Below, in pieces: positions 1-62,877 of a stretch of 62,877 nt of DNA. The notes beneath the pieces were generated by a model, which searched no databases, had not been told where the DNA came from, and saw only the letters and a list, made by a program, of their open reading frames with translations. This DNA is from an uncultured Candidatus Saccharibacteria bacterium (GTDB lineage: Bacteria > Patescibacteriota > Minisyncoccia > Phycocordibacterales > CSBR16-119): NCBI GenBank assembly GCA_964652835.1, contig CAZZCB010000003.1, positions 1-62,877 on the forward strand, in the 5' to 3' direction. The translations under genes and the position numbers were made by a program. Position 1 is the stretch's first letter, and every line of letters starts with the position of its first letter.

Positions 1-2
1 GT

Positions 3-1334
3 ATGACAGGTACAGCGAAAACTTCAAGCGAAGAATTTTTCAGCGTGTATGGACTCGATGTTATAACTATCCCAACACATAAAGATATCGCCCGAAAAGA
101 CTTAAATGATCAAATCTATCAAACAGAAATCGGTAAGTTTAAGGCTATTGCGAAAAAGATAAAAGAAGTCCACTCTACTGGTCAGCCGATACTTATCGGT
201 ACTATTTCTATTGAAAGAAACGAAATGCTTTCTAACTTCTTAAATCAAGAAGGTGTTCCACACACTATCCTTAACGCGAAAAAACACGAAAGTGAAGGAG
301 AGGTTATCGCTGGCGCTGGACGATTTGGTGCGGTGACTATCGCTACAAACATGGCTGGACGAGGTATCGATATCAAACTCGGGGGTGAACTTGCTACAAA
401 AGAAGAAGGCGACAAAGTGCGCGAGCTCGGTGGTCTATTTGTTTTAGGTACGGAAAGACATGAATCGCGAAGAATAGACAACCAGCTTCGTGGGCGTGCC
501 GGACGACAAGGTGACCCAGGAACTACTCAGTTTTTCGTATCACTGGACGACGACCTCATGCGAGTTTTCGGAGGAGATCGGATAAAGACGATGATGGGAC
601 GTTTTGGTATTGCCGAAGACCAACCAATAGAAAATAAAATGATAACGTCTGCTCTTGAAAGCGCTCAAACAAAAATCGAAGGATTTAACTTCGACGCACG
701 TAAGAAAACTCTGGAATACGATAACGTTTTAAGTACTCAAAGAAAGGCTGTTTATGGAAGAAGACGAAAAATGCTTTTTGCAGAAGACGCTGAGATAAAA
801 GAATACGTTCTTTCTATTTCTCCTGATACACAAAAGACGGAAGCTTTAATGTCTGAAAAGATATCTCAGGTTGGGGAAGAGGCTTTCTGGAAAACCGTCA
901 GAAGAATTATCCTACACGTAAACGATATTCTTTGGACTGAACATTTGGAAACTATGGACTATGTTCGGTCTTCTGTGAACCTACGGGCTTATGGCCAAAG
1001 AGAGCCTTTGATTGAATATACAAAAGAAGGTCTAACTCTTTATCGAAATATGGAAGCGATGCTTAATGAGCAAGTTCTGGCGCTTATAGAAACTATCCGC
1101 CCGACAGAGGCGCAAGCGGAAGTTCGCGAGGCTCCAAAACAATACATTGAAAACTCCGTGAAAGACGAAGATACAAAAGGTCAGACAATAATAAAAAATG
1201 AATCAGATAAGATTGGCCGAAATGATATTGTGATTTTAGAAAAAGACGGAAAGGTAGAAGAAATGAAATTCAAAAAAGCTGAATCTCTTTTGGCGGAAGG
1301 TTGGGTATTGAAAGGGAAGAAGGGAGATAGTTAA
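3..1334 (+). CDS. secA: Preprotein translocase ATPase SecA, C-terminal ~440 aa (5' end cut by window edge)
   Basis: ORF open from window edge; motifs TIATNMAGRGIDIKLGG, LGTERHESRRIDNQLRGRAGRQGDPG, LEYDNVL typical of SecA. Confidence 0.95.
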   Translation: MTGTAKTSSEEFFSVYGLDVITIPTHKDIARKDLNDQIYQTEIGKFKAIAKKIKEVHSTGQPILIGTISIERNEMLSNFLNQEGVPHTILNAKKHESEGEVIAGAGRFGAVTIATNMAGRGIDIKLGGELATKEEGDKVRELGGLFVLGTERHESRRIDNQLRGRAGRQGDPGTTQFFVSLDDDLMRVFGGDRIKTMMGRFGIAEDQPIENKMITSALESAQTKIEGFNFDARKKTLEYDNVLSTQRKAVYGRRRKMLFAEDAEIKEYVLSISPDTQKTEALMSEKISQVGEEAFWKTVRRIILHVNDILWTEHLETMDYVRSSVNLRAYGQREPLIEYTKEGLTLYRNMEAMLNEQVLALIETIRPTEAQAEVREAPKQYIENSVKDEDTKGQTIIKNESDKIGRNDIVILEKDGKVEEMKFKKAESLLAEGWVLKGKKGDS

Positions 1335-1360
1335 AAGTTTTTAAAGTTATAAAGCTAAAA

Positions 1361-1395
1361 GTATAAGCCCGCGCACGAAGTGCGCGGGCTTATAC
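1361..1395 (+). terminator. Rho-independent terminator-like GC hairpin after secA
   Basis: gtataagcccgcgca-cgaag-tgcgcgggcttatac, perfect 15-bp stem, followed by T-rich run. Confidence 0.6.
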
Positions 1396-1410
1396 TCTTT
1401 TATAAAAAAG

Positions 1411-1442
1411 AGAAGCCCCGGCGCACTGCGCTCGGGGCTTCT
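1411..1442 (-). terminator. Terminator-like GC hairpin for the minus-strand gene 1466..1858
   Basis: agaagccccg..cggggcttct stem; on the minus strand it is followed by cttttttat. Confidence 0.55.
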
Positions 1443-1465
1443 TTGCTTGATTGCTCGCCAGGTTT

Positions 1466-1858
1466 TTAATAGCCAAGCGAAACAGCAAAAGCATCAACCG
1501 AACCACCTCTTGGCGGCAGGTTAATTTTTCCATACGACTTCAATTCTTCAATTCTTTTGAAATGTTTTCCTATTGAGCATAGATAGCGTGCCTCAAAAAG
1601 AAGCCATCCTGCTTCTTTGCCCCACCAACTTTTGTTGCTCTTATTGTGATGGCGAGTATTTTCGTAATCACGACCATAAATGAAGGAGGATTGATATAGA
1701 AATACCTTTTCTTGATTAGTATCTATCGCATATACCAAACTAATTTTTGCTTGGTATCGATAAACTAAACCAATTCCATTGAATTGCATTTCTTCTATTA
1801 TGTATTCTTTAGGGGCGGTGGCACCCGACTCAGCTTGATGAAGAGTGTATGGGTTCAT
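1466..1858 (-). CDS. Hypothetical protein (130 aa)
   Basis: Only long ORF here; balanced composition; terminator downstream; no recognisable motif. Confidence 0.5.
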   Translation of the reverse strand: MNPYTLHQAESGATAPKEYIIEEMQFNGIGLVYRYQAKISLVYAIDTNQEKVFLYQSSFIYGRDYENTRHHNKSNKSWWGKEAGWLLFEARYLCSIGKHFKRIEELKSYGKINLPPRGGSVDAFAVSLGY

Positions 1859-1940
1859 TTTTCAGGGTTTTTTTTGTTCAGGTTTAATATCACATTAAAT
1901 ATTTTTTTCATTTTGTCAAGCACACTCGAGTTATCGCTTC

Positions 1941-2079
1941 AGACCCTACACGAGAACACCGTAAAGAAAATAGTAGAGTTTGCCTTAAAAACAACAACTG
2001 TTTGAGGAAAGCCTAAGCTTTCCGAGTTTTGTTGTTTTTTGGCTTAAACTCTACTATTTTTAGGTGTGAAGTGTGGGTC
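1941..2079. repeat. Long imperfect inverted repeat / ~139-nt extended hairpin in a ~600-bp non-coding region
   Basis: Left arm agaccctacac..gaaaatagtagagtttgcc..aaaaacaacaac pairs with gttgttttt..ggc..aaactctactatttt..ggtg..gtgtgggtct; apical stem ggaaagc-ctaa-gctttcc. Confidence 0.5.
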
Positions 2080-2281
2080 TAGCCTTTTGCCTACTTTTTG
2101 GTAATGAAAAAGTAGGGAACATATGTCATTTTTGTCAAATTAAAAACCCCTAAAAACAACACTTTTTACCCAAAAACCACCCAAAAACAATAAAAAAACT
2201 TTTACGCTCAGCAAGGAAAATTGCCCAAAAACCACGATTTAAAGCCATTTTTAACTCTTGACAGACTAAATTTTTAGGGTA

Positions 2282-2310
2282 TTGACAAAAAAAATACCCC
2301 ATGCTAAGAT
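2282..2310 (+). promoter_or_regulatory. Sigma70-like promoter (TTGACA-N17-TAAGAT)
   Basis: TTGACA at 2282-2287, 17-nt spacer, TAAGAT at 2305-2310; a second TTGACA lies at 2258-2263. Confidence 0.45.
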
Positions 2311-2319
2311 ATGGACGTA

Positions 2320-2340
2320 AGTCCCGTCGGGGGCTTTTTT
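2320..2340 (+). terminator. Short hairpin plus T6 tract directly downstream of the promoter
   Basis: agtccc-gtcg-ggggct followed by tttttt. Confidence 0.35.
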
Positions 2341-2474
2341 GTTTGCCCTATATAAAAATAGGGAAAACAGGGACCGTTTAAAATAGAATAACAAAAATCT
2401 AAAAACAAGGTAACTTTGTTTTTTCTTTTTAACGGACATACTACCACGGTGTTGTCGGAGCGAAACCGTCACAT

Positions 2475-3119
2475 ATGAATAATATATATAAGAGTTTCAG
2501 CAAATCATTGCATTCTTTTATCCTCTTACCTTTATTGGTAACTAACATTTCTGGAGGCGTTGATAGTAAGATCAACATTTCAGCTTTAGAGGATAAGATA
2601 AGGTCAGGTTTCGGTGTTACCGAAATGATAGACGAACAAACAGCTCTTTTAGACGAACAAAAAATAAAGGCAGCTAAAATCGACGCATACTTCGGTAAAT
2701 ATGATTTACCAGCCGAAGGGTATGGTATGGCGATGGTTACAGCGGCTGACAAATATGGCCTCGACTGGAGATTAATACCAGCTCTAGCAAAACTAGAGAC
2801 AACAGGAGGTAAACATACTTGTAAAAATCCACAAGGTAAAAATAACTGGTTTGGATGGGGTTCATGTAAAATCGGATTTGATTCTGTTGAAGAATCATTT
2901 GACGTTATTGCAAAGAACTTAACAGGGAATAATCCTAGAACTGCAAGTTACTATAAAGGTAAGACTGTAGAAAAAATTCTAGAAGTTTATAACCCTCCAG
3001 CAACTCCAGGTATCACACCTAACTATCATAAACTTGCGTTTAAGATTATGGATGAGATCGAGAGTATGGAAGTAAATCAAGAAGCAATGAATCAAAACGT
3101 TTTAGTTTTGAATAAGTAA
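2475..3119 (+). CDS. Secreted glucosaminidase-like putative peptidoglycan hydrolase
   Basis: N-terminal hydrophobic segment; LAKLETTGGKH...NNWFGWG resembles the ..ESgwG...nN.FG. core of mannosyl-glycoprotein endo-beta-N-acetylglucosaminidase domains. Confidence 0.55.
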   Translation: MNNIYKSFSKSLHSFILLPLLVTNISGGVDSKINISALEDKIRSGFGVTEMIDEQTALLDEQKIKAAKIDAYFGKYDLPAEGYGMAMVTAADKYGLDWRLIPALAKLETTGGKHTCKNPQGKNNWFGWGSCKIGFDSVEESFDVIAKNLTGNNPRTASYYKGKTVEKILEVYNPPATPGITPNYHKLAFKIMDEIESMEVNQEAMNQNVLVLNK

Positions 3120-3130
3120 TAATATTTAAC

Positions 3131-3158
3131 AAAAGCCGGCGCGAAAGCGCCGGCTTTT
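3131..3158 (+). terminator. Rho-independent terminator
   Basis: aaaagccggcgc-gaaa-gcgccggctttt. Confidence 0.7.
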
Positions 3159-3183
3159 GTTTTATCTAAATTAAAATGACAAA

Positions 3184-3203
3184 GGCCGCGACGTTGCGCG
3201 GCC
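3184..3203 (-). terminator. Terminator-like hairpin for 3224..3448
   Basis: ggccgcg-acgt-tgcgcggcc stem just downstream of the minus-strand ORF. Confidence 0.45.
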
Positions 3204-3223
3204 ATGTTGCCCTTGGTTGTTAG

Positions 3224-3448
3224 TTAATACTGTGCGCCAAGGATTCTCCTTTGTTCTTTGTCGTGAGCAAGTGCTCCGATCCAGATATCATAGAAGAAAT
3301 CCAAAACAGTCTGGCGAGTTGGAGTCGGTGTGTTCCTGATATGCGCTATAACCGCTCGCAAGAACTCATCCTGATGGGTGCTCGGTACTTTTTCAAAAAG
3401 AAGTTTCTGAACTTCTTCATTGACTGAGTTGTTTCCTGTTTCTTCCAT
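3224..3448 (-). CDS. Hypothetical small protein (74 aa), somewhat higher GC than neighbours
   Basis: ORF bracketed by a terminator hairpin and the dnaE 3' end; no motif recognised. Confidence 0.45.
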   Translation of the reverse strand: MEETGNNSVNEEVQKLLFEKVPSTHQDEFLRAVIAHIRNTPTPTRQTVLDFFYDIWIGALAHDKEQRRILGAQY

Positions 3449-3506
3449 TGATGAAAGGGCGTTCGTTGGTTTTTAGTATTATACCACCAACAAAACCAAT
3501 GTCAAA

Positions 3507-6500
3507 CTAAATCTCCTTCAAAGATTCAATCATTATGCTTTTTTCTCCGTCACGAATACTGAGTTTACCCTTTATAGCTACGCATTTATTTTCCACCAAG
3601 TTTAGTGCGTGTTCACGGAAAGTCTCTGGGAAAGCCACAGCCTCCATACTTCCTTCTAAATCAGACATTTTGATAAACGCCATTTGTCCGCCTTTTTTTG
3701 TTATTACTTTTCGGATACTTTCGATTATAACCGCGCAAACAACATTCATATTTTGAAAACCTGTTTCCTGAAGTTTCTTTAGATTCATTCCTGTTTTATC
3801 TATTTTCTCTTTTACTCTGTCGAGAGGGTGACCAGAAATATAAAGTCCTAAAAGTTCTTTTTCCCAAACCAGTTTATCTTCTTTGCTGGCAAGTCCTCCT
3901 TCTTTTATAGAGAGGCGAGATTTTGGCGCCATGTCACCACCAAAAAGAGATCCTTGGTTTTTATCTACTTTTGAAAAAGATTTTGTAAAAGCTAGTAGCT
4001 CTTCCATACTTTGAAGAAATGTTCCTCTGTCGCCAAAGTCGTCTAGGGCTCCAGCCTTGATCAATGCTTCTAAAGATTTTTTAGTTAAGTTTTTATGTTG
4101 AACACGTTCTAGGAAATTTTCCATCGAAGTAAAATTCCCACCCTTTTTTCTTTCTTCAATGATTGCGTCAGAAATATCACCACCGAGGTTTTTTATTGTA
4201 TAGAAACCAAACCTGATTTTATCGAGCTTGCCTTCTTCTTCGTTTTTGATAACAGTAAATCCGCCGAAACATTCGTTTATGTGTGGTGAAAGCACTTCAA
4301 TATCCATTTTTTTACATTCAAGAATAATCTCAGAAACTCTTTCTACGTCACCTGACTCAGCTGTTAAAATCGCGCTCATATATGGAACAGGGAAGTTCGC
4401 TTTCATATACGCTGTTTTGTACGCTAGGTTTCCGTAACTGGCTGCGTGAGCTTTGTTGAATCCGTACGCGGCGAAAGGTTCGATCAGCGCCCAGAGTTCA
4501 TCTGCTTTCTTTTGAGTCATTCCATTTTTAAGAAGACCTTCCATAAGTTTTCCTTTTTCGGCCATCATAACTTCAGGAATCTTCTTTCCCATAGCTTTTC
4601 GAAGTTTGTCGGCTTCAAGCCAAGAATATCCAGCAAGTTTTATAGCGATCATCATGACGTCGTCTTGGTAAGTGATAACCCCATAAGAAAGGTCTAGAAT
4701 ATCTTTCATTCTAGGATCCAAAAATCGAATCAAAATTGGGTTGTGTTTTCTTTTAATATATTCAGGAATCATTTCCATCGGTCCTGGTCGGTAAAGAGCC
4801 ACCATCGCGTTGATGTCGTCTATTTGTGACGGTACAAGTTCTTTTAGATAACGAGTCATACCTGAAGAAGAAAGCTGGAAAACTCCCATAGTTTTTCCTT
4901 CTGCAAGCATTTTAAAAGTCTTTGGATCGTCTATCGGGATGGAGTCGATATCTATTTTTATGCCTTCGATTTTTTCCACCAGTTTGATAGAGTCGGCAAG
5001 AATAGCCAGGTTTCTGATTCCTAGAAAGTCAAATTTAATAAGCCCGGCGTCTTCGACGGCGTGCATGTCGTATTGAGTGATAATCTTTCCGCCTTTTGGA
5101 TCAAGCTGAACTGGTGCGTAGTCAGAAACTTCTGTAGGTGAGATTACCACTCCGGCCGCGTGAACAGAGATGTGTCTAGCACATCCTTCTATCTTTTTCG
5201 CCATGTCGATTATCTCTTTTACGACTTTGTCTGTCTCGTACATTTTTTTAAGTTCTGGTTCGACATCGAGAGCAATATCGATAGTCATCGGGAAACCTTG
5301 TTTTCCTAAAGGGATAAGTTTTGAGATTTTATCTCCGATATCATATGCAAATCCTAGTGCACGCGCTACGTCTCTCACAGCTCCACGAGCCTGCATCGTA
5401 CCAAAAGTACCGATCTGCGCTACTGCGCGTTCACCGTATTTTTGTTTAGCGTATTCAATAACCTCATCGCGTCTGTTGTCGGCGAAGTCCATGTCGATAT
5501 CTGGCGCTGAGGGACGCTCTGGGTTTAGGAATCTTTCAAACGGAAGTTTAAAACGAAACGGATCAACGTTTGTGATTCCTAAAAGATAAGTCGTAATAGA
5601 TCCAGCGACCGAACCTCGGATGTTTGTTAAAATTCCGTTTTCGTTTGCAAAACGAATAAGGTCACCCACGATAAGTAGGTAGATAGAAAATCCTTTGTTT
5701 TTAATAATCTCAAGTTCGTATTCTATTCGGGCTATTATCTCTGCAGATTCCTGTCCATATCTTTTTGGTATCCCTTGATAAACATATTTTTTAAGTTGCG
5801 ACTCTGGAGTGTGTCCGTCTTCGAGTCCGAATTTTGGAAAAACCCAAGTCCCAAGCTCAAGATTTATATCTACCATCTCTGCGACTTTCAAAGTGTTTTC
5901 TACTGCCTCTGGAATATCTTTAAAATATTCCATCGCACCAGCTGGGTCGATAAAGTGATAGTCTCCGTTAAAACGAAAACTTGTACTGTTTGTGTTTATG
6001 GCGAGCAAAGTGTTGTGAGCTTCGCTGTCGTCTTTGTGTAAGTAGTGAGAGTCCCAAGTGGCAACTATCGGTATGTCGTATTTTTTAGAAAGTCCGATAA
6101 GACCTTGTTTTACTGTCTCAGTACCTTCAACTTCAGCGTGGTTCATAAATTCTAAAAAGAAATTTTCTTTTCCGAAAATGCTTATATATTTTTCTACTAT
6201 TTGCTCTGCGTGTTCTGCATTTTTTGCTCTTAGTGATTGCGCGAGTTCTCCAGCCGGACAGCCAGAAAGACAGATTATTCCTTCGGAATATTTTCGTAAA
6301 ATCTCCTCGTCCATTCTTGGTTTGTAATAGTATCCTTCAAGAAAAGAAAGAGAGACAAGTTTCATCAAGTTTTTATAACCTTGATTGTTTTTTGCTAGAA
6401 GTGTCAGGTGATATCTTTTGTTGTCTATTCCTGCGTCTTTATCGTGGCGAGTTCTTTCTGCGATATATGCCTCGACACCGATGATAGGTTTTATACCAGC

Positions 6501-6674
6501 ATCTTTACACTTTTTGTAGAATTCTATCGCTCCATACATCGATCCGTGGTCGGTAAGCGCCAGTGCCGGCATATCGAACTCTTTGGCTTTTTTTACCAAG
6601 GCTCCTATTTTAGAAAGCCCGTCCAAAAGCGAGTAGTGAGAATGCGTATGAAGATGGACAAATTTGCCTGACAT
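3507..6674 (-). CDS. dnaE: DNA polymerase III alpha subunit
   Basis: 1055 aa; PHP-domain start VHLHTHSHYSLLDG; LTDHGSMYGA; ERPSAPDIDMDF; GLIKFDFLG; FNKAHAASY. Confidence 0.97.
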   Translation of the reverse strand: MSGKFVHLHTHSHYSLLDGLSKIGALVKKAKEFDMPALALTDHGSMYGAIEFYKKCKDAGIKPIIGVEAYIAERTRHDKDAGIDNKRYHLTLLAKNNQGYKNLMKLVSLSFLEGYYYKPRMDEEILRKYSEGIICLSGCPAGELAQSLRAKNAEHAEQIVEKYISIFGKENFFLEFMNHAEVEGTETVKQGLIGLSKKYDIPIVATWDSHYLHKDDSEAHNTLLAINTNSTSFRFNGDYHFIDPAGAMEYFKDIPEAVENTLKVAEMVDINLELGTWVFPKFGLEDGHTPESQLKKYVYQGIPKRYGQESAEIIARIEYELEIIKNKGFSIYLLIVGDLIRFANENGILTNIRGSVAGSITTYLLGITNVDPFRFKLPFERFLNPERPSAPDIDMDFADNRRDEVIEYAKQKYGERAVAQIGTFGTMQARGAVRDVARALGFAYDIGDKISKLIPLGKQGFPMTIDIALDVEPELKKMYETDKVVKEIIDMAKKIEGCARHISVHAAGVVISPTEVSDYAPVQLDPKGGKIITQYDMHAVEDAGLIKFDFLGIRNLAILADSIKLVEKIEGIKIDIDSIPIDDPKTFKMLAEGKTMGVFQLSSSGMTRYLKELVPSQIDDINAMVALYRPGPMEMIPEYIKRKHNPILIRFLDPRMKDILDLSYGVITYQDDVMMIAIKLAGYSWLEADKLRKAMGKKIPEVMMAEKGKLMEGLLKNGMTQKKADELWALIEPFAAYGFNKAHAASYGNLAYKTAYMKANFPVPYMSAILTAESGDVERVSEIILECKKMDIEVLSPHINECFGGFTVIKNEEEGKLDKIRFGFYTIKNLGGDISDAIIEERKKGGNFTSMENFLERVQHKNLTKKSLEALIKAGALDDFGDRGTFLQSMEELLAFTKSFSKVDKNQGSLFGGDMAPKSRLSIKEGGLASKEDKLVWEKELLGLYISGHPLDRVKEKIDKTGMNLKKLQETGFQNMNVVCAVIIESIRKVITKKGGQMAFIKMSDLEGSMEAVAFPETFREHALNLVENKCVAIKGKLSIRDGEKSIMIESLKEI

Positions 6675-6717
6675 AAGTGGGTATATTTTAACACAAAGAC
6701 CGTGGTATTATATCCTT

Positions 6718-7329
6718 GTGGAAAGTCAAAATTTTACTTATTTTATCGGTGTGGATGAGGTCGGGCGAGGGCCTGTTGCTGGGCCTGTTTACGTTTGTGG
6801 TCTTTTTATATCCGCCGAAAATCTAGAGAAAATAATAAAAGAAGTGGGAAACTTGCCTCTTCGGGACTCTAAAAAGCTAACAGAAAAAATGCGAGATAAA
6901 TGGTTTTTAAAAATTAAAGAATTTGCCGACGCTGGGTATTTAAAATATGTTGTTTCGAAAGCGAGTGCGGGCGAGATAGACGAGAAGGGAATAGCTGTGT
7001 GTATAAAAGCCTGCGTCAAAAACTCCGTGATAAAAATCGACGCTGATAAAGAAAAGACAAAGGTGCTGCTCGACGGTGGACTTTCCGTTGGCTGGGATTT
7101 TACTGAAGAGTCTTTTATAAAAGGTGATGAAAATATTCCCGTGATATCACTCGCGTCGATAGTGGCGAAAGTTTTAAGAGATAAAGAGATGGCTGAACTT
7201 TCAAAAGAGTATCCTGAATACGGCTTTGAAAAACATAAGGGATATGGTACAAAAGCGCACATGGACGCCATCTTAAAACATGGAGCAACGGATCTACACA
7301 GAAAATCTTTCTTAAAAAATTATATATAA
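6718..7329 (+). CDS. rnhB: Ribonuclease HII
   Basis: IGVDEVGRGPVAGPVYVCG and DSKKL motifs. The ORF is open from 6664, but ATG 6664 would overlap the dnaE start, so GTG 6718 is preferred. Confidence 0.9.
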   Translation: MESQNFTYFIGVDEVGRGPVAGPVYVCGLFISAENLEKIIKEVGNLPLRDSKKLTEKMRDKWFLKIKEFADAGYLKYVVSKASAGEIDEKGIAVCIKACVKNSVIKIDADKEKTKVLLDGGLSVGWDFTEESFIKGDENIPVISLASIVAKVLRDKEMAELSKEYPEYGFEKHKGYGTKAHMDAILKHGATDLHRKSFLKNYI

Positions 7330-7334
7330 AGATA

Positions 7335-7362
7335 AAATTATATCGATATATCGATATAATTT
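7335..7362. repeat. Perfect 28-bp AT-rich palindrome between rnhB and truB
   Basis: aaattatatcgatatatcgatataattt equals its own reverse complement. Confidence 0.9.
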
Positions 7363-7384
7363 AGTTTTTAAAATAGTAAAAAAA

Positions 7385-8041
7385 ATGAACAATAGCTTAA
7401 AAAAACCAGAAGATATATTGCTAGTAAATAAACCAAAGGGAATAAGTTCTTTTGATGTTATTCGAATTCTCCGGAAGAAATTAGGAATTCGAAAAATGGG
7501 TCACGCTGGAACACTCGATCCACTGGCTTCGGGTCTTATGATTATCGGAGTTGAGACGGGAACTAAAAAATTAACTGACTACATAAAAAAAGACAAAACA
7601 TATGTCGCGGAAATTTTATTTGGTAGAAAAACAGATACAGGCGATATGGAGGGCGCCGTGCTGGAGCAAACAGAAATTTATTTTGTTGAAGATGATTACA
7701 TGAAAGAGCTGATGAATGCTTTCAGTGGTGATTTTGAACTCATGCCTCCAAAATATTCTGCTATTAAAAAAGATGGAAAGCCTTTGTATAAATACGCGCG
7801 AAGTGGGGAAGAGGTGGAGATATTGCCTCGAATTATGAAAGTTTATAAAAGTGAGTTTTTAGGAAGCGAAAAAGTACCTGAGGGTTTTATCGCTAGGGTT
7901 TCTTTCGACGTGGCTTCTGGAGTGTATATACGGTCTTTGGTTGAAAAGGTGGGTGATCTGCTAGGCGTGCCGGCAACGCTTTATAACCTAAAAAGGACTA
8001 AAATAGGGGAGTTTGAGCTGAAAAATGCTATTGATATTTAA
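7385..8041 (+). CDS. truB: tRNA pseudouridine(55) synthase
   Basis: GHAGTLDPLASGLMIIG catalytic Asp motif; YSAIKKDGKPLY. Confidence 0.95.
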   Translation: MNNSLKKPEDILLVNKPKGISSFDVIRILRKKLGIRKMGHAGTLDPLASGLMIIGVETGTKKLTDYIKKDKTYVAEILFGRKTDTGDMEGAVLEQTEIYFVEDDYMKELMNAFSGDFELMPPKYSAIKKDGKPLYKYARSGEEVEILPRIMKVYKSEFLGSEKVPEGFIARVSFDVASGVYIRSLVEKVGDLLGVPATLYNLKRTKIGEFELKNAIDI

Positions 8042-8152
8042 GGGTTTTTGGTCTGTGAGCAAGCTTGACTTTAATGCTCATTTGTGCTATATTATAGAAG
8101 GAAACTAAACCTTGAACCTTGCCAAGCTCGGTCAAATCCGAGCACAAAAATC

Positions 8153-9091
8153 ATGAAGAACATCACACAACTCTCGTTTTTCGTGGCGCTTGTTTTCTCG
8201 CTCTTCGGAGCAGAAGCTGGTGCTCAGGTTTACACACCTGACTGGCAGGACCGTATTGGTCCTAACAACATCACCGCGGTCTACAACTACGATTTCGATC
8301 AATCGTTCCGTCGGAGGGTTTATCGCAACATCGGTCCTTACTACTTGCCAAACTGGCAAGGGGTGACTGAGGACGTGATCGACGCCGGTCTTGGCACTGA
8401 CACTGTTATTCTGGATTACGGCGGTCAGATACTCGTTCAGATCTTGAACATGGATAACACCCCTACGGGAGTGCAGCACATCTTCAATCTGAGTACTTTT
8501 CCTCCGCCTACGATCTCGGTGTATGACATCATCTATGGCCAGCCACCGCTAATTCGGTTTCGGGCGGACATTAACTCTGCTTACGGCCTAGGGCGTCCAT
8601 CGTACTATGTTTCAAAGCTTAAATGTCGTCTCCAGCGCACATTTCCAAGCTTCTGGGAACAAACCGTTGAATGGACTTTTCCAATCGGAATTGTTCCGTT
8701 CGCAGAATTCAGTTTGCCGTTCGACTTCTTCGGAGACTACTGCGTTCAGTGGTCTGTCACCGATGAAGATACGAGCCTTGATTCTCACTTCGGTGAGATC
8801 ACAGTTTGGGAATCTGAGGTAATGTGTTTCTCGTACGGAAGTACAGGAATTCAGAGCGACAGGATGAAGGTGCAGTTCGGATCATTTCCGAATCCGTTTA
8901 CTGATGTTGTGACCATTGAGTCGCCGTCCGTTACGGATTACATCGTGCTCAGCACCTCCGGACAGCGGGTGGCCTCCGGGCAACTGTTTGTCGGACACAA
9001 CCGACTGTACGAACTCTCAGGCCTTAGCCTTACCCCTGGTGTATATATCTTGCAAACCGACTTGGGTCAGACCAAGATCGTAAAGCAGTGA
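8153..9091 (+). CDS. Secreted protein with a T9SS (Por) C-terminal sorting domain-like tail
   Basis: Signal peptide MKNITQLSFFVALVFSLFGAEAGAQ from ATG 8153. C-terminus FPNPFTDVVTIE...YIVLSTSGQRV...LSGLSLTPGVYILQTDLGQTKIVKQ matches the Por_Secre_tail pattern. G+C about 52% in line 8161-8220. Confidence 0.75.
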   Translation: MKNITQLSFFVALVFSLFGAEAGAQVYTPDWQDRIGPNNITAVYNYDFDQSFRRRVYRNIGPYYLPNWQGVTEDVIDAGLGTDTVILDYGGQILVQILNMDNTPTGVQHIFNLSTFPPPTISVYDIIYGQPPLIRFRADINSAYGLGRPSYYVSKLKCRLQRTFPSFWEQTVEWTFPIGIVPFAEFSLPFDFFGDYCVQWSVTDEDTSLDSHFGEITVWESEVMCFSYGSTGIQSDRMKVQFGSFPNPFTDVVTIESPSVTDYIVLSTSGQRVASGQLFVGHNRLYELSGLSLTPGVYILQTDLGQTKIVKQ

Positions 9092-9103
9092 ACCTTCTTC
9101 ATG

Positions 9104-9142
9104 AAAAAAACCCGCGGCGCGCATAGCGTTCGCGGGTTTTTT
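9104..9142 (+). terminator. Rho-independent terminator
   Basis: aaaaaaacccgcg...cgcgggtttttt. Confidence 0.7.
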
Positions 9143-9193
9143 CGTTGTATAATAAAAATAGGTCGCTCTTTATATTCACATAAACCCAAAGCC

Positions 9194-9985
9194 ATGAAAA
9201 AGCTCGCATGCATGCTTTTACTTGCGTTTACCTCTGCCTGCGCTTTTTCACAACAGCGCACGGATGTTATCCCAAATGAAGCCGACAGCAACATCTTCTA
9301 TTGTTACTTTTCTGCGTCTTATATTTTCCCGACCGGGAAACAGGACACTTTCCAGAAATCGCGTTTAAGGAGTGATGCGATAAAGGGTAACAGGCTTTCA
9401 AAAGCTGAGATGGAAATGGTTGGTTTTCCTTTCATGAAATACGACAGGAAATTTCATCCGCACTTACTCTTTGGGGCTAAGATGATTACCCCTGGGTATC
9501 TGTCGTCACAATTTGGTTTTGGAATTTCAACCCAGAACTCGTTCTCCAGCTGGAGCGTTGGGGTGCTCTATGGAACCTACTACCGCAGGGTTACCTACGA
9601 GTCAAACTTCATCTCAAGAAGGAAGCGCTCTTTTGAGAATTATAACCTTGCCGGTTTTTACCTTCAGTCGCGAAGTGACCAAGGAAGCGTTTCTTTCTCG
9701 ATGGCTTTTGAGAAAACTCACATTTTTGTTTTCACTCGTGTGGGATTATCTGTGGGTGAGACGCTCAGTATCGGCAAAAGTCACTCAGTGTATCGAAGTC
9801 TTGAGCTTGTGCTCGGCTTTGAATCTTTGATTGGCGCAAGTGCCGGACTTTCTGTGACGGTAGGCAGGACGCGTATAGAAGTCTTTAGGTTCATACCAGA
9901 CCCAAAAGACGTGTCTGAGCAGGCAAGATTGCAAACCGAACTTGTTCGGGGGTATGGAATTTCTTGGTCTTACTACGTGGACTGA
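9194..9985 (+). CDS. Secreted beta-strand-rich protein, possibly outer-membrane beta-barrel-like
   Basis: Start taken at MKKLACMLLLAFTSACAFSQQ (Bacteroidota-style signal peptide); alternating hydrophobic pattern and aromatic C-terminus; higher GC. Confidence 0.55.
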   Translation: MKKLACMLLLAFTSACAFSQQRTDVIPNEADSNIFYCYFSASYIFPTGKQDTFQKSRLRSDAIKGNRLSKAEMEMVGFPFMKYDRKFHPHLLFGAKMITPGYLSSQFGFGISTQNSFSSWSVGVLYGTYYRRVTYESNFISRRKRSFENYNLAGFYLQSRSDQGSVSFSMAFEKTHIFVFTRVGLSVGETLSIGKSHSVYRSLELVLGFESLIGASAGLSVTVGRTRIEVFRFIPDPKDVSEQARLQTELVRGYGISWSYYVD

Positions 9986-10001
9986 CCAATACGACAAGTC
10001 C

Positions 10002-10033
10002 AAATGCCGAAGGCGCAAGCCTTCGGCATTTTT
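10002..10033. terminator. Bidirectional terminator hairpin
   Basis: aaatgccgaagg-cgca-agccttcggcatttttt; closes both the + strand islet and the - strand surface operon. Confidence 0.7.
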
Positions 10034-11595
10034 TACAAACCAAGTTCTCTTTTAATCCTTCGGATAGTTAGCGCTCTTGTTGCGACTATCACTATTATTA
10101 CAATCAAAAATCCTAAGGCGATAGTTATCTCAGTTCCTAAAGAAGAAACTATAGAGTCAAAAGGTAAGAAAGAATTTCCTTTAATCTTTATTTCTACTGG
10201 ACGTGACCACTGACTTTGTGCACCTTTCGCATCGCTTACTCTAAACGAAATAAATACAATTCCTTTCTTTAAATCATCTTCTTCAAAAGTAAATCTTCCG
10301 CTAGCGCTTTGGAACTCTTGTCTTAATAAGAAGTTGTTTTTCTTGCTTGTTATTTTTGCTTCAATATTTCCGTTCGGAATAGTTTCTCCTTTTATCGTTA
10401 GAGTATCTCCAGCATTTATTCCAGCAGGGAAAGAAGTTACCTCTGGTGCCTCTAAAGCCTCTACTTCAATCTCTAAGAAAGATTCGTTTTTGTTTCCAGC
10501 TCTGTCATATGCTGTTATCACAAGCTCGTGCTGACCTGGGTCAATTCTCTCTAGCTTAATATTTCCATCTGCGAGGATTTCGTATTCCAAAGATTCTCCG
10601 TTTATGGAAAGTTCGAAGTTTTTAACACAAGAAGTTTTATCTTCTATTTTTAGAGCTATAACGGGTTTTGGATCTGTTAAGTCTCTCCTTTTAACTTCGT
10701 AAGCATCTATACTTGGCGGAGTGTGATCTATTTTTATTTTGAAATGTTCAGTTTCTTTCCATCCGTTGTTGTCTTGTAGACTCAGGTGAAAATACCAAAT
10801 TCCGTCTTCTAAGTTTTCATATCTTTTTTCGACTATTGCCGGACTGTTTATTGTAGATGGTTCGGACGTCGGGTTTCTGTCGAAAGATATTTTACTCGCC
10901 AGTGTACCTGTCGGTATATCCCAAGAGAACGACGCAGTGTTTTCTCTTCTCCAGACGACACCTGGATGCGTGCTTGAAGTTATGATAGAGTCTGGCTCAC
11001 AAACTTCACCCTCCTTTATTTCAGGAACTAGTGCCTCATCTATCGGCTTTAAATCATCAACCTTTATAACCTCTGGCTCTTTGACTGGAACTTCGGCAAT
11101 AGTAAAGCTGGCTGTTCCAACGGAGGCTAAAATGTTTGTTCCTACTCCATCGTTCGCCAAAACTGAAGAAGAAAAAATAGAAATACCCGCCGTTCCGGTA
11201 TTTTTACCTTTAAAGTTTATTGTTAAAAGTCTCCCAGAATTTCCTTGGTATCCTGGAGTTAGAACGACTCCTTCTAGTTTGATTTCACCAATTGCGTTTG
11301 AGAATGTTGGTTCTTGTGCCCAGAAATCTACGATAGAATTGTTTTTCGAAACAGATACAACCTGAAGTTTGTCAGAAGGGAATCTGATTGTTGCCGAAGC
11401 GGCGTTTATGGCTTTGTCAGGACTAGATACAAAGATTCCAACAGAGAAGTTTGCGTCTTTGTTGTATGTTCCAGATGCTGGAGAAAAGTTTAAGTTTGCC
11501 GCAAATAGATTTTGAGGAAAAGAAAAGACTAAAACAAACAATACTAAGAAAGCCTTTCCGATATTTTTTTGAATTCTTTTGACTGCCTTCTCCAT
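10033..11595 (-). CDS. Cohesin-domain surface protein with C-terminal TM anchor
   Basis: Signal peptide, then LNFSPASGTY..FSVGIFVSS..INAASATIRFPSDKLQVVSVS...GEIKLEGVV...LLTINFKGKNTG (cohesin-like); Ig-like middle region; C-terminal TM IALGFLIVIIVIVA + RRIKR. ORF open to 11622. Confidence 0.8.
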   Translation of the reverse strand: MEKAVKRIQKNIGKAFLVLFVLVFSFPQNLFAANLNFSPASGTYNKDANFSVGIFVSSPDKAINAASATIRFPSDKLQVVSVSKNNSIVDFWAQEPTFSNAIGEIKLEGVVLTPGYQGNSGRLLTINFKGKNTGTAGISIFSSSVLANDGVGTNILASVGTASFTIAEVPVKEPEVIKVDDLKPIDEALVPEIKEGEVCEPDSIITSSTHPGVVWRRENTASFSWDIPTGTLASKISFDRNPTSEPSTINSPAIVEKRYENLEDGIWYFHLSLQDNNGWKETEHFKIKIDHTPPSIDAYEVKRRDLTDPKPVIALKIEDKTSCVKNFELSINGESLEYEILADGNIKLERIDPGQHELVITAYDRAGNKNESFLEIEVEALEAPEVTSFPAGINAGDTLTIKGETIPNGNIEAKITSKKNNFLLRQEFQSASGRFTFEEDDLKKGIVFISFRVSDAKGAQSQWSRPVEIKIKGNSFLPFDSIVSSLGTEITIALGFLIVIIVIVATRALTIRRIKRELGL

Positions 11596-12434
11596 AAAAT
11601 GAAAGAGAGTATAAATGTACAAATTAAAATTAATATAGCTATTTTTTGATTAAAGCATTTGTGTCCGACGCAAATCTTTTCTGGTATGTAAACTTTCGAA
11701 ATCTTTTCATTTCCATCATAATCTATTGCCTTTACGTATATTCTCTCATTAATCTTTTGATTCACCAACACATACGGACTCTCTGCTTGTTTAAAAAGTT
11801 TTTTACCTTCTACAACTTCATATGTCTTTACACCAGAACCTTTGTCCATCGCTTCAAAAATCAAAACATATTTTCCTTCAGCGATATTTTTATCTTTAAC
11901 AAGTAATGCTTCGAAATCTTCAGGCGATGTTTTGTCCCGAGATGTGATCACTACATTTTGTTCGCCTTCACGCAAATCTCGGGCATTTATAGAAATATTT
12001 TTATTAGGAAGAGGCTCCTGTGTACCAAGTCCGTCGTTTAAAAGTATAAAAGTATCTTCAAGATTAAGAGGAAGATTGCCCGTGCTTTTAGGTACCACTA
12101 AAACTTGAAAAATTGTTCCATCTCCTTTAAAACCTCCGGCAATAATTCCCGAGAAATTTATTTGGTTATCCTTAGATCTAGAAGGGTTTTCTATCCAAGC
12201 CGAGATTATAGAGTTACCAGTTTTGATTTGTTTAATTTCTAAACCATTATCTACATTTAGTTTTCCGCTAACCGTGTTGTAAGAATTTCCTTCTGTTTTT
12301 AAGGCTATAGTTATCAAGATCTCATCACCAACTTTTATATCTTCAGAATTTAACATGTCAAAATCTATCAGACCGGCGGAAGCAGGCGAAGGAAAAAAGG
12401 TAAATAATATTAAAATGTAAATTAAATATTTCAT
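11544..12434 (-). CDS. Cohesin-domain surface protein with C-terminal TM anchor
   Basis: Signal peptide MKYLIYILILFTFFPSPASA; VGDEILITIALKTEG..YNTVSGKLNVDNGLEIKQIKTGNSII...INFSGIIAGGFKG..TIFQVLVVPKSTG; C-terminal TM. ORF open to 12449. Confidence 0.8.
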   Translation of the reverse strand: MKYLIYILILFTFFPSPASAGLIDFDMLNSEDIKVGDEILITIALKTEGNSYNTVSGKLNVDNGLEIKQIKTGNSIISAWIENPSRSKDNQINFSGIIAGGFKGDGTIFQVLVVPKSTGNLPLNLEDTFILLNDGLGTQEPLPNKNISINARDLREGEQNVVITSRDKTSPEDFEALLVKDKNIAEGKYVLIFEAMDKGSGVKTYEVVEGKKLFKQAESPYVLVNQKINERIYVKAIDYDGNEKISKVYIPEKICVGHKCFNQKIAILILICTFILSFILWRRQSKEFKKISERLS

Positions 12435-12436
12435 AA

Positions 12437-13477
12437 CTATCCGGTCCAATTAAATGCCAAAATACTAAAGTCTACCAGGTTAATCCTGCTATCTCCATTT
12501 AAACAGTTTGATTCAACTATTATAATGTCTCCAGTTAAAATTTTGTTATACCAAAAAGCAGCGATAGAAAAGTCTATTAAACTTACTTTTCCGTCCTGGT
12601 TTAAGTCAGCCCTGCAAGAAGTTTCTCCTGGGACTTTTGGAATGTTTTGGTCTCCAACTTGAAAGGCTACTCTAGTACCAAAACCACTAGATTCTCCAGT
12701 TTCAAGATTCGTTTTTGAGCGACTACTGTGTGATCCGTACTCTAAGGGGGCTGAGTTAAAGTTATAAAGATAAACCCCGTCTTCATCTGACGCTGCATTT
12801 ACAAAAATCTGCGTCTCCGAGTTTACCTCTATTGTTACGTCACTTTCGGGAACTGTTTGTCCAAAGATTACAATGTCGTCACCCTTTCTTACTTCTGCTT
12901 TATCGACGTCTATTGTTGGTGATAAGAATATCCCACTAACGTCTGTTGTTGATCCTTGGGTTATAAAAACAGGGAAGGAGAATGGATTTCCTGTTACTCC
13001 GTTTTCGTCGGTTGCTCTGACTGTGAAGTTGTAATTTCCTGGACTAAGGTCTCCCAAGCTTACGCGAAATCTTGCGTCAGGTCCAGCTATTGTCTCGACT
13101 GTTATAACTCCGTCTTTCAGTATCGTAACTTTTGAAAGAGGGTAGGCGCGTCCAGAAAAAGTAACTCCGGTTTCTGGTGGTCTTGTTCCTCCACCGCCAC
13201 CTCCGCCTCCACCCCCTCCGCTAGGCGGAGTCACTGTTGCCTCCTCATCATCGTCAGTGTAAGAAGAACAATCTGGGTCATTTGGAAAGTCTATAAAAGT
13301 ATCGCTGTCGTTGTCTTGTCCATCGAAACACTGTGGAGCCGGAACTATTGTGATCGTAAAGTTTGAGTTTTCTGCTGAATTTATTTCTGGGGTTTTTAAA
13401 ATAAAAAAATATACAAATAAGCCTACAAGAAGTATTAAAGAAAGAATTATAAATTTTTTTGTTTTAATTAATATCAT
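12437..13477 (-). CDS. Dockerin-containing secreted protein with an 11-Gly linker
   Basis: N-terminal TM; CFDGQDNDSDTFIDFPNDPDC; G11 tract; Ig-like middle; C-terminal duplicated EF-hand-like segments DLNQDGKVSLIDFSIAAFW and LNGDSRINLVDFSILAFNW (dockerin). Confidence 0.8.
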   Translation of the reverse strand: MILIKTKKFIILSLILLVGLFVYFFILKTPEINSAENSNFTITIVPAPQCFDGQDNDSDTFIDFPNDPDCSSYTDDDEEATVTPPSGGGGGGGGGGGTRPPETGVTFSGRAYPLSKVTILKDGVITVETIAGPDARFRVSLGDLSPGNYNFTVRATDENGVTGNPFSFPVFITQGSTTDVSGIFLSPTIDVDKAEVRKGDDIVIFGQTVPESDVTIEVNSETQIFVNAASDEDGVYLYNFNSAPLEYGSHSSRSKTNLETGESSGFGTRVAFQVGDQNIPKVPGETSCRADLNQDGKVSLIDFSIAAFWYNKILTGDIIIVESNCLNGDSRINLVDFSILAFNWTG

Positions 13478-13478
13478 T

Positions 13479-16400
13479 TTAACTTGCGATGATAGACAGA
13501 GTCATATCGATTGAATAATTACCTGATGCTTGTTCTGGTGGTATGGTCTGAGAAATATCTATGTCTGTTATATCCCAATAACAACCAGTGTCTGCGCCTG
13601 TGGCCGCACTTGCTAGAGTCACAGAGTTTGTCACTCCTTCATTAAAAGACCCCGAAGATCCAGAAGAAATGTTTGTCAGAGTACATCCGCCTTCAGGAGT
13701 TATGGTCGAAGTAGAAGGGTCTATGGTCATTTGTCCACCAAGTGAATCTGTATCTCCTCCGTCTAGAGCGCCTGCTGTTGGGTCGTTGAAGTCATAGTCA
13801 GAGGATACTCCATCCCAAAAAGATGTAGCTCCGGCATCTGCGGCGAGTGAAAGCGTCCAAGTGGCTGTACCGGTGCCGTTGTCTACTCTTATTTTTTGGC
13901 CAGATGTTCCAAAGCTTCCAGTCGAAATTTGATCGTCAAAAGAAAATGAGGCGCTAGTCATTGCTACAGTTGGGGCGCCTACTGGGGTTCCTCCCGCATC
14001 TACAATATCCGCAGAAAGAGCTCCACCGCCACCAGCTATTGTTATTTCCGGATAAGTAGTATATGTACCCAAAAGAGTGTCATCTGATTTAACAATTCTA
14101 AAACAGAAAGTTGTGCTGGCTGTAGCGCCGTTGTCCACTAGGGAGAAATCAAATTTAGCTGTTTGTCCGTTTAATACTGCTGACTCTGAGTTTGTAAAAT
14201 CGTTCAACTCTTCGTATGTTTGGTTTACTATTGTCCTCGCTCCGTCTGTCGGGTCGTTTGCATTACTAACCAGAGCTAGTCCGTCTGTCGGTGTGGCGTT
14301 ATCTTTATACGCAACTAACGTTGCGCCTGTTACATCTGTATATGATGCAGGAGTTCCTCCAGAAGGAGACGCGCAAGTTCCAGCTCCCATATCTACGTAC
14401 TGAAGTTTAAAATCCTGAGAACTAGAGTAGAGGTTTCCGTTGTCGACTCTTGTTAGAAGTCTTAGTCTGAATTCTTGTCCCGCTGTTGAAAGAGTTGCCG
14501 GGGTGTCTTGCGCTGCTAGAGCAGATCCCACATCAGCGCTGTCAGCGTTTCCAAAAAATCTATAAGCTTGCTGTGCGTAATTTTTCCCATCCCAAGCTGC
14601 GTATTGATATGTTGATCCACCTGTTTCGTTTACCTCTACTCCGACACCCAAAGAAAAACCATTTTTAATTAAGTTTGTTATTCTCCCTGTTAGGGTCGCA
14701 AGGTTGGCGAATGGTTGAGTCGCATCTCCTGTTTGAGCGGAAGTTCTTAATACTCCGTTGCGCGCAGTTCCTCCTGTTGTTTTTTTAATCCAAATATGGT
14801 CCGGCTGAAAACCCACCGCGGCTATGTTTTTTATCGTCGCATTACCGGTGTACGTACCTGTCATAAATTTTTCGTTATCTTGAAAAGCAAAGTAGTCGTA
14901 TATTCCGGCACTTGCGTTTGATACCGTACTAGAGCCAACTTGGAATCCATCTGCTGTAAATGATTGAATTACATTTGCTGTAAGAGCGAGATCAGAAAAA
15001 TAAAGGTTTTGGTCACCAGACTGATCAGAGGTTCTCCATACTCCTGCTGAAGTCCCTCCTCTTTTTATGGCAACAAGATCTGGAGACATTGGCAATCTAT
15101 CTATGTTCACACTGTCTCTACTTGTACCAATATATTGCCCAACTAAAAAATCAGGAGACCCGCCAGATTTATCTGGCTTCATGGCATTTCCAAAGGCGGT
15201 CCAATAATATGTGTCACCAAGAGTGTTTGCAAGTGCACTGGTTCCAACAGTAAAACCGTCGGCGGTTATAGAGGTAACACCCCCGGTAAAAACCGAACTA
15301 GTGTTTGACAGGGTCTGAGTCCGGTCTCCAATCATAAGACTCGTTCTAAAAATAGCGTGTTGGTCTGTTGCCTGGTCATCGTGCTTTATGATTATAAGAT
15401 CAGGTGAGAAACCAACGCCTGTTATACCGAGCGCCGCACCTGTTCCTGTATATGAACCACTATTTATCAGAAGCTCGTCAGTTCCCGCCGCTTTTGTGGA
15501 CGCCCCTCCGAAAGCTGCGTAGTGGTGTGTTACACCACTAGAGTTGACTGTTGTGGCGGCCCCGATTTCAAATCCACCACCAGATTTTTTAAGCGACTGT
15601 ATTATGTTCACAGTCGCGCCTCCGTCAGGTATGGCTGAAGATCTGTCTCCATAAAACTCAGAAGTCGTAAATACTCCGTTTTGGGGTGTGCCATGATCTG
15701 AGGCTTTTATCCATACAAAATTAGGAGTGAAGTCGAGATTTGGATCAACCGCTGGTCCAATGTGTCTTGAGTCCACCCCAGTTCCTGTGTAGGTGCCAAC
15801 ATCCATAAAGTCGTCCACTTCTTTGAATGCAACATAATAATAGTTGGTTCCATTTGAGTTTGCGCTCGAGTTAGAGCCCACGCTAAAACCAGTGGTATCC
15901 AGAGATTCTATACCCCCTGATGCCAGCTCATTCGCATTGTGAAAATAGTTCGAGGCTGTACCAGCCATTGACGATGACTTCCATATACCCACTGCTGAAC
16001 CTGATGTTTTTGTTATTACTAAATCAGGTTGAAACCCAACAGACGTGATGCTTTGCGACCCGCCATTTCCTGTATAAGTTCCGACACAAAAAGTACCAGA
16101 CGCAGAGCAGTCTGATCCATCAAATGCAGTGTAGGTAAAAAATACGTTTGCAGCGTTGACGTCTGAATCTGAGCCCACAGTAAATCCGTCCGCGTCCAAT
16201 GACTGAATTAGATTGTTTGCCGCGTTATCTGTTTCAGCAAGAACTACAGTAGTCTCACCAGACATTTCAGAGGTTTTTAAAAGCATTCCTCTAGTACCTC
16301 CAGCAGTGTTGTCTTTTAATAAAACCATATCCGGCGAAAAGCCTAACCCTGTGATGGTTCTGTTATCTGTGTTGTTTCCCACGTAGTATCCAGTCTGAAT

Positions 16401-16643
16401 AGAAAAAGTCGCCGCCTCCGCTTTTTCCACCTTGGGCTTCAGTAGTTCTGTTAACCCTTTGTCTATTACATTCCCATCTTTCTTAGCCCAATAAAGTGCG
16501 TCGATAATATTTTTTTCATCAACTTTTTCATTTATGTATGATATTAAAGAGCTTGAAGGTATTCCGCCAAGCAAAAAAGCCAAAACTAAAAAAAGAGTCC
16601 CAACGGGTTTTAATATTTTTTTAATAATTTGAAACATAATCAT
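13479..16643 (-). CDS. Giant secreted repeat protein (1054 aa) with a C-terminal WxL-like domain
   Basis: N-terminal signal/TM; six ~90-aa tandem modules (GF.PD.V.IK ... GF.VG ... Y.Y.AF); C-terminal ~190 aa paralogous to 19670..20371, including TATWTLSLAA and terminal DMTLSIIAS. Confidence 0.85.
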   Translation of the reverse strand: MIMFQIIKKILKPVGTLFLVLAFLLGGIPSSSLISYINEKVDEKNIIDALYWAKKDGNVIDKGLTELLKPKVEKAEAATFSIQTGYYVGNNTDNRTITGLGFSPDMVLLKDNTAGGTRGMLLKTSEMSGETTVVLAETDNAANNLIQSLDADGFTVGSDSDVNAANVFFTYTAFDGSDCSASGTFCVGTYTGNGGSQSITSVGFQPDLVITKTSGSAVGIWKSSSMAGTASNYFHNANELASGGIESLDTTGFSVGSNSSANSNGTNYYYVAFKEVDDFMDVGTYTGTGVDSRHIGPAVDPNLDFTPNFVWIKASDHGTPQNGVFTTSEFYGDRSSAIPDGGATVNIIQSLKKSGGGFEIGAATTVNSSGVTHHYAAFGGASTKAAGTDELLINSGSYTGTGAALGITGVGFSPDLIIIKHDDQATDQHAIFRTSLMIGDRTQTLSNTSSVFTGGVTSITADGFTVGTSALANTLGDTYYWTAFGNAMKPDKSGGSPDFLVGQYIGTSRDSVNIDRLPMSPDLVAIKRGGTSAGVWRTSDQSGDQNLYFSDLALTANVIQSFTADGFQVGSSTVSNASAGIYDYFAFQDNEKFMTGTYTGNATIKNIAAVGFQPDHIWIKKTTGGTARNGVLRTSAQTGDATQPFANLATLTGRITNLIKNGFSLGVGVEVNETGGSTYQYAAWDGKNYAQQAYRFFGNADSADVGSALAAQDTPATLSTAGQEFRLRLLTRVDNGNLYSSSQDFKLQYVDMGAGTCASPSGGTPASYTDVTGATLVAYKDNATPTDGLALVSNANDPTDGARTIVNQTYEELNDFTNSESAVLNGQTAKFDFSLVDNGATASTTFCFRIVKSDDTLLGTYTTYPEITIAGGGGALSADIVDAGGTPVGAPTVAMTSASFSFDDQISTGSFGTSGQKIRVDNGTGTATWTLSLAADAGATSFWDGVSSDYDFNDPTAGALDGGDTDSLGGQMTIDPSTSTITPEGGCTLTNISSGSSGSFNEGVTNSVTLASAATGADTGCYWDITDIDISQTIPPEQASGNYSIDMTLSIIAS

Positions 16644-17589
16644 AAGATGCTTTTGAAATCTCTGCCATTATTTCTTTCGCCTTCTCTCTACCACCGCTGT
16701 CTTTGGTGTTAACCATGATGGTTAACAGGTATGGTCTGTTTGGAACGTACACAATACCTGAATCAAGATATGTAGATTCAGGATCGTATTCACCTATTTT
16801 GTGAGAAAAAGTAATATTTTCTGGTACTCCGCTACCTAGGAATTCGTTAAATGGAGTTTCTGACAGCCAATTTAAAAGCATTGTAGAGTATTCTCTTTTC
16901 AAGAAGCTTGATGTGTATAGAGTTCTGAATACTCTGGAATATTCTTTTGCTGTTATATTGTAGTCTGCGTCGTAAAGACTCTCCATCCCGAGCGCTGCCA
17001 GCATTTGTTCAAAATCTTCACCCTCCAGGTTTCTTACAAGCATTCTGTGCGCAGTGTCATCTGAATTTATAATAAGCTCTTTTAAAAGTTCTTCTATTGT
17101 AAGACGTGTTCCAACTTGTTTTTTGTATAAATCTCCGAAGGCGTCATTTCTGTCTTCATAATAAAGTATTAGTTCATTATCAAGTTTCCACTCCTCCATT
17201 TCAATTTTTTTCATAACAACAAGCGCTGTTGGCATTTTAGAAAGGGAAGCTGGCCAAAATCTAGAGTCTTGGTTTATCGATACGTTTGCACCAGTGTTTA
17301 AGAATTCAAAATAAACTCCCACCCTACCTCCTTCTTTTTCATGTCTTGTAACGATTTCTTTAAGCTCCGACCGAAGAGGTTCTATTGTGGAGAAAAAGTG
17401 TTCTTGATCTATTAAACTTCTAGATGGATCTATAAGAGGATACGGATTTGAGAAAGAATTTTGTTTTTTGTCTCCTATAAATAAAACTCCTGTAAAAAAA
17501 CTTATAAGTAAGAGAAAAAATATGATACATTTTTGTTTTGTACTTAGATTGCTTTTAGGTATTTTACTTTGTTCTTTATTCTTATTCAT
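16621..17589 (-). CDS. Class-A beta-lactamase-like serine hydrolase, membrane anchored
   Basis: N-terminal TM; S-x-x-K (ASLSKMP), SDDTAHRML (SDN-like), HKIGE (KTG-like) in the canonical order. Confidence 0.7.
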   Translation of the reverse strand: MNKNKEQSKIPKSNLSTKQKCIIFFLLLISFFTGVLFIGDKKQNSFSNPYPLIDPSRSLIDQEHFFSTIEPLRSELKEIVTRHEKEGGRVGVYFEFLNTGANVSINQDSRFWPASLSKMPTALVVMKKIEMEEWKLDNELILYYEDRNDAFGDLYKKQVGTRLTIEELLKELIINSDDTAHRMLVRNLEGEDFEQMLAALGMESLYDADYNITAKEYSRVFRTLYTSSFLKREYSTMLLNWLSETPFNEFLGSGVPENITFSHKIGEYDPESTYLDSGIVYVPNRPYLLTIMVNTKDSGGREKAKEIMAEISKASYDYVSNY

Positions 17590-18376
17590 TTATTAAATTC
17601 ATTTGGCAGATAATAGAACTGTTCTTTGAACCTTTTTCTGTAAAAACAAAAGAAACGTTAAAATTTCCTTTTTGCGCCGTCACCATTTTTTCTATTAAAA
17701 TGTTTGTTGTTTGTTCTGCTGATATTGAAGTTTTGGTCTGGTTATTTTTTTTGAATTTTATTTTAAAACCAGACGGCACCCCAAGAACCTCGATATCTTT
17801 TGCAGTAGAAGCGCTTCCTGTGAGGATTATCTTTTTCTCTAGAGAATTCTGACTTGTCATATTCGCAGTAAAATTTTCCATCCTACAAGAATGGTCCGCT
17901 GACGGGTCTATTTGTATTTTTCTTTCTGGTGGCCGTACGGATATTTTAGGTATATTTGCTGGTGGTATGTAGATTGGAGAGATAATATTTTCTGGTTCCT
18001 CTTTATCTTCTTCTGTGGTCTTGACAACTACGGGCTGTGTCGCCACAGGGGAATTTGGCTCTGACACGGTTACAGGCGGTGGGACTGGTTCTGCTGGCGC
18101 TAACACGACTATTTCTTCCTGAGGGGCTTGATTTTGTGTCTCCGACGGGATCACTTCTGGGGCAGAGGGTTCTTCTACTGTGGTACCAGTCTCTACTCCC
18201 GCAACCTGACCCTCATTTCCCCCCAAGCTCTCTGTGGGTGTACTTTCTTGACCATCTGTTTCCGTGCTTGGAATCTCTGATTCCTGTGCGCTTGTATTTC
18301 TGATATGAAAAAAAGACTGTGTTAAGAGGCCTAATATTAAAAAAGAAAATATAGTTTTAGATGTGTTTTTTGTCAT
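17582..18376 (-). CDS. Secreted Pro/Glu/Thr-rich protein (264 aa)
   Basis: Signal peptide ..IRNTSAQE; low-complexity P/E/T-rich N-half; beta-rich C-half; overlaps neighbour by 8 nt. Confidence 0.7.
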   Translation of the reverse strand: MTKNTSKTIFSFLILGLLTQSFFHIRNTSAQESEIPSTETDGQESTPTESLGGNEGQVAGVETGTTVEEPSAPEVIPSETQNQAPQEEIVVLAPAEPVPPPVTVSEPNSPVATQPVVVKTTEEDKEEPENIISPIYIPPANIPKISVRPPERKIQIDPSADHSCRMENFTANMTSQNSLEKKIILTGSASTAKDIEVLGVPSGFKIKFKKNNQTKTSISAEQTTNILIEKMVTAQKGNFNVSFVFTEKGSKNSSIICQMNLINE

Positions 18377-18450
18377 ATTTTAGGTAGGTAATATAAGGTT
18401 AATATATCGGTTTCATTATACCAAAAATACAAAGCCGTGTATTAACACTT

Positions 18451-19641
18451 TTATCTTTTTGTGGAAGCGGATTTTCGTGGTGGCGGAACTTTTATTTCTT
18501 GACCTTCTTTTACCATAAACGGAGGTTTAATTTTATTTACCTCTACTAGAAGCTCCCAATGAACTTTGTTTTTTCTGGCGATGCCTTCGATTGTGTCTCC
18601 GGACTCGACGGTATAATCTGTCCATTTTTTAATCCACTTTTGTTTCTTTTTGTTTAATCTCCAAATTGCAAAAACAAAGATAGCTATAAACAAAATAGTT
18701 ATCTCTATAATTAACCCAAAAATAGTTGGAGCAGAGAAGAACCAAATAGTGTCTGATTTTACCTTTGTTAGTTTCTCTCCAGAAGATACACCGATGCTCG
18801 CATTTTTATCTGAATCGTATGAGAAAACCGCTTTTGCAAAATAAAGTCCACCCCAGAAAGGTCTCTTGAGCTCAAAGTTAAAATCATAAACTTCGTCACG
18901 AAGAACAGGGAACTCTCCACCGAAAGTTTTATGAGGTAATCCAAAGAAATATTTAACTTTTACTTCTGCTGTTGTGTCCACCGAAACGTTTCCAGTGTTT
19001 TTAACAGAAGGCATAAGGTAAATAGATTTATTTTTATTTTCTACTTTGAAATTTAAGAATTCTATTTTTCTTGAAATTTTACCAGGCACACTTACAGCCA
19101 CACGTATTCCACTTCGAAGACTAAGCGAAACTCCGGTGTCGCTAGCGTTTTGCTTAATCTCTTGGATAAGAACACATCCGTTATGTTCTCCGACAGATGC
19201 ATCTACAGGGACGTTTATATTAAAAGGAATAACAACCTCAGATCCCTCGGGTATTGTTATCTGTATTGTGTTTGCTTTCTCTCCTGGTTTGATGTTTGCA
19301 ATATCTTCTTCAAGATTTGAAATATCAAAAGTAATCCATTGTCCGACGCCAGTAGGTTCCTCTGAGAGTTGTTTACAAGCAAAGCCTCCGCCAGAAGATC
19401 TGACAGAGTCTCTGGCGTAAAGTAATAAGTTTTTAGATTCACCGGTGCTGTTTATAACTTTTACACCTTCACTTTTTAGTTCGCCTGGATTTATCGTTTG
19501 AACAAAGATAGAGTCTGTTCGAGGGTTTTCAGCTCTTGGGTATGCTGGCTTTATACCGAAATTAGCAGCCAAAATAATGCTTGGGAAAAAAAACACACTT
19601 AAAATAAAGAGGGTGAAGATTCCTTGAAAAGATTTTTTCAT
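18451..19641 (-). CDS. DUF916/DUF3324-like (CscA-like) surface protein with TM anchor and C-terminal LysM
   Basis: Signal peptide; FGIKPAYPRAENPRTDSIFVQTINPGE..VKVINSTGESKNLLLYARD; second beta domain; TM IFGLIIEITILFIAIFVFAIW + RLNKKKQK; LysM YTVESGDTIEGIARKNKVHWELLVEVNKI. Confidence 0.7.
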   Translation of the reverse strand: MKKSFQGIFTLFILSVFFFPSIILAANFGIKPAYPRAENPRTDSIFVQTINPGELKSEGVKVINSTGESKNLLLYARDSVRSSGGGFACKQLSEEPTGVGQWITFDISNLEEDIANIKPGEKANTIQITIPEGSEVVIPFNINVPVDASVGEHNGCVLIQEIKQNASDTGVSLSLRSGIRVAVSVPGKISRKIEFLNFKVENKNKSIYLMPSVKNTGNVSVDTTAEVKVKYFFGLPHKTFGGEFPVLRDEVYDFNFELKRPFWGGLYFAKAVFSYDSDKNASIGVSSGEKLTKVKSDTIWFFSAPTIFGLIIEITILFIAIFVFAIWRLNKKKQKWIKKWTDYTVESGDTIEGIARKNKVHWELLVEVNKIKPPFMVKEGQEIKVPPPRKSASTKR

Positions 19642-19669
19642 ATGAGGATTATAGCAAAAAATCTTAATC

Positions 19670-20371
19670 CTAAGAAGCTACGATAGAGAGGGTCATGTTT
19701 ATGTCGTAGTCAGAGGCTGCCGGTTGTTCCGCAGGGATTGTTTGAGAAATATCAATATCTCTAACATACCAGTCTCCAATATCGTCTGCACCTGATGCCG
19801 CAGTAACTAGGGTTATGGAGTCTGTAACACCTTCTTCGAATGAGTCTGATGCTCCAAGTGTTACTCCTGTCGTGTCACAAGTAGCGCAAGCCCCAGCAGA
19901 AAGAGTTGCCCCAGAAGGGTCGACTGTCATTTGTCCGGCAACAGTGTCAGTGTCACCACTGTCCGCACATCCAGCTGTTGTTGGGTCGTTAAAGTCAAAG
20001 TCTGTTCCCGCTGAATCCCAAACAGCAGTAGTTGCTGATCCAGCTAAAGAAACTGTAAATCCGTTGTCTGCCGCGTCAGGGTTTACAATATAGATTTGTT
20101 GAGACGCTGTTCCAAAAGTTCCAGTAGATGTCTGGCAAGAAAAGCTAAAAGCTGTCGATCCTAGAGTCACAGAAGGTGATCCGACCGTTACGTATGATGA
20201 ATCTGTAATATCTACTTCTATTGTTCCGGCTGTGATCGTTTGTTGAAAGTTAGACGTGTCTGCTGCTAGAACTAAACTTGTTCCGGAAGCCACGAAAACA
20301 AAAATAAACCCTAAAGCCAGAGTCTTTTTTAAAGAAAATCTTGAAATAATTAAAGTACTTATTTTATCCAT
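19670..20371 (-). CDS. Small secreted WxL-like protein (233 aa)
   Basis: N-terminal signal/TM; whole mature part paralogous to the C-terminus of 13479..16643; ends DIDISQTIPAEQPAASDYDINMTLSIVAS. Confidence 0.75.
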   Translation of the reverse strand: MDKISTLIISRFSLKKTLALGFIFVFVASGTSLVLAADTSNFQQTITAGTIEVDITDSSYVTVGSPSVTLGSTAFSFSCQTSTGTFGTASQQIYIVNPDAADNGFTVSLAGSATTAVWDSAGTDFDFNDPTTAGCADSGDTDTVAGQMTVDPSGATLSAGACATCDTTGVTLGASDSFEEGVTDSITLVTAASGADDIGDWYVRDIDISQTIPAEQPAASDYDINMTLSIVAS

Positions 20372-20472
20372 ATGTATATAAATTAATGCTTCCTATATAT
20401 TATCACTTTTTTAAATAACACAATAAATGGGCAGCTGTGGAAAGTGTGAATAACTTGGTGTATTATATTAGT

Positions 20473-21582
20473 ATGTTGGAAAAATACACTGCGCCTAAAA
20501 TAGAGAAAATAAAAATATTTTCACAAAAATACAAAATCTATATTATGCCAGTTGTTCTTTTAGTCGGGTTTTTACTTGATTTTATAACGCTTCGTAGAGT
20601 AGATGGAGTTTTCGACAATATAATCATCACCTCTCATTTGTTTTTATCTGGTCTCGCGATAACTCTTTTGTTTTCAAAAGACACTCTTTTGGGTCAAAGG
20701 CTTAAAATCGCCAGGCACGCTCAGAAGATAGAATACGTGATGCTTTTTTCTTTTGGTGCGCTTTTCTCTGGTTCAATAATATTTTTCTCAAAAAGCGCAG
20801 CACTCTCTTCTTCGTGGCCGTTCTTCCTGTTGCTCCTTATCTTAATGCTTGGAACTGAGTTTCAGAAAAAGTATTTCCAGAGACTTATTTTCCAGATTAA
20901 TTTTTACTATATTGCGCTTTTCTCTTATCTGATAGTTTTGATTCCGGTTTTGAAAAGAGATATGGGCCCAGATGTTTTTGTAGCTAGCGGTATTTTGAGT
21001 TTGATTTTGATTTTCGTATTCTTTCTCTTTCTTTCTATTATCGATAGGCAAAAATTACAAATGTATATAAAAAAGATGTCTGTCGGAGTTATTTCTATTT
21101 TTGTATTTTTTAACTTTCTATATTTTACAAATGTGATACCTCCTATTCCACTCTCTTTAAAATTCAGCGGAGTTTACCATTCTGTTTATAGAGTATCTTC
21201 TACTAACTACGTCGGTATGTATGAACCATCACAGTCTTTGTTTTTTTGGAAGAAAAGAAGTAGCACAATTCATCGAGATCAAAATGGTTCAGTCTATGTT
21301 TTCAGTTCGGTTTTTGCTCCGACAAAACTGAATACTAAAATCTATCATCAGTGGCAGTATTTTGATGCAGTAGAAAAAAAGTGGATTGATTCAAGTAAGA
21401 TAGAGCTAAATGTTTCTGGTGGAAGGGAAGAAGGCTTCCGCGGATATTCCCTGAAAAGAAGTTTGCAAAACGGGAAATGGCGAGTGGTGGTTGAAACAGC
21501 GAGAGGCCAAAAGCTAGGTCAGATAAGATTTGAGATTGCTTCAAAAAACGGCGATGTGGTTTTAAAAGAAGAAGTTTTGTAA
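20473..21582 (+). CDS. Polytopic membrane protein with a DUF2914-like C-terminal domain
   Basis: About 7 hydrophobic segments, then a soluble tail ending GKWRVVVETARGQKLGQIRFEI. ORF open from 20437. Confidence 0.6.
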   Translation: MLEKYTAPKIEKIKIFSQKYKIYIMPVVLLVGFLLDFITLRRVDGVFDNIIITSHLFLSGLAITLLFSKDTLLGQRLKIARHAQKIEYVMLFSFGALFSGSIIFFSKSAALSSSWPFFLLLLILMLGTEFQKKYFQRLIFQINFYYIALFSYLIVLIPVLKRDMGPDVFVASGILSLILIFVFFLFLSIIDRQKLQMYIKKMSVGVISIFVFFNFLYFTNVIPPIPLSLKFSGVYHSVYRVSSTNYVGMYEPSQSLFFWKKRSSTIHRDQNGSVYVFSSVFAPTKLNTKIYHQWQYFDAVEKKWIDSSKIELNVSGGREEGFRGYSLKRSLQNGKWRVVVETARGQKLGQIRFEIASKNGDVVLKEEVL

Positions 21583-21591
21583 CAAGAAAAG

Positions 21592-21621
21592 AAAAGGCCC
21601 GCGCAAAGCGCGGGCCTTTTC
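21592..21621. terminator. Bidirectional terminator
   Basis: aaaaggcccgcgc-aaa-gcgcgggcctttt. Confidence 0.75.
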
Positions 21622-21634
21622 TTTTCTAATTGAA

Positions 21635-21838
21635 TTAGATTCGGCTAACGTTAACGGCGTTAGGTCCTTTTGGACCTTGTTCCATTTCGAATTGAACCTT
21701 ATCTCCTTCTCGTAGACTGTTGAATTCTACATCAACCAAGCTTGTAGCGTGGAAGAATAGATCCTTTTCTGATGCTTCATCTGGTTTAATAAAACCAAAT
21801 CCTTTATCAGTAACTCTTGCGATTGTACCTGTTTGCAT
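21635..21838 (-). CDS. cspA: Cold-shock protein
   Basis: 67 aa; KGFGFI (RNP1) and DLFFHA (RNP2-like) motifs. Confidence 0.95.
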   Translation of the reverse strand: MQTGTIARVTDKGFGFIKPDEASEKDLFFHATSLVDVEFNSLREGDKVQFEMEQGPKGPNAVNVSRI

Positions 21839-21932
21839 GTTCTATAAGAGAAACTACTTCTAAAATATCAAAATGATTGCTGTATTTGTAAACCCGACTT
21901 CGTTTCTCTTACAGGTCAAATTTGATACCTAT

Positions 21933-21961
21933 ATTAAAGCACCCCTAGGAAATAAAGTCAA
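21933..21961 (-). promoter_or_regulatory. Sigma70-like promoter of csp, leaving an ~85-nt leader
   Basis: On the minus strand TTGACT-N17-TTTAAT (plus-strand agtcaa 21956-21961, attaaa 21933-21938). Confidence 0.45.
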
Positions 21962-22735
21962 TCAAATCAGTAGCACGATTATCAGCACTCCAGCCAGAAT
22001 ACGGTAAACGCCGAAAACTATAAAAGAATGGTTTTGTATAAAGCGTATAAAGAACTTGATGGCAAAGTAGGCAAAGATAAAAGAAAATACAAATCCCAGC
22101 AAAAGCCTCTCTAAATCCCCAGGATAAAAACTCATTTTTGACTGAAGCAGGTCAAAGCCTGTTGCTGCGACTATTGTCGGCACAGCCAAAAGGAAAGAAA
22201 ACTCTACGATATTTTTCCGTGAAATACCTAGACCCATCCCGCCGATTATTGTAGCTCCAGATCTAGAGACTCCAGGAGCTATCGCCAAAGCTTGGATAAG
22301 TCCGATTAAAAAACTTTTTTTGTAACTTATATCTTCAAGCTTTTGTGTATCTTCCTCTATCTTTTTCTTTTGGAAAAATTCAAAAATTATAATTATGATT
22401 CCGCCGATTATCAAAGCGTAGGCTATAGTCTCCAGGCTTTCAAATAAAAAGTCTTTGATAACTCTATAAAGGAGAAATCCGATAATCGCCGTCGGAACAA
22501 AAGCCGTTAAAATTTTTTTAGTTAGATTTAGATTACCTATTACTCTTTTCCAATATATTAAGACGACTGCGAGTATGGCGCCGAGCTGTATCGCCACCAC
22601 AAAAGTTTTAAAAAATTCTGTATCCGGGATGCTTAAAATCTCTCCAGCCACGAGTAAGTGCCCGGTCGAAGAAACCGGCAAGAATTCGGTAAAACCCTCT
22701 ACCATTCCTAAAATAAGTGTATCTAAAAAATTCAT
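21962..22735 (-). CDS. uppP: Undecaprenyl-diphosphate phosphatase
   Basis: GMVEGFTEFLPVSSTGHL start motif; PGVSRSGATI; polytopic. Confidence 0.95.
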   Translation of the reverse strand: MNFLDTLILGMVEGFTEFLPVSSTGHLLVAGEILSIPDTEFFKTFVVAIQLGAILAVVLIYWKRVIGNLNLTKKILTAFVPTAIIGFLLYRVIKDFLFESLETIAYALIIGGIIIIIFEFFQKKKIEEDTQKLEDISYKKSFLIGLIQALAIAPGVSRSGATIIGGMGLGISRKNIVEFSFLLAVPTIVAATGFDLLQSKMSFYPGDLERLLLGFVFSFIFAYFAIKFFIRFIQNHSFIVFGVYRILAGVLIIVLLI

Positions 22736-22750
22736 TTTTTTATTATAACA

Positions 22751-22777
22751 AAAAACCGGGACAAAGCCCGGATTTTT
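22751..22777 (-). terminator. Terminator-like hairpin
   Basis: ccggg-acaaag-cccgg with a T tract on the minus strand. Confidence 0.5.
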
Positions 22778-22778
22778 G

Positions 22779-23366
22779 TTAACTATTTCTAGCTGTTTTT
22801 AAAGCCCGCGCCCACCAAGAAAGTTGTTCTAACATATTTTGCATTGGCTTTTCGTAGTCATCCAGCGCGCCTGATTTCAGCTGACCTTTTTCATCTGTTA
22901 GGTTCCAAGGAGACATAATGTGAACTCCGTTTCTGATTGGCGCCATTTGAAGTTCCACTGCAACCTCGCGAAGCTGTTCAACTGCGCGTGCTCCTCCAGC
23001 GCTTCCGTAAGATAGGAATCCAACTGGTTTGTTGTTCCATTCTACGTAGATAGAGTCGATAGCGTTTTTAATCGCAGAAGAATATCCGTGGTTGTATTCC
23101 GGGCTTATCATAACAAAAGCATCAGAGCCCCTGATTTTATCTGCGAAAGCATTTATTTTTTCATTTCCGTAATCTTTATTTGTGATATAAGCCGGAGAAA
23201 CAGCTGACTCAAAGTTTGGTAGATTTTCTTCTTTTAAATCTATAAAGCTAACTTCAAAGCCTTCCATTTTTTCCGCTACTTCTTTTATCATTTTGGCTGG
23301 CCACTCTCCGAAACGGCCGATTCGGACGCTTCCTAAAATAATAGACAATTTAATTTTTTCGCTCAT
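22779..23366 (-). CDS. NAD(P)H-dependent FMN reductase family oxidoreductase
   Basis: LSIILGSVRIGR ... ISPEYNHGYSSAIKNAID pattern of the FMN_red family. Confidence 0.85.
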   Translation of the reverse strand: MSEKIKLSIILGSVRIGRFGEWPAKMIKEVAEKMEGFEVSFIDLKEENLPNFESAVSPAYITNKDYGNEKINAFADKIRGSDAFVMISPEYNHGYSSAIKNAIDSIYVEWNNKPVGFLSYGSAGGARAVEQLREVAVELQMAPIRNGVHIMSPWNLTDEKGQLKSGALDDYEKPMQNMLEQLSWWARALKTARNS

Positions 23367-23440
23367 ATAGATTTAAGTTAATTTATAATTGGTCTTGTAT
23401 TATATCATATCGAAAAAATAAAAATAAAGGGTTATTTAGC

Positions 23441-24373
23441 TTAATTATTTGTTAGATTATTTCTTTTTTCCATTTCTTCCATAATCTTTTTCTTGTAAAA
23501 AGAAACGGTGTTGTCTAGTGTTTCAGGAGTTATATCTAGAGACTGTTGGTCGGTTAACAAGTTTTTCCAAGGGGCTATTTTGTCGTATTCGTAATGACCA
23601 AAGATTATCACAGGAGTTCCACTGGCTAGCACTGTTTGTTCATTTTTTGATAGTATCCATTGGTCGGCCCAGTTATAGAGCCACTTTGCGTCATCTTCAA
23701 AAAGTCGTACGCAAGAATGACTTGCAGGTTCGCCAGGCATTTCGTATTGGTGCATTCCCGTGCCTTCTATGTTGTCTAGATTAAAATTCCACTTCATTAT
23801 CCATTCGTCATCAAAAGTGCTGATAGCTTCTTTTGCTTTCCAGTTTGTAAAATACAAATAGCTTTCTGTTGGAGTAAGCTTTTTGCCGGTGCTTACGGGA
23901 CCCCATCTGACTAATTCTCCATTTTCATAAACCGCAAAAGCTTGCACTCTCTGAGATATAAGTAAAAGCTTTGGGATTTCTTTTGAGATTTTTAAATCTT
24001 TTGGAAAAGGGGACAAAGACATAAAATCTTTAATATCATAAGATAAAACAAGACTGCTTCCTGGTTTTAGGAATTCACTGTTTATACGATTTAGCTTTAA
24101 AGTATTTTCTAGATCTGCGCCGTCTACGTACTGGCGGAGTTCTTCGAGAGGTGTTTCGGTCGTAAGCGTTAGGGAATAGTAGTTATTTATTTCGGTAACA
24201 TCTTTTTTATTTGACCCTAATATTTTTTCAAATATGTTTTCAGTGGCGACCGTTTCTTCTGGCGTATTTATGCCTTCGGACATTTCGTTTTTCACAGATT
24301 TATTCATCAGAAAAAAGCCTATACAAATAGCAATAATAAAAGTAATTATTATTTTATTTCTATTGGAAATCAC
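23441..24373 (-). CDS. L,D-transpeptidase (YkuD-domain) protein
   Basis: N-terminal TM; catalytic motif GEPASHSCVRL (His..Cys). Confidence 0.85.
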   Translation of the reverse strand: MISNRNKIIITFIIAICIGFFLMNKSVKNEMSEGINTPEETVATENIFEKILGSNKKDVTEINNYYSLTLTTETPLEELRQYVDGADLENTLKLNRINSEFLKPGSSLVLSYDIKDFMSLSPFPKDLKISKEIPKLLLISQRVQAFAVYENGELVRWGPVSTGKKLTPTESYLYFTNWKAKEAISTFDDEWIMKWNFNLDNIEGTGMHQYEMPGEPASHSCVRLFEDDAKWLYNWADQWILSKNEQTVLASGTPVIIFGHYEYDKIAPWKNLLTDQQSLDITPETLDNTVSFYKKKIMEEMEKRNNLTNN

Positions 24374-24404
24374 TTTAAGGTTTGTTTAGATTCTAAAAAC
24401 AAAT

Positions 24405-24557
24405 TTACTTTAATGGGTTTTGTCCGTTTATAAGTCTGATTAAAATCAGAACAATAGCCACAACCAAAAGGATGTGAATAAATCCTCCTAAAACTCCAAA
24501 ACCAATAAATCCAAGAGCCCATAAAATAAGTAGTATAATCGCGATAGTTGTAATCAT
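24405..24557 (-). CDS. Lmo0937-family small membrane protein (50 aa; below the ORF-track cutoff)
   Basis: Own translation: MITTIAIILLILWALGFIGFGVLGGFIHILLVVAIVLILIRLINGQNPLK, matching the ..LW.LGF......G..IH.LLV.A....I.. pattern. Confidence 0.6.
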   Translation of the reverse strand: MITTIAIILLILWALGFIGFGVLGGFIHILLVVAIVLILIRLINGQNPLK

Positions 24558-24779
24558 AAAAAATTTGTTTACTTAGTAATTAATTAACAAACTTGACGAG
24601 ATAAGTTAACCATATTTAAATCATACACTTTATTACATATAATACATAGCTTTTTGTATAGAGCTTTTTTATATCTTTTTGCTAAATGTAGGTATATAAT
24701 ATATAGGTAACTGCTTTATGGTTTTTATAAGCCTTCAAGGCGGACATATTATCAGATAAAATTTATTTTAAATTTATTT

Positions 24780-25025
24780 ATGAATACTAAAACTGCTCTA
24801 ATTATTTTAGGTGTTGCTGTGGCTATAATTGCTATTATCGCAATCACTCGACCAAAAAATAATGAAATGGAAACAGAGCCTCAGATTGATCCAGTAACAG
24901 GAGAAGTTATTTTGGGAACAGGTGGACCAGACGAAACTCCAGCCGCACCAGGAGAGGCGCCAGCTACTCCAGCAGCTCCGGTAAACCCAGATTTTCCAAA
25001 AACTGGATTTAAACCAGCTAAGTAA
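24780..25025 (+). CDS. Small membrane-anchored Pro-rich protein ending in FPKTGFKPAK
   Basis: N-terminal TM ALIILGVAVAIIAIIAI; PA-rich tail; terminator follows. Confidence 0.55.
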   Translation: MNTKTALIILGVAVAIIAIIAITRPKNNEMETEPQIDPVTGEVILGTGGPDETPAAPGEAPATPAAPVNPDFPKTGFKPAK

Positions 25026-25041
25026 AAAGTGAAGAAAATTT

Positions 25042-25074
25042 AAATGCCCCGCAGACAAAGTCCGCGGGGCATTT
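25042..25074. terminator. Bidirectional terminator between convergent genes
   Basis: aaatgccccgc-agacaaagtc-cgcggggcattt. Confidence 0.75.
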
Positions 25075-25078
25075 AAAT

Positions 25079-25654
25079 TTAATAAATCTTTTCCGTAAAA
25101 ACTACAAGTCTTTCACTATGAGTATCTAGCCAGTCGTTCCAGTCTCCGGTGCAAGTAATAAGGTTTAAGCGAACTATCCCATCATCTGCAGAAAATATCT
25201 CTGTCGTGTCGGAATAAATCGGATAGCTTTGTATTTTTGTTACTTTAAAATGGTCCATATTTCCGTAGTTGTTTGTCACGCTTACAGTGTCTCCAATTTG
25301 TATATTTTTTAAATTCGTGAAGACGGCATCTTCGCCGTTTTTCCAGTTTACGTGTCCCGCAAGTACCGAGCTTCCAACTTCTCCAGGCTTTGTCCCTAGG
25401 CTATACCATCCTACATTGTGGCCAAAAGTTGGCACAGCCATCGCTCCATCCAAAATCCCAACAGCTTCAACGGGTGCATTTACTCCGACACTTTCGATTG
25501 ATATTTTTACAGGATATGTTTGTTTTAATTCCTCCGTGACGGTGATAGTTTCTTTTGGTTGGGCCTCTGGATTAGGTTCTTTAGGTACTAAAAAAGCCAA
25601 AGCACAAAGCACAGTAAAGCCAGTAAAAGCGAGAATATTCGGCAACTTTTTCAT
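25079..25654 (-). CDS. Sortase family transpeptidase
   Basis: N-terminal TM; LAGHVNW (His) and LITCTGDW (TLxTC Cys) motifs. Confidence 0.85.
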   Translation of the reverse strand: MKKLPNILAFTGFTVLCALAFLVPKEPNPEAQPKETITVTEELKQTYPVKISIESVGVNAPVEAVGILDGAMAVPTFGHNVGWYSLGTKPGEVGSSVLAGHVNWKNGEDAVFTNLKNIQIGDTVSVTNNYGNMDHFKVTKIQSYPIYSDTTEIFSADDGIVRLNLITCTGDWNDWLDTHSERLVVFTEKIY

Positions 25655-25794
25655 CTGGGTATTATATCAAAAAAGCCTCTATTAGATAGAGACTTTTTTG
25701 TAATGCTCCGAATGTGGGCGGAGGTTCGTGAGGTGGCGAGAGGGGAATAATAACGAAAAATACCCCATAGGATATCCTTTCTTCGATACTTAAT

Positions 25795-26343
25795 CTACTT
25801 ACTCAAATACTCTTTCCAAAAAGCATAATCACGATAAACATTGAAAGCCGTATTATAAAAACCTATCTCACCTTTGTTTAGTGATTCATATTGTTTGGCA
25901 AATATATCTGATATTTTTTCTTCGGAAAGCCACTCGACTCTGAGGTTGTTCTTTTTCTCTTCGTCTGTTCGAGTATCGTTATTATAGAAACTTTTAGCGT
26001 CAGCAGTAAAACAAACAGTTTCGTATTCTTTAGCATCTCGATTTCTTAACTCCTTAACTCTTATCAATTCCTCTATATTTTTAATATCCCAGTTTATTTC
26101 CTCTATTGATTCTCTGTTAATTTCTTCTTCAAGATTTTCAGAATCAGCACCTCCGCCCGGTAGGGTATACAGTCCATGAACATCGTTTGTTATGGCTGCG
26201 ATGTTGCCGTCGTCGTTCCTAATAATTGCCTTAACTGTGGTCCGAGGCTCATACTTTTCAGGACTTGCAAACTCTGGTTTTTGGAAAATTACTTCATCTG
26301 TAATTGTTTCTAGATATTTTTTCATATAATTTAATATTAACAT
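25795..26343 (-). CDS. NUDIX hydrolase
   Basis: Nudix box LPGGGADSENLEEEINRESIEEINW. Confidence 0.85.
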   Translation of the reverse strand: MLILNYMKKYLETITDEVIFQKPEFASPEKYEPRTTVKAIIRNDDGNIAAITNDVHGLYTLPGGGADSENLEEEINRESIEEINWDIKNIEELIRVKELRNRDAKEYETVCFTADAKSFYNNDTRTDEEKKNNLRVEWLSEEKISDIFAKQYESLNKGEIGFYNTAFNVYRDYAFWKEYLSK

Positions 26344-26389
26344 TAAAAGTGCCAGGGATGAACCCTGGCACTTGAACGTGAGCAGTTAG

Positions 26390-26599
26390 TCGATTCGAAA
26401 GTTTATCCTAGAGAATGGCTCCCTCATGCGGACCTCAACAGTCTCCGAGTTTGATCCCACATCCGAAGCGGATATCAGAAACTACGCAAAGCACGTGCTC
26501 AAAAATGGAACAAGGGATGAGAAGCGAGAGTTACTGAGTTGTTTGAGAGGAAGAATTGAGATAAAGGATAAGGAGATATCACTAAAAATTACAACTTAG
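26390..26599 (+). pseudogene. Possible C-terminal remnant of a recombinase-like gene
   Basis: Frame open only from 26390; ..EADIRNYAKHVLKNGTRDEKRELLSCLRGRIEIKDKEISL resembles the C-terminal tails of large serine recombinases (..EKRELL..L...IE....); higher GC; no N-terminal catalytic part. Confidence 0.25.
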
Positions 26600-26630
26600 G
26601 CTAAGGGCTTTAAAATGCTAAAATGGCATT

Positions 26631-27632
26631 ATGGATCCTGAATTAATTAAAAAATTACCTCATCGTAATGAGGGTGGATCATTTAAAATTGGAGAAGAAG
26701 GAGATGGAAACTTATCCGATATGATTCCACTTGAGGGATATGGGATGGTTATTGTTACCAGAAAGAGTGTCTGGAGAATAATGTTGGCTGACAATATCGA
26801 CCCACAAAGAAATAATGCAAATATTCCTCGTCAGGTGCAGGAACGTCTTTTGTCGTACGGCTCAGACGATCCCATTGTCGGAAGAACACTCCTTCAAGGA
26901 AAGGAACTTCTTCTTGAACATCTTCCAAATACCATAGACAAATATCAGGGTATGCAACTTGTTTTGGCTTTTACTAAAGAGCTTGCCGCGATGAATGATG
27001 AACTAAAGAAGCTTCGTGAGGAATACACAGAAATACAAGATCGCTTCAATGGAAGCATTAGAGATGACGGATCGTTTGTCCTGCCTGTATTAAAGAATCT
27101 TGAACGAAGATCAAAAGAGATTATTCAAAATATAGATCACATGGGAGGGGTTGTTATTGATATTGCAAAACTATTTCCCATTAAAACGCCTCAGAAAAAT
27201 CCGTTAGGAAAACTTATTGAACAAACTGAACAAAAGTTTGGAAATGAGCATGCGGTCACAAAGGCAATTTCTGAACTAAACAAAAAAGCGGGATGGTGGA
27301 GATTTCTTCGTAATGACATGGAACACCCTAGTGATTCTGGTAGGGTTGTTTTTGAAAATTACAAGATGACAGATTCTGCAAAAATAGAAATGCCTCTTAT
27401 AAAACACTCCCGGGAAAGCAGTCCTTTTCAATCAATCGATTTAATAAAATTTATTGTCGAATCTCAAGGAGAAATCATTGATCTTTTTGAAACTACCCTT
27501 GTTCTTCTTTGTGATTCAAATACTGAGAATTTTGCGGGAGACAAGGTCTTTGTGAGAAATGTTTTAGACTCAGAACGAACTGAAACAAACCCCTATATGA
27601 ATTATAAATACGATATTCATTGGACTAAGTAG
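26631..27632 (+). CDS. Hypothetical protein (333 aa), no recognisable domain
   Basis: Long clean ORF with its own terminator. Confidence 0.7.
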   Translation: MDPELIKKLPHRNEGGSFKIGEEGDGNLSDMIPLEGYGMVIVTRKSVWRIMLADNIDPQRNNANIPRQVQERLLSYGSDDPIVGRTLLQGKELLLEHLPNTIDKYQGMQLVLAFTKELAAMNDELKKLREEYTEIQDRFNGSIRDDGSFVLPVLKNLERRSKEIIQNIDHMGGVVIDIAKLFPIKTPQKNPLGKLIEQTEQKFGNEHAVTKAISELNKKAGWWRFLRNDMEHPSDSGRVVFENYKMTDSAKIEMPLIKHSRESSPFQSIDLIKFIVESQGEIIDLFETTLVLLCDSNTENFAGDKVFVRNVLDSERTETNPYMNYKYDIHWTK

Positions 27633-27664
27633 TAAGAATAACTGGTTTATTTATAGACAAAACA

Positions 27665-27691
27665 AAAAATCACCCCGAATGGGTGATTTTT
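27665..27691 (+). terminator. Rho-independent terminator
   Basis: aaaaatcaccc-gaat-gggtgattttt. Confidence 0.7.
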
Positions 27692-27734
27692 GTTTTTGAT
27701 GACGCGGACAGGTCGCTTTCACTAAAATAATCTG

Positions 27735-28044
27735 CTCCCCGAGTAGGGATCGAACCTACGACCAATCGATTACATTTACCCTAAAATTACTTAAAGGAAT
27801 GGACTATATCATCACCGTGTTCCAAATGGAATTTAGGTGCAAGGCGCTTCGGTCTTGAATTTCAAGATCTACTCCATAAAGGATAGTCTCTGAACCTTCC
27901 TCAACCTTTGAGGCTTGGCTGCTGATTACCCGCCATGTTAATGGTTTGGGCTTCCAGGCAATTCACCTTGTTTTTCATCCCTTCGTTTCCGGAGGGAGCT
28001 GCAATATCTTACAGTCGATTGCTCTACCGCTGAGCTATCGGGGA
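27735..28044 (-). tRNA. tRNA-Asn(GUU) interrupted by a group I intron (exons 28044..28011 and 27772..27735)
   Basis: Minus-strand exons UCCCCGA-UA-GCUC-AGCGGUA-GAGC-A-AUCGA-CUGU | UAA-UCGAU-UGGUC-GUAGG-UUCGAUC-CCUAC-UCGGGGA-G form a perfect cloverleaf. Anticodon loop CUGUUAA, U1-A72 and discriminator G as in bacterial tRNA-Asn. No encoded CCA. Confidence 0.8.
27773..28010 (-). ncRNA. Group I intron (IC3-like, 238 nt) in the anticodon loop
   Basis: P1: exon CUGU pairs with intron GCAG 8 nt downstream, giving U.G at the 5' splice site. Intron ends ..AAAUG (omega-G). Core UUCAGAGACUA and AGCCAAGC..GAAGGU, plus CCGGAAACGAAGGGAUG, resemble the Azoarcus/Anabaena tRNA introns as I remember them. 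Confidence 0.7.
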
Positions 28045-28280
28045 ATGTTTAGTTTTTTAATCTGGTTTCGTCCAGACGCCGACTTATAATATTTTTCTCT
28101 TTTTCTTGCCTCGGATAAATTCTGGAACTCTTCAGAATAAATTATTGCCCAAGGTTTAAACTTTGAAGTGAAAGTCGACTTCCCAGAATTATGTTCTGAC
28201 AACCTCTTTTCTAAATTAAGAGTACTACCTACATAGGTTTTATCGTAATTTTTACTTTTGAGGATATATACAAAAGGCAT
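28035..28280 (-). CDS. GIY-YIG nuclease family protein (81 aa)
   Basis: FVYILKSKNYDKTYVGSTLNLEKRLSEHN (GIY..YVG..R..H.N motifs); last 3 codons plus stop overlap the tRNA-Asn 5' end. Confidence 0.85.
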   Translation of the reverse strand: MPFVYILKSKNYDKTYVGSTLNLEKRLSEHNSGKSTFTSKFKPWAIIYSEEFQNLSEARKREKYYKSASGRNQIKKLNIPR

Positions 28281-28281
28281 A

Positions 28282-28338
28282 ACGCTGAGCTACCCGCCTC
28301 GCGTCGACGAGCTTGCGAGTCGAGGCGAGGCGGGGAAT
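28282..28338 (-). repeat. Partial duplicate of the tRNA-Asn 5' end, interrupted by a GC-rich hairpin
   Basis: cgctgagcta (28283-28292) and cggggaat (28331-28338) repeat 28028-28037 and 28039-28046; between them lies cccgcctcgc...gcgaggcggg (10-bp stem). Confidence 0.6.
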
Positions 28339-28398
28339 ATTTGGTTTTCAAAGCGTATCTAAAAGATACAAACAGAATATTACCAAAAAAATGGTAAA

Positions 28399-28632
28399 AT
28401 GCCAATACCTATGTATATCAGAGTAAAAGTCTTAGCTGGGGTCAAAAAAGAGCTTGTAAAAAGCTTGGGTGAAAACAGGCTGGAAATACACGTTAAAGAG
28501 CCTGCGGAAGCTAATATGGCCAATAAGAGGGTAATAGAGCTTGTCTCGGAAAGGCTCGGCATATCGGTTAAAAAGGTAAAAATAATAAACGGACACCATC
28601 ATCCAGTTAAACTTTTGTCTGTTGAAATCTAG
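28399..28632 (+). CDS. DUF167 (YggU-like) family protein
   Basis: 77 aa; ..VKEPAEANMANKRVIELVSERLGISVKKVKIINGHHHPVKLL pattern. Confidence 0.75.
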   Translation: MPIPMYIRVKVLAGVKKELVKSLGENRLEIHVKEPAEANMANKRVIELVSERLGISVKKVKIINGHHHPVKLLSVEI

Positions 28633-28713
28633 ATTTTTGGATGTGGTAAAATAGATATAGAAGCATTATTTTTAGTTTGATGCGTGGCCTAAAAATCCGC
28701 CATCTAAAAAAGT

Positions 28714-29103
28714 ATGAATATAAATATCAAAGCAACAAACATGGACCTAACAGACACTCTAAGAGATTATGTTCATTCGAAAATAGGAGCGCTGGAAAAA
28801 ATCATCGGAAGCTCTGAAGACATAAATGTTTTTGTTGAAATCGGAAAAGAATCAAATCACCACAATAAAGGAGAAGTTTATATGGCTGAAGTCAGAACTC
28901 GTATTTCTGCAAAAGACTATTACATTAAAAAATTTGAATCAAATTTGTATGCCGCTATCGATGCCGTGAAAGATGATTTGATCAGAGATGTAAAAGTAGA
29001 TAAAAAAAGAGGGGAGACACTCTTCAGACGAGGCGCTCGAAGTTTAAAAAAGAGAATAAAAGGAATGAAACCTTGGTGGCCGTTTGGAGGAAAAGAAGAT
29101 TAA
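28714..29103 (+). CDS. hpf: Ribosome hibernation promoting factor / RaiA family
   Basis: MNINIKATNMDLTDTLRDYVHSKIGALEK ... LYAAIDAVKDDL pattern. Confidence 0.9.
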   Translation: MNINIKATNMDLTDTLRDYVHSKIGALEKIIGSSEDINVFVEIGKESNHHNKGEVYMAEVRTRISAKDYYIKKFESNLYAAIDAVKDDLIRDVKVDKKRGETLFRRGARSLKKRIKGMKPWWPFGGKED

Positions 29104-29124
29104 TTATTATTTAAGTTTGAAATT

Positions 29125-29694
29125 ATGAAGAAATTTTGGTTAATCGCAATACTTATTATTATCGTAGCAGTCGCTTATATTTTTTTGAAAACACCTATGG
29201 AAAGAGAAACATTTATCATGAAGACGAATATGGGGGACATTACTATCGAGTTGTTTAATGACGATCGTCCGCTTACTGCTGGAAATTTCTCTAAGCTTTC
29301 AAAAGAAGGTTTTTATGACGGAGTGAAATTTCACAGAGTTATCGAAGGCTTTATGATTCAAGGAGGTGATCCACTTTCAAAAGATGACACACAGAGAGAT
29401 TACTGGGGAACTGGTGGACCGGGGTATAAGATAAAAGATGAGTTAGAAGCTCCAAATGAAAACTTGCGCGGAACACTTTCGATGGCGAACGCAGGTCCGA
29501 ACACTGGAGGAAGTCAGTTTTTTATAAACTTGGTTGATAATAGTCCGTTAGATTCTAGACACTCAGTTTTTGGAAAGGTTGTGGCTGGGATGGACGTGGT
29601 TGATGCTATCGGAGCTGTAGAAGTAGAAGCGATGGAAAATCACAAGCCTTTAAGGAATGTAGTGATAGAGTCGATGGTTTTGGTTACGGAGTAA
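29125..29694 (+). CDS. Peptidyl-prolyl cis-trans isomerase (cyclophilin type), membrane anchored
   Basis: FHRVIEGFMIQGGDP; LSMANAGPNTGGSQFFI. Confidence 0.93.
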   Translation: MKKFWLIAILIIIVAVAYIFLKTPMERETFIMKTNMGDITIELFNDDRPLTAGNFSKLSKEGFYDGVKFHRVIEGFMIQGGDPLSKDDTQRDYWGTGGPGYKIKDELEAPNENLRGTLSMANAGPNTGGSQFFINLVDNSPLDSRHSVFGKVVAGMDVVDAIGAVEVEAMENHKPLRNVVIESMVLVTE

Positions 29695-29730
29695 TCTAAG
29701 TTAAAAGATTTTGAGTTTGAGAAAAAAAGA

Positions 29731-29760
29731 AGCCCTGGGCGCCTTACGGCGCCCAGGGCT
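29731..29760. terminator. Bidirectional terminator
   Basis: agccctgggcgcc-ttac-ggcgcccagggct. Confidence 0.75.
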
Positions 29761-29787
29761 TTGGTGGTTTGTCCACAATACGCTAGT

Positions 29788-30081
29788 TCAATAGCTATGG
29801 TGCAGAGTACTGTTGAGGAATTCAAGTATTGCATCGCGTTCCCCTCTTGGTTTTCCTTGCAGTTCCTTCATCAGTCTCTTTCCACCGTGGATAGATTTTT
29901 CCACACTGGCCTTCATTTGCTTTGTTCTCACATCACACGTTTCAAGGCCTGTAGATGCTTCTTGCTTGCAATAGGTGCATTTCTTGGAGCGAGGTTCTAT
30001 GTTGTGGAGCTCTTGTTTCCTTAAGTATCCACGGAGAATGTCGATGTTTGACTTGATTCGGCCTAGTCTTTTGTCGTTCAT
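29788..30081 (-). CDS. Hypothetical basic protein (97 aa), higher-GC orphan
   Basis: More protein-like than the overlapping + strand ORF 29761..30024; bracketed by two terminators. Confidence 0.4.
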   Translation of the reverse strand: MNDKRLGRIKSNIDILRGYLRKQELHNIEPRSKKCTYCKQEASTGLETCDVRTKQMKASVEKSIHGGKRLMKELQGKPRGERDAILEFLNSTLHHSY

Positions 30082-30136
30082 TTGCGTAAAGAGTTGGTTC
30101 CACGAAACAATAAATCAAAGTGCTTATTATGTCAAG

Positions 30137-30172
30137 AAAAAGAAATCTCGCTTATAGCGAGATTTCTTTTTT
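30137..30172. terminator. Hairpin (11-bp stem) overlapping the fmt stop codon
   Basis: agaaatctcgc-ttata-gcgagatttct flanked by A and T tracts. Confidence 0.5.
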
Positions 30173-30976
30173 ACCTTCAGGGATTATTTTTTTGATTATG
30201 AATTTTCCGTTTTCAAAAGTCGCCCCAGTCACCTTGTTTCTTTTACCGTTTTCATTAAAATAAAATATTCCAGGCCAGCCAAAGTATCCGCGATATTTTA
30301 GCCATTTACTTTCGTCAGAATCAGTTAGTTTTATTTCTCCATCAGCTTTACTTATCTTTTTACAATGAGTTGCCTTAGACTCGTCTTGCTCTGTTAGCAC
30401 GATTTTCCCTTCAAAATAACCCGGAAGTATTTTAGTTAAAAGCTCAGCGCCGATTTCTGTAAGTTTATCTTTTAGCTCTGGTGTGGTTATTTGGTTATCA
30501 AGTAAAAATTTTTCTACCGCCACAATCGGTCCAGCATCTAGCTTGAACACAAGTTTTTGTATTGTTACGCCAGTTTCTTTTTGACCTGAAAGGATGGATT
30601 GCTCTACAGGAGAAGCTCCGCGAAACTCGGGAAGTACCGAATAGTGAATGTTTAAAAATCCTTTTGGAAGAGAATCGATAACTTTTTGCGGGATAATATG
30701 TCCGTATGCGACGACGATACCAAGATCTGCGCCACTTAGTTTTATTTCTTCGAGAGTGTCTTCACCTAGCTTTTCTGGAGTTATAACTTTTAATCCATTT
30801 TCGAGCGCAAAAGATTTCACCGCTGAAGGAGTCAGGATTTGTTTTCTTCCAACCGGTTTGTCGGGAGAAGTTATAACCAAAGGGATTTCATAACCGGCTT
30901 TCAGAAGCGATTTTAAAATTGTCACCGAAAGCTCTGGTGTTCCTAGGAAAATTATTTTTTTGGAATTATCGTCCAT
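30152..30976 (-). CDS. fmt: Methionyl-tRNA formyltransferase (short form)
   Basis: IIFLGTPELSV; LNIHYSVLPEFRGASPVEQSIL. Confidence 0.9.
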   Translation of the reverse strand: MDDNSKKIIFLGTPELSVTILKSLLKAGYEIPLVITSPDKPVGRKQILTPSAVKSFALENGLKVITPEKLGEDTLEEIKLSGADLGIVVAYGHIIPQKVIDSLPKGFLNIHYSVLPEFRGASPVEQSILSGQKETGVTIQKLVFKLDAGPIVAVEKFLLDNQITTPELKDKLTEIGAELLTKILPGYFEGKIVLTEQDESKATHCKKISKADGEIKLTDSDESKWLKYRGYFGWPGIFYFNENGKRNKVTGATFENGKFIIKKIIPEGKKEISL

Positions 30977-31241
30977 GGATGTATTGTTCGATGTTTAGCC
31001 ATCTTAAGATATCTCCGATAAGAGGGACGTTTTCAAAAGTTTTGAAAACCCACACAAGTATGGTGATTATTACCGCTGCGATTATTGTCGCACCCAGAGT
31101 TGTCCCGACGCCAACAAACAGTCCTTTTATAAAGGAATTTTTTCGAGAATTTGTTTCTTCTATTTCTTGAGTTAATATTTCAAGATTCTCGTTTAGCTCT
31201 TCTATCTGATCTTTATTTTGATCTTCCATATTATTTGTCAT
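30966..31241 (-). CDS. Small membrane protein (91 aa)
   Basis: Acidic N-terminus, one or two TM segments (GLFVGVGTTLGATIIAAVIITILVWVF); overlaps def and fmt by 11 nt each. Confidence 0.6.
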   Translation of the reverse strand: MTNNMEDQNKDQIEELNENLEILTQEIEETNSRKNSFIKGLFVGVGTTLGATIIAAVIITILVWVFKTFENVPLIGDILRWLNIEQYIHGR

Positions 31242-31761
31242 TTATTTTTTCTTCAGGTATTTCTTTTATAACAGATGCTTTGTCAATAAAAAGTATACCA
31301 TCTAAATGGTCGATCTCGTGTTGGAAAATCCGAGCCAAAAGTCCTCCAGCGCCACGAACTATTTTTTCACCTTTTTCGTTTAGCGCTTCCAGGCTTACAT
31401 TTTTAGGTCTTTTGACTAATCCATAAACTCCACGGATAGAAAGACATCCTTCTTCCATTTCTTCTGTCTTTACAGAAAACTTAGTTATTTTTGGATTTAT
31501 AAAATATATATGTTCGTAAAACTTTTTTTCTGGTTCTCCAGCCAAATAGTCTTCGTCAAATATTTTTGTAGAAACGGCAAAGACTCTTTTTGTCACGCCT
31601 ATCTGTGGCGCAGAAATAGCTACTCCGTCGTCTTGAGAACGTAGAGCTTCACTTAAATCTTTTAGAATTTGTTTTGTTTCTGGAGAGTCTATTTCTAGTA
31701 CTGAAATAGGTTCGCAAACGGTCCGCAGTCTTTCATCTCCAATTTGTATGATTTTAACCAT
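31231..31761 (-). CDS. def: Peptide deformylase
   Basis: GVAISAPQIG; EGCLSI; QHEIDHLDG. Confidence 0.93.
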   Translation of the reverse strand: MVKIIQIGDERLRTVCEPISVLEIDSPETKQILKDLSEALRSQDDGVAISAPQIGVTKRVFAVSTKIFDEDYLAGEPEKKFYEHIYFINPKITKFSVKTEEMEEGCLSIRGVYGLVKRPKNVSLEALNEKGEKIVRGAGGLLARIFQHEIDHLDGILFIDKASVIKEIPEEKINDK

Positions 31762-31771
31762 GATCTATAAA

Positions 31772-33100
31772 TTATAGACTTTTCAGGTGTTTTGCAAGCT
31801 TTTCAATATCAACAGTTGTTTGAGATCTGTTCGCCATGTCTCGAACAAGAATCGTATTTTCCAAAGCTTCTTTTTGTCCGAAGATAAGAGTGTGAGGGAT
31901 TCCGCTTTTTTCAGCGATAGCGAGCTGAGAACCTAGGCTGTCTTTTGAAAGAGATTGTCTAACTGGGATTTTGTTTTGTCTTAGAATTTCTATAACACGA
32001 AGACTTTTCATTTTCGCTTCTGTTCCAAGTTGGATAAAGTAAACTTTCGCTTTTTTCTTAACTCTCGGTTTCGGAATATTTTTACTTGCTTCTACTATTC
32101 TGTCTACACCAAATCCAAACCCAACACCAGGAATTTCTTTTTTATATCCCATCGCTTTTGAAAGGTAGTCATATCTTCCCCCACCACCAAGAGCCAATCT
32201 TTTTGTGACTAAAGTTTCTCCAGCGTTTTCAGTTTCGCTTACTTCTGCATTTTCTTCTGTGGTAAAGAATTCAAAAACAGTGTGAGTGTAATAGTCGAGC
32301 CCTCGAACCAAAGTGTGGTCAAGTTCGTAGTCAACACCAAGTTCGTTCAAGTGTTCCATAACCTCCTTGAAGTGTTTTTTACTAGCACTGTTTAAGTAGC
32401 TGACAGATTGTGGAGCGTCGGCATTTATTTGAAGCAGGTTCGGATCTTTCGAATCAAGAATACGCAGAGGATTATCTTTAAGTCTCTGTCTGTCTGTTGC
32501 ATTCATTTTACCTAGGTGTTTTTTATAGTAGTTTACAAGCTCTTTTAGATAATCTTTTCTACTCTCTGCGTCTCCGATTGAGTTTATTTTAAGAGAAATA
32601 TTTTCTATTCCAGCTTCTTTAAGCATTAGAATTCCCATGTGAATAACCATCGCATCCATGATGCTTTTCGGACTTCCAATAACCTCTATACCAAAAGTAT
32701 AAAATTCTCGATAACGTCCTTTTTGTGGTTTGTCGTGTCTAAAAAGTGGACCACTGTAGTAAAGTTTTACTGGTTGTGGCTTGTTCTGCATTCCATGTTC
32801 AATATAAGCTCGCATCACAGCGGCTGTTCCTTCTGGGCGCATAACTAGTTTGTCGCCACCTTTTGTTTTTACAGAATACATTTCTTTGTCGACGATATCT
32901 GTGCCGTCGCCAACTCCTTTAGTGAAAATTTCTTCGTGTTCTAAAACCGGAGTTTGTATTGGTTTAAATCCGTAATACTCTGCAATCTCTTGAGCCTTTT
33001 CAAAAAAACCTTGGTAGTTGTAGTAGTCGTCGCCTGTGATGTCTCGCATTCCTTTTGGCGCTTGGAACAATTCTTCTTTACTAGTTTTTTTATCTGACAT
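31772..33100 (-). CDS. hisS: Histidine--tRNA ligase
   Basis: PKGMRD; MRPEGTAAVMRAY; GPLFRHDKPQKGRYREF; GGGRYD. Confidence 0.95.
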   Translation of the reverse strand: MSDKKTSKEELFQAPKGMRDITGDDYYNYQGFFEKAQEIAEYYGFKPIQTPVLEHEEIFTKGVGDGTDIVDKEMYSVKTKGGDKLVMRPEGTAAVMRAYIEHGMQNKPQPVKLYYSGPLFRHDKPQKGRYREFYTFGIEVIGSPKSIMDAMVIHMGILMLKEAGIENISLKINSIGDAESRKDYLKELVNYYKKHLGKMNATDRQRLKDNPLRILDSKDPNLLQINADAPQSVSYLNSASKKHFKEVMEHLNELGVDYELDHTLVRGLDYYTHTVFEFFTTEENAEVSETENAGETLVTKRLALGGGGRYDYLSKAMGYKKEIPGVGFGFGVDRIVEASKNIPKPRVKKKAKVYFIQLGTEAKMKSLRVIEILRQNKIPVRQSLSKDSLGSQLAIAEKSGIPHTLIFGQKEALENTILVRDMANRSQTTVDIEKLAKHLKSL

Positions 33101-33102
33101 AT

Positions 33103-33711
33103 TTATTCTGACTTTTCACTTAAATTATAATCATAATATCCTGGGTTTAGACCGAAAGATTTAAACGGTAACAATCTTACAAAAGCTTTCCCGATAATGT
33201 AATGTTCGTCTAGGTTACCCCAATATCTTGAATCAGAACTCGCAGCTCTGTTGTCTCCCATAACAAAGTACTCTGTTTCTCCAGTTTCTATTTTTAGATT
33301 ATTTTTACTTTCGTTTTCTACATATGGTTCAGAAAGATCGAGAGTTTCGCCTGTTTTTGTTTCAACAGAAACTTTTGATCCGTCGATAGTGATAGTTTCT
33401 CCTGGAAGACCGATTATTCTTTTAATAAAGAATTTTGTTGGGTCGTTTGGGTATCTGAAAACCACCACGTCACCTCTTTTTGGTTCGTGAAATTTATAAG
33501 TTACTTGGTCAACGATTAAATATTGGCTGTTTTGAAATGTCGGAACCATAGATGAACCACTGACGATAAAAGGTTGAGCGACAAAAGCTCGGATAGGCCA
33601 CACGATAACGAAAGCGATAATGGCAAATTTAATAGTTTCCCAAATTCCATTTTTGTTCTTAACCAAAGGAGAGACTTCTTTTTGTTCTTTTTCAAAATTT
33701 TCTAATTGCAT
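33103..33711 (-). CDS. lepB: Signal peptidase I
   Basis: SGSSMVPTF (Ser), KRIIGLPGE (Lys), GDNRAASSDSRYWG. Confidence 0.92.
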   Translation of the reverse strand: MQLENFEKEQKEVSPLVKNKNGIWETIKFAIIAFVIVWPIRAFVAQPFIVSGSSMVPTFQNSQYLIVDQVTYKFHEPKRGDVVVFRYPNDPTKFFIKRIIGLPGETITIDGSKVSVETKTGETLDLSEPYVENESKNNLKIETGETEYFVMGDNRAASSDSRYWGNLDEHYIIGKAFVRLLPFKSFGLNPGYYDYNLSEKSE

Positions 33712-33817
33712 AAGAGAATTGTAATATAAAAAACAGCTTGACGCAAATCTCTTTTATATACTTTAAATAGTAAAAGTAACAGGGGCACAGATTGTTATTT
33801 TATGGTAAAATATTTTT

Positions 33818-34411
33818 ATGTTTTTAATAGCAGGACTTGGAAATCCAGGAGAAAAATATCAAAAAACAAGACACAATGCCGGATTTTTGGTGTTAGATTT
33901 TCTGTATTCTGGTTTTGAAGGCGACAAATACGCCGATGCGAAAGTAAAAAAAGACACAATAGAAAGCAAGGAAGTTATTTTTGTAAAACCAGATACTTTT
34001 ATGAACGATTCTGGTAAGTCAGTTTCATACATTGCGGAAAAGTACGAAATTCCAAACGAAAATATTTTGGTTATTTACGATGATCTCGATTTACCTCTTG
34101 GCGAAGTCAGAGTTTCTTTTGATAGGGGAGATGGCGGACATAACGGTATAAAATCTATCGTATCGCAAATCGGGACGAAAGCTTTTACTCGTGTGCGTAT
34201 TGGTATCGCGCCGAAAGACGATGAGGGTAGAGCGATAAAACCAACAGGTGGATTTTTCACTCCGGCTTCTAAAGCCGTTTCAAACTTTGTTTTAAAAGAT
34301 TTTTCTGCGAGCGATTTAGAAAAGATAAAAGACCTTTCAGGAAAAGTAGAAAAGATAATAAAAACCTTTGTAAAGGAGGGAAGAGAGAAGGTGATGAATG
34401 AGTTTAATTAA
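33818..34411 (+). CDS. pth: Peptidyl-tRNA hydrolase
   Basis: LIAGLGNPGEKYQKTRHNAGF; DDLDLPLG; GGHNG. Confidence 0.95.
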   Translation: MFLIAGLGNPGEKYQKTRHNAGFLVLDFLYSGFEGDKYADAKVKKDTIESKEVIFVKPDTFMNDSGKSVSYIAEKYEIPNENILVIYDDLDLPLGEVRVSFDRGDGGHNGIKSIVSQIGTKAFTRVRIGIAPKDDEGRAIKPTGGFFTPASKAVSNFVLKDFSASDLEKIKDLSGKVEKIIKTFVKEGREKVMNEFN

Positions 34412-34415
34412 AAAT

Positions 34416-34442
34416 CAAAAAATCCCCTTGCGGGGATTTTTT
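34416..34442. terminator. Bidirectional terminator
   Basis: aaaaaatcccc-ttgc-ggggatttttt. Confidence 0.75.
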
Positions 34443-34448
34443 GATTTT

Positions 34449-35528
34449 TTATTTCTCTACGTGAGCTAGAGTCATTTTTTGTTCTTTTGGATCGAAGATG
34501 TTGATTTGGAAGTTATAAGTTTTTCCAAGTTCAAGCTTTTCTTTTAGTTTTTCTTCGCTACCAAATGATGAGTTGTGGACAAGTCCAGCCACTCCTTCTT
34601 TGATAGAAACCAAAGCTCCATGTTTGTTGAATTTGATAACAACTCCAGAAATGATATCTCCTTTCTTAAGTTTGCCTTCAAATTCTTTCCAAGGATTTTC
34701 TTTGAATACTTTAAGTGAAAGAGAGATTTTACCGTCTTTAACTTCGATAATTCTTGCTTTTACTTTTTCTCCAACTTTGAAAATCTTTCGTGGATCATCG
34801 ATAAGTCCCCAGTCGATTTCTGAAATGTGAACAAGTCCTTCTAGGCCTTCTTCGATTTTCAGGAACACTCCGAAGTCTACGATACCAGCGATTTCACATT
34901 CTAGATCATCTCCAACATTGTATTTGTCTACAACTTCTTTTCTTTCTTCTTGGTTTGTAGATTTTTCAGAGAAAACTAGTTTATCTTCTTTTGGATTTGC
35001 AGAGATAATGTTTACTGACATTTTTTCTCCAACAAATTTCTTTAATTCTTTTAGGATTTTATCTTTATCTGAATCTTCAACTCTTGGATAGTTTTCTGGT
35101 CTTAGCTGTGATGCTGGTAGGAATCCTTGAATTCCTTTCCATTCGATAATAAGACCTCCTTTGTTTGCTTCCTTGATAGGAAGTTCTAGGACAGTTTTAT
35201 TTGCGATAAGATCTTCTGCTTCTTTCCAAACAAGAGCTTGTCTTGCTTCTTTAAGTGAAAGTTCTGTATAACCATCTTCGTTTTGAACTTCGATTATTTT
35301 TGCTTTGATTAAGTCTCCTTTTCTGATTTTTCGGATGATATCTCTAGCATTGATAAATTCTTTACCAAAGATGATACCTGTTCCGAAAACTCCAAGGTCA
35401 ACGAAAACTGAAGCTCTTTTTGTTTCTATTATTTGTCCTTCTACTATATCACCAGCTTTCAGAGTAAAAGTTTTCTCTTCAGTTAGTTTCAATAGTTCAG
35501 GGTTTCTTGTATCTAATATTGTATCCAT
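34449..35528 (-). CDS. rpsA: 30S ribosomal protein S1 (four S1 domains)
   Basis: Repeated G.(I/V)..G.V....(F/A)G.FV.. S1-fold motifs. Confidence 0.88.
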   Translation of the reverse strand: MDTILDTRNPELLKLTEEKTFTLKAGDIVEGQIIETKRASVFVDLGVFGTGIIFGKEFINARDIIRKIRKGDLIKAKIIEVQNEDGYTELSLKEARQALVWKEAEDLIANKTVLELPIKEANKGGLIIEWKGIQGFLPASQLRPENYPRVEDSDKDKILKELKKFVGEKMSVNIISANPKEDKLVFSEKSTNQEERKEVVDKYNVGDDLECEIAGIVDFGVFLKIEEGLEGLVHISEIDWGLIDDPRKIFKVGEKVKARIIEVKDGKISLSLKVFKENPWKEFEGKLKKGDIISGVVIKFNKHGALVSIKEGVAGLVHNSSFGSEEKLKEKLELGKTYNFQINIFDPKEQKMTLAHVEK

Positions 35529-35753
35529 AAAAAATGCCCGCTATTAGGCGGACGTACATAGATTTTAGGTTTTATGAGCTTTTTAAGCTGCTCACAAGGT
35601 TAGCCTTAAATCCGTCTAATAATTCCTAGACTATACTATATATAAAGAAAAAAGTAAACCAAGTGTGGGTGCCTTTCGATTTCCACAATCCACCGCTATT
35701 TATTGCCAAGATACTATATAATAGAGTTATTAATAAATTAGTTCTTACTTTTT

Positions 35754-36125
35754 ATGTCAAAAAATGTTCAAGGGGGTTATTACCTAAAAGCTACTCAAAG
35801 TATCTTCCTAGTTGCTGGAATCCTTATGGTGTTTACTTTCCCTTATTTTCTAAAATATTTTAACTTTTCCGGGATGGCTCTGATGTTTATCATGGTGGCT
35901 TTGGCGGTGCTAGCAGGTTTTACAGGTGGTGGAAACAAACTTGTTTTAAAATTTAACGTATTGGTTGCCGTAGCTGGATTTACTCTGGCTGCTTATCGAG
36001 GTGTGGTTATATTTTTCCGAGGGGTTGAAGAACCTCTAGCGATATTTTCTTTCTGGACACATCAAATTTTAGCTTTAGTGTTTTTCTTGGCGATTTACTT
36101 TGCAGTGAGAGCCGTACGTTCTTAA
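35754..36125 (+). CDS. Small polytopic membrane protein (about 4 TM)
   Basis: Hydrophobic segments; ends 10 nt before the ATPase gene. Confidence 0.6.
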   Translation: MSKNVQGGYYLKATQSIFLVAGILMVFTFPYFLKYFNFSGMALMFIMVALAVLAGFTGGGNKLVLKFNVLVAVAGFTLAAYRGVVIFFRGVEEPLAIFSFWTHQILALVFFLAIYFAVRAVRS

Positions 36126-36135
36126 TTTATTTTAA

Positions 36136-38127
36136 ATGTATAATCCAAACCAAATTACATACTTCGGAGAGACAGATTTCCGAGGAAAAAAAGTACGTTT
36201 TGGTATAAAGGCGGAAGACAGATCCCGTCACGTTTATATTATTGGTAAAACAGGTATGGGTAAATCAACCCTGCTTGAAAACATGGCCGCGCAAGATATT
36301 AAGAACGGCGAGGGTATGTGTTTTATCGATCCACACGGAAGCGCGATCGACACACTTCTAGATTATATTCCTGAAGAAAGATTAAACGACGTTATTTACT
36401 TTGCACCGTTCGATTCAGATAATCCTATTTCTTTTAACATTTTGGAAACTGTAGCTGAAGACCAAAAGCACTTGGTGGTCCAAGGTCTGATGTCTACTTT
36501 TGATAAAATCTGGCCAGACACTTTTTCTGAAAGAATGAGATATATTTTGAGTAACACATTGCTTGCTCTTCTAGAGTATCCAGGCTCAACGCTTCTTGGC
36601 GTAAACAGAATGTATGCCGACAAAGGTTATCGCGAAGAAATAGTTGCCAATGTAAAAGATCCAACAGTTAAAACTTTTTGGGTTGATGAGTTCGCCAAAT
36701 GGGATGAGCGTTTTATGCGTGAAGCGACAGCCGCTATTCAAAACAAAATCGGTCAGTTTACTGCGAACCCTATCGTGCGAAATATTATCGGACAGAAAAC
36801 TTCTAGTTTTGATTTCCGAGAAACGATGGACAAAAAGAAAATACTTTTGATAAACCTTTCAAAGGGAAGAATCGGAGAGCAAAACGCCGGACTTTTAGGT
36901 GGTATGCTTATCACAAAAATTTACCTAGCGGCCATGTCACGAGCCGACTCAACAAAAGCAGATATGGCAGAGCTTCCTTCTTTCTTTTTGTTCGTGGACG
37001 AGTTCCAAAACTTTGCTAACGAATCTTTCGCCGATATTTTGTCTGAAGCCAGAAAATATAAACTAAACCTAACGATGGCTCACCAGTATGTTGAGCAGAT
37101 GGAAGAAGAAGTGCGGGATGCGGTTTTTGGAAACGTCGGTACGACTATTTCTTTTCGTGTTGGTCCGCTAGATGCTGAGCTTTTGGAAAAAGTTTTTGTT
37201 CCGACATTTACTCAAGAAGATATCGTAAACCTAGGGCGATTTCAGATTTACCTAACTCTTATGATAGATGGCGTCGGGTCAAAACCTTTTTCTGCTACGA
37301 CGATGAACCCACTTCCTAAAAACCCGATATCTTACCGTGAAGAAGTTATAGATACTTCAAGGAAAAATTTCTCAAAACCTCGAGAAGAAGTTCAAAAATA
37401 TATCGATGAATGGTATAAGATGGAATTTCATACAGAAAAACAGAAAAAAGAAATCGGCAAGAAAGAAGAATATTTAAAAGAAAAATTCGGTAGGGAATAC
37501 AAACCTCGAGGAAATAGATCAGATGATGAATACTCGGGAGCTTTTTCAGATGCAGAGCCTGCAAAAGAAGAAGTTAAAAAAACAGAATATAAAAAACCTG
37601 AGTCACGAAAACTGGACTTTAAAAAGCCAGATTTTAAAAGTGATAAAAAACCAGATTATCCAAAAAAGAAACAGTGGGAACCGAAAGATAATAAACCGCC
37701 AGTAAAAATCCAAATCCCAGACGACATTAAAAAGGCAATACTTGAGCCCGCACCAAAAGAAGTTTCTCTAAAAAATTTGGCCGACAATATCCAAAGACCC
37801 GTTGTCTCGGTAAAAGATCCTACTCCGGGAAATAAATCTCTTTTGAAAGACGCTCTTTCAAAAGCTCTTTTAGCTGGGTCAAATGTAACAAACGTTTCTA
37901 TAAATGATAATTCTGTAAATATAAATTCAAAAAATATTCTAGAAAGAAAAGATAACAAAAAAGATTTTGTTAAAGTAGATAATCGTGCGGAAGAGACGGC
38001 ACCAGCTCCAGAAAAAAAACCTGAAATAAAACATACACCAAATACAGATACATTTTCGCAAAGTCAGGACAACAAAGGTAAAATTAAAGAAGTTCCAGAA
38101 GATATTTTAAAAAGTATTTTAGAATAA
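36136..38127 (+). CDS. VirD4/TraG/TraD-like (type IV coupling protein-like) P-loop ATPase with a Lys-rich disordered tail
   Basis: Walker A IIGKTGMGKSTLL; Walker B FFLFVDEFQNFA; AHQYVEQ; no N-terminal TM; C-terminal ~220 aa K/E/P-rich. Confidence 0.75.
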   Translation: MYNPNQITYFGETDFRGKKVRFGIKAEDRSRHVYIIGKTGMGKSTLLENMAAQDIKNGEGMCFIDPHGSAIDTLLDYIPEERLNDVIYFAPFDSDNPISFNILETVAEDQKHLVVQGLMSTFDKIWPDTFSERMRYILSNTLLALLEYPGSTLLGVNRMYADKGYREEIVANVKDPTVKTFWVDEFAKWDERFMREATAAIQNKIGQFTANPIVRNIIGQKTSSFDFRETMDKKKILLINLSKGRIGEQNAGLLGGMLITKIYLAAMSRADSTKADMAELPSFFLFVDEFQNFANESFADILSEARKYKLNLTMAHQYVEQMEEEVRDAVFGNVGTTISFRVGPLDAELLEKVFVPTFTQEDIVNLGRFQIYLTLMIDGVGSKPFSATTMNPLPKNPISYREEVIDTSRKNFSKPREEVQKYIDEWYKMEFHTEKQKKEIGKKEEYLKEKFGREYKPRGNRSDDEYSGAFSDAEPAKEEVKKTEYKKPESRKLDFKKPDFKSDKKPDYPKKKQWEPKDNKPPVKIQIPDDIKKAILEPAPKEVSLKNLADNIQRPVVSVKDPTPGNKSLLKDALSKALLAGSNVTNVSINDNSVNINSKNILERKDNKKDFVKVDNRAEETAPAPEKKPEIKHTPNTDTFSQSQDNKGKIKEVPEDILKSILE

Positions 38128-38146
38128 TTTTTTAGTCTAATTTAAT

Positions 38147-39583
38147 ATGAGATATATTTTGTTTTTTGCAGTATTTTTCGTACCGATTTTTGCCAGGGCA
38201 GACGTTTTAATCTCAGAAGTTGCTTGGATGGGGACAACAGACAGTCAATTTGAAGAGTGGATCGAACTTCAAAACACTGGAAGCGAATCCGTTTCGCTAA
38301 GTGGCTGGAAAATATATAAAGCCGGAGGAGACACTCTTTTGTTTTCTCTGTCAGGCAGTATTTCGGCTGGTCAGTATCTTTTAGTTTGTCGGACGACAGC
38401 CAGCGTAAGCAATCCTTTGTCTGGAAGTTGTGACCTGAGCGGCGCTTTTGGTGGAAGCGGGTTAAACAATACAAGCGAATATATTATTCTTAAAAATGAT
38501 TCAGGAAACTCAGTGGATGAAGTAAACGCAAACGGTGGATGGCCAGCGGGCGACGCTTCAACCAAACAGACAATGCAAAAAAGCGGTTCGTCCTGGATAA
38601 CAGCAGACGGTACGCCAGGTGAGCCCAATGCTTCTTCTGGTGCAAACGACGAAGACGAGGACGAAGACGACACAAATACAGAAGAAGAGGAGGATGAAGA
38701 AGTGGAGACATCTTCGTCGTCAGCATCAAAAGATACTCGGCCGACATATTCGAAAAAAATTGTTGAGATAAAGGTTGTCGACAGTAGTGTGCCCGCTGGT
38801 TCACCTGTAAAATTTTCTTTAAATACTAGAGATTTAAGAGGTGCCAATATTTTACGTGGAGAATTTTTCTGGAATATGGGAGACGGAACAGAAAGATATT
38901 TTGCTAAAAATGAAAAATTCGAACACATATATGATCACGAGGGAACTTACACAGTTTATTTAAAATACTACAAAACTTATTTTGAAGGGATGGAGCCAGA
39001 TATCGTCGACAAGATAACTGTCACGGTCAGTAACCCAAGCGTCAGTATCTCTGAAATACATCCAGACGGAAGTGTTGAGATTAAAAATAATTCTAGCCAA
39101 GAAGTTGATCTATCTTTATGGACTTTAAAAGATGGCTTCGGAAAAAGTTTTTTGATCCCAGAAGGTACGTATATAGCTGGAAGTAAAACTCTAGTTTTGA
39201 ATTCCAAAAGAATAAATTTAAATCCTGGGAATATTATGCTTTTGGCTCCAAGCGGAAGTTTTGTTGGAAATAAAAGTTTGATTGATGAGACGTCTTCTTT
39301 GAGTCAAAAGGTGAGCGCATCTTCTTCGCGTTCTCGAGGTTATGCTCCGAGAGAGGAGGAAGGGGAAGTCTTAGGTCTTACTGATGAAAAAGAAGAATCT
39401 ACAAATCTAAACGATAGATTGGGTTCTGATAAAAAAGTAGAGACAAAACAAAAACAACAATCTGTTTGGATTGTTGTTTTTGTTCTTATGGTCATAATTT
39501 CTTGCACCTTAGTATTTCTTATATATAGAAAGAAAAAAGAAGAAGAGATTATCGAAGAAGACGAGTTTCAGTTGATTGACTAA
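38147..39583 (+). CDS. Secreted lamin-tail-domain (LTD) x2 + PKD-like protein with C-terminal TM
   Basis: VLISEVAWMG...EWIELQNTGSESVSLSGWKI; acidic DE linker; GDGTERY...HIYDHEGTYTVYLKY (PKD-like); second LTD SISEIHPDGSVEIKNNSSQEVDLSLWTL; TM near the C-terminus. Confidence 0.8.
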   Translation: MRYILFFAVFFVPIFARADVLISEVAWMGTTDSQFEEWIELQNTGSESVSLSGWKIYKAGGDTLLFSLSGSISAGQYLLVCRTTASVSNPLSGSCDLSGAFGGSGLNNTSEYIILKNDSGNSVDEVNANGGWPAGDASTKQTMQKSGSSWITADGTPGEPNASSGANDEDEDEDDTNTEEEEDEEVETSSSSASKDTRPTYSKKIVEIKVVDSSVPAGSPVKFSLNTRDLRGANILRGEFFWNMGDGTERYFAKNEKFEHIYDHEGTYTVYLKYYKTYFEGMEPDIVDKITVTVSNPSVSISEIHPDGSVEIKNNSSQEVDLSLWTLKDGFGKSFLIPEGTYIAGSKTLVLNSKRINLNPGNIMLLAPSGSFVGNKSLIDETSSLSQKVSASSSRSRGYAPREEEGEVLGLTDEKEESTNLNDRLGSDKKVETKQKQQSVWIVVFVLMVIISCTLVFLIYRKKKEEEIIEEDEFQLID

Positions 39584-40913
39584 GATTTATTTTCTTGAAA
39601 GAAGCATTTGTTTCCTCAAGAGATCTTATTGCCTCTGCTTTTATATCTATCGGTAAAACTTCTACTTCATTTTTTATTTCAGTCTTTACATCTGTTTTGA
39701 TTTCAGTTTCTTTTACTGGAGCAGTAGGTTCCTCAGGCGCTTTTTCTGTAGCCTTTTGCTCTGACAACTCTTTGATTTCAAAAACAGCTTCAACGCTTTT
39801 TATTTTTTTATATTCTTCTATTTGTCCGATTATTTTCTTAGCTTCTTGAGAGAGCATTAAGGCCTCTTTAAAGTTTCCGTTTGCTTTAGCTTCCTCTGCT
39901 TTTAGAAGTAGGCTTTCTGCTTCTTTAACTTTTAGCTCTGCATCGGTTTCTGAAACTATCTCGATAGATCTAAGAGCTGGCAACGCCAAAGCGCTATCCA
40001 TTGCTACGTCAGAATTAATTTCTGCTGACATTAGGCTTACATCCTCAGCATTTTCCGCAGTTTTAGCTTCCTCTGTCTTTATTCCAATTTCGATATTTTC
40101 TTTTTTAAGACTTTCGATTTTATTTTTTACTTCTTCTTTGTTTCTTTCTGTTACTTCTTCAGCAGTTTTTTGGTCTTCTTCTACTTTTTCAATAACATTT
40201 TTTTCAGCTTCTTCTACTTTTTTAATAGCAGCGTCCACACCTTCCAGTAAAGAGTCAGTATCATCTTCCATCATTACAGTAGTCTTAAAAGACATAGTTG
40301 TGTTTGTGTCTGTCTGAAGGTCGGCTTCAACTTTTTGTTCTGTTAGAACTTTTTTATGAGCCTCAAGTACTGGAGTTAGTTTAGAAGTTGTATCTAGGGC
40401 TTCTTCTATCTTTCCTTCATCTTTAAGATCTGTGATAGTTTTCGTAACTTCGGCCACATTTTTTTCTAGATTTGTTTTTACGATTTCTTTTTTCTCAGGA
40501 GATAGGTCGTTTTTCTCAACAAGCTTTTGAGCTTCTGTTAAACGTCTCTCAACTTTCTGTGTCTGTACAGTAACTTTCGCTTCAGTTGTGAAAGCTAATT
40601 TTTCTTCTATTTTTTCGTTAACGTTTATTTTTACGTTGTATAGTTTATCTCCCGGAAGAGCATCTGTTGAAGCGTAAGAAACTCCACTTCCTCCGACAAC
40701 AATAAGGGCTATTAGCACCAAAGAAACACCTTTTGCTAGGGTTCTAAAAGTAAAGATAGAGAAGTAAAAAGATTTCTTCGGAACATGAATATCGCCCCGG
40801 ATAGGGTTAAATGAGATGAACTCTTCTATTTTATATCGCAAAACATCTTTCTCTTTTTGTGAAAGACGAATGCTTTTTAATATCTTTATAAACTTTTTCA
40901 TTTTTTTATTCAT
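39549..40913 (-). CDS. DUF5667-like membrane protein (putative anti-sigma/partner of the ECF sigma)
   Basis: Overlaps the sigma gene by 8 nt; cytoplasmic N-terminus, one TM, DALPGDKLYNVKINVNEKIEEKL, long coiled-coil E/K-rich ectodomain. Confidence 0.65.
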   Translation of the reverse strand: MNKKMKKFIKILKSIRLSQKEKDVLRYKIEEFISFNPIRGDIHVPKKSFYFSIFTFRTLAKGVSLVLIALIVVGGSGVSYASTDALPGDKLYNVKINVNEKIEEKLAFTTEAKVTVQTQKVERRLTEAQKLVEKNDLSPEKKEIVKTNLEKNVAEVTKTITDLKDEGKIEEALDTTSKLTPVLEAHKKVLTEQKVEADLQTDTNTTMSFKTTVMMEDDTDSLLEGVDAAIKKVEEAEKNVIEKVEEDQKTAEEVTERNKEEVKNKIESLKKENIEIGIKTEEAKTAENAEDVSLMSAEINSDVAMDSALALPALRSIEIVSETDAELKVKEAESLLLKAEEAKANGNFKEALMLSQEAKKIIGQIEEYKKIKSVEAVFEIKELSEQKATEKAPEEPTAPVKETEIKTDVKTEIKNEVEVLPIDIKAEAIRSLEETNASFKKINLSQSTETRLLR

Positions 40914-41436
40914 TTTCTTTTAATAATTTTTTTAACTTCTCGACCCCTCTGTGTATCATAACTGAAACGTGATTTTGTGATTTATCTAAAATATCTCCGA
41001 TTTCTTTAATACTCATTTCTTCAATGTATCTCATCAGCAGTATTTCTTTGTATTTCTCATCTATCTTTTCTACCGCTTTCAGAACTCGTTCTCTGTCTTG
41101 AGCTTTTTCGAAATCTTTCTCTTTTTCTTCTAATACATTTTCCTCTTCAGTGAAATCTACTCCAGCTTCTAATATCTGATCCAAGGAAGAAGATTTCTTT
41201 TTTCTTCTATGGTCTATTATTAGGTTCTTGGCTACTCGGTAAAGAAAGGCTTTTATATTTTCCACTTCGGCGCCTTTTTGTAGGTATTGCCAGGTTTTTA
41301 TAAAAGTGTCTTGGGCAATATCTAGCGCTGTTTCTTTGTTCGAAGTTTGGAAAAGGGCATATCTAAAAATAGCGTCAGAAAACTCCTCGTAGCTTTCCAT
41401 GAAGACTTTTTCAGTTTTATTGTTCGTTTCTTTCAT
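40906..41436 (-). CDS. ECF-type RNA polymerase sigma-70 family factor
   Basis: Region 2 ALDIAQDTFIKTW..FLYRVAKNLIIDHRRK; region 4 LLMRYIEEMSIKEIGDILDKSQNHVSVMIHRG. Confidence 0.9.
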   Translation of the reverse strand: MKETNNKTEKVFMESYEEFSDAIFRYALFQTSNKETALDIAQDTFIKTWQYLQKGAEVENIKAFLYRVAKNLIIDHRRKKKSSSLDQILEAGVDFTEEENVLEEKEKDFEKAQDRERVLKAVEKIDEKYKEILLMRYIEEMSIKEIGDILDKSQNHVSVMIHRGVEKLKKLLKENE

Positions 41437-41534
41437 AAATATAGACGTTTTAGCCCTTTCTTTATTACAGAGCCTATTTTATCACAAAAAGCCAAATCCC
41501 CCTGGTTTTTCAGGGGGAAAGGCAATACGTATTG

Positions 41535-41642
41535 TCATTTTCTTGTTAACTTCCAACCATTCCAGGTGTAATCACTTACGATGTACGCTACGCCGATTAC
41601 TGTCATCAGCCCCAGGATTCCAACGGTTTCAAGGATGTTCAT
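41535..41642 (-). CDS. Possible 35-aa membrane peptide (below the ORF-track cutoff)
   Basis: Own translation MNILETVGILGLMTVIGVAYIVSDYTWNGWKLTRK; no clear RBS. Confidence 0.25.
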   Translation of the reverse strand: MNILETVGILGLMTVIGVAYIVSDYTWNGWKLTRK

Positions 41643-41772
41643 GATTTTGGTTGTTTGTTGTTTGTTCTTGTTTTCCGAATATGAAGACGGGCTCCTTCTC
41701 GAAAGATTACAAAATCTTTGTTAAATCCTTGTTTTATTGTATTCTTTGTAAAAGTTCAAAAACCACAGTCAC

Positions 41773-42348
41773 ATGAGCATCAAACCAGTTCTCACAAAAG
41801 AAGAGCTGGAAACAGTCAGCTCTTTGTATAAAAATTACCGGGAAGATGTTTTTCGTTTTTTACGTAGTAAGGTTTACGACAGTGAATTGGCAGAAGATCT
41901 AACACAAGCGGTCTACTTAAATGTGATAAGGGCGGTTTCTAGTGGTCGTTATAAGCAGGAAAAAGAGAAGGCCTGGCTTACGAAGATCGCCATGAATGAA
42001 TTTATTAACCACTACAGGAAAAAGGTAAAAAGGAAGACGGATCCTCTTTCTGTTTACCCTAATAAAGTTCTAAAAAATTTATCACCTAACCCTGAGGAGA
42101 TTCTCCTTGAGCTCGATATAATTGAGAGACTCAGAGCCCTGGTTGACCTGCTTCCGGCAAAACAAAGAGAGATTATCCAGCTACGTGTTTACCAGGAGAT
42201 GTCTTTTAAGGAGATAGAAGCCGTAACAGAAGACAATCCTAACACCTCTAGGGGGTATTACCGTAAGGCTGTGATTAGGCTAAGGCAGATGATGCAAGAA
42301 GAGAACAAGAAAAAAGAACCCGGGGAAGATCCTGACGCCGAGACGTAA
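41773..42348 (+). CDS. Second sigma-70 family (ECF-like) factor
   Basis: AEDLTQAVYLNVI..WLTKIAMNEFINHYRK; QREIIQLRVYQEMSFKEIEAVT. Confidence 0.85.
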   Translation: MSIKPVLTKEELETVSSLYKNYREDVFRFLRSKVYDSELAEDLTQAVYLNVIRAVSSGRYKQEKEKAWLTKIAMNEFINHYRKKVKRKTDPLSVYPNKVLKNLSPNPEEILLELDIIERLRALVDLLPAKQREIIQLRVYQEMSFKEIEAVTEDNPNTSRGYYRKAVIRLRQMMQEENKKKEPGEDPDAET

Positions 42349-42364
42349 AGTCTTGGCGTTTTTT

Positions 42365-42928
42365 TTACTTAATTTTCTCTAAAACCTTACGGAGTTTTTT
42401 AAAATCTTTGATTAAAGTTTTTCGCATTGATCCGTTATAAAGAGCGACGGCTGGATGATAAAGCGCGAAAAAGTTTTCTATTTTTAAGCCTTCTACTTTT
42501 CTTTTTAAGATTTTGCCGTGAGCCTCACTTATTTTTTCTTCCGGGAAGAATCTGTTTAAAGAATGTCGGCCGAGCGTTACGATTATTTTAGGATTTATGA
42601 AATTCAGTTCTTGGAAAAGCCAAGGAAGACACTCGGCTATTTCTTCGGACTTTGGGTCGCGGTTGTTTGGCGGACGGTATTTAACAGTATTGGTTATGTA
42701 GACATCTTCACGCCGGAGTTTTATAGAAGCGAGCATCTCATCTAAAAATTTTCCAGATCTGCCCACGAAAGGTTTACCTTGTAAATCCTCGTCTTTCCCG
42801 GGTGCCTCTCCGATAAATACGACGTCCGCCTCTGGGTTTCCAAAACCAAAAACAGGCTGGGTTGTAGTCTTTTTTATCTCGCATTTGTTTTTCCTGTGCC
42901 ATTTTTGGTTTATTTTAGCTAAATCCAT
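42365..42928 (-). CDS. Uracil-DNA glycosylase, family 4
   Basis: FGFGNPEADVVFIGEAPGKDEDLQGKPFVGRSGKFLD. Confidence 0.9.
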   Translation of the reverse strand: MDLAKINQKWHRKNKCEIKKTTTQPVFGFGNPEADVVFIGEAPGKDEDLQGKPFVGRSGKFLDEMLASIKLRREDVYITNTVKYRPPNNRDPKSEEIAECLPWLFQELNFINPKIIVTLGRHSLNRFFPEEKISEAHGKILKRKVEGLKIENFFALYHPAVALYNGSMRKTLIKDFKKLRKVLEKIK

Positions 42929-43018
42929 ATCGTGGTAATTTTATTATATTTCTGTTAAAATACTAACATTAAATTTAAACAAAGCTTATGGCTAAAAGCC
43001 AAATGCTAAAAGCTAAAT

Positions 43019-43252
43019 ATGGGAATTAAAGATTTTTTCGTTAAAAAAATGTTAAAGAGTCAGCTTAAAAAAACTGGCTTGCCAGAAGCACAACAAGAAA
43101 AGCTAATAGAAGGGATGTTAAAAAATCCTCAGCTTTTTGAAAAGATTGCAAATGAAATAAAAGCTCTAGAGAAACAAGGCAAGAATCAAATGGTCGCTTC
43201 AATGGAAGTGATGAAAAAATACCAAAACGAACTTCGCGACGTGATGATGTAA
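43019..43252 (+). CDS. Hypothetical small helical protein (77 aa)
   Basis: Clean ORF, K/E-rich; no motif. Confidence 0.5.
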   Translation: MGIKDFFVKKMLKSQLKKTGLPEAQQEKLIEGMLKNPQLFEKIANEIKALEKQGKNQMVASMEVMKKYQNELRDVMM

Positions 43253-43313
43253 ATAAAATTGACATAATTTTCAAAAGGTTTAAGCTTAATTATGAACCTT
43301 TAAAACAACAGCC

Positions 43314-43697
43314 ATGGAAACCCCAAAGTCTGTAAACCACCAAGGCCGACTGATTGTTCCCGAGGATTCCATAGCGAAGCTCGTGATTGTTTTTTCATCT
43401 TTAGTCAAAGAGGCGGAAATCAGTGTTTTGTTTATCAGAGACGGAGGCAAGCAAATTGAGGCCAATGTCTTTATTGATCAGGTCTTAAGAATTGCGGACA
43501 AGGAAGAATATCTGGACATATACGACATATTTCTTCATCGTATTTTGTCTGAGTATGATGGATTTCGTGCTTCTGGCTATGTTGTTTCGCTCGATCAGTC
43601 TAAATGCCCGATTGAAATTTTGTATTTAAGCACGGGTGAGTTTGGTGTCTATAGGATAGATACCGAGTCTAAATATTTAAACCCGCGCTTCAACTGA
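43314..43697 (+). CDS. Hypothetical protein (127 aa)
   Basis: Clean ORF followed by a terminator. Confidence 0.55.
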   Translation: METPKSVNHQGRLIVPEDSIAKLVIVFSSLVKEAEISVLFIRDGGKQIEANVFIDQVLRIADKEEYLDIYDIFLHRILSEYDGFRASGYVVSLDQSKCPIEILYLSTGEFGVYRIDTESKYLNPRFN

Positions 43698-43710
43698 ACT
43701 TCGCTCTTTC

Positions 43711-43738
43711 GCCCTGTGGTTTTTACCACAGGGCTTTT
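43711..43738 (+). terminator. Rho-independent terminator
   Basis: gccctgtgg-ttttta-ccacagggctttt. Confidence 0.7.
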
Positions 43739-43787
43739 ATTTTTTAAACAAATTGCTCTTCCGTGTAAATCCTGCTATATTTCTTTT

Positions 43788-44882
43788 ATGCAAATCGGAA
43801 TCGTTGGTTTACCAAATGTAGGTAAATCTACATTATTTAACGCGTTAACAAAAAAGGGAGTCGATGCTTCGAACTACCCATTTTGTACTATAGACCCGTC
43901 TGTGGGCGTTGTTTCTGTGCCAGACGAACGTCTTTGGCTTCTTTCAGATTTCTCAAAGACTAAGAAAACTGTGCCTGCCATTATCGAGTTTGTGGACATC
44001 GCTGGGCTTGTGGCCGGAGCTTCAAAAGGTGAAGGTTTGGGTAACCAGTTTCTTTCACATATTCGTGAAGTGGACGCAATACTTCAAATGGTTAGAATTT
44101 TCCCGATACAATCAGCTGGAACAGAAATAATCCACGTGTATGGCGACATCGACCCTCTTCGAGATATTAAAGTTATAAGTATGGAACTTATCTTAGCTGA
44201 TCTTGCTAGCGTGGAGAAAAGACTTGCAAATATCGGTCGCGATATAAAAAGAGGGGACAAAGAAGCTGTAAAAGAAGCGGAAGTTTTAGAAAAAGTTCGC
44301 AAGGTTTTAGAAGAAGAAAAAATGGCGAACAGTCTTTCTTTAACAGAAGATGAAAGTAAACTTATAAAAAGTTTAAACCTTCTGACTTCGAAGAAAATGA
44401 TTTTCGGACTTAACAAAAGAAGCGGAGTAAAAAATCTAGATGAAACAGATCCGGCGAAATTCAAAGAACTTACAGATTTTATAGAAAGCTCTGGTTACGA
44501 ATATGTAGTGATAGATGCGAAAACAGAAGATGAATTAAAAGATTTGTCAGCTGAAGAAAAAACAGAAATGCGAGAAGGTGGACAGGATGGTATCGACGAA
44601 CTGATAAAGAAAAGTTACAAGCTTTTAGGCCTTATGACTTATTTCACCACAGGAGTAGAGGAGACGCGAGCTTGGACTGTGCCGGTGGGTGCTACAGGTC
44701 CGCAGGCTGGCTCTGCGATTCACACAGACTTTCAAACAAAATACATCAGAGCGCAGGTTATAAATTGGAAAGACTTGCTTGACTCTGGAGGTTTCGCCGA
44801 CGCTCGTGCGAAGGGGCTTCTTCGAACAGAAGGGAAGGAATATATCGTGAAAGACGGTGACGTAATAGAATTTATGGTCTAA
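43788..44882 (+). CDS. ychF: Redox-regulated ATPase YchF
   Basis: Start at MQIGIVGLPNVGKSTLFNALT (the upstream part of the ORF overlaps the terminator); FVDIAGLV; C-terminal TGS-like RTEGKEYIVKDGDVIEF. Confidence 0.95.
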   Translation: MQIGIVGLPNVGKSTLFNALTKKGVDASNYPFCTIDPSVGVVSVPDERLWLLSDFSKTKKTVPAIIEFVDIAGLVAGASKGEGLGNQFLSHIREVDAILQMVRIFPIQSAGTEIIHVYGDIDPLRDIKVISMELILADLASVEKRLANIGRDIKRGDKEAVKEAEVLEKVRKVLEEEKMANSLSLTEDESKLIKSLNLLTSKKMIFGLNKRSGVKNLDETDPAKFKELTDFIESSGYEYVVIDAKTEDELKDLSAEEKTEMREGGQDGIDELIKKSYKLLGLMTYFTTGVEETRAWTVPVGATGPQAGSAIHTDFQTKYIRAQVINWKDLLDSGGFADARAKGLLRTEGKEYIVKDGDVIEFMV

Positions 44883-44967
44883 GGATGCTTGCCCCGCGTA
44901 ACGCAGTGAAGCGGGGCTTGCCCGCTCGTAGCTTTAGCGGAGACGGGTAATTGAGTTTATGGTTTAA
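44859..44967. repeat. Imperfect direct repeat of the ychF 3' end flanking a 58-nt GC-rich two-hairpin insert
   Basis: gacgtaatagaatttatggtctaa (44859-44882) versus gacgggtaattgagtttatggtttaa (about 44942-44967); insert contains ccccgc..gcgggg and ccgct..agcgg stems. Confidence 0.6.
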
Positions 44968-44972
44968 ATAGG

Positions 44973-45007
44973 AAAGGTCCGGGCGCCATTGGCGCCCGGA
45001 CCTTTTT
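44973..45007. terminator. Bidirectional terminator
   Basis: aaaggtccgggcgcc-att-ggcgcccggaccttttt. Confidence 0.75.
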
Positions 45008-45027
45008 CCTCTCCTTCACCCGAAGGT

Positions 45028-45177
45028 TTAGGATGAGAAGTACCCCAACACTATCGTCAGGGGTTTTGCTATTAGCGAAATGATCTTTCTCGTGTTCCGG
45101 CCCAAGGCGCCCTTGTTTACTTTCCCTTCGGAGCTGACTTGAGGTTCCGGGAATCCGTGCTTGTTTTTCTTTGCCAT
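45028..45177 (-). CDS. Possible 49-aa protein in a higher-GC spacer (below the ORF-track cutoff)
   Basis: Own translation MAKKNKHGFPEPQVSSEGKVNKGALGRNTRKIISLIAKPLTIVLGYFSS; terminator directly downstream; no obvious RBS. Confidence 0.3.
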   Translation of the reverse strand: MAKKNKHGFPEPQVSSEGKVNKGALGRNTRKIISLIAKPLTIVLGYFSS

Positions 45178-45362
45178 GCTGGTTCTTTTGTTTGGTTTGG
45201 ACTTATATTACACATTATTGACAAATTGTCAAGTATTATGTATGGGATTAAAGGAGCGCGAGCGAAGCCCGCGCTCCTTTAAAACTCCTAGTGCCTCTCA
45301 TTAGCCACTCTAAATCCCCAAAAATCATTGTAAAAAAGAGGTGATTTTGGTATAATAGACCC

Positions 45363-45989
45363 ATGATAATTACATATTTTGGTAAGCAATTCTTTAAGAT
45401 TCAGCAAGGAGATACTGTTGTTGCGATAAATCCTATTAGTAAAGATTCAAAAGAATTTAATAAAGCGAAATTCGGATCAAACGTCGTTATAACGACTACA
45501 AATCACCCAGATTATAACGGTATCGAGTCTGCAACTTTCGGTGACACAGAACCTTTTGTTATAAACGGTCCTGGTGAATACGAAGTCGGAAATGTTTTTG
45601 TTCGTGGATTTTTATCTTCTGCAGAAATCGGAAAAAAGAAATACATAAACACGATTTATTTAATAAAAGTAGAAGACATAAATATTTGTTTCTTAGGTCC
45701 ACTAGATAGTAAAGATTCACTTTCAAAAGACCTTGGCGAAGAAATAGACGAACCAGATATTATTTTTGTTCCGATAAACGGCACAGATACGATAGACGCT
45801 ACCACAGCCGTAAAAATAGCTAACTCTTTTAACGCTAAAATGGTTATCCCGATGGACTACGACAAAGAAAGTATAAAAACTTTTATCAAAGAAACAGGTT
45901 CTGAAGATGTAAAACCTGCCGACAAACTAACTCTCAAGAAAAAAGATTTTACCGGAGGAAAGATTACAGTTGCTCTTTTAGATTTTTAA
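45363..45989 (+). CDS. MBL-fold (COG2220-like) metal-dependent hydrolase family protein
   Basis: MIITYFGKQFFKIQ..DTVVAINP...TTTNHPDYNG pattern; canonical HxHxDH is degenerate. Confidence 0.65.
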   Translation: MIITYFGKQFFKIQQGDTVVAINPISKDSKEFNKAKFGSNVVITTTNHPDYNGIESATFGDTEPFVINGPGEYEVGNVFVRGFLSSAEIGKKKYINTIYLIKVEDINICFLGPLDSKDSLSKDLGEEIDEPDIIFVPINGTDTIDATTAVKIANSFNAKMVIPMDYDKESIKTFIKETGSEDVKPADKLTLKKKDFTGGKITVALLDF

Positions 45990-45992
45990 AAT

Positions 45993-46253
45993 ATGTCAGG
46001 TTTTGTTCACAATTTAAAGCAAAAACCCCAAGATGTCAGAAACAGAATTGCGATTTTTTCTGCGATGGCTATTACTTTGATTATAGTTGGGATTTGGTTT
46101 TTGGTTGTAAGGAACGGAAACACTGATGAAGATGTTGTAGAGCGTTCAGCCAGGGAAGATTTAAAACCGCTGATGATGATTTTTGGCGGAGTAAAAGAAA
46201 ACTTTCAAGAAGTAAAAGAAAATATTAACAGCGCGAAAAAAGATAATCAATAA
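45993..46253 (+). CDS. Small single-TM protein (86 aa)
   Basis: [23 protein letters not shown]; tightly packed between neighbours. Confidence 0.55.
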
Positions 46254-46258
46254 TTTAT

Positions 46259-48718
46259 ATGGCAAAGAAAGAAGAAAATATTCCGGAAATAATACAAAGA
46301 GACAGAATAATAAAATCTCCAATAGTTAAGGAGATGAAAGATTCTTATCTTGCTTATGCGATGTCTGTTATCACTTCGCGTGCGCTTCCAGATATCCGTG
46401 ACGGTCTAAAGCCTGTACACCGAAGAATTCTTTTTTCTATGCATAAGCTTGGAGTTACTTCGAGTGCTAAATTCGTAAAGTCTGCGAGAATCGTCGGAGA
46501 CGTGATCGGTAAATATCACCCTCACGGAGACTCTTCTGTATATGATGCGATGGTAAACACTGTGCAAGAATTCTCTTTCCGGTATCCTCTTGTATTGGGT
46601 CAAGGAAACTTCGGTTCTATCGACGGCGACTCAGCTGCGGCGATGCGTTATACCGAAGCAAAAATGTCTAAATTCTCTGGTGAACTTTTAAAAGATATTG
46701 AAAAAGATACAGTAGATTTTCGTCCAAACTTCGACGACACATTAAAAGAGCCGACAGTCATGCCGGCTTCTGTCCCGAACCTTCTTTTAAATGGAACACT
46801 TGGTATCGCTGTGGGTATGGCGACAAATATTCCTCCTCACAACCTAGGAGAAGTTGTAGATGCGACTCTACACCTCATAGACAACCCGAAAGCCACAACA
46901 GAAGATTTGGTTGAATTTGTTAAGGCACCAGACTTCCCAACAGGAGGACTTGTTTACAATAAAAAAGATATTTTAGCTGCATACTCAACAGGGCGTGGAG
47001 GTGTTGTCTGTCGCGGTGAAGCAGAAATAACAGAAACAAAAGTTGGTCAATCACAAATCATTATCACTTCTATTCCATACCGCGTGAACAAATCAAACCT
47101 AATCACTCAAATAGCAGATTTGTTCAGAGATAAAAAACTTCAAGGTCTAAAAGATTTGCGAGATGAGTCTACAACAGACATTAGAATTGCTATCGATTTA
47201 AAATCTACAGCTCATCCACAAAAAGTTTTAAATACTTTATACAAAAATACACAGCTAGAACAAAACTTCAACTTCAACATGGTTGCACTGGTTGATGGTG
47301 TACCTCAAACTCTTTCTCTAAAAGATTTCTTATCTGAATTTATTTCACATAGACAAGTTGTTGTTGTTAGAAGAACAAAGTTTGACCTTGCGAAAGCAGA
47401 AGCCAGAGCTCATATATTAGAAGGTCTTAAAATCGCGCTTGATCATATCGATGAAGTTATTAAAACTATCCGTGCATCAAAAGACAAAGATGAAGCGAAA
47501 GTAAACTTGATGAAGAAATTTAAGTTCTCTGATCTTCAAGCTATCGCAATCCTCGATATGCGACTTCAAAAGCTTGCTGGTCTTGAAAGAAAGGAAATCG
47601 AAGACGAACTTAAAGAAAAACTAGCTCTAATAAAATACTTAAAAGATTTACTTGCAAGTCCAAAGAAAATCCTTGCGCTTATCTCAGACGAACTAAAAGA
47701 GATAAGAGAAAAGTATGGTGATGAAAGACGAACTCGTGTTATAAAAGGCGGAGTAAAATCTATCTCAGAAGAAGATTTAATCCCTGAAAAAGATTCTGTC
47801 TTAGTGTATACACTTGGTGGATACGTAAAACGAACAGATCCGACAGAATACAGAAGTCAAAAACGTGGAGGTGTGGGCGTGGTAGACCTTGAAACAAAAG
47901 AAGAAGATGTGGTTACTCATTTGCTTAATACTTCAACTCACTCTGACTTACTATTTTTCACAAATCTTGGAAAAGCATATCAGATAAAAATGTTTGAAAT
48001 ACCAGAAGGTCGTAGGGCAACAAAAGGAAAATCAATCATGAACTTCCTTTCACTTTCAGCAGATGAAAAAGTTACTTCTATCGTACCGATGGACAAAGAA
48101 AAGAAAGACAACAGTGAGTATCTTCTTTTGGTTACTCGCCAAGGGGTTGCGAAAAAAGTTTCTGCGGAAAACTTCAAAGATGTTCGCCGAAGTGGACTGA
48201 TGGCGATTAAGCTAACAGACGGAGATGAGCTTTACTCTGCAAGCTTCCTCGGTAAAACAGACGAAGTTATCGTTGCGACAAAGAAAGGCCAGTCTATCCG
48301 ATTTAAAAGCTCTGACGTGCGTGAAATGGGTCGCTCAGCGGGTGGCGTACGCGGAATGAAGCTTGGAAAAGGCGACATGATCGTCGGTGTTGGAATAATC
48401 ACAAAAGATGTAAAAGATGCGACACTTTTGGTTATGTCTGAAAACGGTTTCGGAAAGAGAACAGAAATTGAAGAATATAAAACTCAAAAAAGAGGAGGAA
48501 GTGGTATAAAGACAGCTAAAGTAACAGCTAAGACAGGGGACATAGTCGTTGCGAGTCTTATCACTCCAGAAGTTTCTGAGATTATTGCAATTTCTAAGAA
48601 AGGGCAAGTTATAAAAACAGATTTAGATTCTATATCAATCCTCGGAAGACAAACTCAAGGAGTAAAAATCATGAAGCCAAGAGTAGGGGATTCACTGGCA
48701 TCACTTACTTGTTTGTAA
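46259..48718 (+). CDS. gyrA: DNA gyrase subunit A
   Basis: [26 protein letters not shown]; [15 protein letters not shown]; AAMRYTE; C-terminal beta-pinwheel repeats. Confidence 0.97.
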
Positions 48719-48731
48719 AAGATATCTTGAT

Positions 48732-48765
48732 AAAAAGCCGGCGCCGAAAGACGCCGGCTTTTTAT
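48732..48765 (+). terminator. Rho-independent terminator
   Basis: aaaagccggcg-ccgaaaga-cgccggcttttt. Confidence 0.75.
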
Positions 48766-48822
48766 TTTAACTTCTTCACAGCTATTATTACCCTCTTTGG
48801 TTTTCTGTTATATAATATAGTC

Positions 48823-49359
48823 ATGATTTTAAACTTTTCAAACCCAGAAAAAAATATAGAGCACCTAAATTTAAAAGAAGGAGCGGTGGTTGCAGACTTT
48901 GGATCAGGTTCTGGTCACTATGTTCTTCCGATTTCAAATATCGTTGGTGACTCGGGTAAAGTATACGCTGTTGATATTCAAAAAAGCTTACTTATGAAGC
49001 TTCAAAAAGATATAACTCAAAAAAGTATTAAAAACATTGAAACAGTTTGGGGAGATGTCGAAAATGTTGGCGGATCAAAGCTTCGGGCTTCGTCACTAGA
49101 CGCAGTCGTGGCTTCAAATATTCTCTTCCAAGTAGATAGTAAGTCTGGTTTCGTGCACGAATGCAATAGAGTTTTAAAGCCAGGAGGAAAAGTTCTTTTA
49201 GTTGATTGGTCAGAATCTTTCGGGGGGATTGGCCCACAGCCTCAAAGTGTTGTGGATGAGGAAACCGCTAAAAAACTTTTTGAGCAAGGAGGTTTTGCTT
49301 TGAAAGAAAGTATGTCAGCAGGAAATCATCACTACGGGATGATCTTTATAAAGGCGTAA
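48823..49359 (+). CDS. Class I SAM-dependent methyltransferase
   Basis: VADFGSGSGHY (motif I), VYAVDIQ, VLKPGGKVLLVDW. ATG 48823 preferred because the upstream ORF part spans the gyrA terminator; tataat at 48811-48816. Confidence 0.85.
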   Translation: MILNFSNPEKNIEHLNLKEGAVVADFGSGSGHYVLPISNIVGDSGKVYAVDIQKSLLMKLQKDITQKSIKNIETVWGDVENVGGSKLRASSLDAVVASNILFQVDSKSGFVHECNRVLKPGGKVLLVDWSESFGGIGPQPQSVVDEETAKKLFEQGGFALKESMSAGNHHYGMIFIKA

Positions 49360-49408
49360 TACCCACATTTACTTCTCGTTTTTGTGTTTTTAACTTAAAA
49401 TATAAGAG

Positions 49409-50728
49409 ATGAAAAACTTTCAAATAATTCTACTTGTTGTTTTTGGCTTACTCGCAGGTTTGGCAGCTGCCTTTTTTTCTGGGGCTATTAAACTTCCAAA
49501 TAAAGCCTCTGACAGCGTGACTGGCGGAGCTGCTGGAAAAGTTATTATGTGGGGGACAGTCTCCAGTCGTGACCTCAGAGAAACTATCGATTTTTTTAAC
49601 AAGCAACTAGGTGGACAGATCACTCTAAGTTATGTTGAAAAAAATCCCCTAACTTTCGAAAAAGATTTACTAGATTCTTTCGCTTTTGGTGGAACACCAG
49701 ACGTTTTTCTTCTTTCAAATGATTTAATAACCCTATATTCTGACAAAGTTATAGAAATACCTTACGAAGGATTTACACAAAGAATGTTTTCCGACACATA
49801 CATTCAAGCAGCTGATGTCTTTAAAACTGAAACAGGTATTTTAGGGTATCCTTTTTTGGGTGATCCGATGGTTATGTTCTACAACAAAGACCATTTTGAT
49901 TCTAAGGGAATAGTAGCTCCGCCGAAGTATTGGAAAGATTTCTCTACTTTGGTTCCAGAGCTGACAGAAAAAAACGAGCTTTTGGAGATCAAAAAAAGCG
50001 GTGTTGCCTTCGGTGAATCTAAAAACATAAAACACTTTAAAGAAATACTTCTAGCTATGAACATACAGCTGGGCAACAACGTAGTTGTTAGAGATTTTAA
50101 CAAAGGTTTATACGCATCAGTTTTTTCTGGAAAGTCTCTTATTTCCGCAAAACCAGCAGAAGAAACTCTAAAATTCTTTTTAGAATTTTCAAACCCTCTA
50201 AAATCTGTTTACTCTTGGAATAAATCAAGACCAGATTCGTTAACTGCTTTTGTTGGTGGGGATTTATCAATATATTTTGGTTTTGCTAGCGAAATACCTT
50301 TAGTTGCCAGAATCAATCCAAATTTAAATTTTGATATTGCAAATATTCCTCAAGTAGAAGGTTCTTCAAACACCTTAACTTATTCAAAGATTTATGCCGT
50401 TTCGGTGTCTAAGGCAAGTAAAAATCCGCAAGCCGCATTTTATGTAGCTAGTCAGCTTGCAAACGGGCAGATAGCGGCACCTTTTTCTCTTGTTTCCGGA
50501 CTTTCTCCTGTTAGAAGAGATTTACTTTTACCTACGGCTTCCGTTACTAAATTTACTGATGTTTACTATAAATCTGTAATAGCGTCCAGATCTTGGGTCG
50601 ACCCAAGTTACGAGCAAACAAATATTGTATTTAGCGATATGATAGAAAATGTTCTATCTGGACTTAAAGATTATTCAAAATCTGTAACTGATACAAATGC
50701 AGAATTAAAAGCCTTACTTGCACGATAA
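49409..50728 (+). CDS. Membrane-anchored extracellular solute-binding protein (ABC family-1 SBP-like) with no transporter partners nearby
   Basis: N-terminal TM; VIMWGT...LSYVEK...TPDVFLLSNDLI...YPFLGDPMVMFYNKD typical SBP_bac_1 features; stop overlaps the next start (taATGa). Confidence 0.75.
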   Translation: MKNFQIILLVVFGLLAGLAAAFFSGAIKLPNKASDSVTGGAAGKVIMWGTVSSRDLRETIDFFNKQLGGQITLSYVEKNPLTFEKDLLDSFAFGGTPDVFLLSNDLITLYSDKVIEIPYEGFTQRMFSDTYIQAADVFKTETGILGYPFLGDPMVMFYNKDHFDSKGIVAPPKYWKDFSTLVPELTEKNELLEIKKSGVAFGESKNIKHFKEILLAMNIQLGNNVVVRDFNKGLYASVFSGKSLISAKPAEETLKFFLEFSNPLKSVYSWNKSRPDSLTAFVGGDLSIYFGFASEIPLVARINPNLNFDIANIPQVEGSSNTLTYSKIYAVSVSKASKNPQAAFYVASQLANGQIAAPFSLVSGLSPVRRDLLLPTASVTKFTDVYYKSVIASRSWVDPSYEQTNIVFSDMIENVLSGLKDYSKSVTDTNAELKALLAR

Positions 50729-51963
50729 TGAAAAAAATAATTTATAGAAAAATATTTTCAGTTTTAATCGGTATTATAGCTGCGCTTCCACTTACGTCAT
50801 TTGCTCAATCAAACATAGCTGATGTTGCATGGGAGGTAACCCCTTCGACATATTCCGCCTACGGTGGTGGTTTTATGTCTATACCTTCAAACAGTTTGTC
50901 TTTCCAATGGCAGTTAGAAATCGGTTTTCCTGGTGAATGGACCACTAACCCAAACGGCAGTCTCGAGGTAAATGGCAACGGAGAAGTTTTTAAATATCTT
51001 CCAGCTTACTTACCTTTTTACTCATCAACGCCTCCAAATCTAACCTATAATATATCATCAGGGCTTTATAGATTTGATTTACCTCAAAATCTAATCGGCA
51101 CACTTTGGCCAGCCTCAAACTACTATCTTGATATTGTAGAGTGGGAATTAGGGATGGTGGGTCAACAAATAGTAGGTGAGCCACTAAGAGATTATTTTAT
51201 ATTTACAACTGATCCTATATCTAATCTAAGTCTAAACGTAAACACTCAATCAAGCGGGTCTGTTTCTCTGGGTCTCCAAGTTCCAGCCGGTGTAAACGTA
51301 TACAGTCCTCAGGGGGCAACATCAAACTTTGGTATGCCTGTAGATTTTTATCTTTTATCTCAAGATAGAAGTGGTGAGCAGATTGAAGATGTAGATCCCG
51401 CTTTGATACTTTGGTCATCTGTGGACGAAGAGGTTTTTAACTCGACTGGATTCATATCTGTAACAGTTGATTCCGGAATAATAAACCCTGGAACGGCTTA
51501 TTATTTAAAGATGATAAATAGTAGAGATAGGGCAGGTGCGCTTCCTATTACTGCGTCAGATATTTTAATACAAATACCAACACCTACAGAAGAAGAAACA
51601 GGGGGTGGTGGATCTAATCCAGGGTTTCCAGCTTCGGGAGAAGAATTTGAAAACGGACTTATTACTTGCGACGAAAGTCCGGGTAACGAATGTAATTTCG
51701 AAAAACTCCTTCTTGCCGTAAATAAAATAATTCGATTTATTGTATTTGTTATCGGAATTCCAATAGTTACACTTATTTTTGCTTACGCTGGATTTTTAAT
51801 GGTTACAAGTGGTGGAAATCCAAGTAAAAAAGATGAAGCCAAAAGTCTAATAGGTAACGCCGTCGTAGGGCTTATCGTCTTGCTCGGAGCTTGGATTATT
51901 GTTCGTACTGTTTTGGTAGTCTTTGGATATACTGGTCCATTATTAGGAATCTTAGGTGCATAA
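50728..51963 (+). CDS. T4SS-pilin-like (TrbC/VirB2-like two-TM) domain fused to a ~300-aa unique ectodomain
   Basis: Signal peptide ..LTSFAQ; Gly linker TGGGGSNPG; C-terminus IGIPIVTLIFAYAGFLMVTSGGNPSKKDEAKSLIGNAVVGLIVLLGAWIIV. Confidence 0.7.
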   Translation: MKKIIYRKIFSVLIGIIAALPLTSFAQSNIADVAWEVTPSTYSAYGGGFMSIPSNSLSFQWQLEIGFPGEWTTNPNGSLEVNGNGEVFKYLPAYLPFYSSTPPNLTYNISSGLYRFDLPQNLIGTLWPASNYYLDIVEWELGMVGQQIVGEPLRDYFIFTTDPISNLSLNVNTQSSGSVSLGLQVPAGVNVYSPQGATSNFGMPVDFYLLSQDRSGEQIEDVDPALILWSSVDEEVFNSTGFISVTVDSGIINPGTAYYLKMINSRDRAGALPITASDILIQIPTPTEEETGGGGSNPGFPASGEEFENGLITCDESPGNECNFEKLLLAVNKIIRFIVFVIGIPIVTLIFAYAGFLMVTSGGNPSKKDEAKSLIGNAVVGLIVLLGAWIIVRTVLVVFGYTGPLLGILGA

Positions 51964-51964
51964 T

Positions 51965-52903
51965 ATGAATAATCAATTTTTAAAAATATTTTTTTCGGTA
52001 ACATTTTTATTAACAGGATTTTTGTTTTTAAATGTTGAAAAAGTTCACGCAGAATGTGTTGTTTTATCTGCTAATTTTAGAGTTGTAAATGCTCAAGGCC
52101 AACCAACACAAATAACTCCATCATCTTGGTATACTGAAACAGCCCCTCCTTTTGCGTACATAGATATCCAGACCTCTGGTTGTTCCGGACCAAATAGTTT
52201 TAATCTCAGTGTTACAGAGCTAGACGATCAGGCTGGGTTAGATAATGTGAATGATGATGATCTCGAGGGTTTTGATAACAGGCCTATTTCCGTCAGTGTT
52301 CCAAACTTTACTTTAGTGGTGAGAGTGGGTGAGAATGAATGCGAGTCTGTAACAACCAACTCTTTTGACTGCCAGAATTATATAAGGATAAACGATGACG
52401 TTTTAGGAGGTGTAAATGATTTCTCTCAGACATCAACTCTTGTTTATGATTGCGATGGAACCTGCCAAGATGATAATTATTGGGTTTATATAACAGAAAT
52501 AGCTTATCAATCTGTTTACAGCGGAGATACTTTACTTCAGCAAAACAATCAAAATAACCAAGGCGGAAACTCTTCAACCAGTGGTCCAGGTATTGCCGGC
52601 CAAGACATAGACATAAATATTCAAAACCCAATAGGTCCAAGCGATATGACTCTTGTTGATTTTATCCAAAAAGTTATCGACTTTGCCTTAACCATCGGTA
52701 TACCTATTATAGCTATTGCCATAATCTACGCCGGACTTTTATTTGTTACTGCTCGTGGTAATGACAAACAACTCGAAACAGCTAAAAATGCTTTCACATA
52801 TGCAGTCATCGGCGGGGCAATACTTTTAGGATCTTTTATTTTTGCAAAATTAATAAAAGATACGATAGAAACCATTGCTATGATTAATATTTATTTTGGA
52901 TAA
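51965..52903 (+). CDS. T4SS-pilin-like domain fused to a ~210-aa Cys-containing ectodomain
   Basis: ATG 51965 (aggtg 7 nt upstream) preferred to GTG 51956; Q/N/G linker; C-terminus IGIPIIAIAIIYAGLLFVTARGNDKQLETAKNAFTYAVIGGAILLGSFIF. Confidence 0.7.
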   Translation: MNNQFLKIFFSVTFLLTGFLFLNVEKVHAECVVLSANFRVVNAQGQPTQITPSSWYTETAPPFAYIDIQTSGCSGPNSFNLSVTELDDQAGLDNVNDDDLEGFDNRPISVSVPNFTLVVRVGENECESVTTNSFDCQNYIRINDDVLGGVNDFSQTSTLVYDCDGTCQDDNYWVYITEIAYQSVYSGDTLLQQNNQNNQGGNSSTSGPGIAGQDIDINIQNPIGPSDMTLVDFIQKVIDFALTIGIPIIAIAIIYAGLLFVTARGNDKQLETAKNAFTYAVIGGAILLGSFIFAKLIKDTIETIAMINIYFG

Positions 52904-52904
52904 T

Positions 52905-53705
52905 ATGAATTTTTTTAAAAAATTATTTTTTCTAAGTTTGTTGCTGGTTTCGATCCCTGAATTTTCGCTTGCCGCTGGTTCAGCTACCTTTACTTATCCA
53001 CCAGCAGTAACTTTTCAAACCAGCGGAAGCTTGGTACAGGTTATCGCTGAAGGGTCTATAACCCTGCAATCCGCGACCGAAGACGACTTTTTTTTAGGTG
53101 TAAAAACTTTTACCGGCAATACGCCACCCACCCAGGAACAAATAGATAACCCAGAAAGTTTAAATTTTATTAGTACTTCTCTCGGGGGTACAGCATTTAA
53201 CTCTTCCGCAAATCTTTCCCCAGGAACTTCTTATTACTTTATATTTAAGATAATTCCAAATGGCGAAAATATAACAGGAGATATTGAAGTTGTTCCTGTA
53301 AATACCCCGGGTTCTTCTGCTGGTGGGGTAACACAAGATCCTCCGTGCGAAGGTTGTGCAGTCGATACTAGCGACTCATCTGGAAGTTATGTGGGCTGGC
53401 CACAGGAAGTTATCGACAACCCTTTGGCGGTTAGTGACCTAAATAGTTTTATCGTCGGTCTTCTAAACGCTCTTCTTAAAATCGGTATTCCAGTTCTTAC
53501 AATATTTTTGGTTTACTCAGGTCTAAGGCTTGTTATGGCAAGAGGAAATGAAAAAGAGCTTGAAGATGCAAAGAAAAATTTACTATGGGTTATAATAGGA
53601 GGAGTAATACTGCTAGGTTCGTGGACCATAGTAAGAATTTTAAAAGGCACGTTCGATGAAATAGATTTAGCATTGATTAATAGTTTAATAAGTCACATAG
53701 TTTAA
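52905..53705 (+). CDS. T4SS-pilin-like domain fused to a ~170-aa ectodomain
   Basis: ATG 52905 preferred to TTG 52896; signal peptide ..FSLAAG; C-terminus IGIPVLTIFLVYSGLRLVMARGNEKELEDAKKNLLWVIIGGVILLGSWTIV. Confidence 0.7.
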   Translation: MNFFKKLFFLSLLLVSIPEFSLAAGSATFTYPPAVTFQTSGSLVQVIAEGSITLQSATEDDFFLGVKTFTGNTPPTQEQIDNPESLNFISTSLGGTAFNSSANLSPGTSYYFIFKIIPNGENITGDIEVVPVNTPGSSAGGVTQDPPCEGCAVDTSDSSGSYVGWPQEVIDNPLAVSDLNSFIVGLLNALLKIGIPVLTIFLVYSGLRLVMARGNEKELEDAKKNLLWVIIGGVILLGSWTIVRILKGTFDEIDLALINSLISHIV

Positions 53706-53706
53706 T

Positions 53707-54117
53707 ATGAAAAAATATTTAGCAAGTTTTTTTACGGTAATAATACTCCTTTCACCTTTAGTTTCTTTGGCACAAGGAAATGTCACAGTTAGCTATGTTA
53801 ATGGAAACCAGTCTGGAGTTTCTTGTACAAACCTAGAAGTTGAAAGTCTTCAATCTCTGCTTGGTTTAGCTACTTGTATATTAATAAAATCTCTTTGGCC
53901 TCTACTTCTTACTATCGCTGTAATCGTATTTATTATCGGCGTTATTAAATATATTGCAAACGGAGATGATAGCGCCAAAAGAGAAGAGGGAAGAAACTTT
54001 ATTCTTTATGGACTTGTTGGTCTTTTCGTTCTAGTTTCTGTTTGGGGACTCGTCGGTGTCCTACAAGGAACATTTGGACTAGAAAGCACTCCTGTTATTC
54101 CACAGTTACAAGACTAG
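53707..54117 (+). CDS. T4SS-pilin-like small protein (136 aa)
   Basis: Signal peptide ..VSLAQG; two-TM hairpin LLLTIAVIVFIIGVIKYIANGDDSAKREEGRNFILYGLVGLFVLVSVWGLV. Confidence 0.7.
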   Translation: MKKYLASFFTVIILLSPLVSLAQGNVTVSYVNGNQSGVSCTNLEVESLQSLLGLATCILIKSLWPLLLTIAVIVFIIGVIKYIANGDDSAKREEGRNFILYGLVGLFVLVSVWGLVGVLQGTFGLESTPVIPQLQD

Positions 54118-54246
54118 TCTTGCTCTACTTGGTGTTATAATTAAATAGAATATAAATTCCGCACTCATGGCGTGGTCATAAATTATGGTCGCTCCTTGGT
54201 TCGGAGTTTATGTAGATTATTATTAGTTTTTATAAATATTTATTCT

Positions 54247-54678
54247 ATGAGTAAATTAATGAAAGGTTTAGGTGTTTTGAGTTTAATGGTGGCGCCATTT
54301 ATGGCTTCTGCTGCAGATCCATTGGGTACAGAAGTTGGTGGTAATACAATATTTAATTTATTGGGGATAATTGCCGCAATAATGAACGTGGTAATACCAA
54401 TCCTTATTACTCTTGCTGTTCTTTACACAATCTGGGGTGTTATCAAATACGCAACAGCAAAAGAATCAGAAGATCAAGCAGAAGGAAGAAGAGTTATTAT
54501 TTCAGGTATTATTGGTTTGTTTATAATAGTTTCTATCTGGGGACTAGTAGCTGTTCTTAACTCTACATTTGGTATTAACCAAGGAGGTCAGAACCTAGAC
54601 ACAACAGGATGTACTGCAGGTACAATTATTGGATATACTGGAACAGGTCCGACAGCTACTCCAATATTCTGTCAATAA
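54247..54678 (+). CDS. T4SS-pilin-like small protein (143 aa)
   Basis: Start at MSKLMKGLGVLSLMVAPFMASAADP; ILITLAVLYTIWGVIKYATAKESEDQAEGRRVIISGIIGLFIIVSIWGLV. Confidence 0.7.
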   Translation: MSKLMKGLGVLSLMVAPFMASAADPLGTEVGGNTIFNLLGIIAAIMNVVIPILITLAVLYTIWGVIKYATAKESEDQAEGRRVIISGIIGLFIIVSIWGLVAVLNSTFGINQGGQNLDTTGCTAGTIIGYTGTGPTATPIFCQ

Positions 54679-54681
54679 TCT

Positions 54682-55002
54682 ATGTATCCATTTATCCTTA
54701 CAGCTTACGCCTCTGTTGATGAGACTATAAGAAAAGTTAATAAGGCAATTATTAATCCTCTGATAGTGCTGATGTTTGCTATCGCCGCTGTCTATTTCGC
54801 TTATGGAATATTCGAGTTTATAAAAGACGGAGATTCTTCTGACGCGAGAGAGAAAGGGAAACAGCACATTGTTTGGGGTCTTGTAGGTATGGCTATTATG
54901 GGTTCTGTGTTTTTCATAATGCAGCTCATTTTGGGGACACTTGGAATAGAAGACCAGATTAACGTTCAAGATATCGAGGTAAATTTACCTCCTATCGAAT
55001 AA
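54682..55002 (+). CDS. T4SS-pilin-like small protein (106 aa)
   Basis: LIVLMFAIAAVYFAYGIFEFIKDGDSSDAREKGKQHIVWGLVGMAIMGSVFFIM. Confidence 0.65.
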   Translation: MYPFILTAYASVDETIRKVNKAIINPLIVLMFAIAAVYFAYGIFEFIKDGDSSDAREKGKQHIVWGLVGMAIMGSVFFIMQLILGTLGIEDQINVQDIEVNLPPIE

Positions 55003-55005
55003 ATC

Positions 55006-55039
55006 AAAACAAAATCCGCCGAAAGGCGGATTTTGTTTT
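55006..55039 (+). terminator. Rho-independent terminator ending the pilin operon
   Basis: aaaacaaaatccgcc-gaaa-ggcggattttgtttt. Confidence 0.8.
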
Positions 55040-55050
55040 AGAAGACTTTG

Positions 55051-55072
55051 GGGCGCGCCTCACGGCGCGCCC
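55051..55072. terminator. Second GC hairpin
   Basis: gggcgcgcc-tcac-ggcgcgccc. Confidence 0.5.
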
Positions 55073-55109
55073 TTTAGTATTAAAAACAATTATTTAATTA
55101 AATCAAATG

Positions 55110-55140
55110 AAAAAGCCCCCGACCTAGGTCGGGGGCTTCT
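55110..55140 (-). terminator. Terminator of the minus-strand SPFH operon
   Basis: aaaaagcccccgacc-t-aggtcgggggcttct; T tract on the minus strand. Confidence 0.7.
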
Positions 55141-55161
55141 CGTTTACGTGCTGGCGCATTA

Positions 55162-55848
55162 TTAGTTGCGCACAGTGTTGTCACTAAGATGGCTGCATGT
55201 TTTTGTAGCATCCACGTTTGCGACAATAGTTACTTTGCTTACCTTGGAGTTGGGTCCAAGGTATAAGCCGTATTCTCCGACCTTGCACTTATTCAGCGCT
55301 TGGCCTTCGTAAAGAACTGGCTCGTGTCCAACGGCCGGAGTTACATCTCCGTGGTCGTTTTTCTCGAGCACTACAACATACAGCTCAATATCCTTCGCTG
55401 GGACTCCTTTAGGGGCGAAGAACGTGAGTTCCTCGCCTTCACCAGGAGTAGAGTAGCGTGTGAGCTCAGCGAGGTCCATATCCTCACCCAGCTTACTGAC
55501 TTTGATCTGTGTGCCGTTGTAGGTCATCATCCCGGATCCTTCGTTGGCGTGAGTGAGGTCGTGGCCGACTTCGTCCCACATCCATATACCGAAGAAAATC
55601 GCGACTCCGAGCCCTAGGCCCAAACCCACGACGGGTCCGAGGGGTCTATTCCACCACCCCTTCACTTTGTCCTTGATGGACGTCTTTGTTGGGGCGGGGG
55701 ACTCATCTGTTGCTGCCGGTTCTTTTTCATCCGACTTTGATTGTACGGATGCTCGGCTCATTCGCTTTTCCTTGTTTCCATACAAGTAAGCGATGATTCC
55801 GATAGTTAAACCAGCAACACCTATTGCGATTAGTGCGCTGTTGATCAT
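55162..55848 (-). CDS. Two-TM membrane protein (228 aa), partner of the SPFH protein
   Basis: TM1 ALIAIGVAGLTIGIIAYLY, TM2 VVGLGLGLGVAIFFGIWMW, soluble beta-rich C-domain; 4-nt overlap with the upstream gene; higher GC. Confidence 0.7.
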   Translation of the reverse strand: MINSALIAIGVAGLTIGIIAYLYGNKEKRMSRASVQSKSDEKEPAATDESPAPTKTSIKDKVKGWWNRPLGPVVGLGLGLGVAIFFGIWMWDEVGHDLTHANEGSGMMTYNGTQIKVSKLGEDMDLAELTRYSTPGEGEELTFFAPKGVPAKDIELYVVVLEKNDHGDVTPAVGHEPVLYEGQALNKCKVGEYGLYLGPNSKVSKVTIVANVDATKTCSHLSDNTVRN

Positions 55849-56918
55849 TTCTTTTCCTCTTTTTTGGGCTGTTGGTTGATATCGAAAGTTGGCATTACAC
55901 CTCCACCGATAACAACACTTGCGCCAGGTTTAACACCTTTCATACCATCCGCCAAGAAGGCGAGAGGGTTGTTTCCATTTGCGTCAACGAAAGCCTTGTG
56001 GGCATCCGCGACAACCTTTCCTTTATCACGGATTTCCTTGACCTGGAAAGCCAATTCCACCTCCTTCGCCTCAACAGCAGCTTGTGCGAGCTGTTTGGCT
56101 CTTACCGCCTTGCCATACTCTTGGTCGGCAGCCTCAATTATTGGCATATCAAGATCGTAAATCATGACGCCGTATTCGTACCCACCATTTTCCTCTGGTC
56201 CCATATTGGTGTTCGTACGATCAATGATCTTTTTGGCGACACCATCTTCGTTCTTGACTTCAGTCTTGATCTTAAGTACATCATCAAAACTGAGCTTTTC
56301 TACTTCAGGCCGAAGAGCGGATTCGAAAGAGTGCTTTATCGGCCTGTTTCCATCACGAAGTTTGGTATCGTACCTTTCCGCGTGCTCAACCTGAAGAGTC
56401 ATTGAGACCGCAAAGTTTACCAGGTTTTTCCCTTCGATCGGGATGCCACCTAAGACTATTGCGTGATTCATGAATACAGGTGGGGCAGTGTAATATGTCG
56501 GCCCCTCTTCTACAACCTTGCACTCAATCGAACCATCAGGGTTTTGAGAGAACTTCAGTCTCGATTCGGCGACCTTCTTTCCTTCTACTCCTCCAATCCA
56601 AGGTATCCCCGTCCAGACCATGCCAAGAATTGAAAAGAACGGATTCTTTTTCAGGTTTTCTCGGTATGTATCATTAGGGGATTTTGTAACCTGACCTTTT
56701 GAGTTTATTGCAAGGTTCTCACTGTTGATGTAGTAATCAGCAATGCGATTTCCTCTCTTGACTCGCAGGTACCGGTTGTTAGGTAGTTGGGTGAATGGCC
56801 CAAACTCAGTGAAAGATAGTCCGTACAAAAGGACAACTATCCCCACTACTGCAAAGAGAAAATATCCAATGATTTCCATGGTCCTATGTTGTGTTTGTTG
56901 GTTGCTTTCAAAGTACAT
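55845..56918 (-). CDS. SPFH/band-7 (prohibitin/flotillin-like) membrane protein
   Basis: N-terminal TM IIGYFLFAVVGIVVLLY; SPFH-like core; Ala/Glu/Lys coiled-coil AVRAKQLAQAAVEAKEVELAFQVKEIRDKG; alternative start at 56879; about 55% G+C in line 56041-56100. Confidence 0.65.
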   Translation of the reverse strand: MYFESNQQTQHRTMEIIGYFLFAVVGIVVLLYGLSFTEFGPFTQLPNNRYLRVKRGNRIADYYINSENLAINSKGQVTKSPNDTYRENLKKNPFFSILGMVWTGIPWIGGVEGKKVAESRLKFSQNPDGSIECKVVEEGPTYYTAPPVFMNHAIVLGGIPIEGKNLVNFAVSMTLQVEHAERYDTKLRDGNRPIKHSFESALRPEVEKLSFDDVLKIKTEVKNEDGVAKKIIDRTNTNMGPEENGGYEYGVMIYDLDMPIIEAADQEYGKAVRAKQLAQAAVEAKEVELAFQVKEIRDKGKVVADAHKAFVDANGNNPLAFLADGMKGVKPGASVVIGGGVMPTFDINQQPKKEEKK

Positions 56919-57065
56919 CTTTCTTCGCTTTCGCGAATACTCCTAGTCTTCGGTGTGTATTATATCACATATTATATGCTTTTGTCAAGCTAAAATACGG
57001 CTTAAATAAAGGGTTTTTGGTGTTAAATCCAACAAAAAACACCCTAAAAGGGTGCTTTTTATTTG

Positions 57066-57147
57066 TGCCCAGGAGAGGACTCGAACCTCCACGGATTGCT
57101 CCATTGGTTCCTAAGACCAACGCGGCTACCAATTACGCCACCTGGGC
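57066..57147 (-). tRNA. tRNA-Leu(UAG)
   Basis: GCCCAGG-UG-GCG..UAAUUGGUAG..; anticodon stem UUGGU/ACCAA, loop CUUAGGA; long variable arm; T-arm GGAGG-UUCGAGU-CCUCU; no encoded CCA. Confidence 0.9.
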
Positions 57148-57215
57148 ATTATTATCTATTCAATTTTGTTCTACAATCTTACTTCAAAAATATTTCCTAC
57201 GCCAGGCTAGAGCTG

Positions 57216-57240
57216 TATTCAAACTTGCGCCACCTGGGCA
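57216..57240 (-). repeat. Fragmentary tRNA-Leu 5' copy, 92 nt upstream of tRNA-Leu(UAG)
   Basis: Minus strand GCCCAGGUGGCG + CAAGTTTGAATACAG, then ..AGCCTGGCGTAGGAA echoes the D-arm and anticodon loop of the real gene. Confidence 0.6.
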
Positions 57241-57295
57241 TGTAAATTTAATCAATAAATTTATGATTGAATACTATCATAAATAAATCAATTTG

Positions 57296-57368
57296 TCCTC
57301 TCGGTAGGGATCGAACCTACGACCGTCTCCTTAAGAGGGAGCTGCTCTACCAACTGAGCTACGAGAGG
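57296..57368 (-). tRNA. tRNA-Lys(CUU)
   Basis: CCUCUCG-UA-GCUC-AGUUGGUA-GAGC; anticodon loop CUCUUAA; T-arm GUAGG-UUCGAUC-CCUAC. Confidence 0.88.
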
Positions 57369-57392
57369 TGACAGATGAAAATATTCATCTTG

Positions 57393-57474
57393 TGCCCGGA
57401 GTGGGGGTCGAACCCACATCCCTTGCGAGACACGATTTTAAGTCGTGCGCGTATACCAATTCCGCCATCCGGGC
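57393..57474 (-). tRNA. tRNA-Leu(UAA)
   Basis: GCCCGGA-UG-GCGGAAUUGGUAUACGC; anticodon stem CACGA/UCGUG, loop CUUAAAA; long variable arm; T-arm GUGGG-UUCGACC-CCCAC. Confidence 0.9.
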
Positions 57475-57541
57475 AATATTTATTTTATTTTGAAAAGACT
57501 TTAATTCTTATACCACAAATGCCCTAGCACGTATACCCCTA

Positions 57542-57566
57542 TATTCAAACTTGCGCCATCCGAGCA
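57542..57566 (-). repeat. Fragmentary tRNA-Leu 5' copy, 91 nt upstream of tRNA-Leu(UAA)
   Basis: Minus strand GCTCGGATGGCG + CAAGTTTGAATATAG + GGGTATACGTGC (real gene: GGTATACGCGC). Confidence 0.6.
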
Positions 57567-57634
57567 ATATTTATTTTATTAAAAAAGATATTATCACATC
57601 TTTTTTAATTTCGCACTTTAACACTATCGTGTTG

Positions 57635-57706
57635 AGGCTGGGACGGGGATCGAACCCGTGCATGGCGGTTTTGCAAACCGCAGCGTTACCGCTTCGCCAC
57701 CCAGCC
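57635..57706 (-). tRNA. tRNA-Cys(GCA)
   Basis: GGCUGGG-UG-GCG-AAGCGGUAA-CGC; anticodon loop UUGCAAA; discriminator U as expected for Cys. Confidence 0.9.
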
Positions 57707-57830
57707 TTAATATTAATTTTACATAAAGCTTCCAAATTTCCTACCGCAAGCGGGACGGTGTCCGCCAAAGCCTTGCGTCGGCGGAGATTTAGCGCCCAGC
57801 CATTTTGTTTACCGTCAAACAAAATATATT

Positions 57831-58163
57831 TTACCCTAAACCTTGCTCTAAAAGTAGGTCATGAATCTTTTGTCGATTTTTTTCACCTTTGTCAATTTCT
57901 ATATCAACAAAAGGAATTGTTCGAAGATTCATTTTCTTTTTTATCTCATGTTTAATCTCGCTTCTTTTTCTTTTACAGAAATCGAGCGCAGCTTTTTCCT
58001 TGCCTTCAGGAAGGACGCTGATTAAGATTTTAGCATTTTTTAGGTCAGGAGAAACGTCTACAGACATAACAGTAATAAGCGACAGATTATTACTTTCTGC
58101 TTCAAGGAAGTTTGCGACAACCGCTTTTATTTCATTATTTACTTTTTCTTGTCGTATAGACAT
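57831..58163 (-). CDS. rbfA: Ribosome-binding factor A
   Basis: 110 aa; RQEKVNNEIKAVVANFL...ITVMSVDVSPDLKNAKI..., directly downstream of infB. Confidence 0.9.
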   Translation of the reverse strand: MSIRQEKVNNEIKAVVANFLEAESNNLSLITVMSVDVSPDLKNAKILISVLPEGKEKAALDFCKRKRSEIKHEIKKKMNLRTIPFVDIEIDKGEKNRQKIHDLLLEQGLG

Positions 58164-58164
58164 A

Positions 58165-59703
58165 TTATTTTACCGTTATTTCAAATGATTCGATGATATC
58201 TCCTGGAGCTAGATCAATCTTTGATTCTATTATACATCCAAACTCTAGACCTTCTTTAACTTCTTTTACCTCACTTCTGTTTTGTTGTAAGCCTTCGATT
58301 TTAGCTCGGCCCACCTCTTCTTCATTTCTGATTATTCGAACCATGTTTCCGATTTGGACTGCGCCTTCTAGAACTCTTCCACCGACAAGCTGACTGTTTT
58401 TATTTTTTGAGAAAAACTTCAGAACTTTTACCCGGCCTTTTATTTCGTATACATCTTTTTTGGGTTTTCTTTTTTCGAACTCTTTATTTAGCCATTCTGT
58501 TAGTTCGTAGATTATGTTGAAAGTTTTGATTGTTGCGCCGATTTGTTCGTTTGCGTCGAGAGCCGTTCTTTCTACTTTTACGTTAAATCCGACGATTATC
58601 ACACCCTTGTCTGCATTTGCAAAGTTCAAATCTGATTCAGTAATATCTCCCACACCCTTTCGAACTATTTTAAAACAAGTATCGTCGCAAACAATTTTTT
58701 GAATCTCTTTTTCGATAGCTTCGCCAGTTCCAGCTACATCTGTTTTTAAAATAAGCGGAATCATATTTTCTCGAACGTGAGCCACGTCTTCATTTTCCTC
58801 TGCGCTTTCCTTTTTTAAATCCTGCATTTCTTCGATGAATTTCTCTGCCTCTTTTTTAGTTTCAAAAGAATAAAAAGTTTCTCCGATTCTCGGAACTTTT
58901 GTAAGTCCTAAAACTTTTAAAGCAGAAGAAAAACCAGTGATTCGTATTGGGGAAGAGAACTGCGCCTCGTTTATACTTTTACCAAAAGAGTCTTCGAAGA
59001 TTTTTGTCGCTGCGATAGAATCCTCTGCCACAACATACATTCCTCTTTTAAGAACACCGTCTTTGATAACGAGTGATGCAGATATTCCTCTTTTTTCGTC
59101 CATGTCAGATTCGATAACAAGCCCAGTTGCAGGTTTGTTTAAATCTCCTTTTAGTTCTTCGAGCTCTACTGTTAGAAGTATCGTCTCCAAAAGGTCGTCG
59201 ATTCCTGTTCCGTTTTTTGCAGAAATCTCAACACAAGAAATATCTCCTCCGTAACCTTCAATATAAATCCCAGCTTCAACTAGACTGTTTTTAGTTCTCT
59301 GAACATCTGCGCCGTTTTTATCTATTTTGTTTATGGCTACTAAAAAAGGAGTTTTGCTTTCTACGATACTTTGATACGCTTCGAGAGTTTGTTTGTTGAC
59401 CCCGTCGTCGGCTGCGACGATAAGTATTGCGATGTCGGCAGCTTTCGCTCCTCGCTCCCTCATGTTTGAAAAAGCCGCGTGTCCTGGAGTGTCTAGGAAA
59501 GTGATTTTCTTCATTTCGCCACTGGCATTTTTATGAGCGACTTCGTAAGCTGAGATGTGTTGAGTGATACCTCCAGCTTCGCCGGCTACTACGTTTGATT
59601 TTCGGATATAGTCTAAAAGCGTCGATTTTCCATGATCGACGTGCCCCATAACTGCCACCACTGGTGGGCGTTCTATTAGGTTTTTAGAGGTGTCTTTTGA
59701 CAT
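58165..59703 (-). CDS. infB: Translation initiation factor IF-2 (short form lacking the N-terminal extension)
   Basis: RPPVVAVMGHVDHGKSTLLD; FLDTPGHAAF; NKID. Confidence 0.95.
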   Translation of the reverse strand: MSKDTSKNLIERPPVVAVMGHVDHGKSTLLDYIRKSNVVAGEAGGITQHISAYEVAHKNASGEMKKITFLDTPGHAAFSNMRERGAKAADIAILIVAADDGVNKQTLEAYQSIVESKTPFLVAINKIDKNGADVQRTKNSLVEAGIYIEGYGGDISCVEISAKNGTGIDDLLETILLTVELEELKGDLNKPATGLVIESDMDEKRGISASLVIKDGVLKRGMYVVAEDSIAATKIFEDSFGKSINEAQFSSPIRITGFSSALKVLGLTKVPRIGETFYSFETKKEAEKFIEEMQDLKKESAEENEDVAHVRENMIPLILKTDVAGTGEAIEKEIQKIVCDDTCFKIVRKGVGDITESDLNFANADKGVIIVGFNVKVERTALDANEQIGATIKTFNIIYELTEWLNKEFEKRKPKKDVYEIKGRVKVLKFFSKNKNSQLVGGRVLEGAVQIGNMVRIIRNEEEVGRAKIEGLQQNRSEVKEVKEGLEFGCIIESKIDLAPGDIIESFEITVK

Positions 59704-59768
59704 AAGACCATTTATACCGTAAAAAGTGAGAAAAAGCTAGTAAATATAAGGCGTGCACGCCATCCACA

Positions 59769-60242
59769 CTAACTCGCTTTTTCGAGAGCCTGTGCTTCTT
59801 CGTTTGTTAACTCAAACTCAGATTTATATTTTGAAATTGGTTTTGCGAAGATACTCGTCTTTTCTCTTCCGTAAAGTGTTGAGATGATAACTCCGTTACC
59901 GTGTTCGTCTAGCATAGCTACTGCGAAGCTTTGGTTTCCTCCAGAGTTTGTAAAAGGGTTGAACCGGACAACTCCGACGCCAGTGATACTTGTTTTAAGT
60001 CTCTTGTTCATATCTTTTATTATTTCGTCTGTGTCTTCTTGCACAGCGTTCATTCGCTTGATTTCGTTTATAATATGAACTAGAGTGTCTTCTAGAGTTT
60101 TGGCATTTTTGCCTTCGAGTAGTTTTGTCACTCTTTGGTTTAGTTTAAAAATCATCGCGATAAGTCCGATGACTAAGATGATGAAGAATCCGACGACATA
60201 AAAAAGGTTTTGTTCCATCTGGATAGTGAGAAATGATATCAC
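59769..60242 (-). CDS. DUF4446-like membrane protein
   Basis: N-terminal TM; VGVVRFNPFTNSGGNQSFAVAMLDEHGNGVIISTLYGRE. Confidence 0.7.
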   Translation of the reverse strand: MISFLTIQMEQNLFYVVGFFIILVIGLIAMIFKLNQRVTKLLEGKNAKTLEDTLVHIINEIKRMNAVQEDTDEIIKDMNKRLKTSITGVGVVRFNPFTNSGGNQSFAVAMLDEHGNGVIISTLYGREKTSIFAKPISKYKSEFELTNEEAQALEKAS

Positions 60243-60391
60243 TCTAAAAGAGTAAAATTGTTTCTAAAAAATTAGATAATAAATTTCGACCAAACTAGAT
60301 TTCTGATAAACTGTTTCTGGTAGCTTTAATATCATTTTCTACTACCGGATCCATATTGGGAAATTATATAATAGAAAAAAGACTTTGCAAC

Positions 60392-61624
60392 ATGTTTAAC
60401 TTTTTTAAAAAACAAAATAGAAATATTTACCTTGATTACGCGGCCGCTACGCCTGTCCGGGAAGAGGTAATAAAAGAAATGCAAAAAGCCTTTGCCTTTT
60501 TTGCCAACCCTGGTTCTATCCATAAAGATGGACTTTTAGCTAAGAAAAAACTGGCAGAGATGAGAGAGGAAGTTGCGCGCTCGCTCCGCTCGCGCGCCGA
60601 CGAAATCGTTTTCACCGCCACTGGAACAGAAAGCGACAACTTAGCTATCCGCGGAGCCGTGATGGCTTTCATAGAAAAAAATGGGCATCAAAAACCACAC
60701 ATTATAACTTCGAAAGTCGAACACGCGGGAGTTTTAGAAGTTTGCAAAGCTCTCGAAAAAGAAGGCTTGGCGCAGGTTTCGTATATCGGCGTTTCTTCGT
60801 CTGGCGCGCTCGATATGAAATCTTTTAAAGAAGCTTTAAAAGAAAATACAGCTCTCGTTTCTTTTATACACGCAAACAACGAAATAGGTACACTGCTAGA
60901 TATAAAAGAAATATCAAAAGCAATAAGACATTTTAAAAAATATACAAAAGGTGACCACAAATCAGTCTATCCGCTTCTTCATACAGACGCTTCACAGTCT
61001 TTCGCATATTCTGATATAGAGATGAATACTTTTCCCGTAGATCTGATGACTTTCAACTCTTCAAAAATCTACGGACCAAAAGGCGTTGCTCTTTTGTATG
61101 TCCGAAAAGGTACGTCACTTTCACCAATTATTTTCGGGGGATCACAAGAGCTCGGCCTCCGCGGTGGGACAGAAGATTTGGTCTCTATCTCTGGATTTAC
61201 AAAAGCGGTAACTCTAGCAGTATCAGAGAGAGAAAGAGAAACTGCTCGGCTTGCAGATCTTCAAAAATACTTTTTTGGAAAAATAGAAAAAGAGTTTAGT
61301 GAGCGGGTGCGGATAAATGGGGAAGTGTTAAACAGAACTGTAAACAATATAAATATCACGATTAAAAACTTCGAAAGCGAGCTGATGGTTTTAGAGCTCG
61401 ACGGAAAAGGCATCTCTGTGTCTTCTAAAAGCGCTTGTAACGAATCTGCCGATGAAGACGAGAGCTCTGTTATAAGCGAGCTTCATCCACACGAGGACGC
61501 GCGTATAGGCGGAGTTCGTATATCTCTAGGGAAATACACAACAAAGTCTGATCTAGACTATCTTCTAAAATCAATAAAAGAAATCCTCGAAAAATATAAA
61601 AATTTCCCAAAGCAGACGGTGTAG
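60392..61624 (+). CDS. Cysteine desulfurase (NifS/IscS-like class V aminotransferase)
   Basis: Start at MFNFFKK..IYLDYAAATP; FTATGTESDNLAIRG; NSSKIYGPKG (PLP Lys); SSKSAC (catalytic Cys loop). Confidence 0.88.
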   Translation: MFNFFKKQNRNIYLDYAAATPVREEVIKEMQKAFAFFANPGSIHKDGLLAKKKLAEMREEVARSLRSRADEIVFTATGTESDNLAIRGAVMAFIEKNGHQKPHIITSKVEHAGVLEVCKALEKEGLAQVSYIGVSSSGALDMKSFKEALKENTALVSFIHANNEIGTLLDIKEISKAIRHFKKYTKGDHKSVYPLLHTDASQSFAYSDIEMNTFPVDLMTFNSSKIYGPKGVALLYVRKGTSLSPIIFGGSQELGLRGGTEDLVSISGFTKAVTLAVSERERETARLADLQKYFFGKIEKEFSERVRINGEVLNRTVNNINITIKNFESELMVLELDGKGISVSSKSACNESADEDESSVISELHPHEDARIGGVRISLGKYTTKSDLDYLLKSIKEILEKYKNFPKQTV

Positions 61625-61670
61625 TTAGATTTAAGATTTAGGAATTAGGATTTAAGAAATATTGAAAATG

Positions 61671-61703
61671 AAAAAGCCCCGAACGCATTGCGCCGGGGCT
61701 TTT
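61671..61703. terminator. Bidirectional terminator
   Basis: aaaaagccccg-aacgcattgcg-ccggggctttt. Confidence 0.7.
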
Positions 61704-61724
61704 AGGAGTCTTCAAACCATCTCC

Positions 61725-62195
61725 TTAGGTTTTCTGTTTCTTGAGATCACTCAGAGGCACATCATCAGGGATCTGTGCCATCATCTGCATCTCCAACTCG
61801 AAGAGCTTACGAGCAACTTGCTCCCAAGTTCCCGACATCTTCACTCTTTTGCCGAGAAACCTTCCCTGGAGATCGGCCTTGTTTCCGATGTTGAAAGTCG
61901 CACACACCTCTTCCATCAGGTAGCGCTGACCACTCAAACTCTTGACGTACGTATCTACGTCTCCTCCGACGAAAACCTGAAAGATGAGCTCTGGTTGATA
62001 CTCATTACATTCTTCTGGGTTTTCATGGAAGTTGGACCCAACGTGTTTCTCGAGCGATGGGTATAGTTCTGTCTTGACATACCCAACACCCAAATTGGTA
62101 AGGCTGTTGAGGATCCTCGCCCACGAACCCAAGATACCAAGTATCTCGGGTGTTTCAAGGGAGAGTTGCTCAAGTTTCTTGCTAGGCTTTTTCAT
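61725..62195 (-). CDS. Hypothetical protein (156 aa), higher-GC orphan
   Basis: Balanced composition, versus the Leu/Ser/Arg/Cys-rich overlapping + strand ORFs; terminator just downstream. Confidence 0.55.
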   Translation of the reverse strand: MKKPSKKLEQLSLETPEILGILGSWARILNSLTNLGVGYVKTELYPSLEKHVGSNFHENPEECNEYQPELIFQVFVGGDVDTYVKSLSGQRYLMEEVCATFNIGNKADLQGRFLGKRVKMSGTWEQVARKLFELEMQMMAQIPDDVPLSDLKKQKT

Positions 62196-62332
62196 GATCG
62201 AATGTTTTGTGTCTGGTGCTACCCAAACTAGTTTTTGTGAATGTACTTTCCCAAAAGATTCACGAACTGAATTCGCAAACCTTAGAAGGAGGGGAAGATC
62301 TGTTGCGCGATCTTCCCCTTCGTGTGCGGTTC

Positions 62333-62755
62333 CTATTCCTGATCAGAAGCCCAAGCGACGAATGTCTCTTGGTAATCAGGATATACGATGAGTTCCGGTC
62401 CAGGAGAACCATTTTCATCACGCTCAAAATCGATGTAGAAAGGTCGACCAGAGTCAATTTCTACAATCTGTGCTCCACACTTTCCGTGATCTCCATCACA
62501 GAAATAGTCTTTGCGTTTCGGATTCTCTTGAACAAGGGCAACGAAGCCTTTGTCCCAACGCATTCTTCGTGGAGCAGAAAGAGAAGCACCGGGCACTGTG
62601 TGTAGTCTCTTCATTAGCTCTTTACGAACCCATGAAGAAATGATATTCATCTCTGCATCTTCCGACAAAACAACCTTGACCTTGTTCATGTTGTCATTGT
62701 TTTTTGTCCGCTTTCGCGAACGGTTTTTTAAAGTTGTCTGGCTGGAGATTAGCAT
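62333..62755 (-). CDS. Hypothetical protein (about 118-140 aa), higher-GC orphan
   Basis: Balanced composition; probable start MNKVKVV at 62689; ...YFCDGDHGKCGAQIVEID... Confidence 0.5.
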   Translation of the reverse strand: MLISSQTTLKNRSRKRTKNNDNMNKVKVVLSEDAEMNIISSWVRKELMKRLHTVPGASLSAPRRMRWDKGFVALVQENPKRKDYFCDGDHGKCGAQIVEIDSGRPFYIDFERDENGSPGPELIVYPDYQETFVAWASDQE

Positions 62756-62877
62756 ATTTTTATATATTTGTCAAGCATAAAAACCCTTATTTCACAACGT
62801 TTTTGGCACTAAAACTAAGATCTTTTGACCGTTTTAAATATTGCGACTCAAAAATAATAGTATTTTGCCTTAGAAAA

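Follow-up and report, generated by a model that had tools for sequence, protein, structure and literature searches.

The locus lies in a window of 62,877 nucleotides (the whole stretch of DNA that was analysed), in which a gene for a solute-binding protein (SBP) is followed by six tandem pilin-like genes on the forward strand. An ORF check of the window recovered these seven co-directional ORFs at the coordinates given by the initial annotation. Its description of a seven-gene operon was correct as to the gene set but too simple, as two further genes lie collinear upstream and a promoter-like gap precedes the last two pilin genes. The upstream genes, likewise on the forward strand, are gyrA (46259–48718; an 819-aa ORF that reads as GyrA), which forms the conserved 5′ context, and a small SAM-dependent methyltransferase gene (48823–49359; ~178 aa from the ATG at 48823, with matches to Methyltransf_11/25/31 and UbiE). 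The SBP gene (49409–50728) encodes a membrane-anchored, MalE-like family-1 protein without an ABC partner. P1 (50728–51963), P2 (51965–52903) and P3 (52905–53705) each open with a signal peptide and close with a pilin module. Between the two, P1 has two FN3-like beta-sandwiches followed by a disordered linker, P2 a Cys-rich beta-sandwich followed by a Gln/Asn/Gly/Ser linker, and P3 an ectodomain of ~140 aa. Three minimal pilins follow, namely P4 (53707–54117; 136 aa), P5 (54247–54678; 143 aa) and P6 (54682–55002; 106 aa, without a classical signal peptide). The operon is likely ended by a bidirectional terminator, a hairpin with flanking A/T runs (CAAAACAAAATCCGCCGAAAGGCGGATTTTGTTTTA, 55005–55040) that was picked up as a terminator-like site in a scan.

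While the ORFs themselves stood, three of the annotated starts did not and were moved to the first ATG. P2 now begins at 51965 and, at 312 aa, is as long as database gene call P0156; P3 begins at 52905 (266 aa); and P5 begins at 54247, its 143 aa being in line with the 139–147 aa of close relatives. The SBP stop and the P1 start overlap, as annotated, with one base in common (TAATG). Once the starts are corrected, 1 nt separates P1 from P2, P2 from P3 and P3 from P4, and 3 nt lie between P5 and P6; the gap between P4 and P5 measures 129 nt (54118–54246, forward strand).

The assignment of the six C-termini to a T4SS pilin type agrees with the profile searches. PF18895 (T4SS_pilin) matches the C-terminus of every member: P1 to P5 score 29.7, 29.6, 42.4, 37.8 and 34.7 bits, all above the curated cut-off of 26.6, and P6 scores 25.8 bits, 0.8 bit under it. 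Hydropathy predicts an N-terminal signal-like segment and two C-terminal transmembrane (TM) helices in P1–P5 and two TM helices in P6; in the AlphaFold2 models of P1 and P2, a disordered Gly/Gln/Asn/Ser linker leads into a helical hairpin of 35+35 residues. The six modules align over ~90 columns at 11–45% identity and fall into two subgroups, P1–P3 and P4–P6. Their relation to bona fide VirB2/TrbC pilins is another matter, as the sequences argue weakly for homology: the PF04956 (TrbC) scores are sub-threshold (20.7 bits for P2 and, at best, 24.5 bits for P3, against a cut-off of 27.9), and hhalign against an alpha-proteobacterial VirB2/TrbC alignment gave a collinear alignment at 13% probability (E 0.002). 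A module profile search of the PDB returned no solved pilin. All six modules also give aligned, full-length matches to NCBIfam NF045849, again sub-threshold at 15–28 bits against a cut-off of 40.

The identification of the leading gene as a TM-anchored family-1 SBP is equally sound. PF13416 (SBP_bac_8) matches at 47.6 bits (cut-off 27), and hydropathy predicts an N-terminal TM helix at residues 1–29. A profile search of the PDB led to sugar-binding SBPs, the best being 4r9f (E 3e-18). The protein keeps motifs that are hallmarks of MalE/UgpB-type sugar binders and resembles these in profile, and it has many invariant aromatic residues, as expected of a working binding cleft. The G/F...E5 motif is absent from its N-terminus. 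Across homologues, conservation of the TM helix (0.52) matches that of the globular domain (0.54), with the linker at 0.24. The reported lack of ABC partners extends well beyond this locus: no ABC permease or ATPase occurs anywhere in the 62.9-kb window, no ABC ATPase motif was found within ±10 kb in 81 loci (~1.2 Mb of related sequence), and ten multi-TM ORFs that neighbour the related loci gave no match to ABC permease families.

What the SBP is linked to is the pilin array. Related loci, with SBP identities of 34–78%, were collected from Nomura-, Taylor-, Kaiser-, Adler-, Wolfe-, Campbell- and Zambryskii-bacteria. A pilin array stands directly behind the SBP homologue in all 74 loci with at least 600 nt of downstream sequence, and at least three pilins do so in all 62 with at least 3 kb, the usual number being 4–6 (range 3–7). 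The junction between SBP and first pilin is 16 nt or less, or overlapping, in about 48 of 77. Upstream, a co-directional gyrA is present in 69 related loci (the orthologue in locus L087 carries DNA_topoisoIV and DNA_gyraseA_C), and the methyltransferase gene is present in 70, at a median offset of −559 nt, between gyrA and the SBP-led array. The block order gyrA–methyltransferase–SBP–pilins is thus conserved while the downstream neighbours change from locus to locus. The locus represents, in this genome, an operon that is conserved in much of the class Paceibacteria (Parcubacteria), and an arrangement that recurs in 74 of 74 related loci is not due to chance. Arrays without an SBP do exist, and in one such genome, that of Ca. 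Yanofskyibacterium, the methyltransferase gene adjoins the pilin array; this gyrA–methyltransferase–four-pilin block is transcribed (PMC10936435). The SBP subfamily was never seen without an array in the loci examined.

These data bear directly on the possibility that the adjacency is incidental. The SBP would then serve, in the usual way, as the receptor for an ABC sugar importer whose genes lie elsewhere, and the adjoining pilin operon would have nothing to do with it. The MalE/UgpB-type motifs, the invariant aromatics and the SBP-less arrays would all be at home in such an account. It would nonetheless have to accommodate a linkage that persists down to 34% identity, mostly through overlapping or nearly overlapping stop and start codons, the lack of any permease or ABC ATPase in the related loci and the conservation of the membrane anchor, and we accordingly regard it as very improbable. 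The obligate linkage across relatives points to a conserved assembly on the cell surface that would serve host contact or capture.

The members of the array appear to be distinct from one another in a reproducible manner. The best match of P1 is the first array gene in 55 of 59 arrays, that of P5 the penultimate gene in 47 of 59 and that of P6 the last gene in 57 of 58; the best matches of P4, of the third-from-last type, occupy position −3 or −2 of other arrays. Identity within one position across genomes is 0.40–0.42, as compared with 0.23 between late and first positions, and the last and penultimate classes are the most conserved and most size-constrained. By these sequence comparisons, the paralogues are anciently diverged types with a fixed place in the array, not recent copies. 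Modules have also been joined to one another, with covalent chains of 2–17 pilin modules found; in the orthologous SBP operon of L087, a single protein of three P4-type modules occupies the P4 position. Long covalent chains of this kind sit uneasily with a pilus whose subunits are drawn one by one out of the membrane.

For Patescibacteria arrays, antigenic or host-range variation has been suggested by analogy with Bartonella and Anaplasma, and low paralogue identity has been reported (PMC12102498). On this account, any of the genes could stand in for another as a version of one pilin, their tandem amplification serving to vary the surface, and the low identity among the paralogues here, as well as the early-position heads that differ between genomes, could be taken in its favor. 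We consider it most improbable at this locus, where variation is confined to the head-bearing early positions, positional orthology holds across genomes with SBP identity down to 34%, identity within a position exceeds that between late and first positions, and the genes are tightly coupled and presumably co-expressed with no evident silent-copy or recombination signature.

The promoter-like gap before P5 and P6 is itself a conserved feature, recognized by its length and motif enrichment. The only long junction of the arrays precedes the last two genes (median 105 nt; at least 60 nt in 55 of 59 arrays), the others measuring 5–18 nt. At this locus the gap contains an extended −10 element (TGTTATAAT, 54133–54141), GGTCGC (54187–54192) and ATTATTATTAG (54216–54226). 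Among 54 gaps of up to 400 nt, an extended −10 was found in 24 (0.8 expected), ATTATTA in 39 (1.7 expected) and [GA]GTCG in 31 (8.4 expected); an Rfam search of the gap and leader gave no match. The last two pilin genes thus appear to have a promoter-like element and conserved leader of their own in 55 of 59 arrays.

At the other end of the array, the three N-terminal ectodomain fusions on low-complexity linkers (P1–P3) are borne out. The AlphaFold2 model of P1 (pLDDT 77.7) matches tandem FN3 domains in Foldseek (E 2e-6). That of P2 (pLDDT 77.9) contains one Cys-rich beta-sandwich, with six Cys residues invariant across 37 homologues and no significant Foldseek match in the PDB (best E 0.02). 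The P3 ectodomain is weakly similar to that of P1 (26% over 90 aa; pairwise E 0.005). The heads proposed as adhesive or ligand-binding are therefore real as ectodomains, but they are generic beta-sandwiches, FN3-like and Ig-like, in which a lectin or adhesin fold was not specifically identified. The proposal of a different head on each module is supported by the relatives, whose first-position orthologues bear subtilase, FN3-like, CHB_HEX_C (a chitobiase/hexosaminidase C-terminal module) or Ig/cadherin/PKD domains, those with the latter reaching 2170 aa. Such diversity, which includes enzymes (subtilase, and a lytic transglycosylase joined to the same module in P0153), could also mean that unrelated secreted proteins share the C-terminal hairpin simply as a means of membrane anchoring and form no higher-order assembly, and the faint VirB2 signal would sit well with this. 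Yet the three or four minimal genes of each array have essentially nothing to display, and minimal genes are the most conserved members and those with their own promoter gap. Fixed gene order and module fusions further argue for a joint function, and independent anchoring seems to us improbable.

If the modules do assemble, the machinery responsible is not encoded alongside them. The VirD4/T4CP-like ATPase gene pointed out in the initial annotation (36136–38127, forward strand; TrwB_AAD_bind, TraG-D_C and T4SS-DNA_transf matches) is the only other T4SS-like gene on the contig, and is taken here as context only; T4CP homologues occur widely in Patescibacteria and seldom close to virB4 (PMC12102498). 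VirB4, VirB3 and VirB6 were found neither on the 62.9-kb contig nor among the conserved neighbours within ±10 kb of 80 related loci. Three genomes with SBP-led arrays are nevertheless VirB4-positive (Table S1 of PMC12102498).

This separation invites a different architecture, in which the modules form a membrane-resident bundle or pore of fixed stoichiometry and not a filament, to which the SBP delivers ligand, the whole being a pilin-derived uptake or sensing device of a new kind. Its appeal lies in the covalent 2–17-module chains, whose linkers would all be extracellular and one of which replaces P4 in an orthologous operon, in an SBP that keeps its TM helix and has no ABC partner in 81 loci, and in fixed types of constant order, as a defined hetero-oligomer would predict. 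Both pilin termini face outward in solved conjugative pili, however, so that short external inter-subunit linkers are compatible with a filament as well; multi-module fusions are explained by a fixed side-by-side assembly no less well than by a classical pilus. Against the membrane complex, no energising component is linked to the array, heads of 300 aa and giant adhesin fusions are better explained on an exposed structure, and other PF18895 arrays fit a T4SS-assembled structure, those of Saccharibacteria and Microgenomatia adjoining VirB4 and the SBP-less array of Ca. Yanofskyibacterium lying 11 genes from it. On balance we hold this architecture to be unlikely, though less so than the other alternatives.

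The reading that we prefer, at about an even chance, is that the operon encodes a pilin-based surface structure of hetero-oligomeric make-up, in which the heads vary and the SBP binds ligand as an accessory. The pilin modules would insert as hairpins after Sec export, both ends outside, and pack side by side into one hetero-oligomeric structure, possibly a filament. Its abundant core would consist of the products of the last two genes, whose abundance is suggested by the promoter motifs; in one expression table, for Ca. Yanofskyibacterium, the first array gene is expressed as highly as the last two. The head-bearing subunits would be minor, host-specific contact subunits. Assembly would probably be carried out by a VirB4/VirB3/VirB6-type T4SS encoded elsewhere in such genomes. 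The SBP, kept at the membrane by its conserved TM helix, would dock on the assembly as a ligand-binding or capture accessory and may act as a receptor on the filament; a physical SBP–pilin interaction is suggested solely by gene linkage. The whole would serve in host contact, in the capture of a ligand derived from the host, or in both.

The core of this observation is not new, as tandem VirB2-like pilin arrays of CPR bacteria are already published: 441 arrays of 2–11 genes in Patescibacteria (Quiñonero-Coronel et al., 2025; PMC12102498) and the essential six-pilin PF18895 array SEML1_0014–0019, within an essential T4SS cluster of Ca. Southlakia epibionticum (Wang et al., 2023; PMC10633639). 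In Paceibacteria–methanogen co-cultures, PF18895 pilin genes rank with the most highly expressed of those for secreted proteins (PMC10936435). The present array resembles the published ones in its PF18895 modules, its divergent tandem paralogues (six, as in Southlakia) and its chromosomal location in a monoderm CPR bacterium with no relaxase in view. It differs in lying within a gyrA–methyltransferase block and not inside or beside a virB4 cluster, in its three members with ectodomains of 140–290 aa, in paralogues that are positionally fixed types where antigenic or host-range variation had been suggested, and in the orphan SBP at its head, which is absent from the Southlakia cluster and unmentioned in either paper (PMC12102498, PMC10633639). 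In the literature searched, we found no report of SBP-led arrays within a gyrA–methyltransferase block without an ABC partner within ±10 kb, of positionally fixed types or 2–17-module fusions, or of a promoter and leader proper to the last two array genes.

More distant systems place these features in context. The Mbov_0395-family pilin-like conjugal transfer proteins of Mycoplasma ICEs (NF045849) are likewise small two-TM proteins of a wall-less or monoderm T4SS, whereas the modules here score below that family's cut-off, lie off mobile elements and occur as multiple paralogues with heads and an SBP. With the VirB2/TrbC and TraA conjugative pilins (T-pilus, F-pilus) they share a signal peptide, a two-helix hydrophobic hairpin and a short charged loop, and their sub-threshold PF04956 matches fall on the same profile region. 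Here, however, the loop is ~7 residues longer, the host is monoderm, multiple fixed paralogues replace one major pilin, no VirB machinery is adjacent, and there are N-terminal domain fusions and multi-module chains, neither of which is known to us in classical VirB2 pilins. The SBP belongs with MalE/UgpB-type ABC-importer SBPs by PF13416/PF01547 membership, by profile similarity to sugar binders of solved structure and by its extracytoplasmic, membrane-tethered placement, as in monoderms; it departs from them in lacking a permease or ATPase partner (81 loci), in its obligate linkage to pilin genes and in a conserved TM anchor in place of a lipobox or variable anchor. Lastly, the major and minor (pseudo)pilin sets of type II secretion and type IV pili (GspG–K; PilA with FimU/PilVWX/PilE) have an unrelated fold, a class III prepilin signal peptide not seen here and different assembly machinery, and offer an analogy and not a homology: these too are conserved, ordered sets of 4–6 small paralogous subunits, in which abundant core subunits are accompanied by low-abundance ones that carry or recruit adhesive heads.

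The operon opens with a gene for a membrane-anchored family-1 solute-binding protein (SBP; 49409-50728, +) followed by six consecutive pilin genes (P1 to P6), of which P1 to P3 carry N-terminal ectodomains ("heads") and P4 to P6 are minimal. All seven ORFs proposed in the initial annotation are present as described, but three starts shift to the first ATG: P2 to 51965 (+), giving 312 aa, the length of the database gene call P0156; P3 to 52905 (+); and P5 to 54247 (+), giving 143 aa, as in close relatives. The SBP stop overlaps the P1 start by one shared base (TAATG), as first noted, and with corrected starts the P1/P2, P2/P3 and P3/P4 junctions are 1 nt each, P5/P6 is 3 nt and P4/P5 is 129 nt. 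The identification of the leading gene also stands (PF13416 SBP_bac_8, 47.6 bits against a cut-off of 27, residues 60-374), as does its N-terminal transmembrane (TM) helix, a 29-residue segment by hydropathy. A shared pilin-type C-terminus had been claimed for all six downstream genes, and Pfam bears this out: against the curated gathering cut-off of PF18895 (T4SS_pilin; 26.6 bits), P1 scores 29.7, P2 29.6, P3 42.4, P4 37.8 and P5 34.7 bits, and P6, at 25.8 bits (E 1.1e-5), lies 0.8 bit under the cut-off, although a family HMM derived from the array picks it up. An NCBIfam search returned sub-threshold matches only, to a Mycoplasma ICE pilin-like family and to MalE. By hydropathy, P1 to P5 have a signal-like N-terminus and two C-terminal TM helices, and P6 has two TM helices without a classical signal peptide; AlphaFold2 places the helical hairpin of this C-terminal module at residues 324-360/365-398 in P1 and 230-264/267-311 in P2.

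The observation is real and non-random. An SBP-alignment scan of species-representative genomes yielded at least 583 loci, the best 80 of which were examined; their SBP identities range from 34 to 78%, and they include Nomura-, Taylor-, Kaiser-, Adler-, Wolfe-, Campbell- and Zambryskii-bacteria. SBP homologues are numerous and bear Patescibacteria- or Paceibacteria-type names, and full-length homologues of P1 and P2 share contigs with them. Conservation of the array in relatives, proposed at the outset as a check, was found throughout: among these best 80 of at least 583 loci, an HMM built from the modules detected a same-strand pilin ORF after the SBP in 74/74 loci having at least 600 nt downstream, and three or more pilins in all 62 having at least 3 kb. 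Complete arrays hold four to seven genes in 55 of 60 cases, and the SBP/first-pilin junction overlaps or spans at most 16 nt in about 48 of 77. Neighbour clustering recovers a collinear block of an MBL-fold protein, a small ORF, gyrA, a methyltransferase, the SBP and the pilins, with each gene family in 54-77 loci (the small ORF in 25) and convergent rbfA/infB downstream of the array in 21-28. The small SAM-dependent methyltransferase (48823-49359, + in the window) sits between gyrA and the SBP/array in 70/81 loci; it also adjoins an SBP-less array in Ca. Yanofskyibacterium, where the locus reads gyrA, methyltransferase, four PF18895 pilins and tRNA-Leu, with VirB4 eleven genes from the array (PMC10936435). 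This methyltransferase may act on the pilins or may be a mere housekeeping enzyme. The converse linkage fails, since an array can exist without an SBP; the SBP therefore seems to have joined, as an accessory, an array that was already linked to gyrA.

The same neighbourhoods bear on what the SBP might serve. No ABC permease or ATPase lies within the 62.9-kb contig, as originally stated, and the proposal that the SBP lacks linked ABC partners extends to the conserved neighbourhood of 81 loci: no protein with Walker A and LSGGQ motifs occurs in these loci (~1.2 Mb), none of ten multi-TM neighbours tested matches an ABC (BPD_transp-type) permease, and the conserved neighbours of the 80 related loci include no transporter and no VirB4, VirB3, VirB6 or other type IV secretion system (T4SS) gene. 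The SBP profile matches 489 PDB SBP sequences, sugar-type and remote (best E 3e-18), and its many invariant aromatic and polar residues are consistent with a preserved binding cleft. Conservation is 0.52 in the TM helix, 0.54 in the globular domain and 0.24 in the linker; because the helix is conserved like the globular domain and the linker is not, contacts of the helix within the membrane are suggested. A type IV prepilin signal was considered for the SBP N-terminus and rejected, as both the Gly before Phe and Glu5 are absent. Elsewhere in Patescibacteria, Ca. Southlakia SEML1_0634, a family-5 peptide SBP adjoining secG, was scored essential, and the few supplementary rows around it show no transporter gene (PMC10633639 supplement); it may be another orphan SBP with a non-transport role. 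The main rival explanation of the operon, to which the suggested intramembrane contacts are relevant, is a membrane-resident complex coupled to the SBP, a reading we hold to be unlikely. We favour, with about even confidence, a pilin-based hetero-oligomer at the cell surface, whose heads would be exchangeable and to which the SBP would be an accessory.

Evidence on the hetero-oligomeric part of the favoured reading comes from the order of the paralogues. The best match of P6 is the last gene in 57/58 arrays, that of P5 the penultimate gene in 47/59 and that of P1 the first gene in 55/59; best matches of P4 fall at position -3 or -2, and those of P2 and P3 at the second or first gene. Between genomes, module identity is 0.35-0.42 within a position and 0.23 for last or penultimate versus first. 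Conservation is highest in the last and penultimate classes, whose sizes vary little (78-131 and 91-177 aa), and first-position genes span 120-737 aa. This positional orthology speaks against recent tandem amplification, which was rejected. Since the paralogues keep their positions and within-position identity exceeds late-versus-first identity, the sequences argue against interchangeable antigenic variants and favour a hetero-oligomer whose subunits are specialised.

The last two genes are set apart in a further respect. In 55/59 arrays a long junction (median 105 nt) occurs just once, ahead of the penultimate gene, and the 54 such gaps of at most 400 nt are enriched in promoter-like motifs: an extended -10 in 24 (0.8 expected), ATTATTA repeats in 39 (1.7 expected) and [GA]GTCG about 47 nt 5' of the ATG in 31 (8.4 expected). 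The window's own gap (54118-54246) contains an extended -10, TGTTATAAT (54133-54141, +), a [GA]GTCG-type GGTCGC (54187-54192, +) and ATTATTATTAG (54216-54226, +). Judging from these motifs, the last two genes are probably transcribed separately, and strongly so. Published expression data from Paceibacteria co-cultures would agree with this: the five signal-peptide genes with the highest expression include PF18895 pilins, two of them adjacent (PMC10936435). In some relatives (e.g., loci L036, L041, L033, L062 and L079) the gap begins with a DnaA-box-like TATCCACA, which occurs exactly in 11/54 gaps (0.1 expected) and in the relaxed form ATCC[AC]CA in 20/54 (0.9 expected), and is absent from the window's gap; it is a hint that the final pair of pilin genes may be under DnaA control in a sub-clade. 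No Rfam family passed the threshold in the operon, its internal leader included, and weak matches at 54970-55190 are terminator hairpins.

The heads proved more generic than the lectin or adhesin folds for which a structural check had been proposed. The AlphaFold2 model of P1 (26-sequence alignment, pLDDT 77.7) comprises a signal helix, two beta-sandwich domains that Foldseek matches to tandem FN3 domains (E 2e-6), a disordered linker (288-318) and the hairpin, and in that of P2 (pLDDT 77.9) a single beta-sandwich, six of whose Cys residues are invariant, is followed by a disordered linker and the hairpin, with no significant Foldseek match in the PDB (best E 0.02). The P3 ectodomain is weakly similar to that of P1. 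In relatives, array genes, mostly at first position, carry subtilase, FN3-like or CHB_HEX_C domains, one runs to 2170 aa of Ig, cadherin and PKD repeats, and elsewhere the module is fused to lytic transglycosylase or InlB B-repeat domains. Given such diverse fusions, the module is best described as a putative general display platform whose heads vary by lineage.

Modules are also fused to one another. A profile of the window's six modules, searched against 1.84 billion representatives, matched 59,391 clusters at E <=1e-3 and 7,786 at E <=1e-10, and the top matches hold 2-17 modules per chain as a succession of hairpins, with short Gly/Ser/Thr linkers between them and no internal signal peptides. 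These poly-pilins (database proteins P0200, P0201, P0208 and P0210, and L087 8001-9011, with 3-17 modules, of which P0201 has 6 and P0210 has 17, up to 1775 aa and ~34 predicted TM helices) have no description that we found in the literature searched. A frame or genetic-code artefact was considered and rejected: neither signal peptides nor start codons occur at the internal modules, and one fusion has been called as a gene in an NCBI genome, where it lies within an orthologous operon. This protein, P0206 (NCBI name "pilin", Paceibacterota), has three modules, all P4-type, in the order gyrA, methyltransferase, SBP, pilin, pilin, three-module protein, 213-nt gap, pilin, pilin. The topology permits fused modules, since all linkers would be extracellular, and by gene-fusion ("Rosetta stone") evidence the modules are predicted to function side by side. 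One further reading takes poly-pilins as single-chain versions of a T4SS-derived envelope device of fixed stoichiometry, in which pilins and SBP would capture and import a host-derived molecule as an SBP-dependent conduit, in place of the ABC importer missing in Paceibacteria; we consider it quite improbable.

The remainder of the contig holds housekeeping genes, among them secA, dnaE, truB, hisS, lepB, S1, ychF, gyrA, infB, rbfA and four tRNAs, and genes for the cell surface (Ig-like giants, sortase, LysM, L,D-transpeptidase), and VirB4, VirB3 and VirB6 were not found on its 62.9 kb. As the initial annotation held, the sole T4SS-like gene besides the array is a T4CP/VirD4-like ATPase (36136-38127), 11-13 kb upstream, of a type abundant in Patescibacteria and rarely near virB4 (PMC12102498). 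Its flanks (35754-39583, +) hold a 123-aa protein without a Pfam match and a secreted protein with two lamin-tail domains and a PKD domain (38147-39583, +), and the three genes may form a separate small surface or DNA-handling module. Large surface proteins (10033-17589, -) with Big_13, Big_6 and, in a 1054-aa protein, four DUF7483 repeats adjoin a class A beta-lactamase-like gene, and a sortase gene lies ~8 kb off (25079-25654, -); as a group they point to a second island of cell-surface genes. A divergent pair of ECF-type sigma-70 genes (40906-41436, -; 41773-42348, +) is also present, the former overlapping by 8 nt the start of a DUF5667 gene (39549-40913, -) whose product may be an anti-sigma factor. 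Directly after the array and convergent to it are two membrane-protein genes (55845-56918, -, 357 aa; 55162-55848, -, 228 aa) that overlap by 4 nt and are kept in the closest relatives only; other loci have sequence-unrelated multi-TM proteins there, several with a similar short C-terminal stretch. A VirB6-like or permease partner at this place was rejected, as the convergent multi-TM proteins have no Pfam match and are mutually unrelated (jackhmmer).

Patescibacteria account for a large share of bacterial diversity and are host-dependent, their attachment and uptake being largely unexplained; in Ca. Southlakia, the one genetically tractable member, the T4SS and its pilin array are essential. 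With the present data the "pilin array" becomes a parts list with testable predictions as to which subunits would be core and which adaptors, a candidate ligand-binding component, and natural single-chain fusions that suit structural work. The initial assignment to a TrbC/VirB2-like "T4SS pilin" type holds for PF18895 membership, but the PF04956 (TrbC/VirB2) cut-off of 27.9 bits is missed and no PDB pilin was matched. P3, P2 and P1 align to PF04956 at sub-threshold scores (24.5, 20.7 and 10.1 bits) and P4 to P6 do not match it; hhalign of a 112-module profile against seven VirB2/TrbC sequences from plasmid records is collinear (probability 13%, E 0.0022); and a PDB profile search with the 112 modules gave no pilin at E <=10 and chance matches only, so no solved pilin can be linked by sequence. 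Patescibacterial T4SS gene clusters are recognised by pilins within ~20 genes of virB4, with TrsD, PrgI/VirB3 and VirB6, and no virB4 lies on the contig or among the conserved neighbours in the 80 related loci. Because PF04956, hhalign and PDB searches give no firm placement of the modules in VirB2, the case for a T4SS link of the array is built on genomic association described in the literature, on annotation from structure in other classes and on three Paceibacteria genomes with SBP-led arrays that are VirB4-positive in Table S1 of PMC12102498.

That survey, based on PF18895, defined arrays as at least two PF18895/PF04956 genes, tandem or one gene apart, of low mutual identity (~25% on average), counted 441 VirB2-like arrays, each of 2-11 genes, across 383 assemblies and proposed antigenic or host-range variation (Quiñonero-Coronel et al., 2025; PMC12102498). 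The present run of six consecutive genes, whose modules align at 11-45% pairwise identity in two subgroups (P1 to P3 and P4 to P6), is such an array. In Ca. Southlakia, a T4SS cluster with a pilin series is essential, and SEML1_0014-0019 are listed as PF18895 proteins in a cluster without an SBP (Wang et al., 2023; PMC10633639); a 2025 review describes its six VirB2-like pilins as structurally conserved and sequence-divergent (PMC12857230). The first interpretation was largely sound, but its core is not new, because tandem arrays are already reported in these three papers, none of which mentions an SBP in array context. We found no mention, in the literature searched, of an obligate link between SBP and array across the class in a core operon anchored by gyrA, of paralogue types fixed by position, of a promoter for the last two genes, of the range of heads or of multi-module fusions. 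In Paceibacteria, among the best-represented classes of the published survey, the locus shows the equivalent pilin set to be a core operon of the chromosome, in which subunit order is defined, host-facing heads are exchangeable and an orphan binding protein is obligately linked; if the SBP truly works with the pilin assembly, this would be, to our knowledge, the first reported functional coupling of an SBP to a T4SS-type structure.
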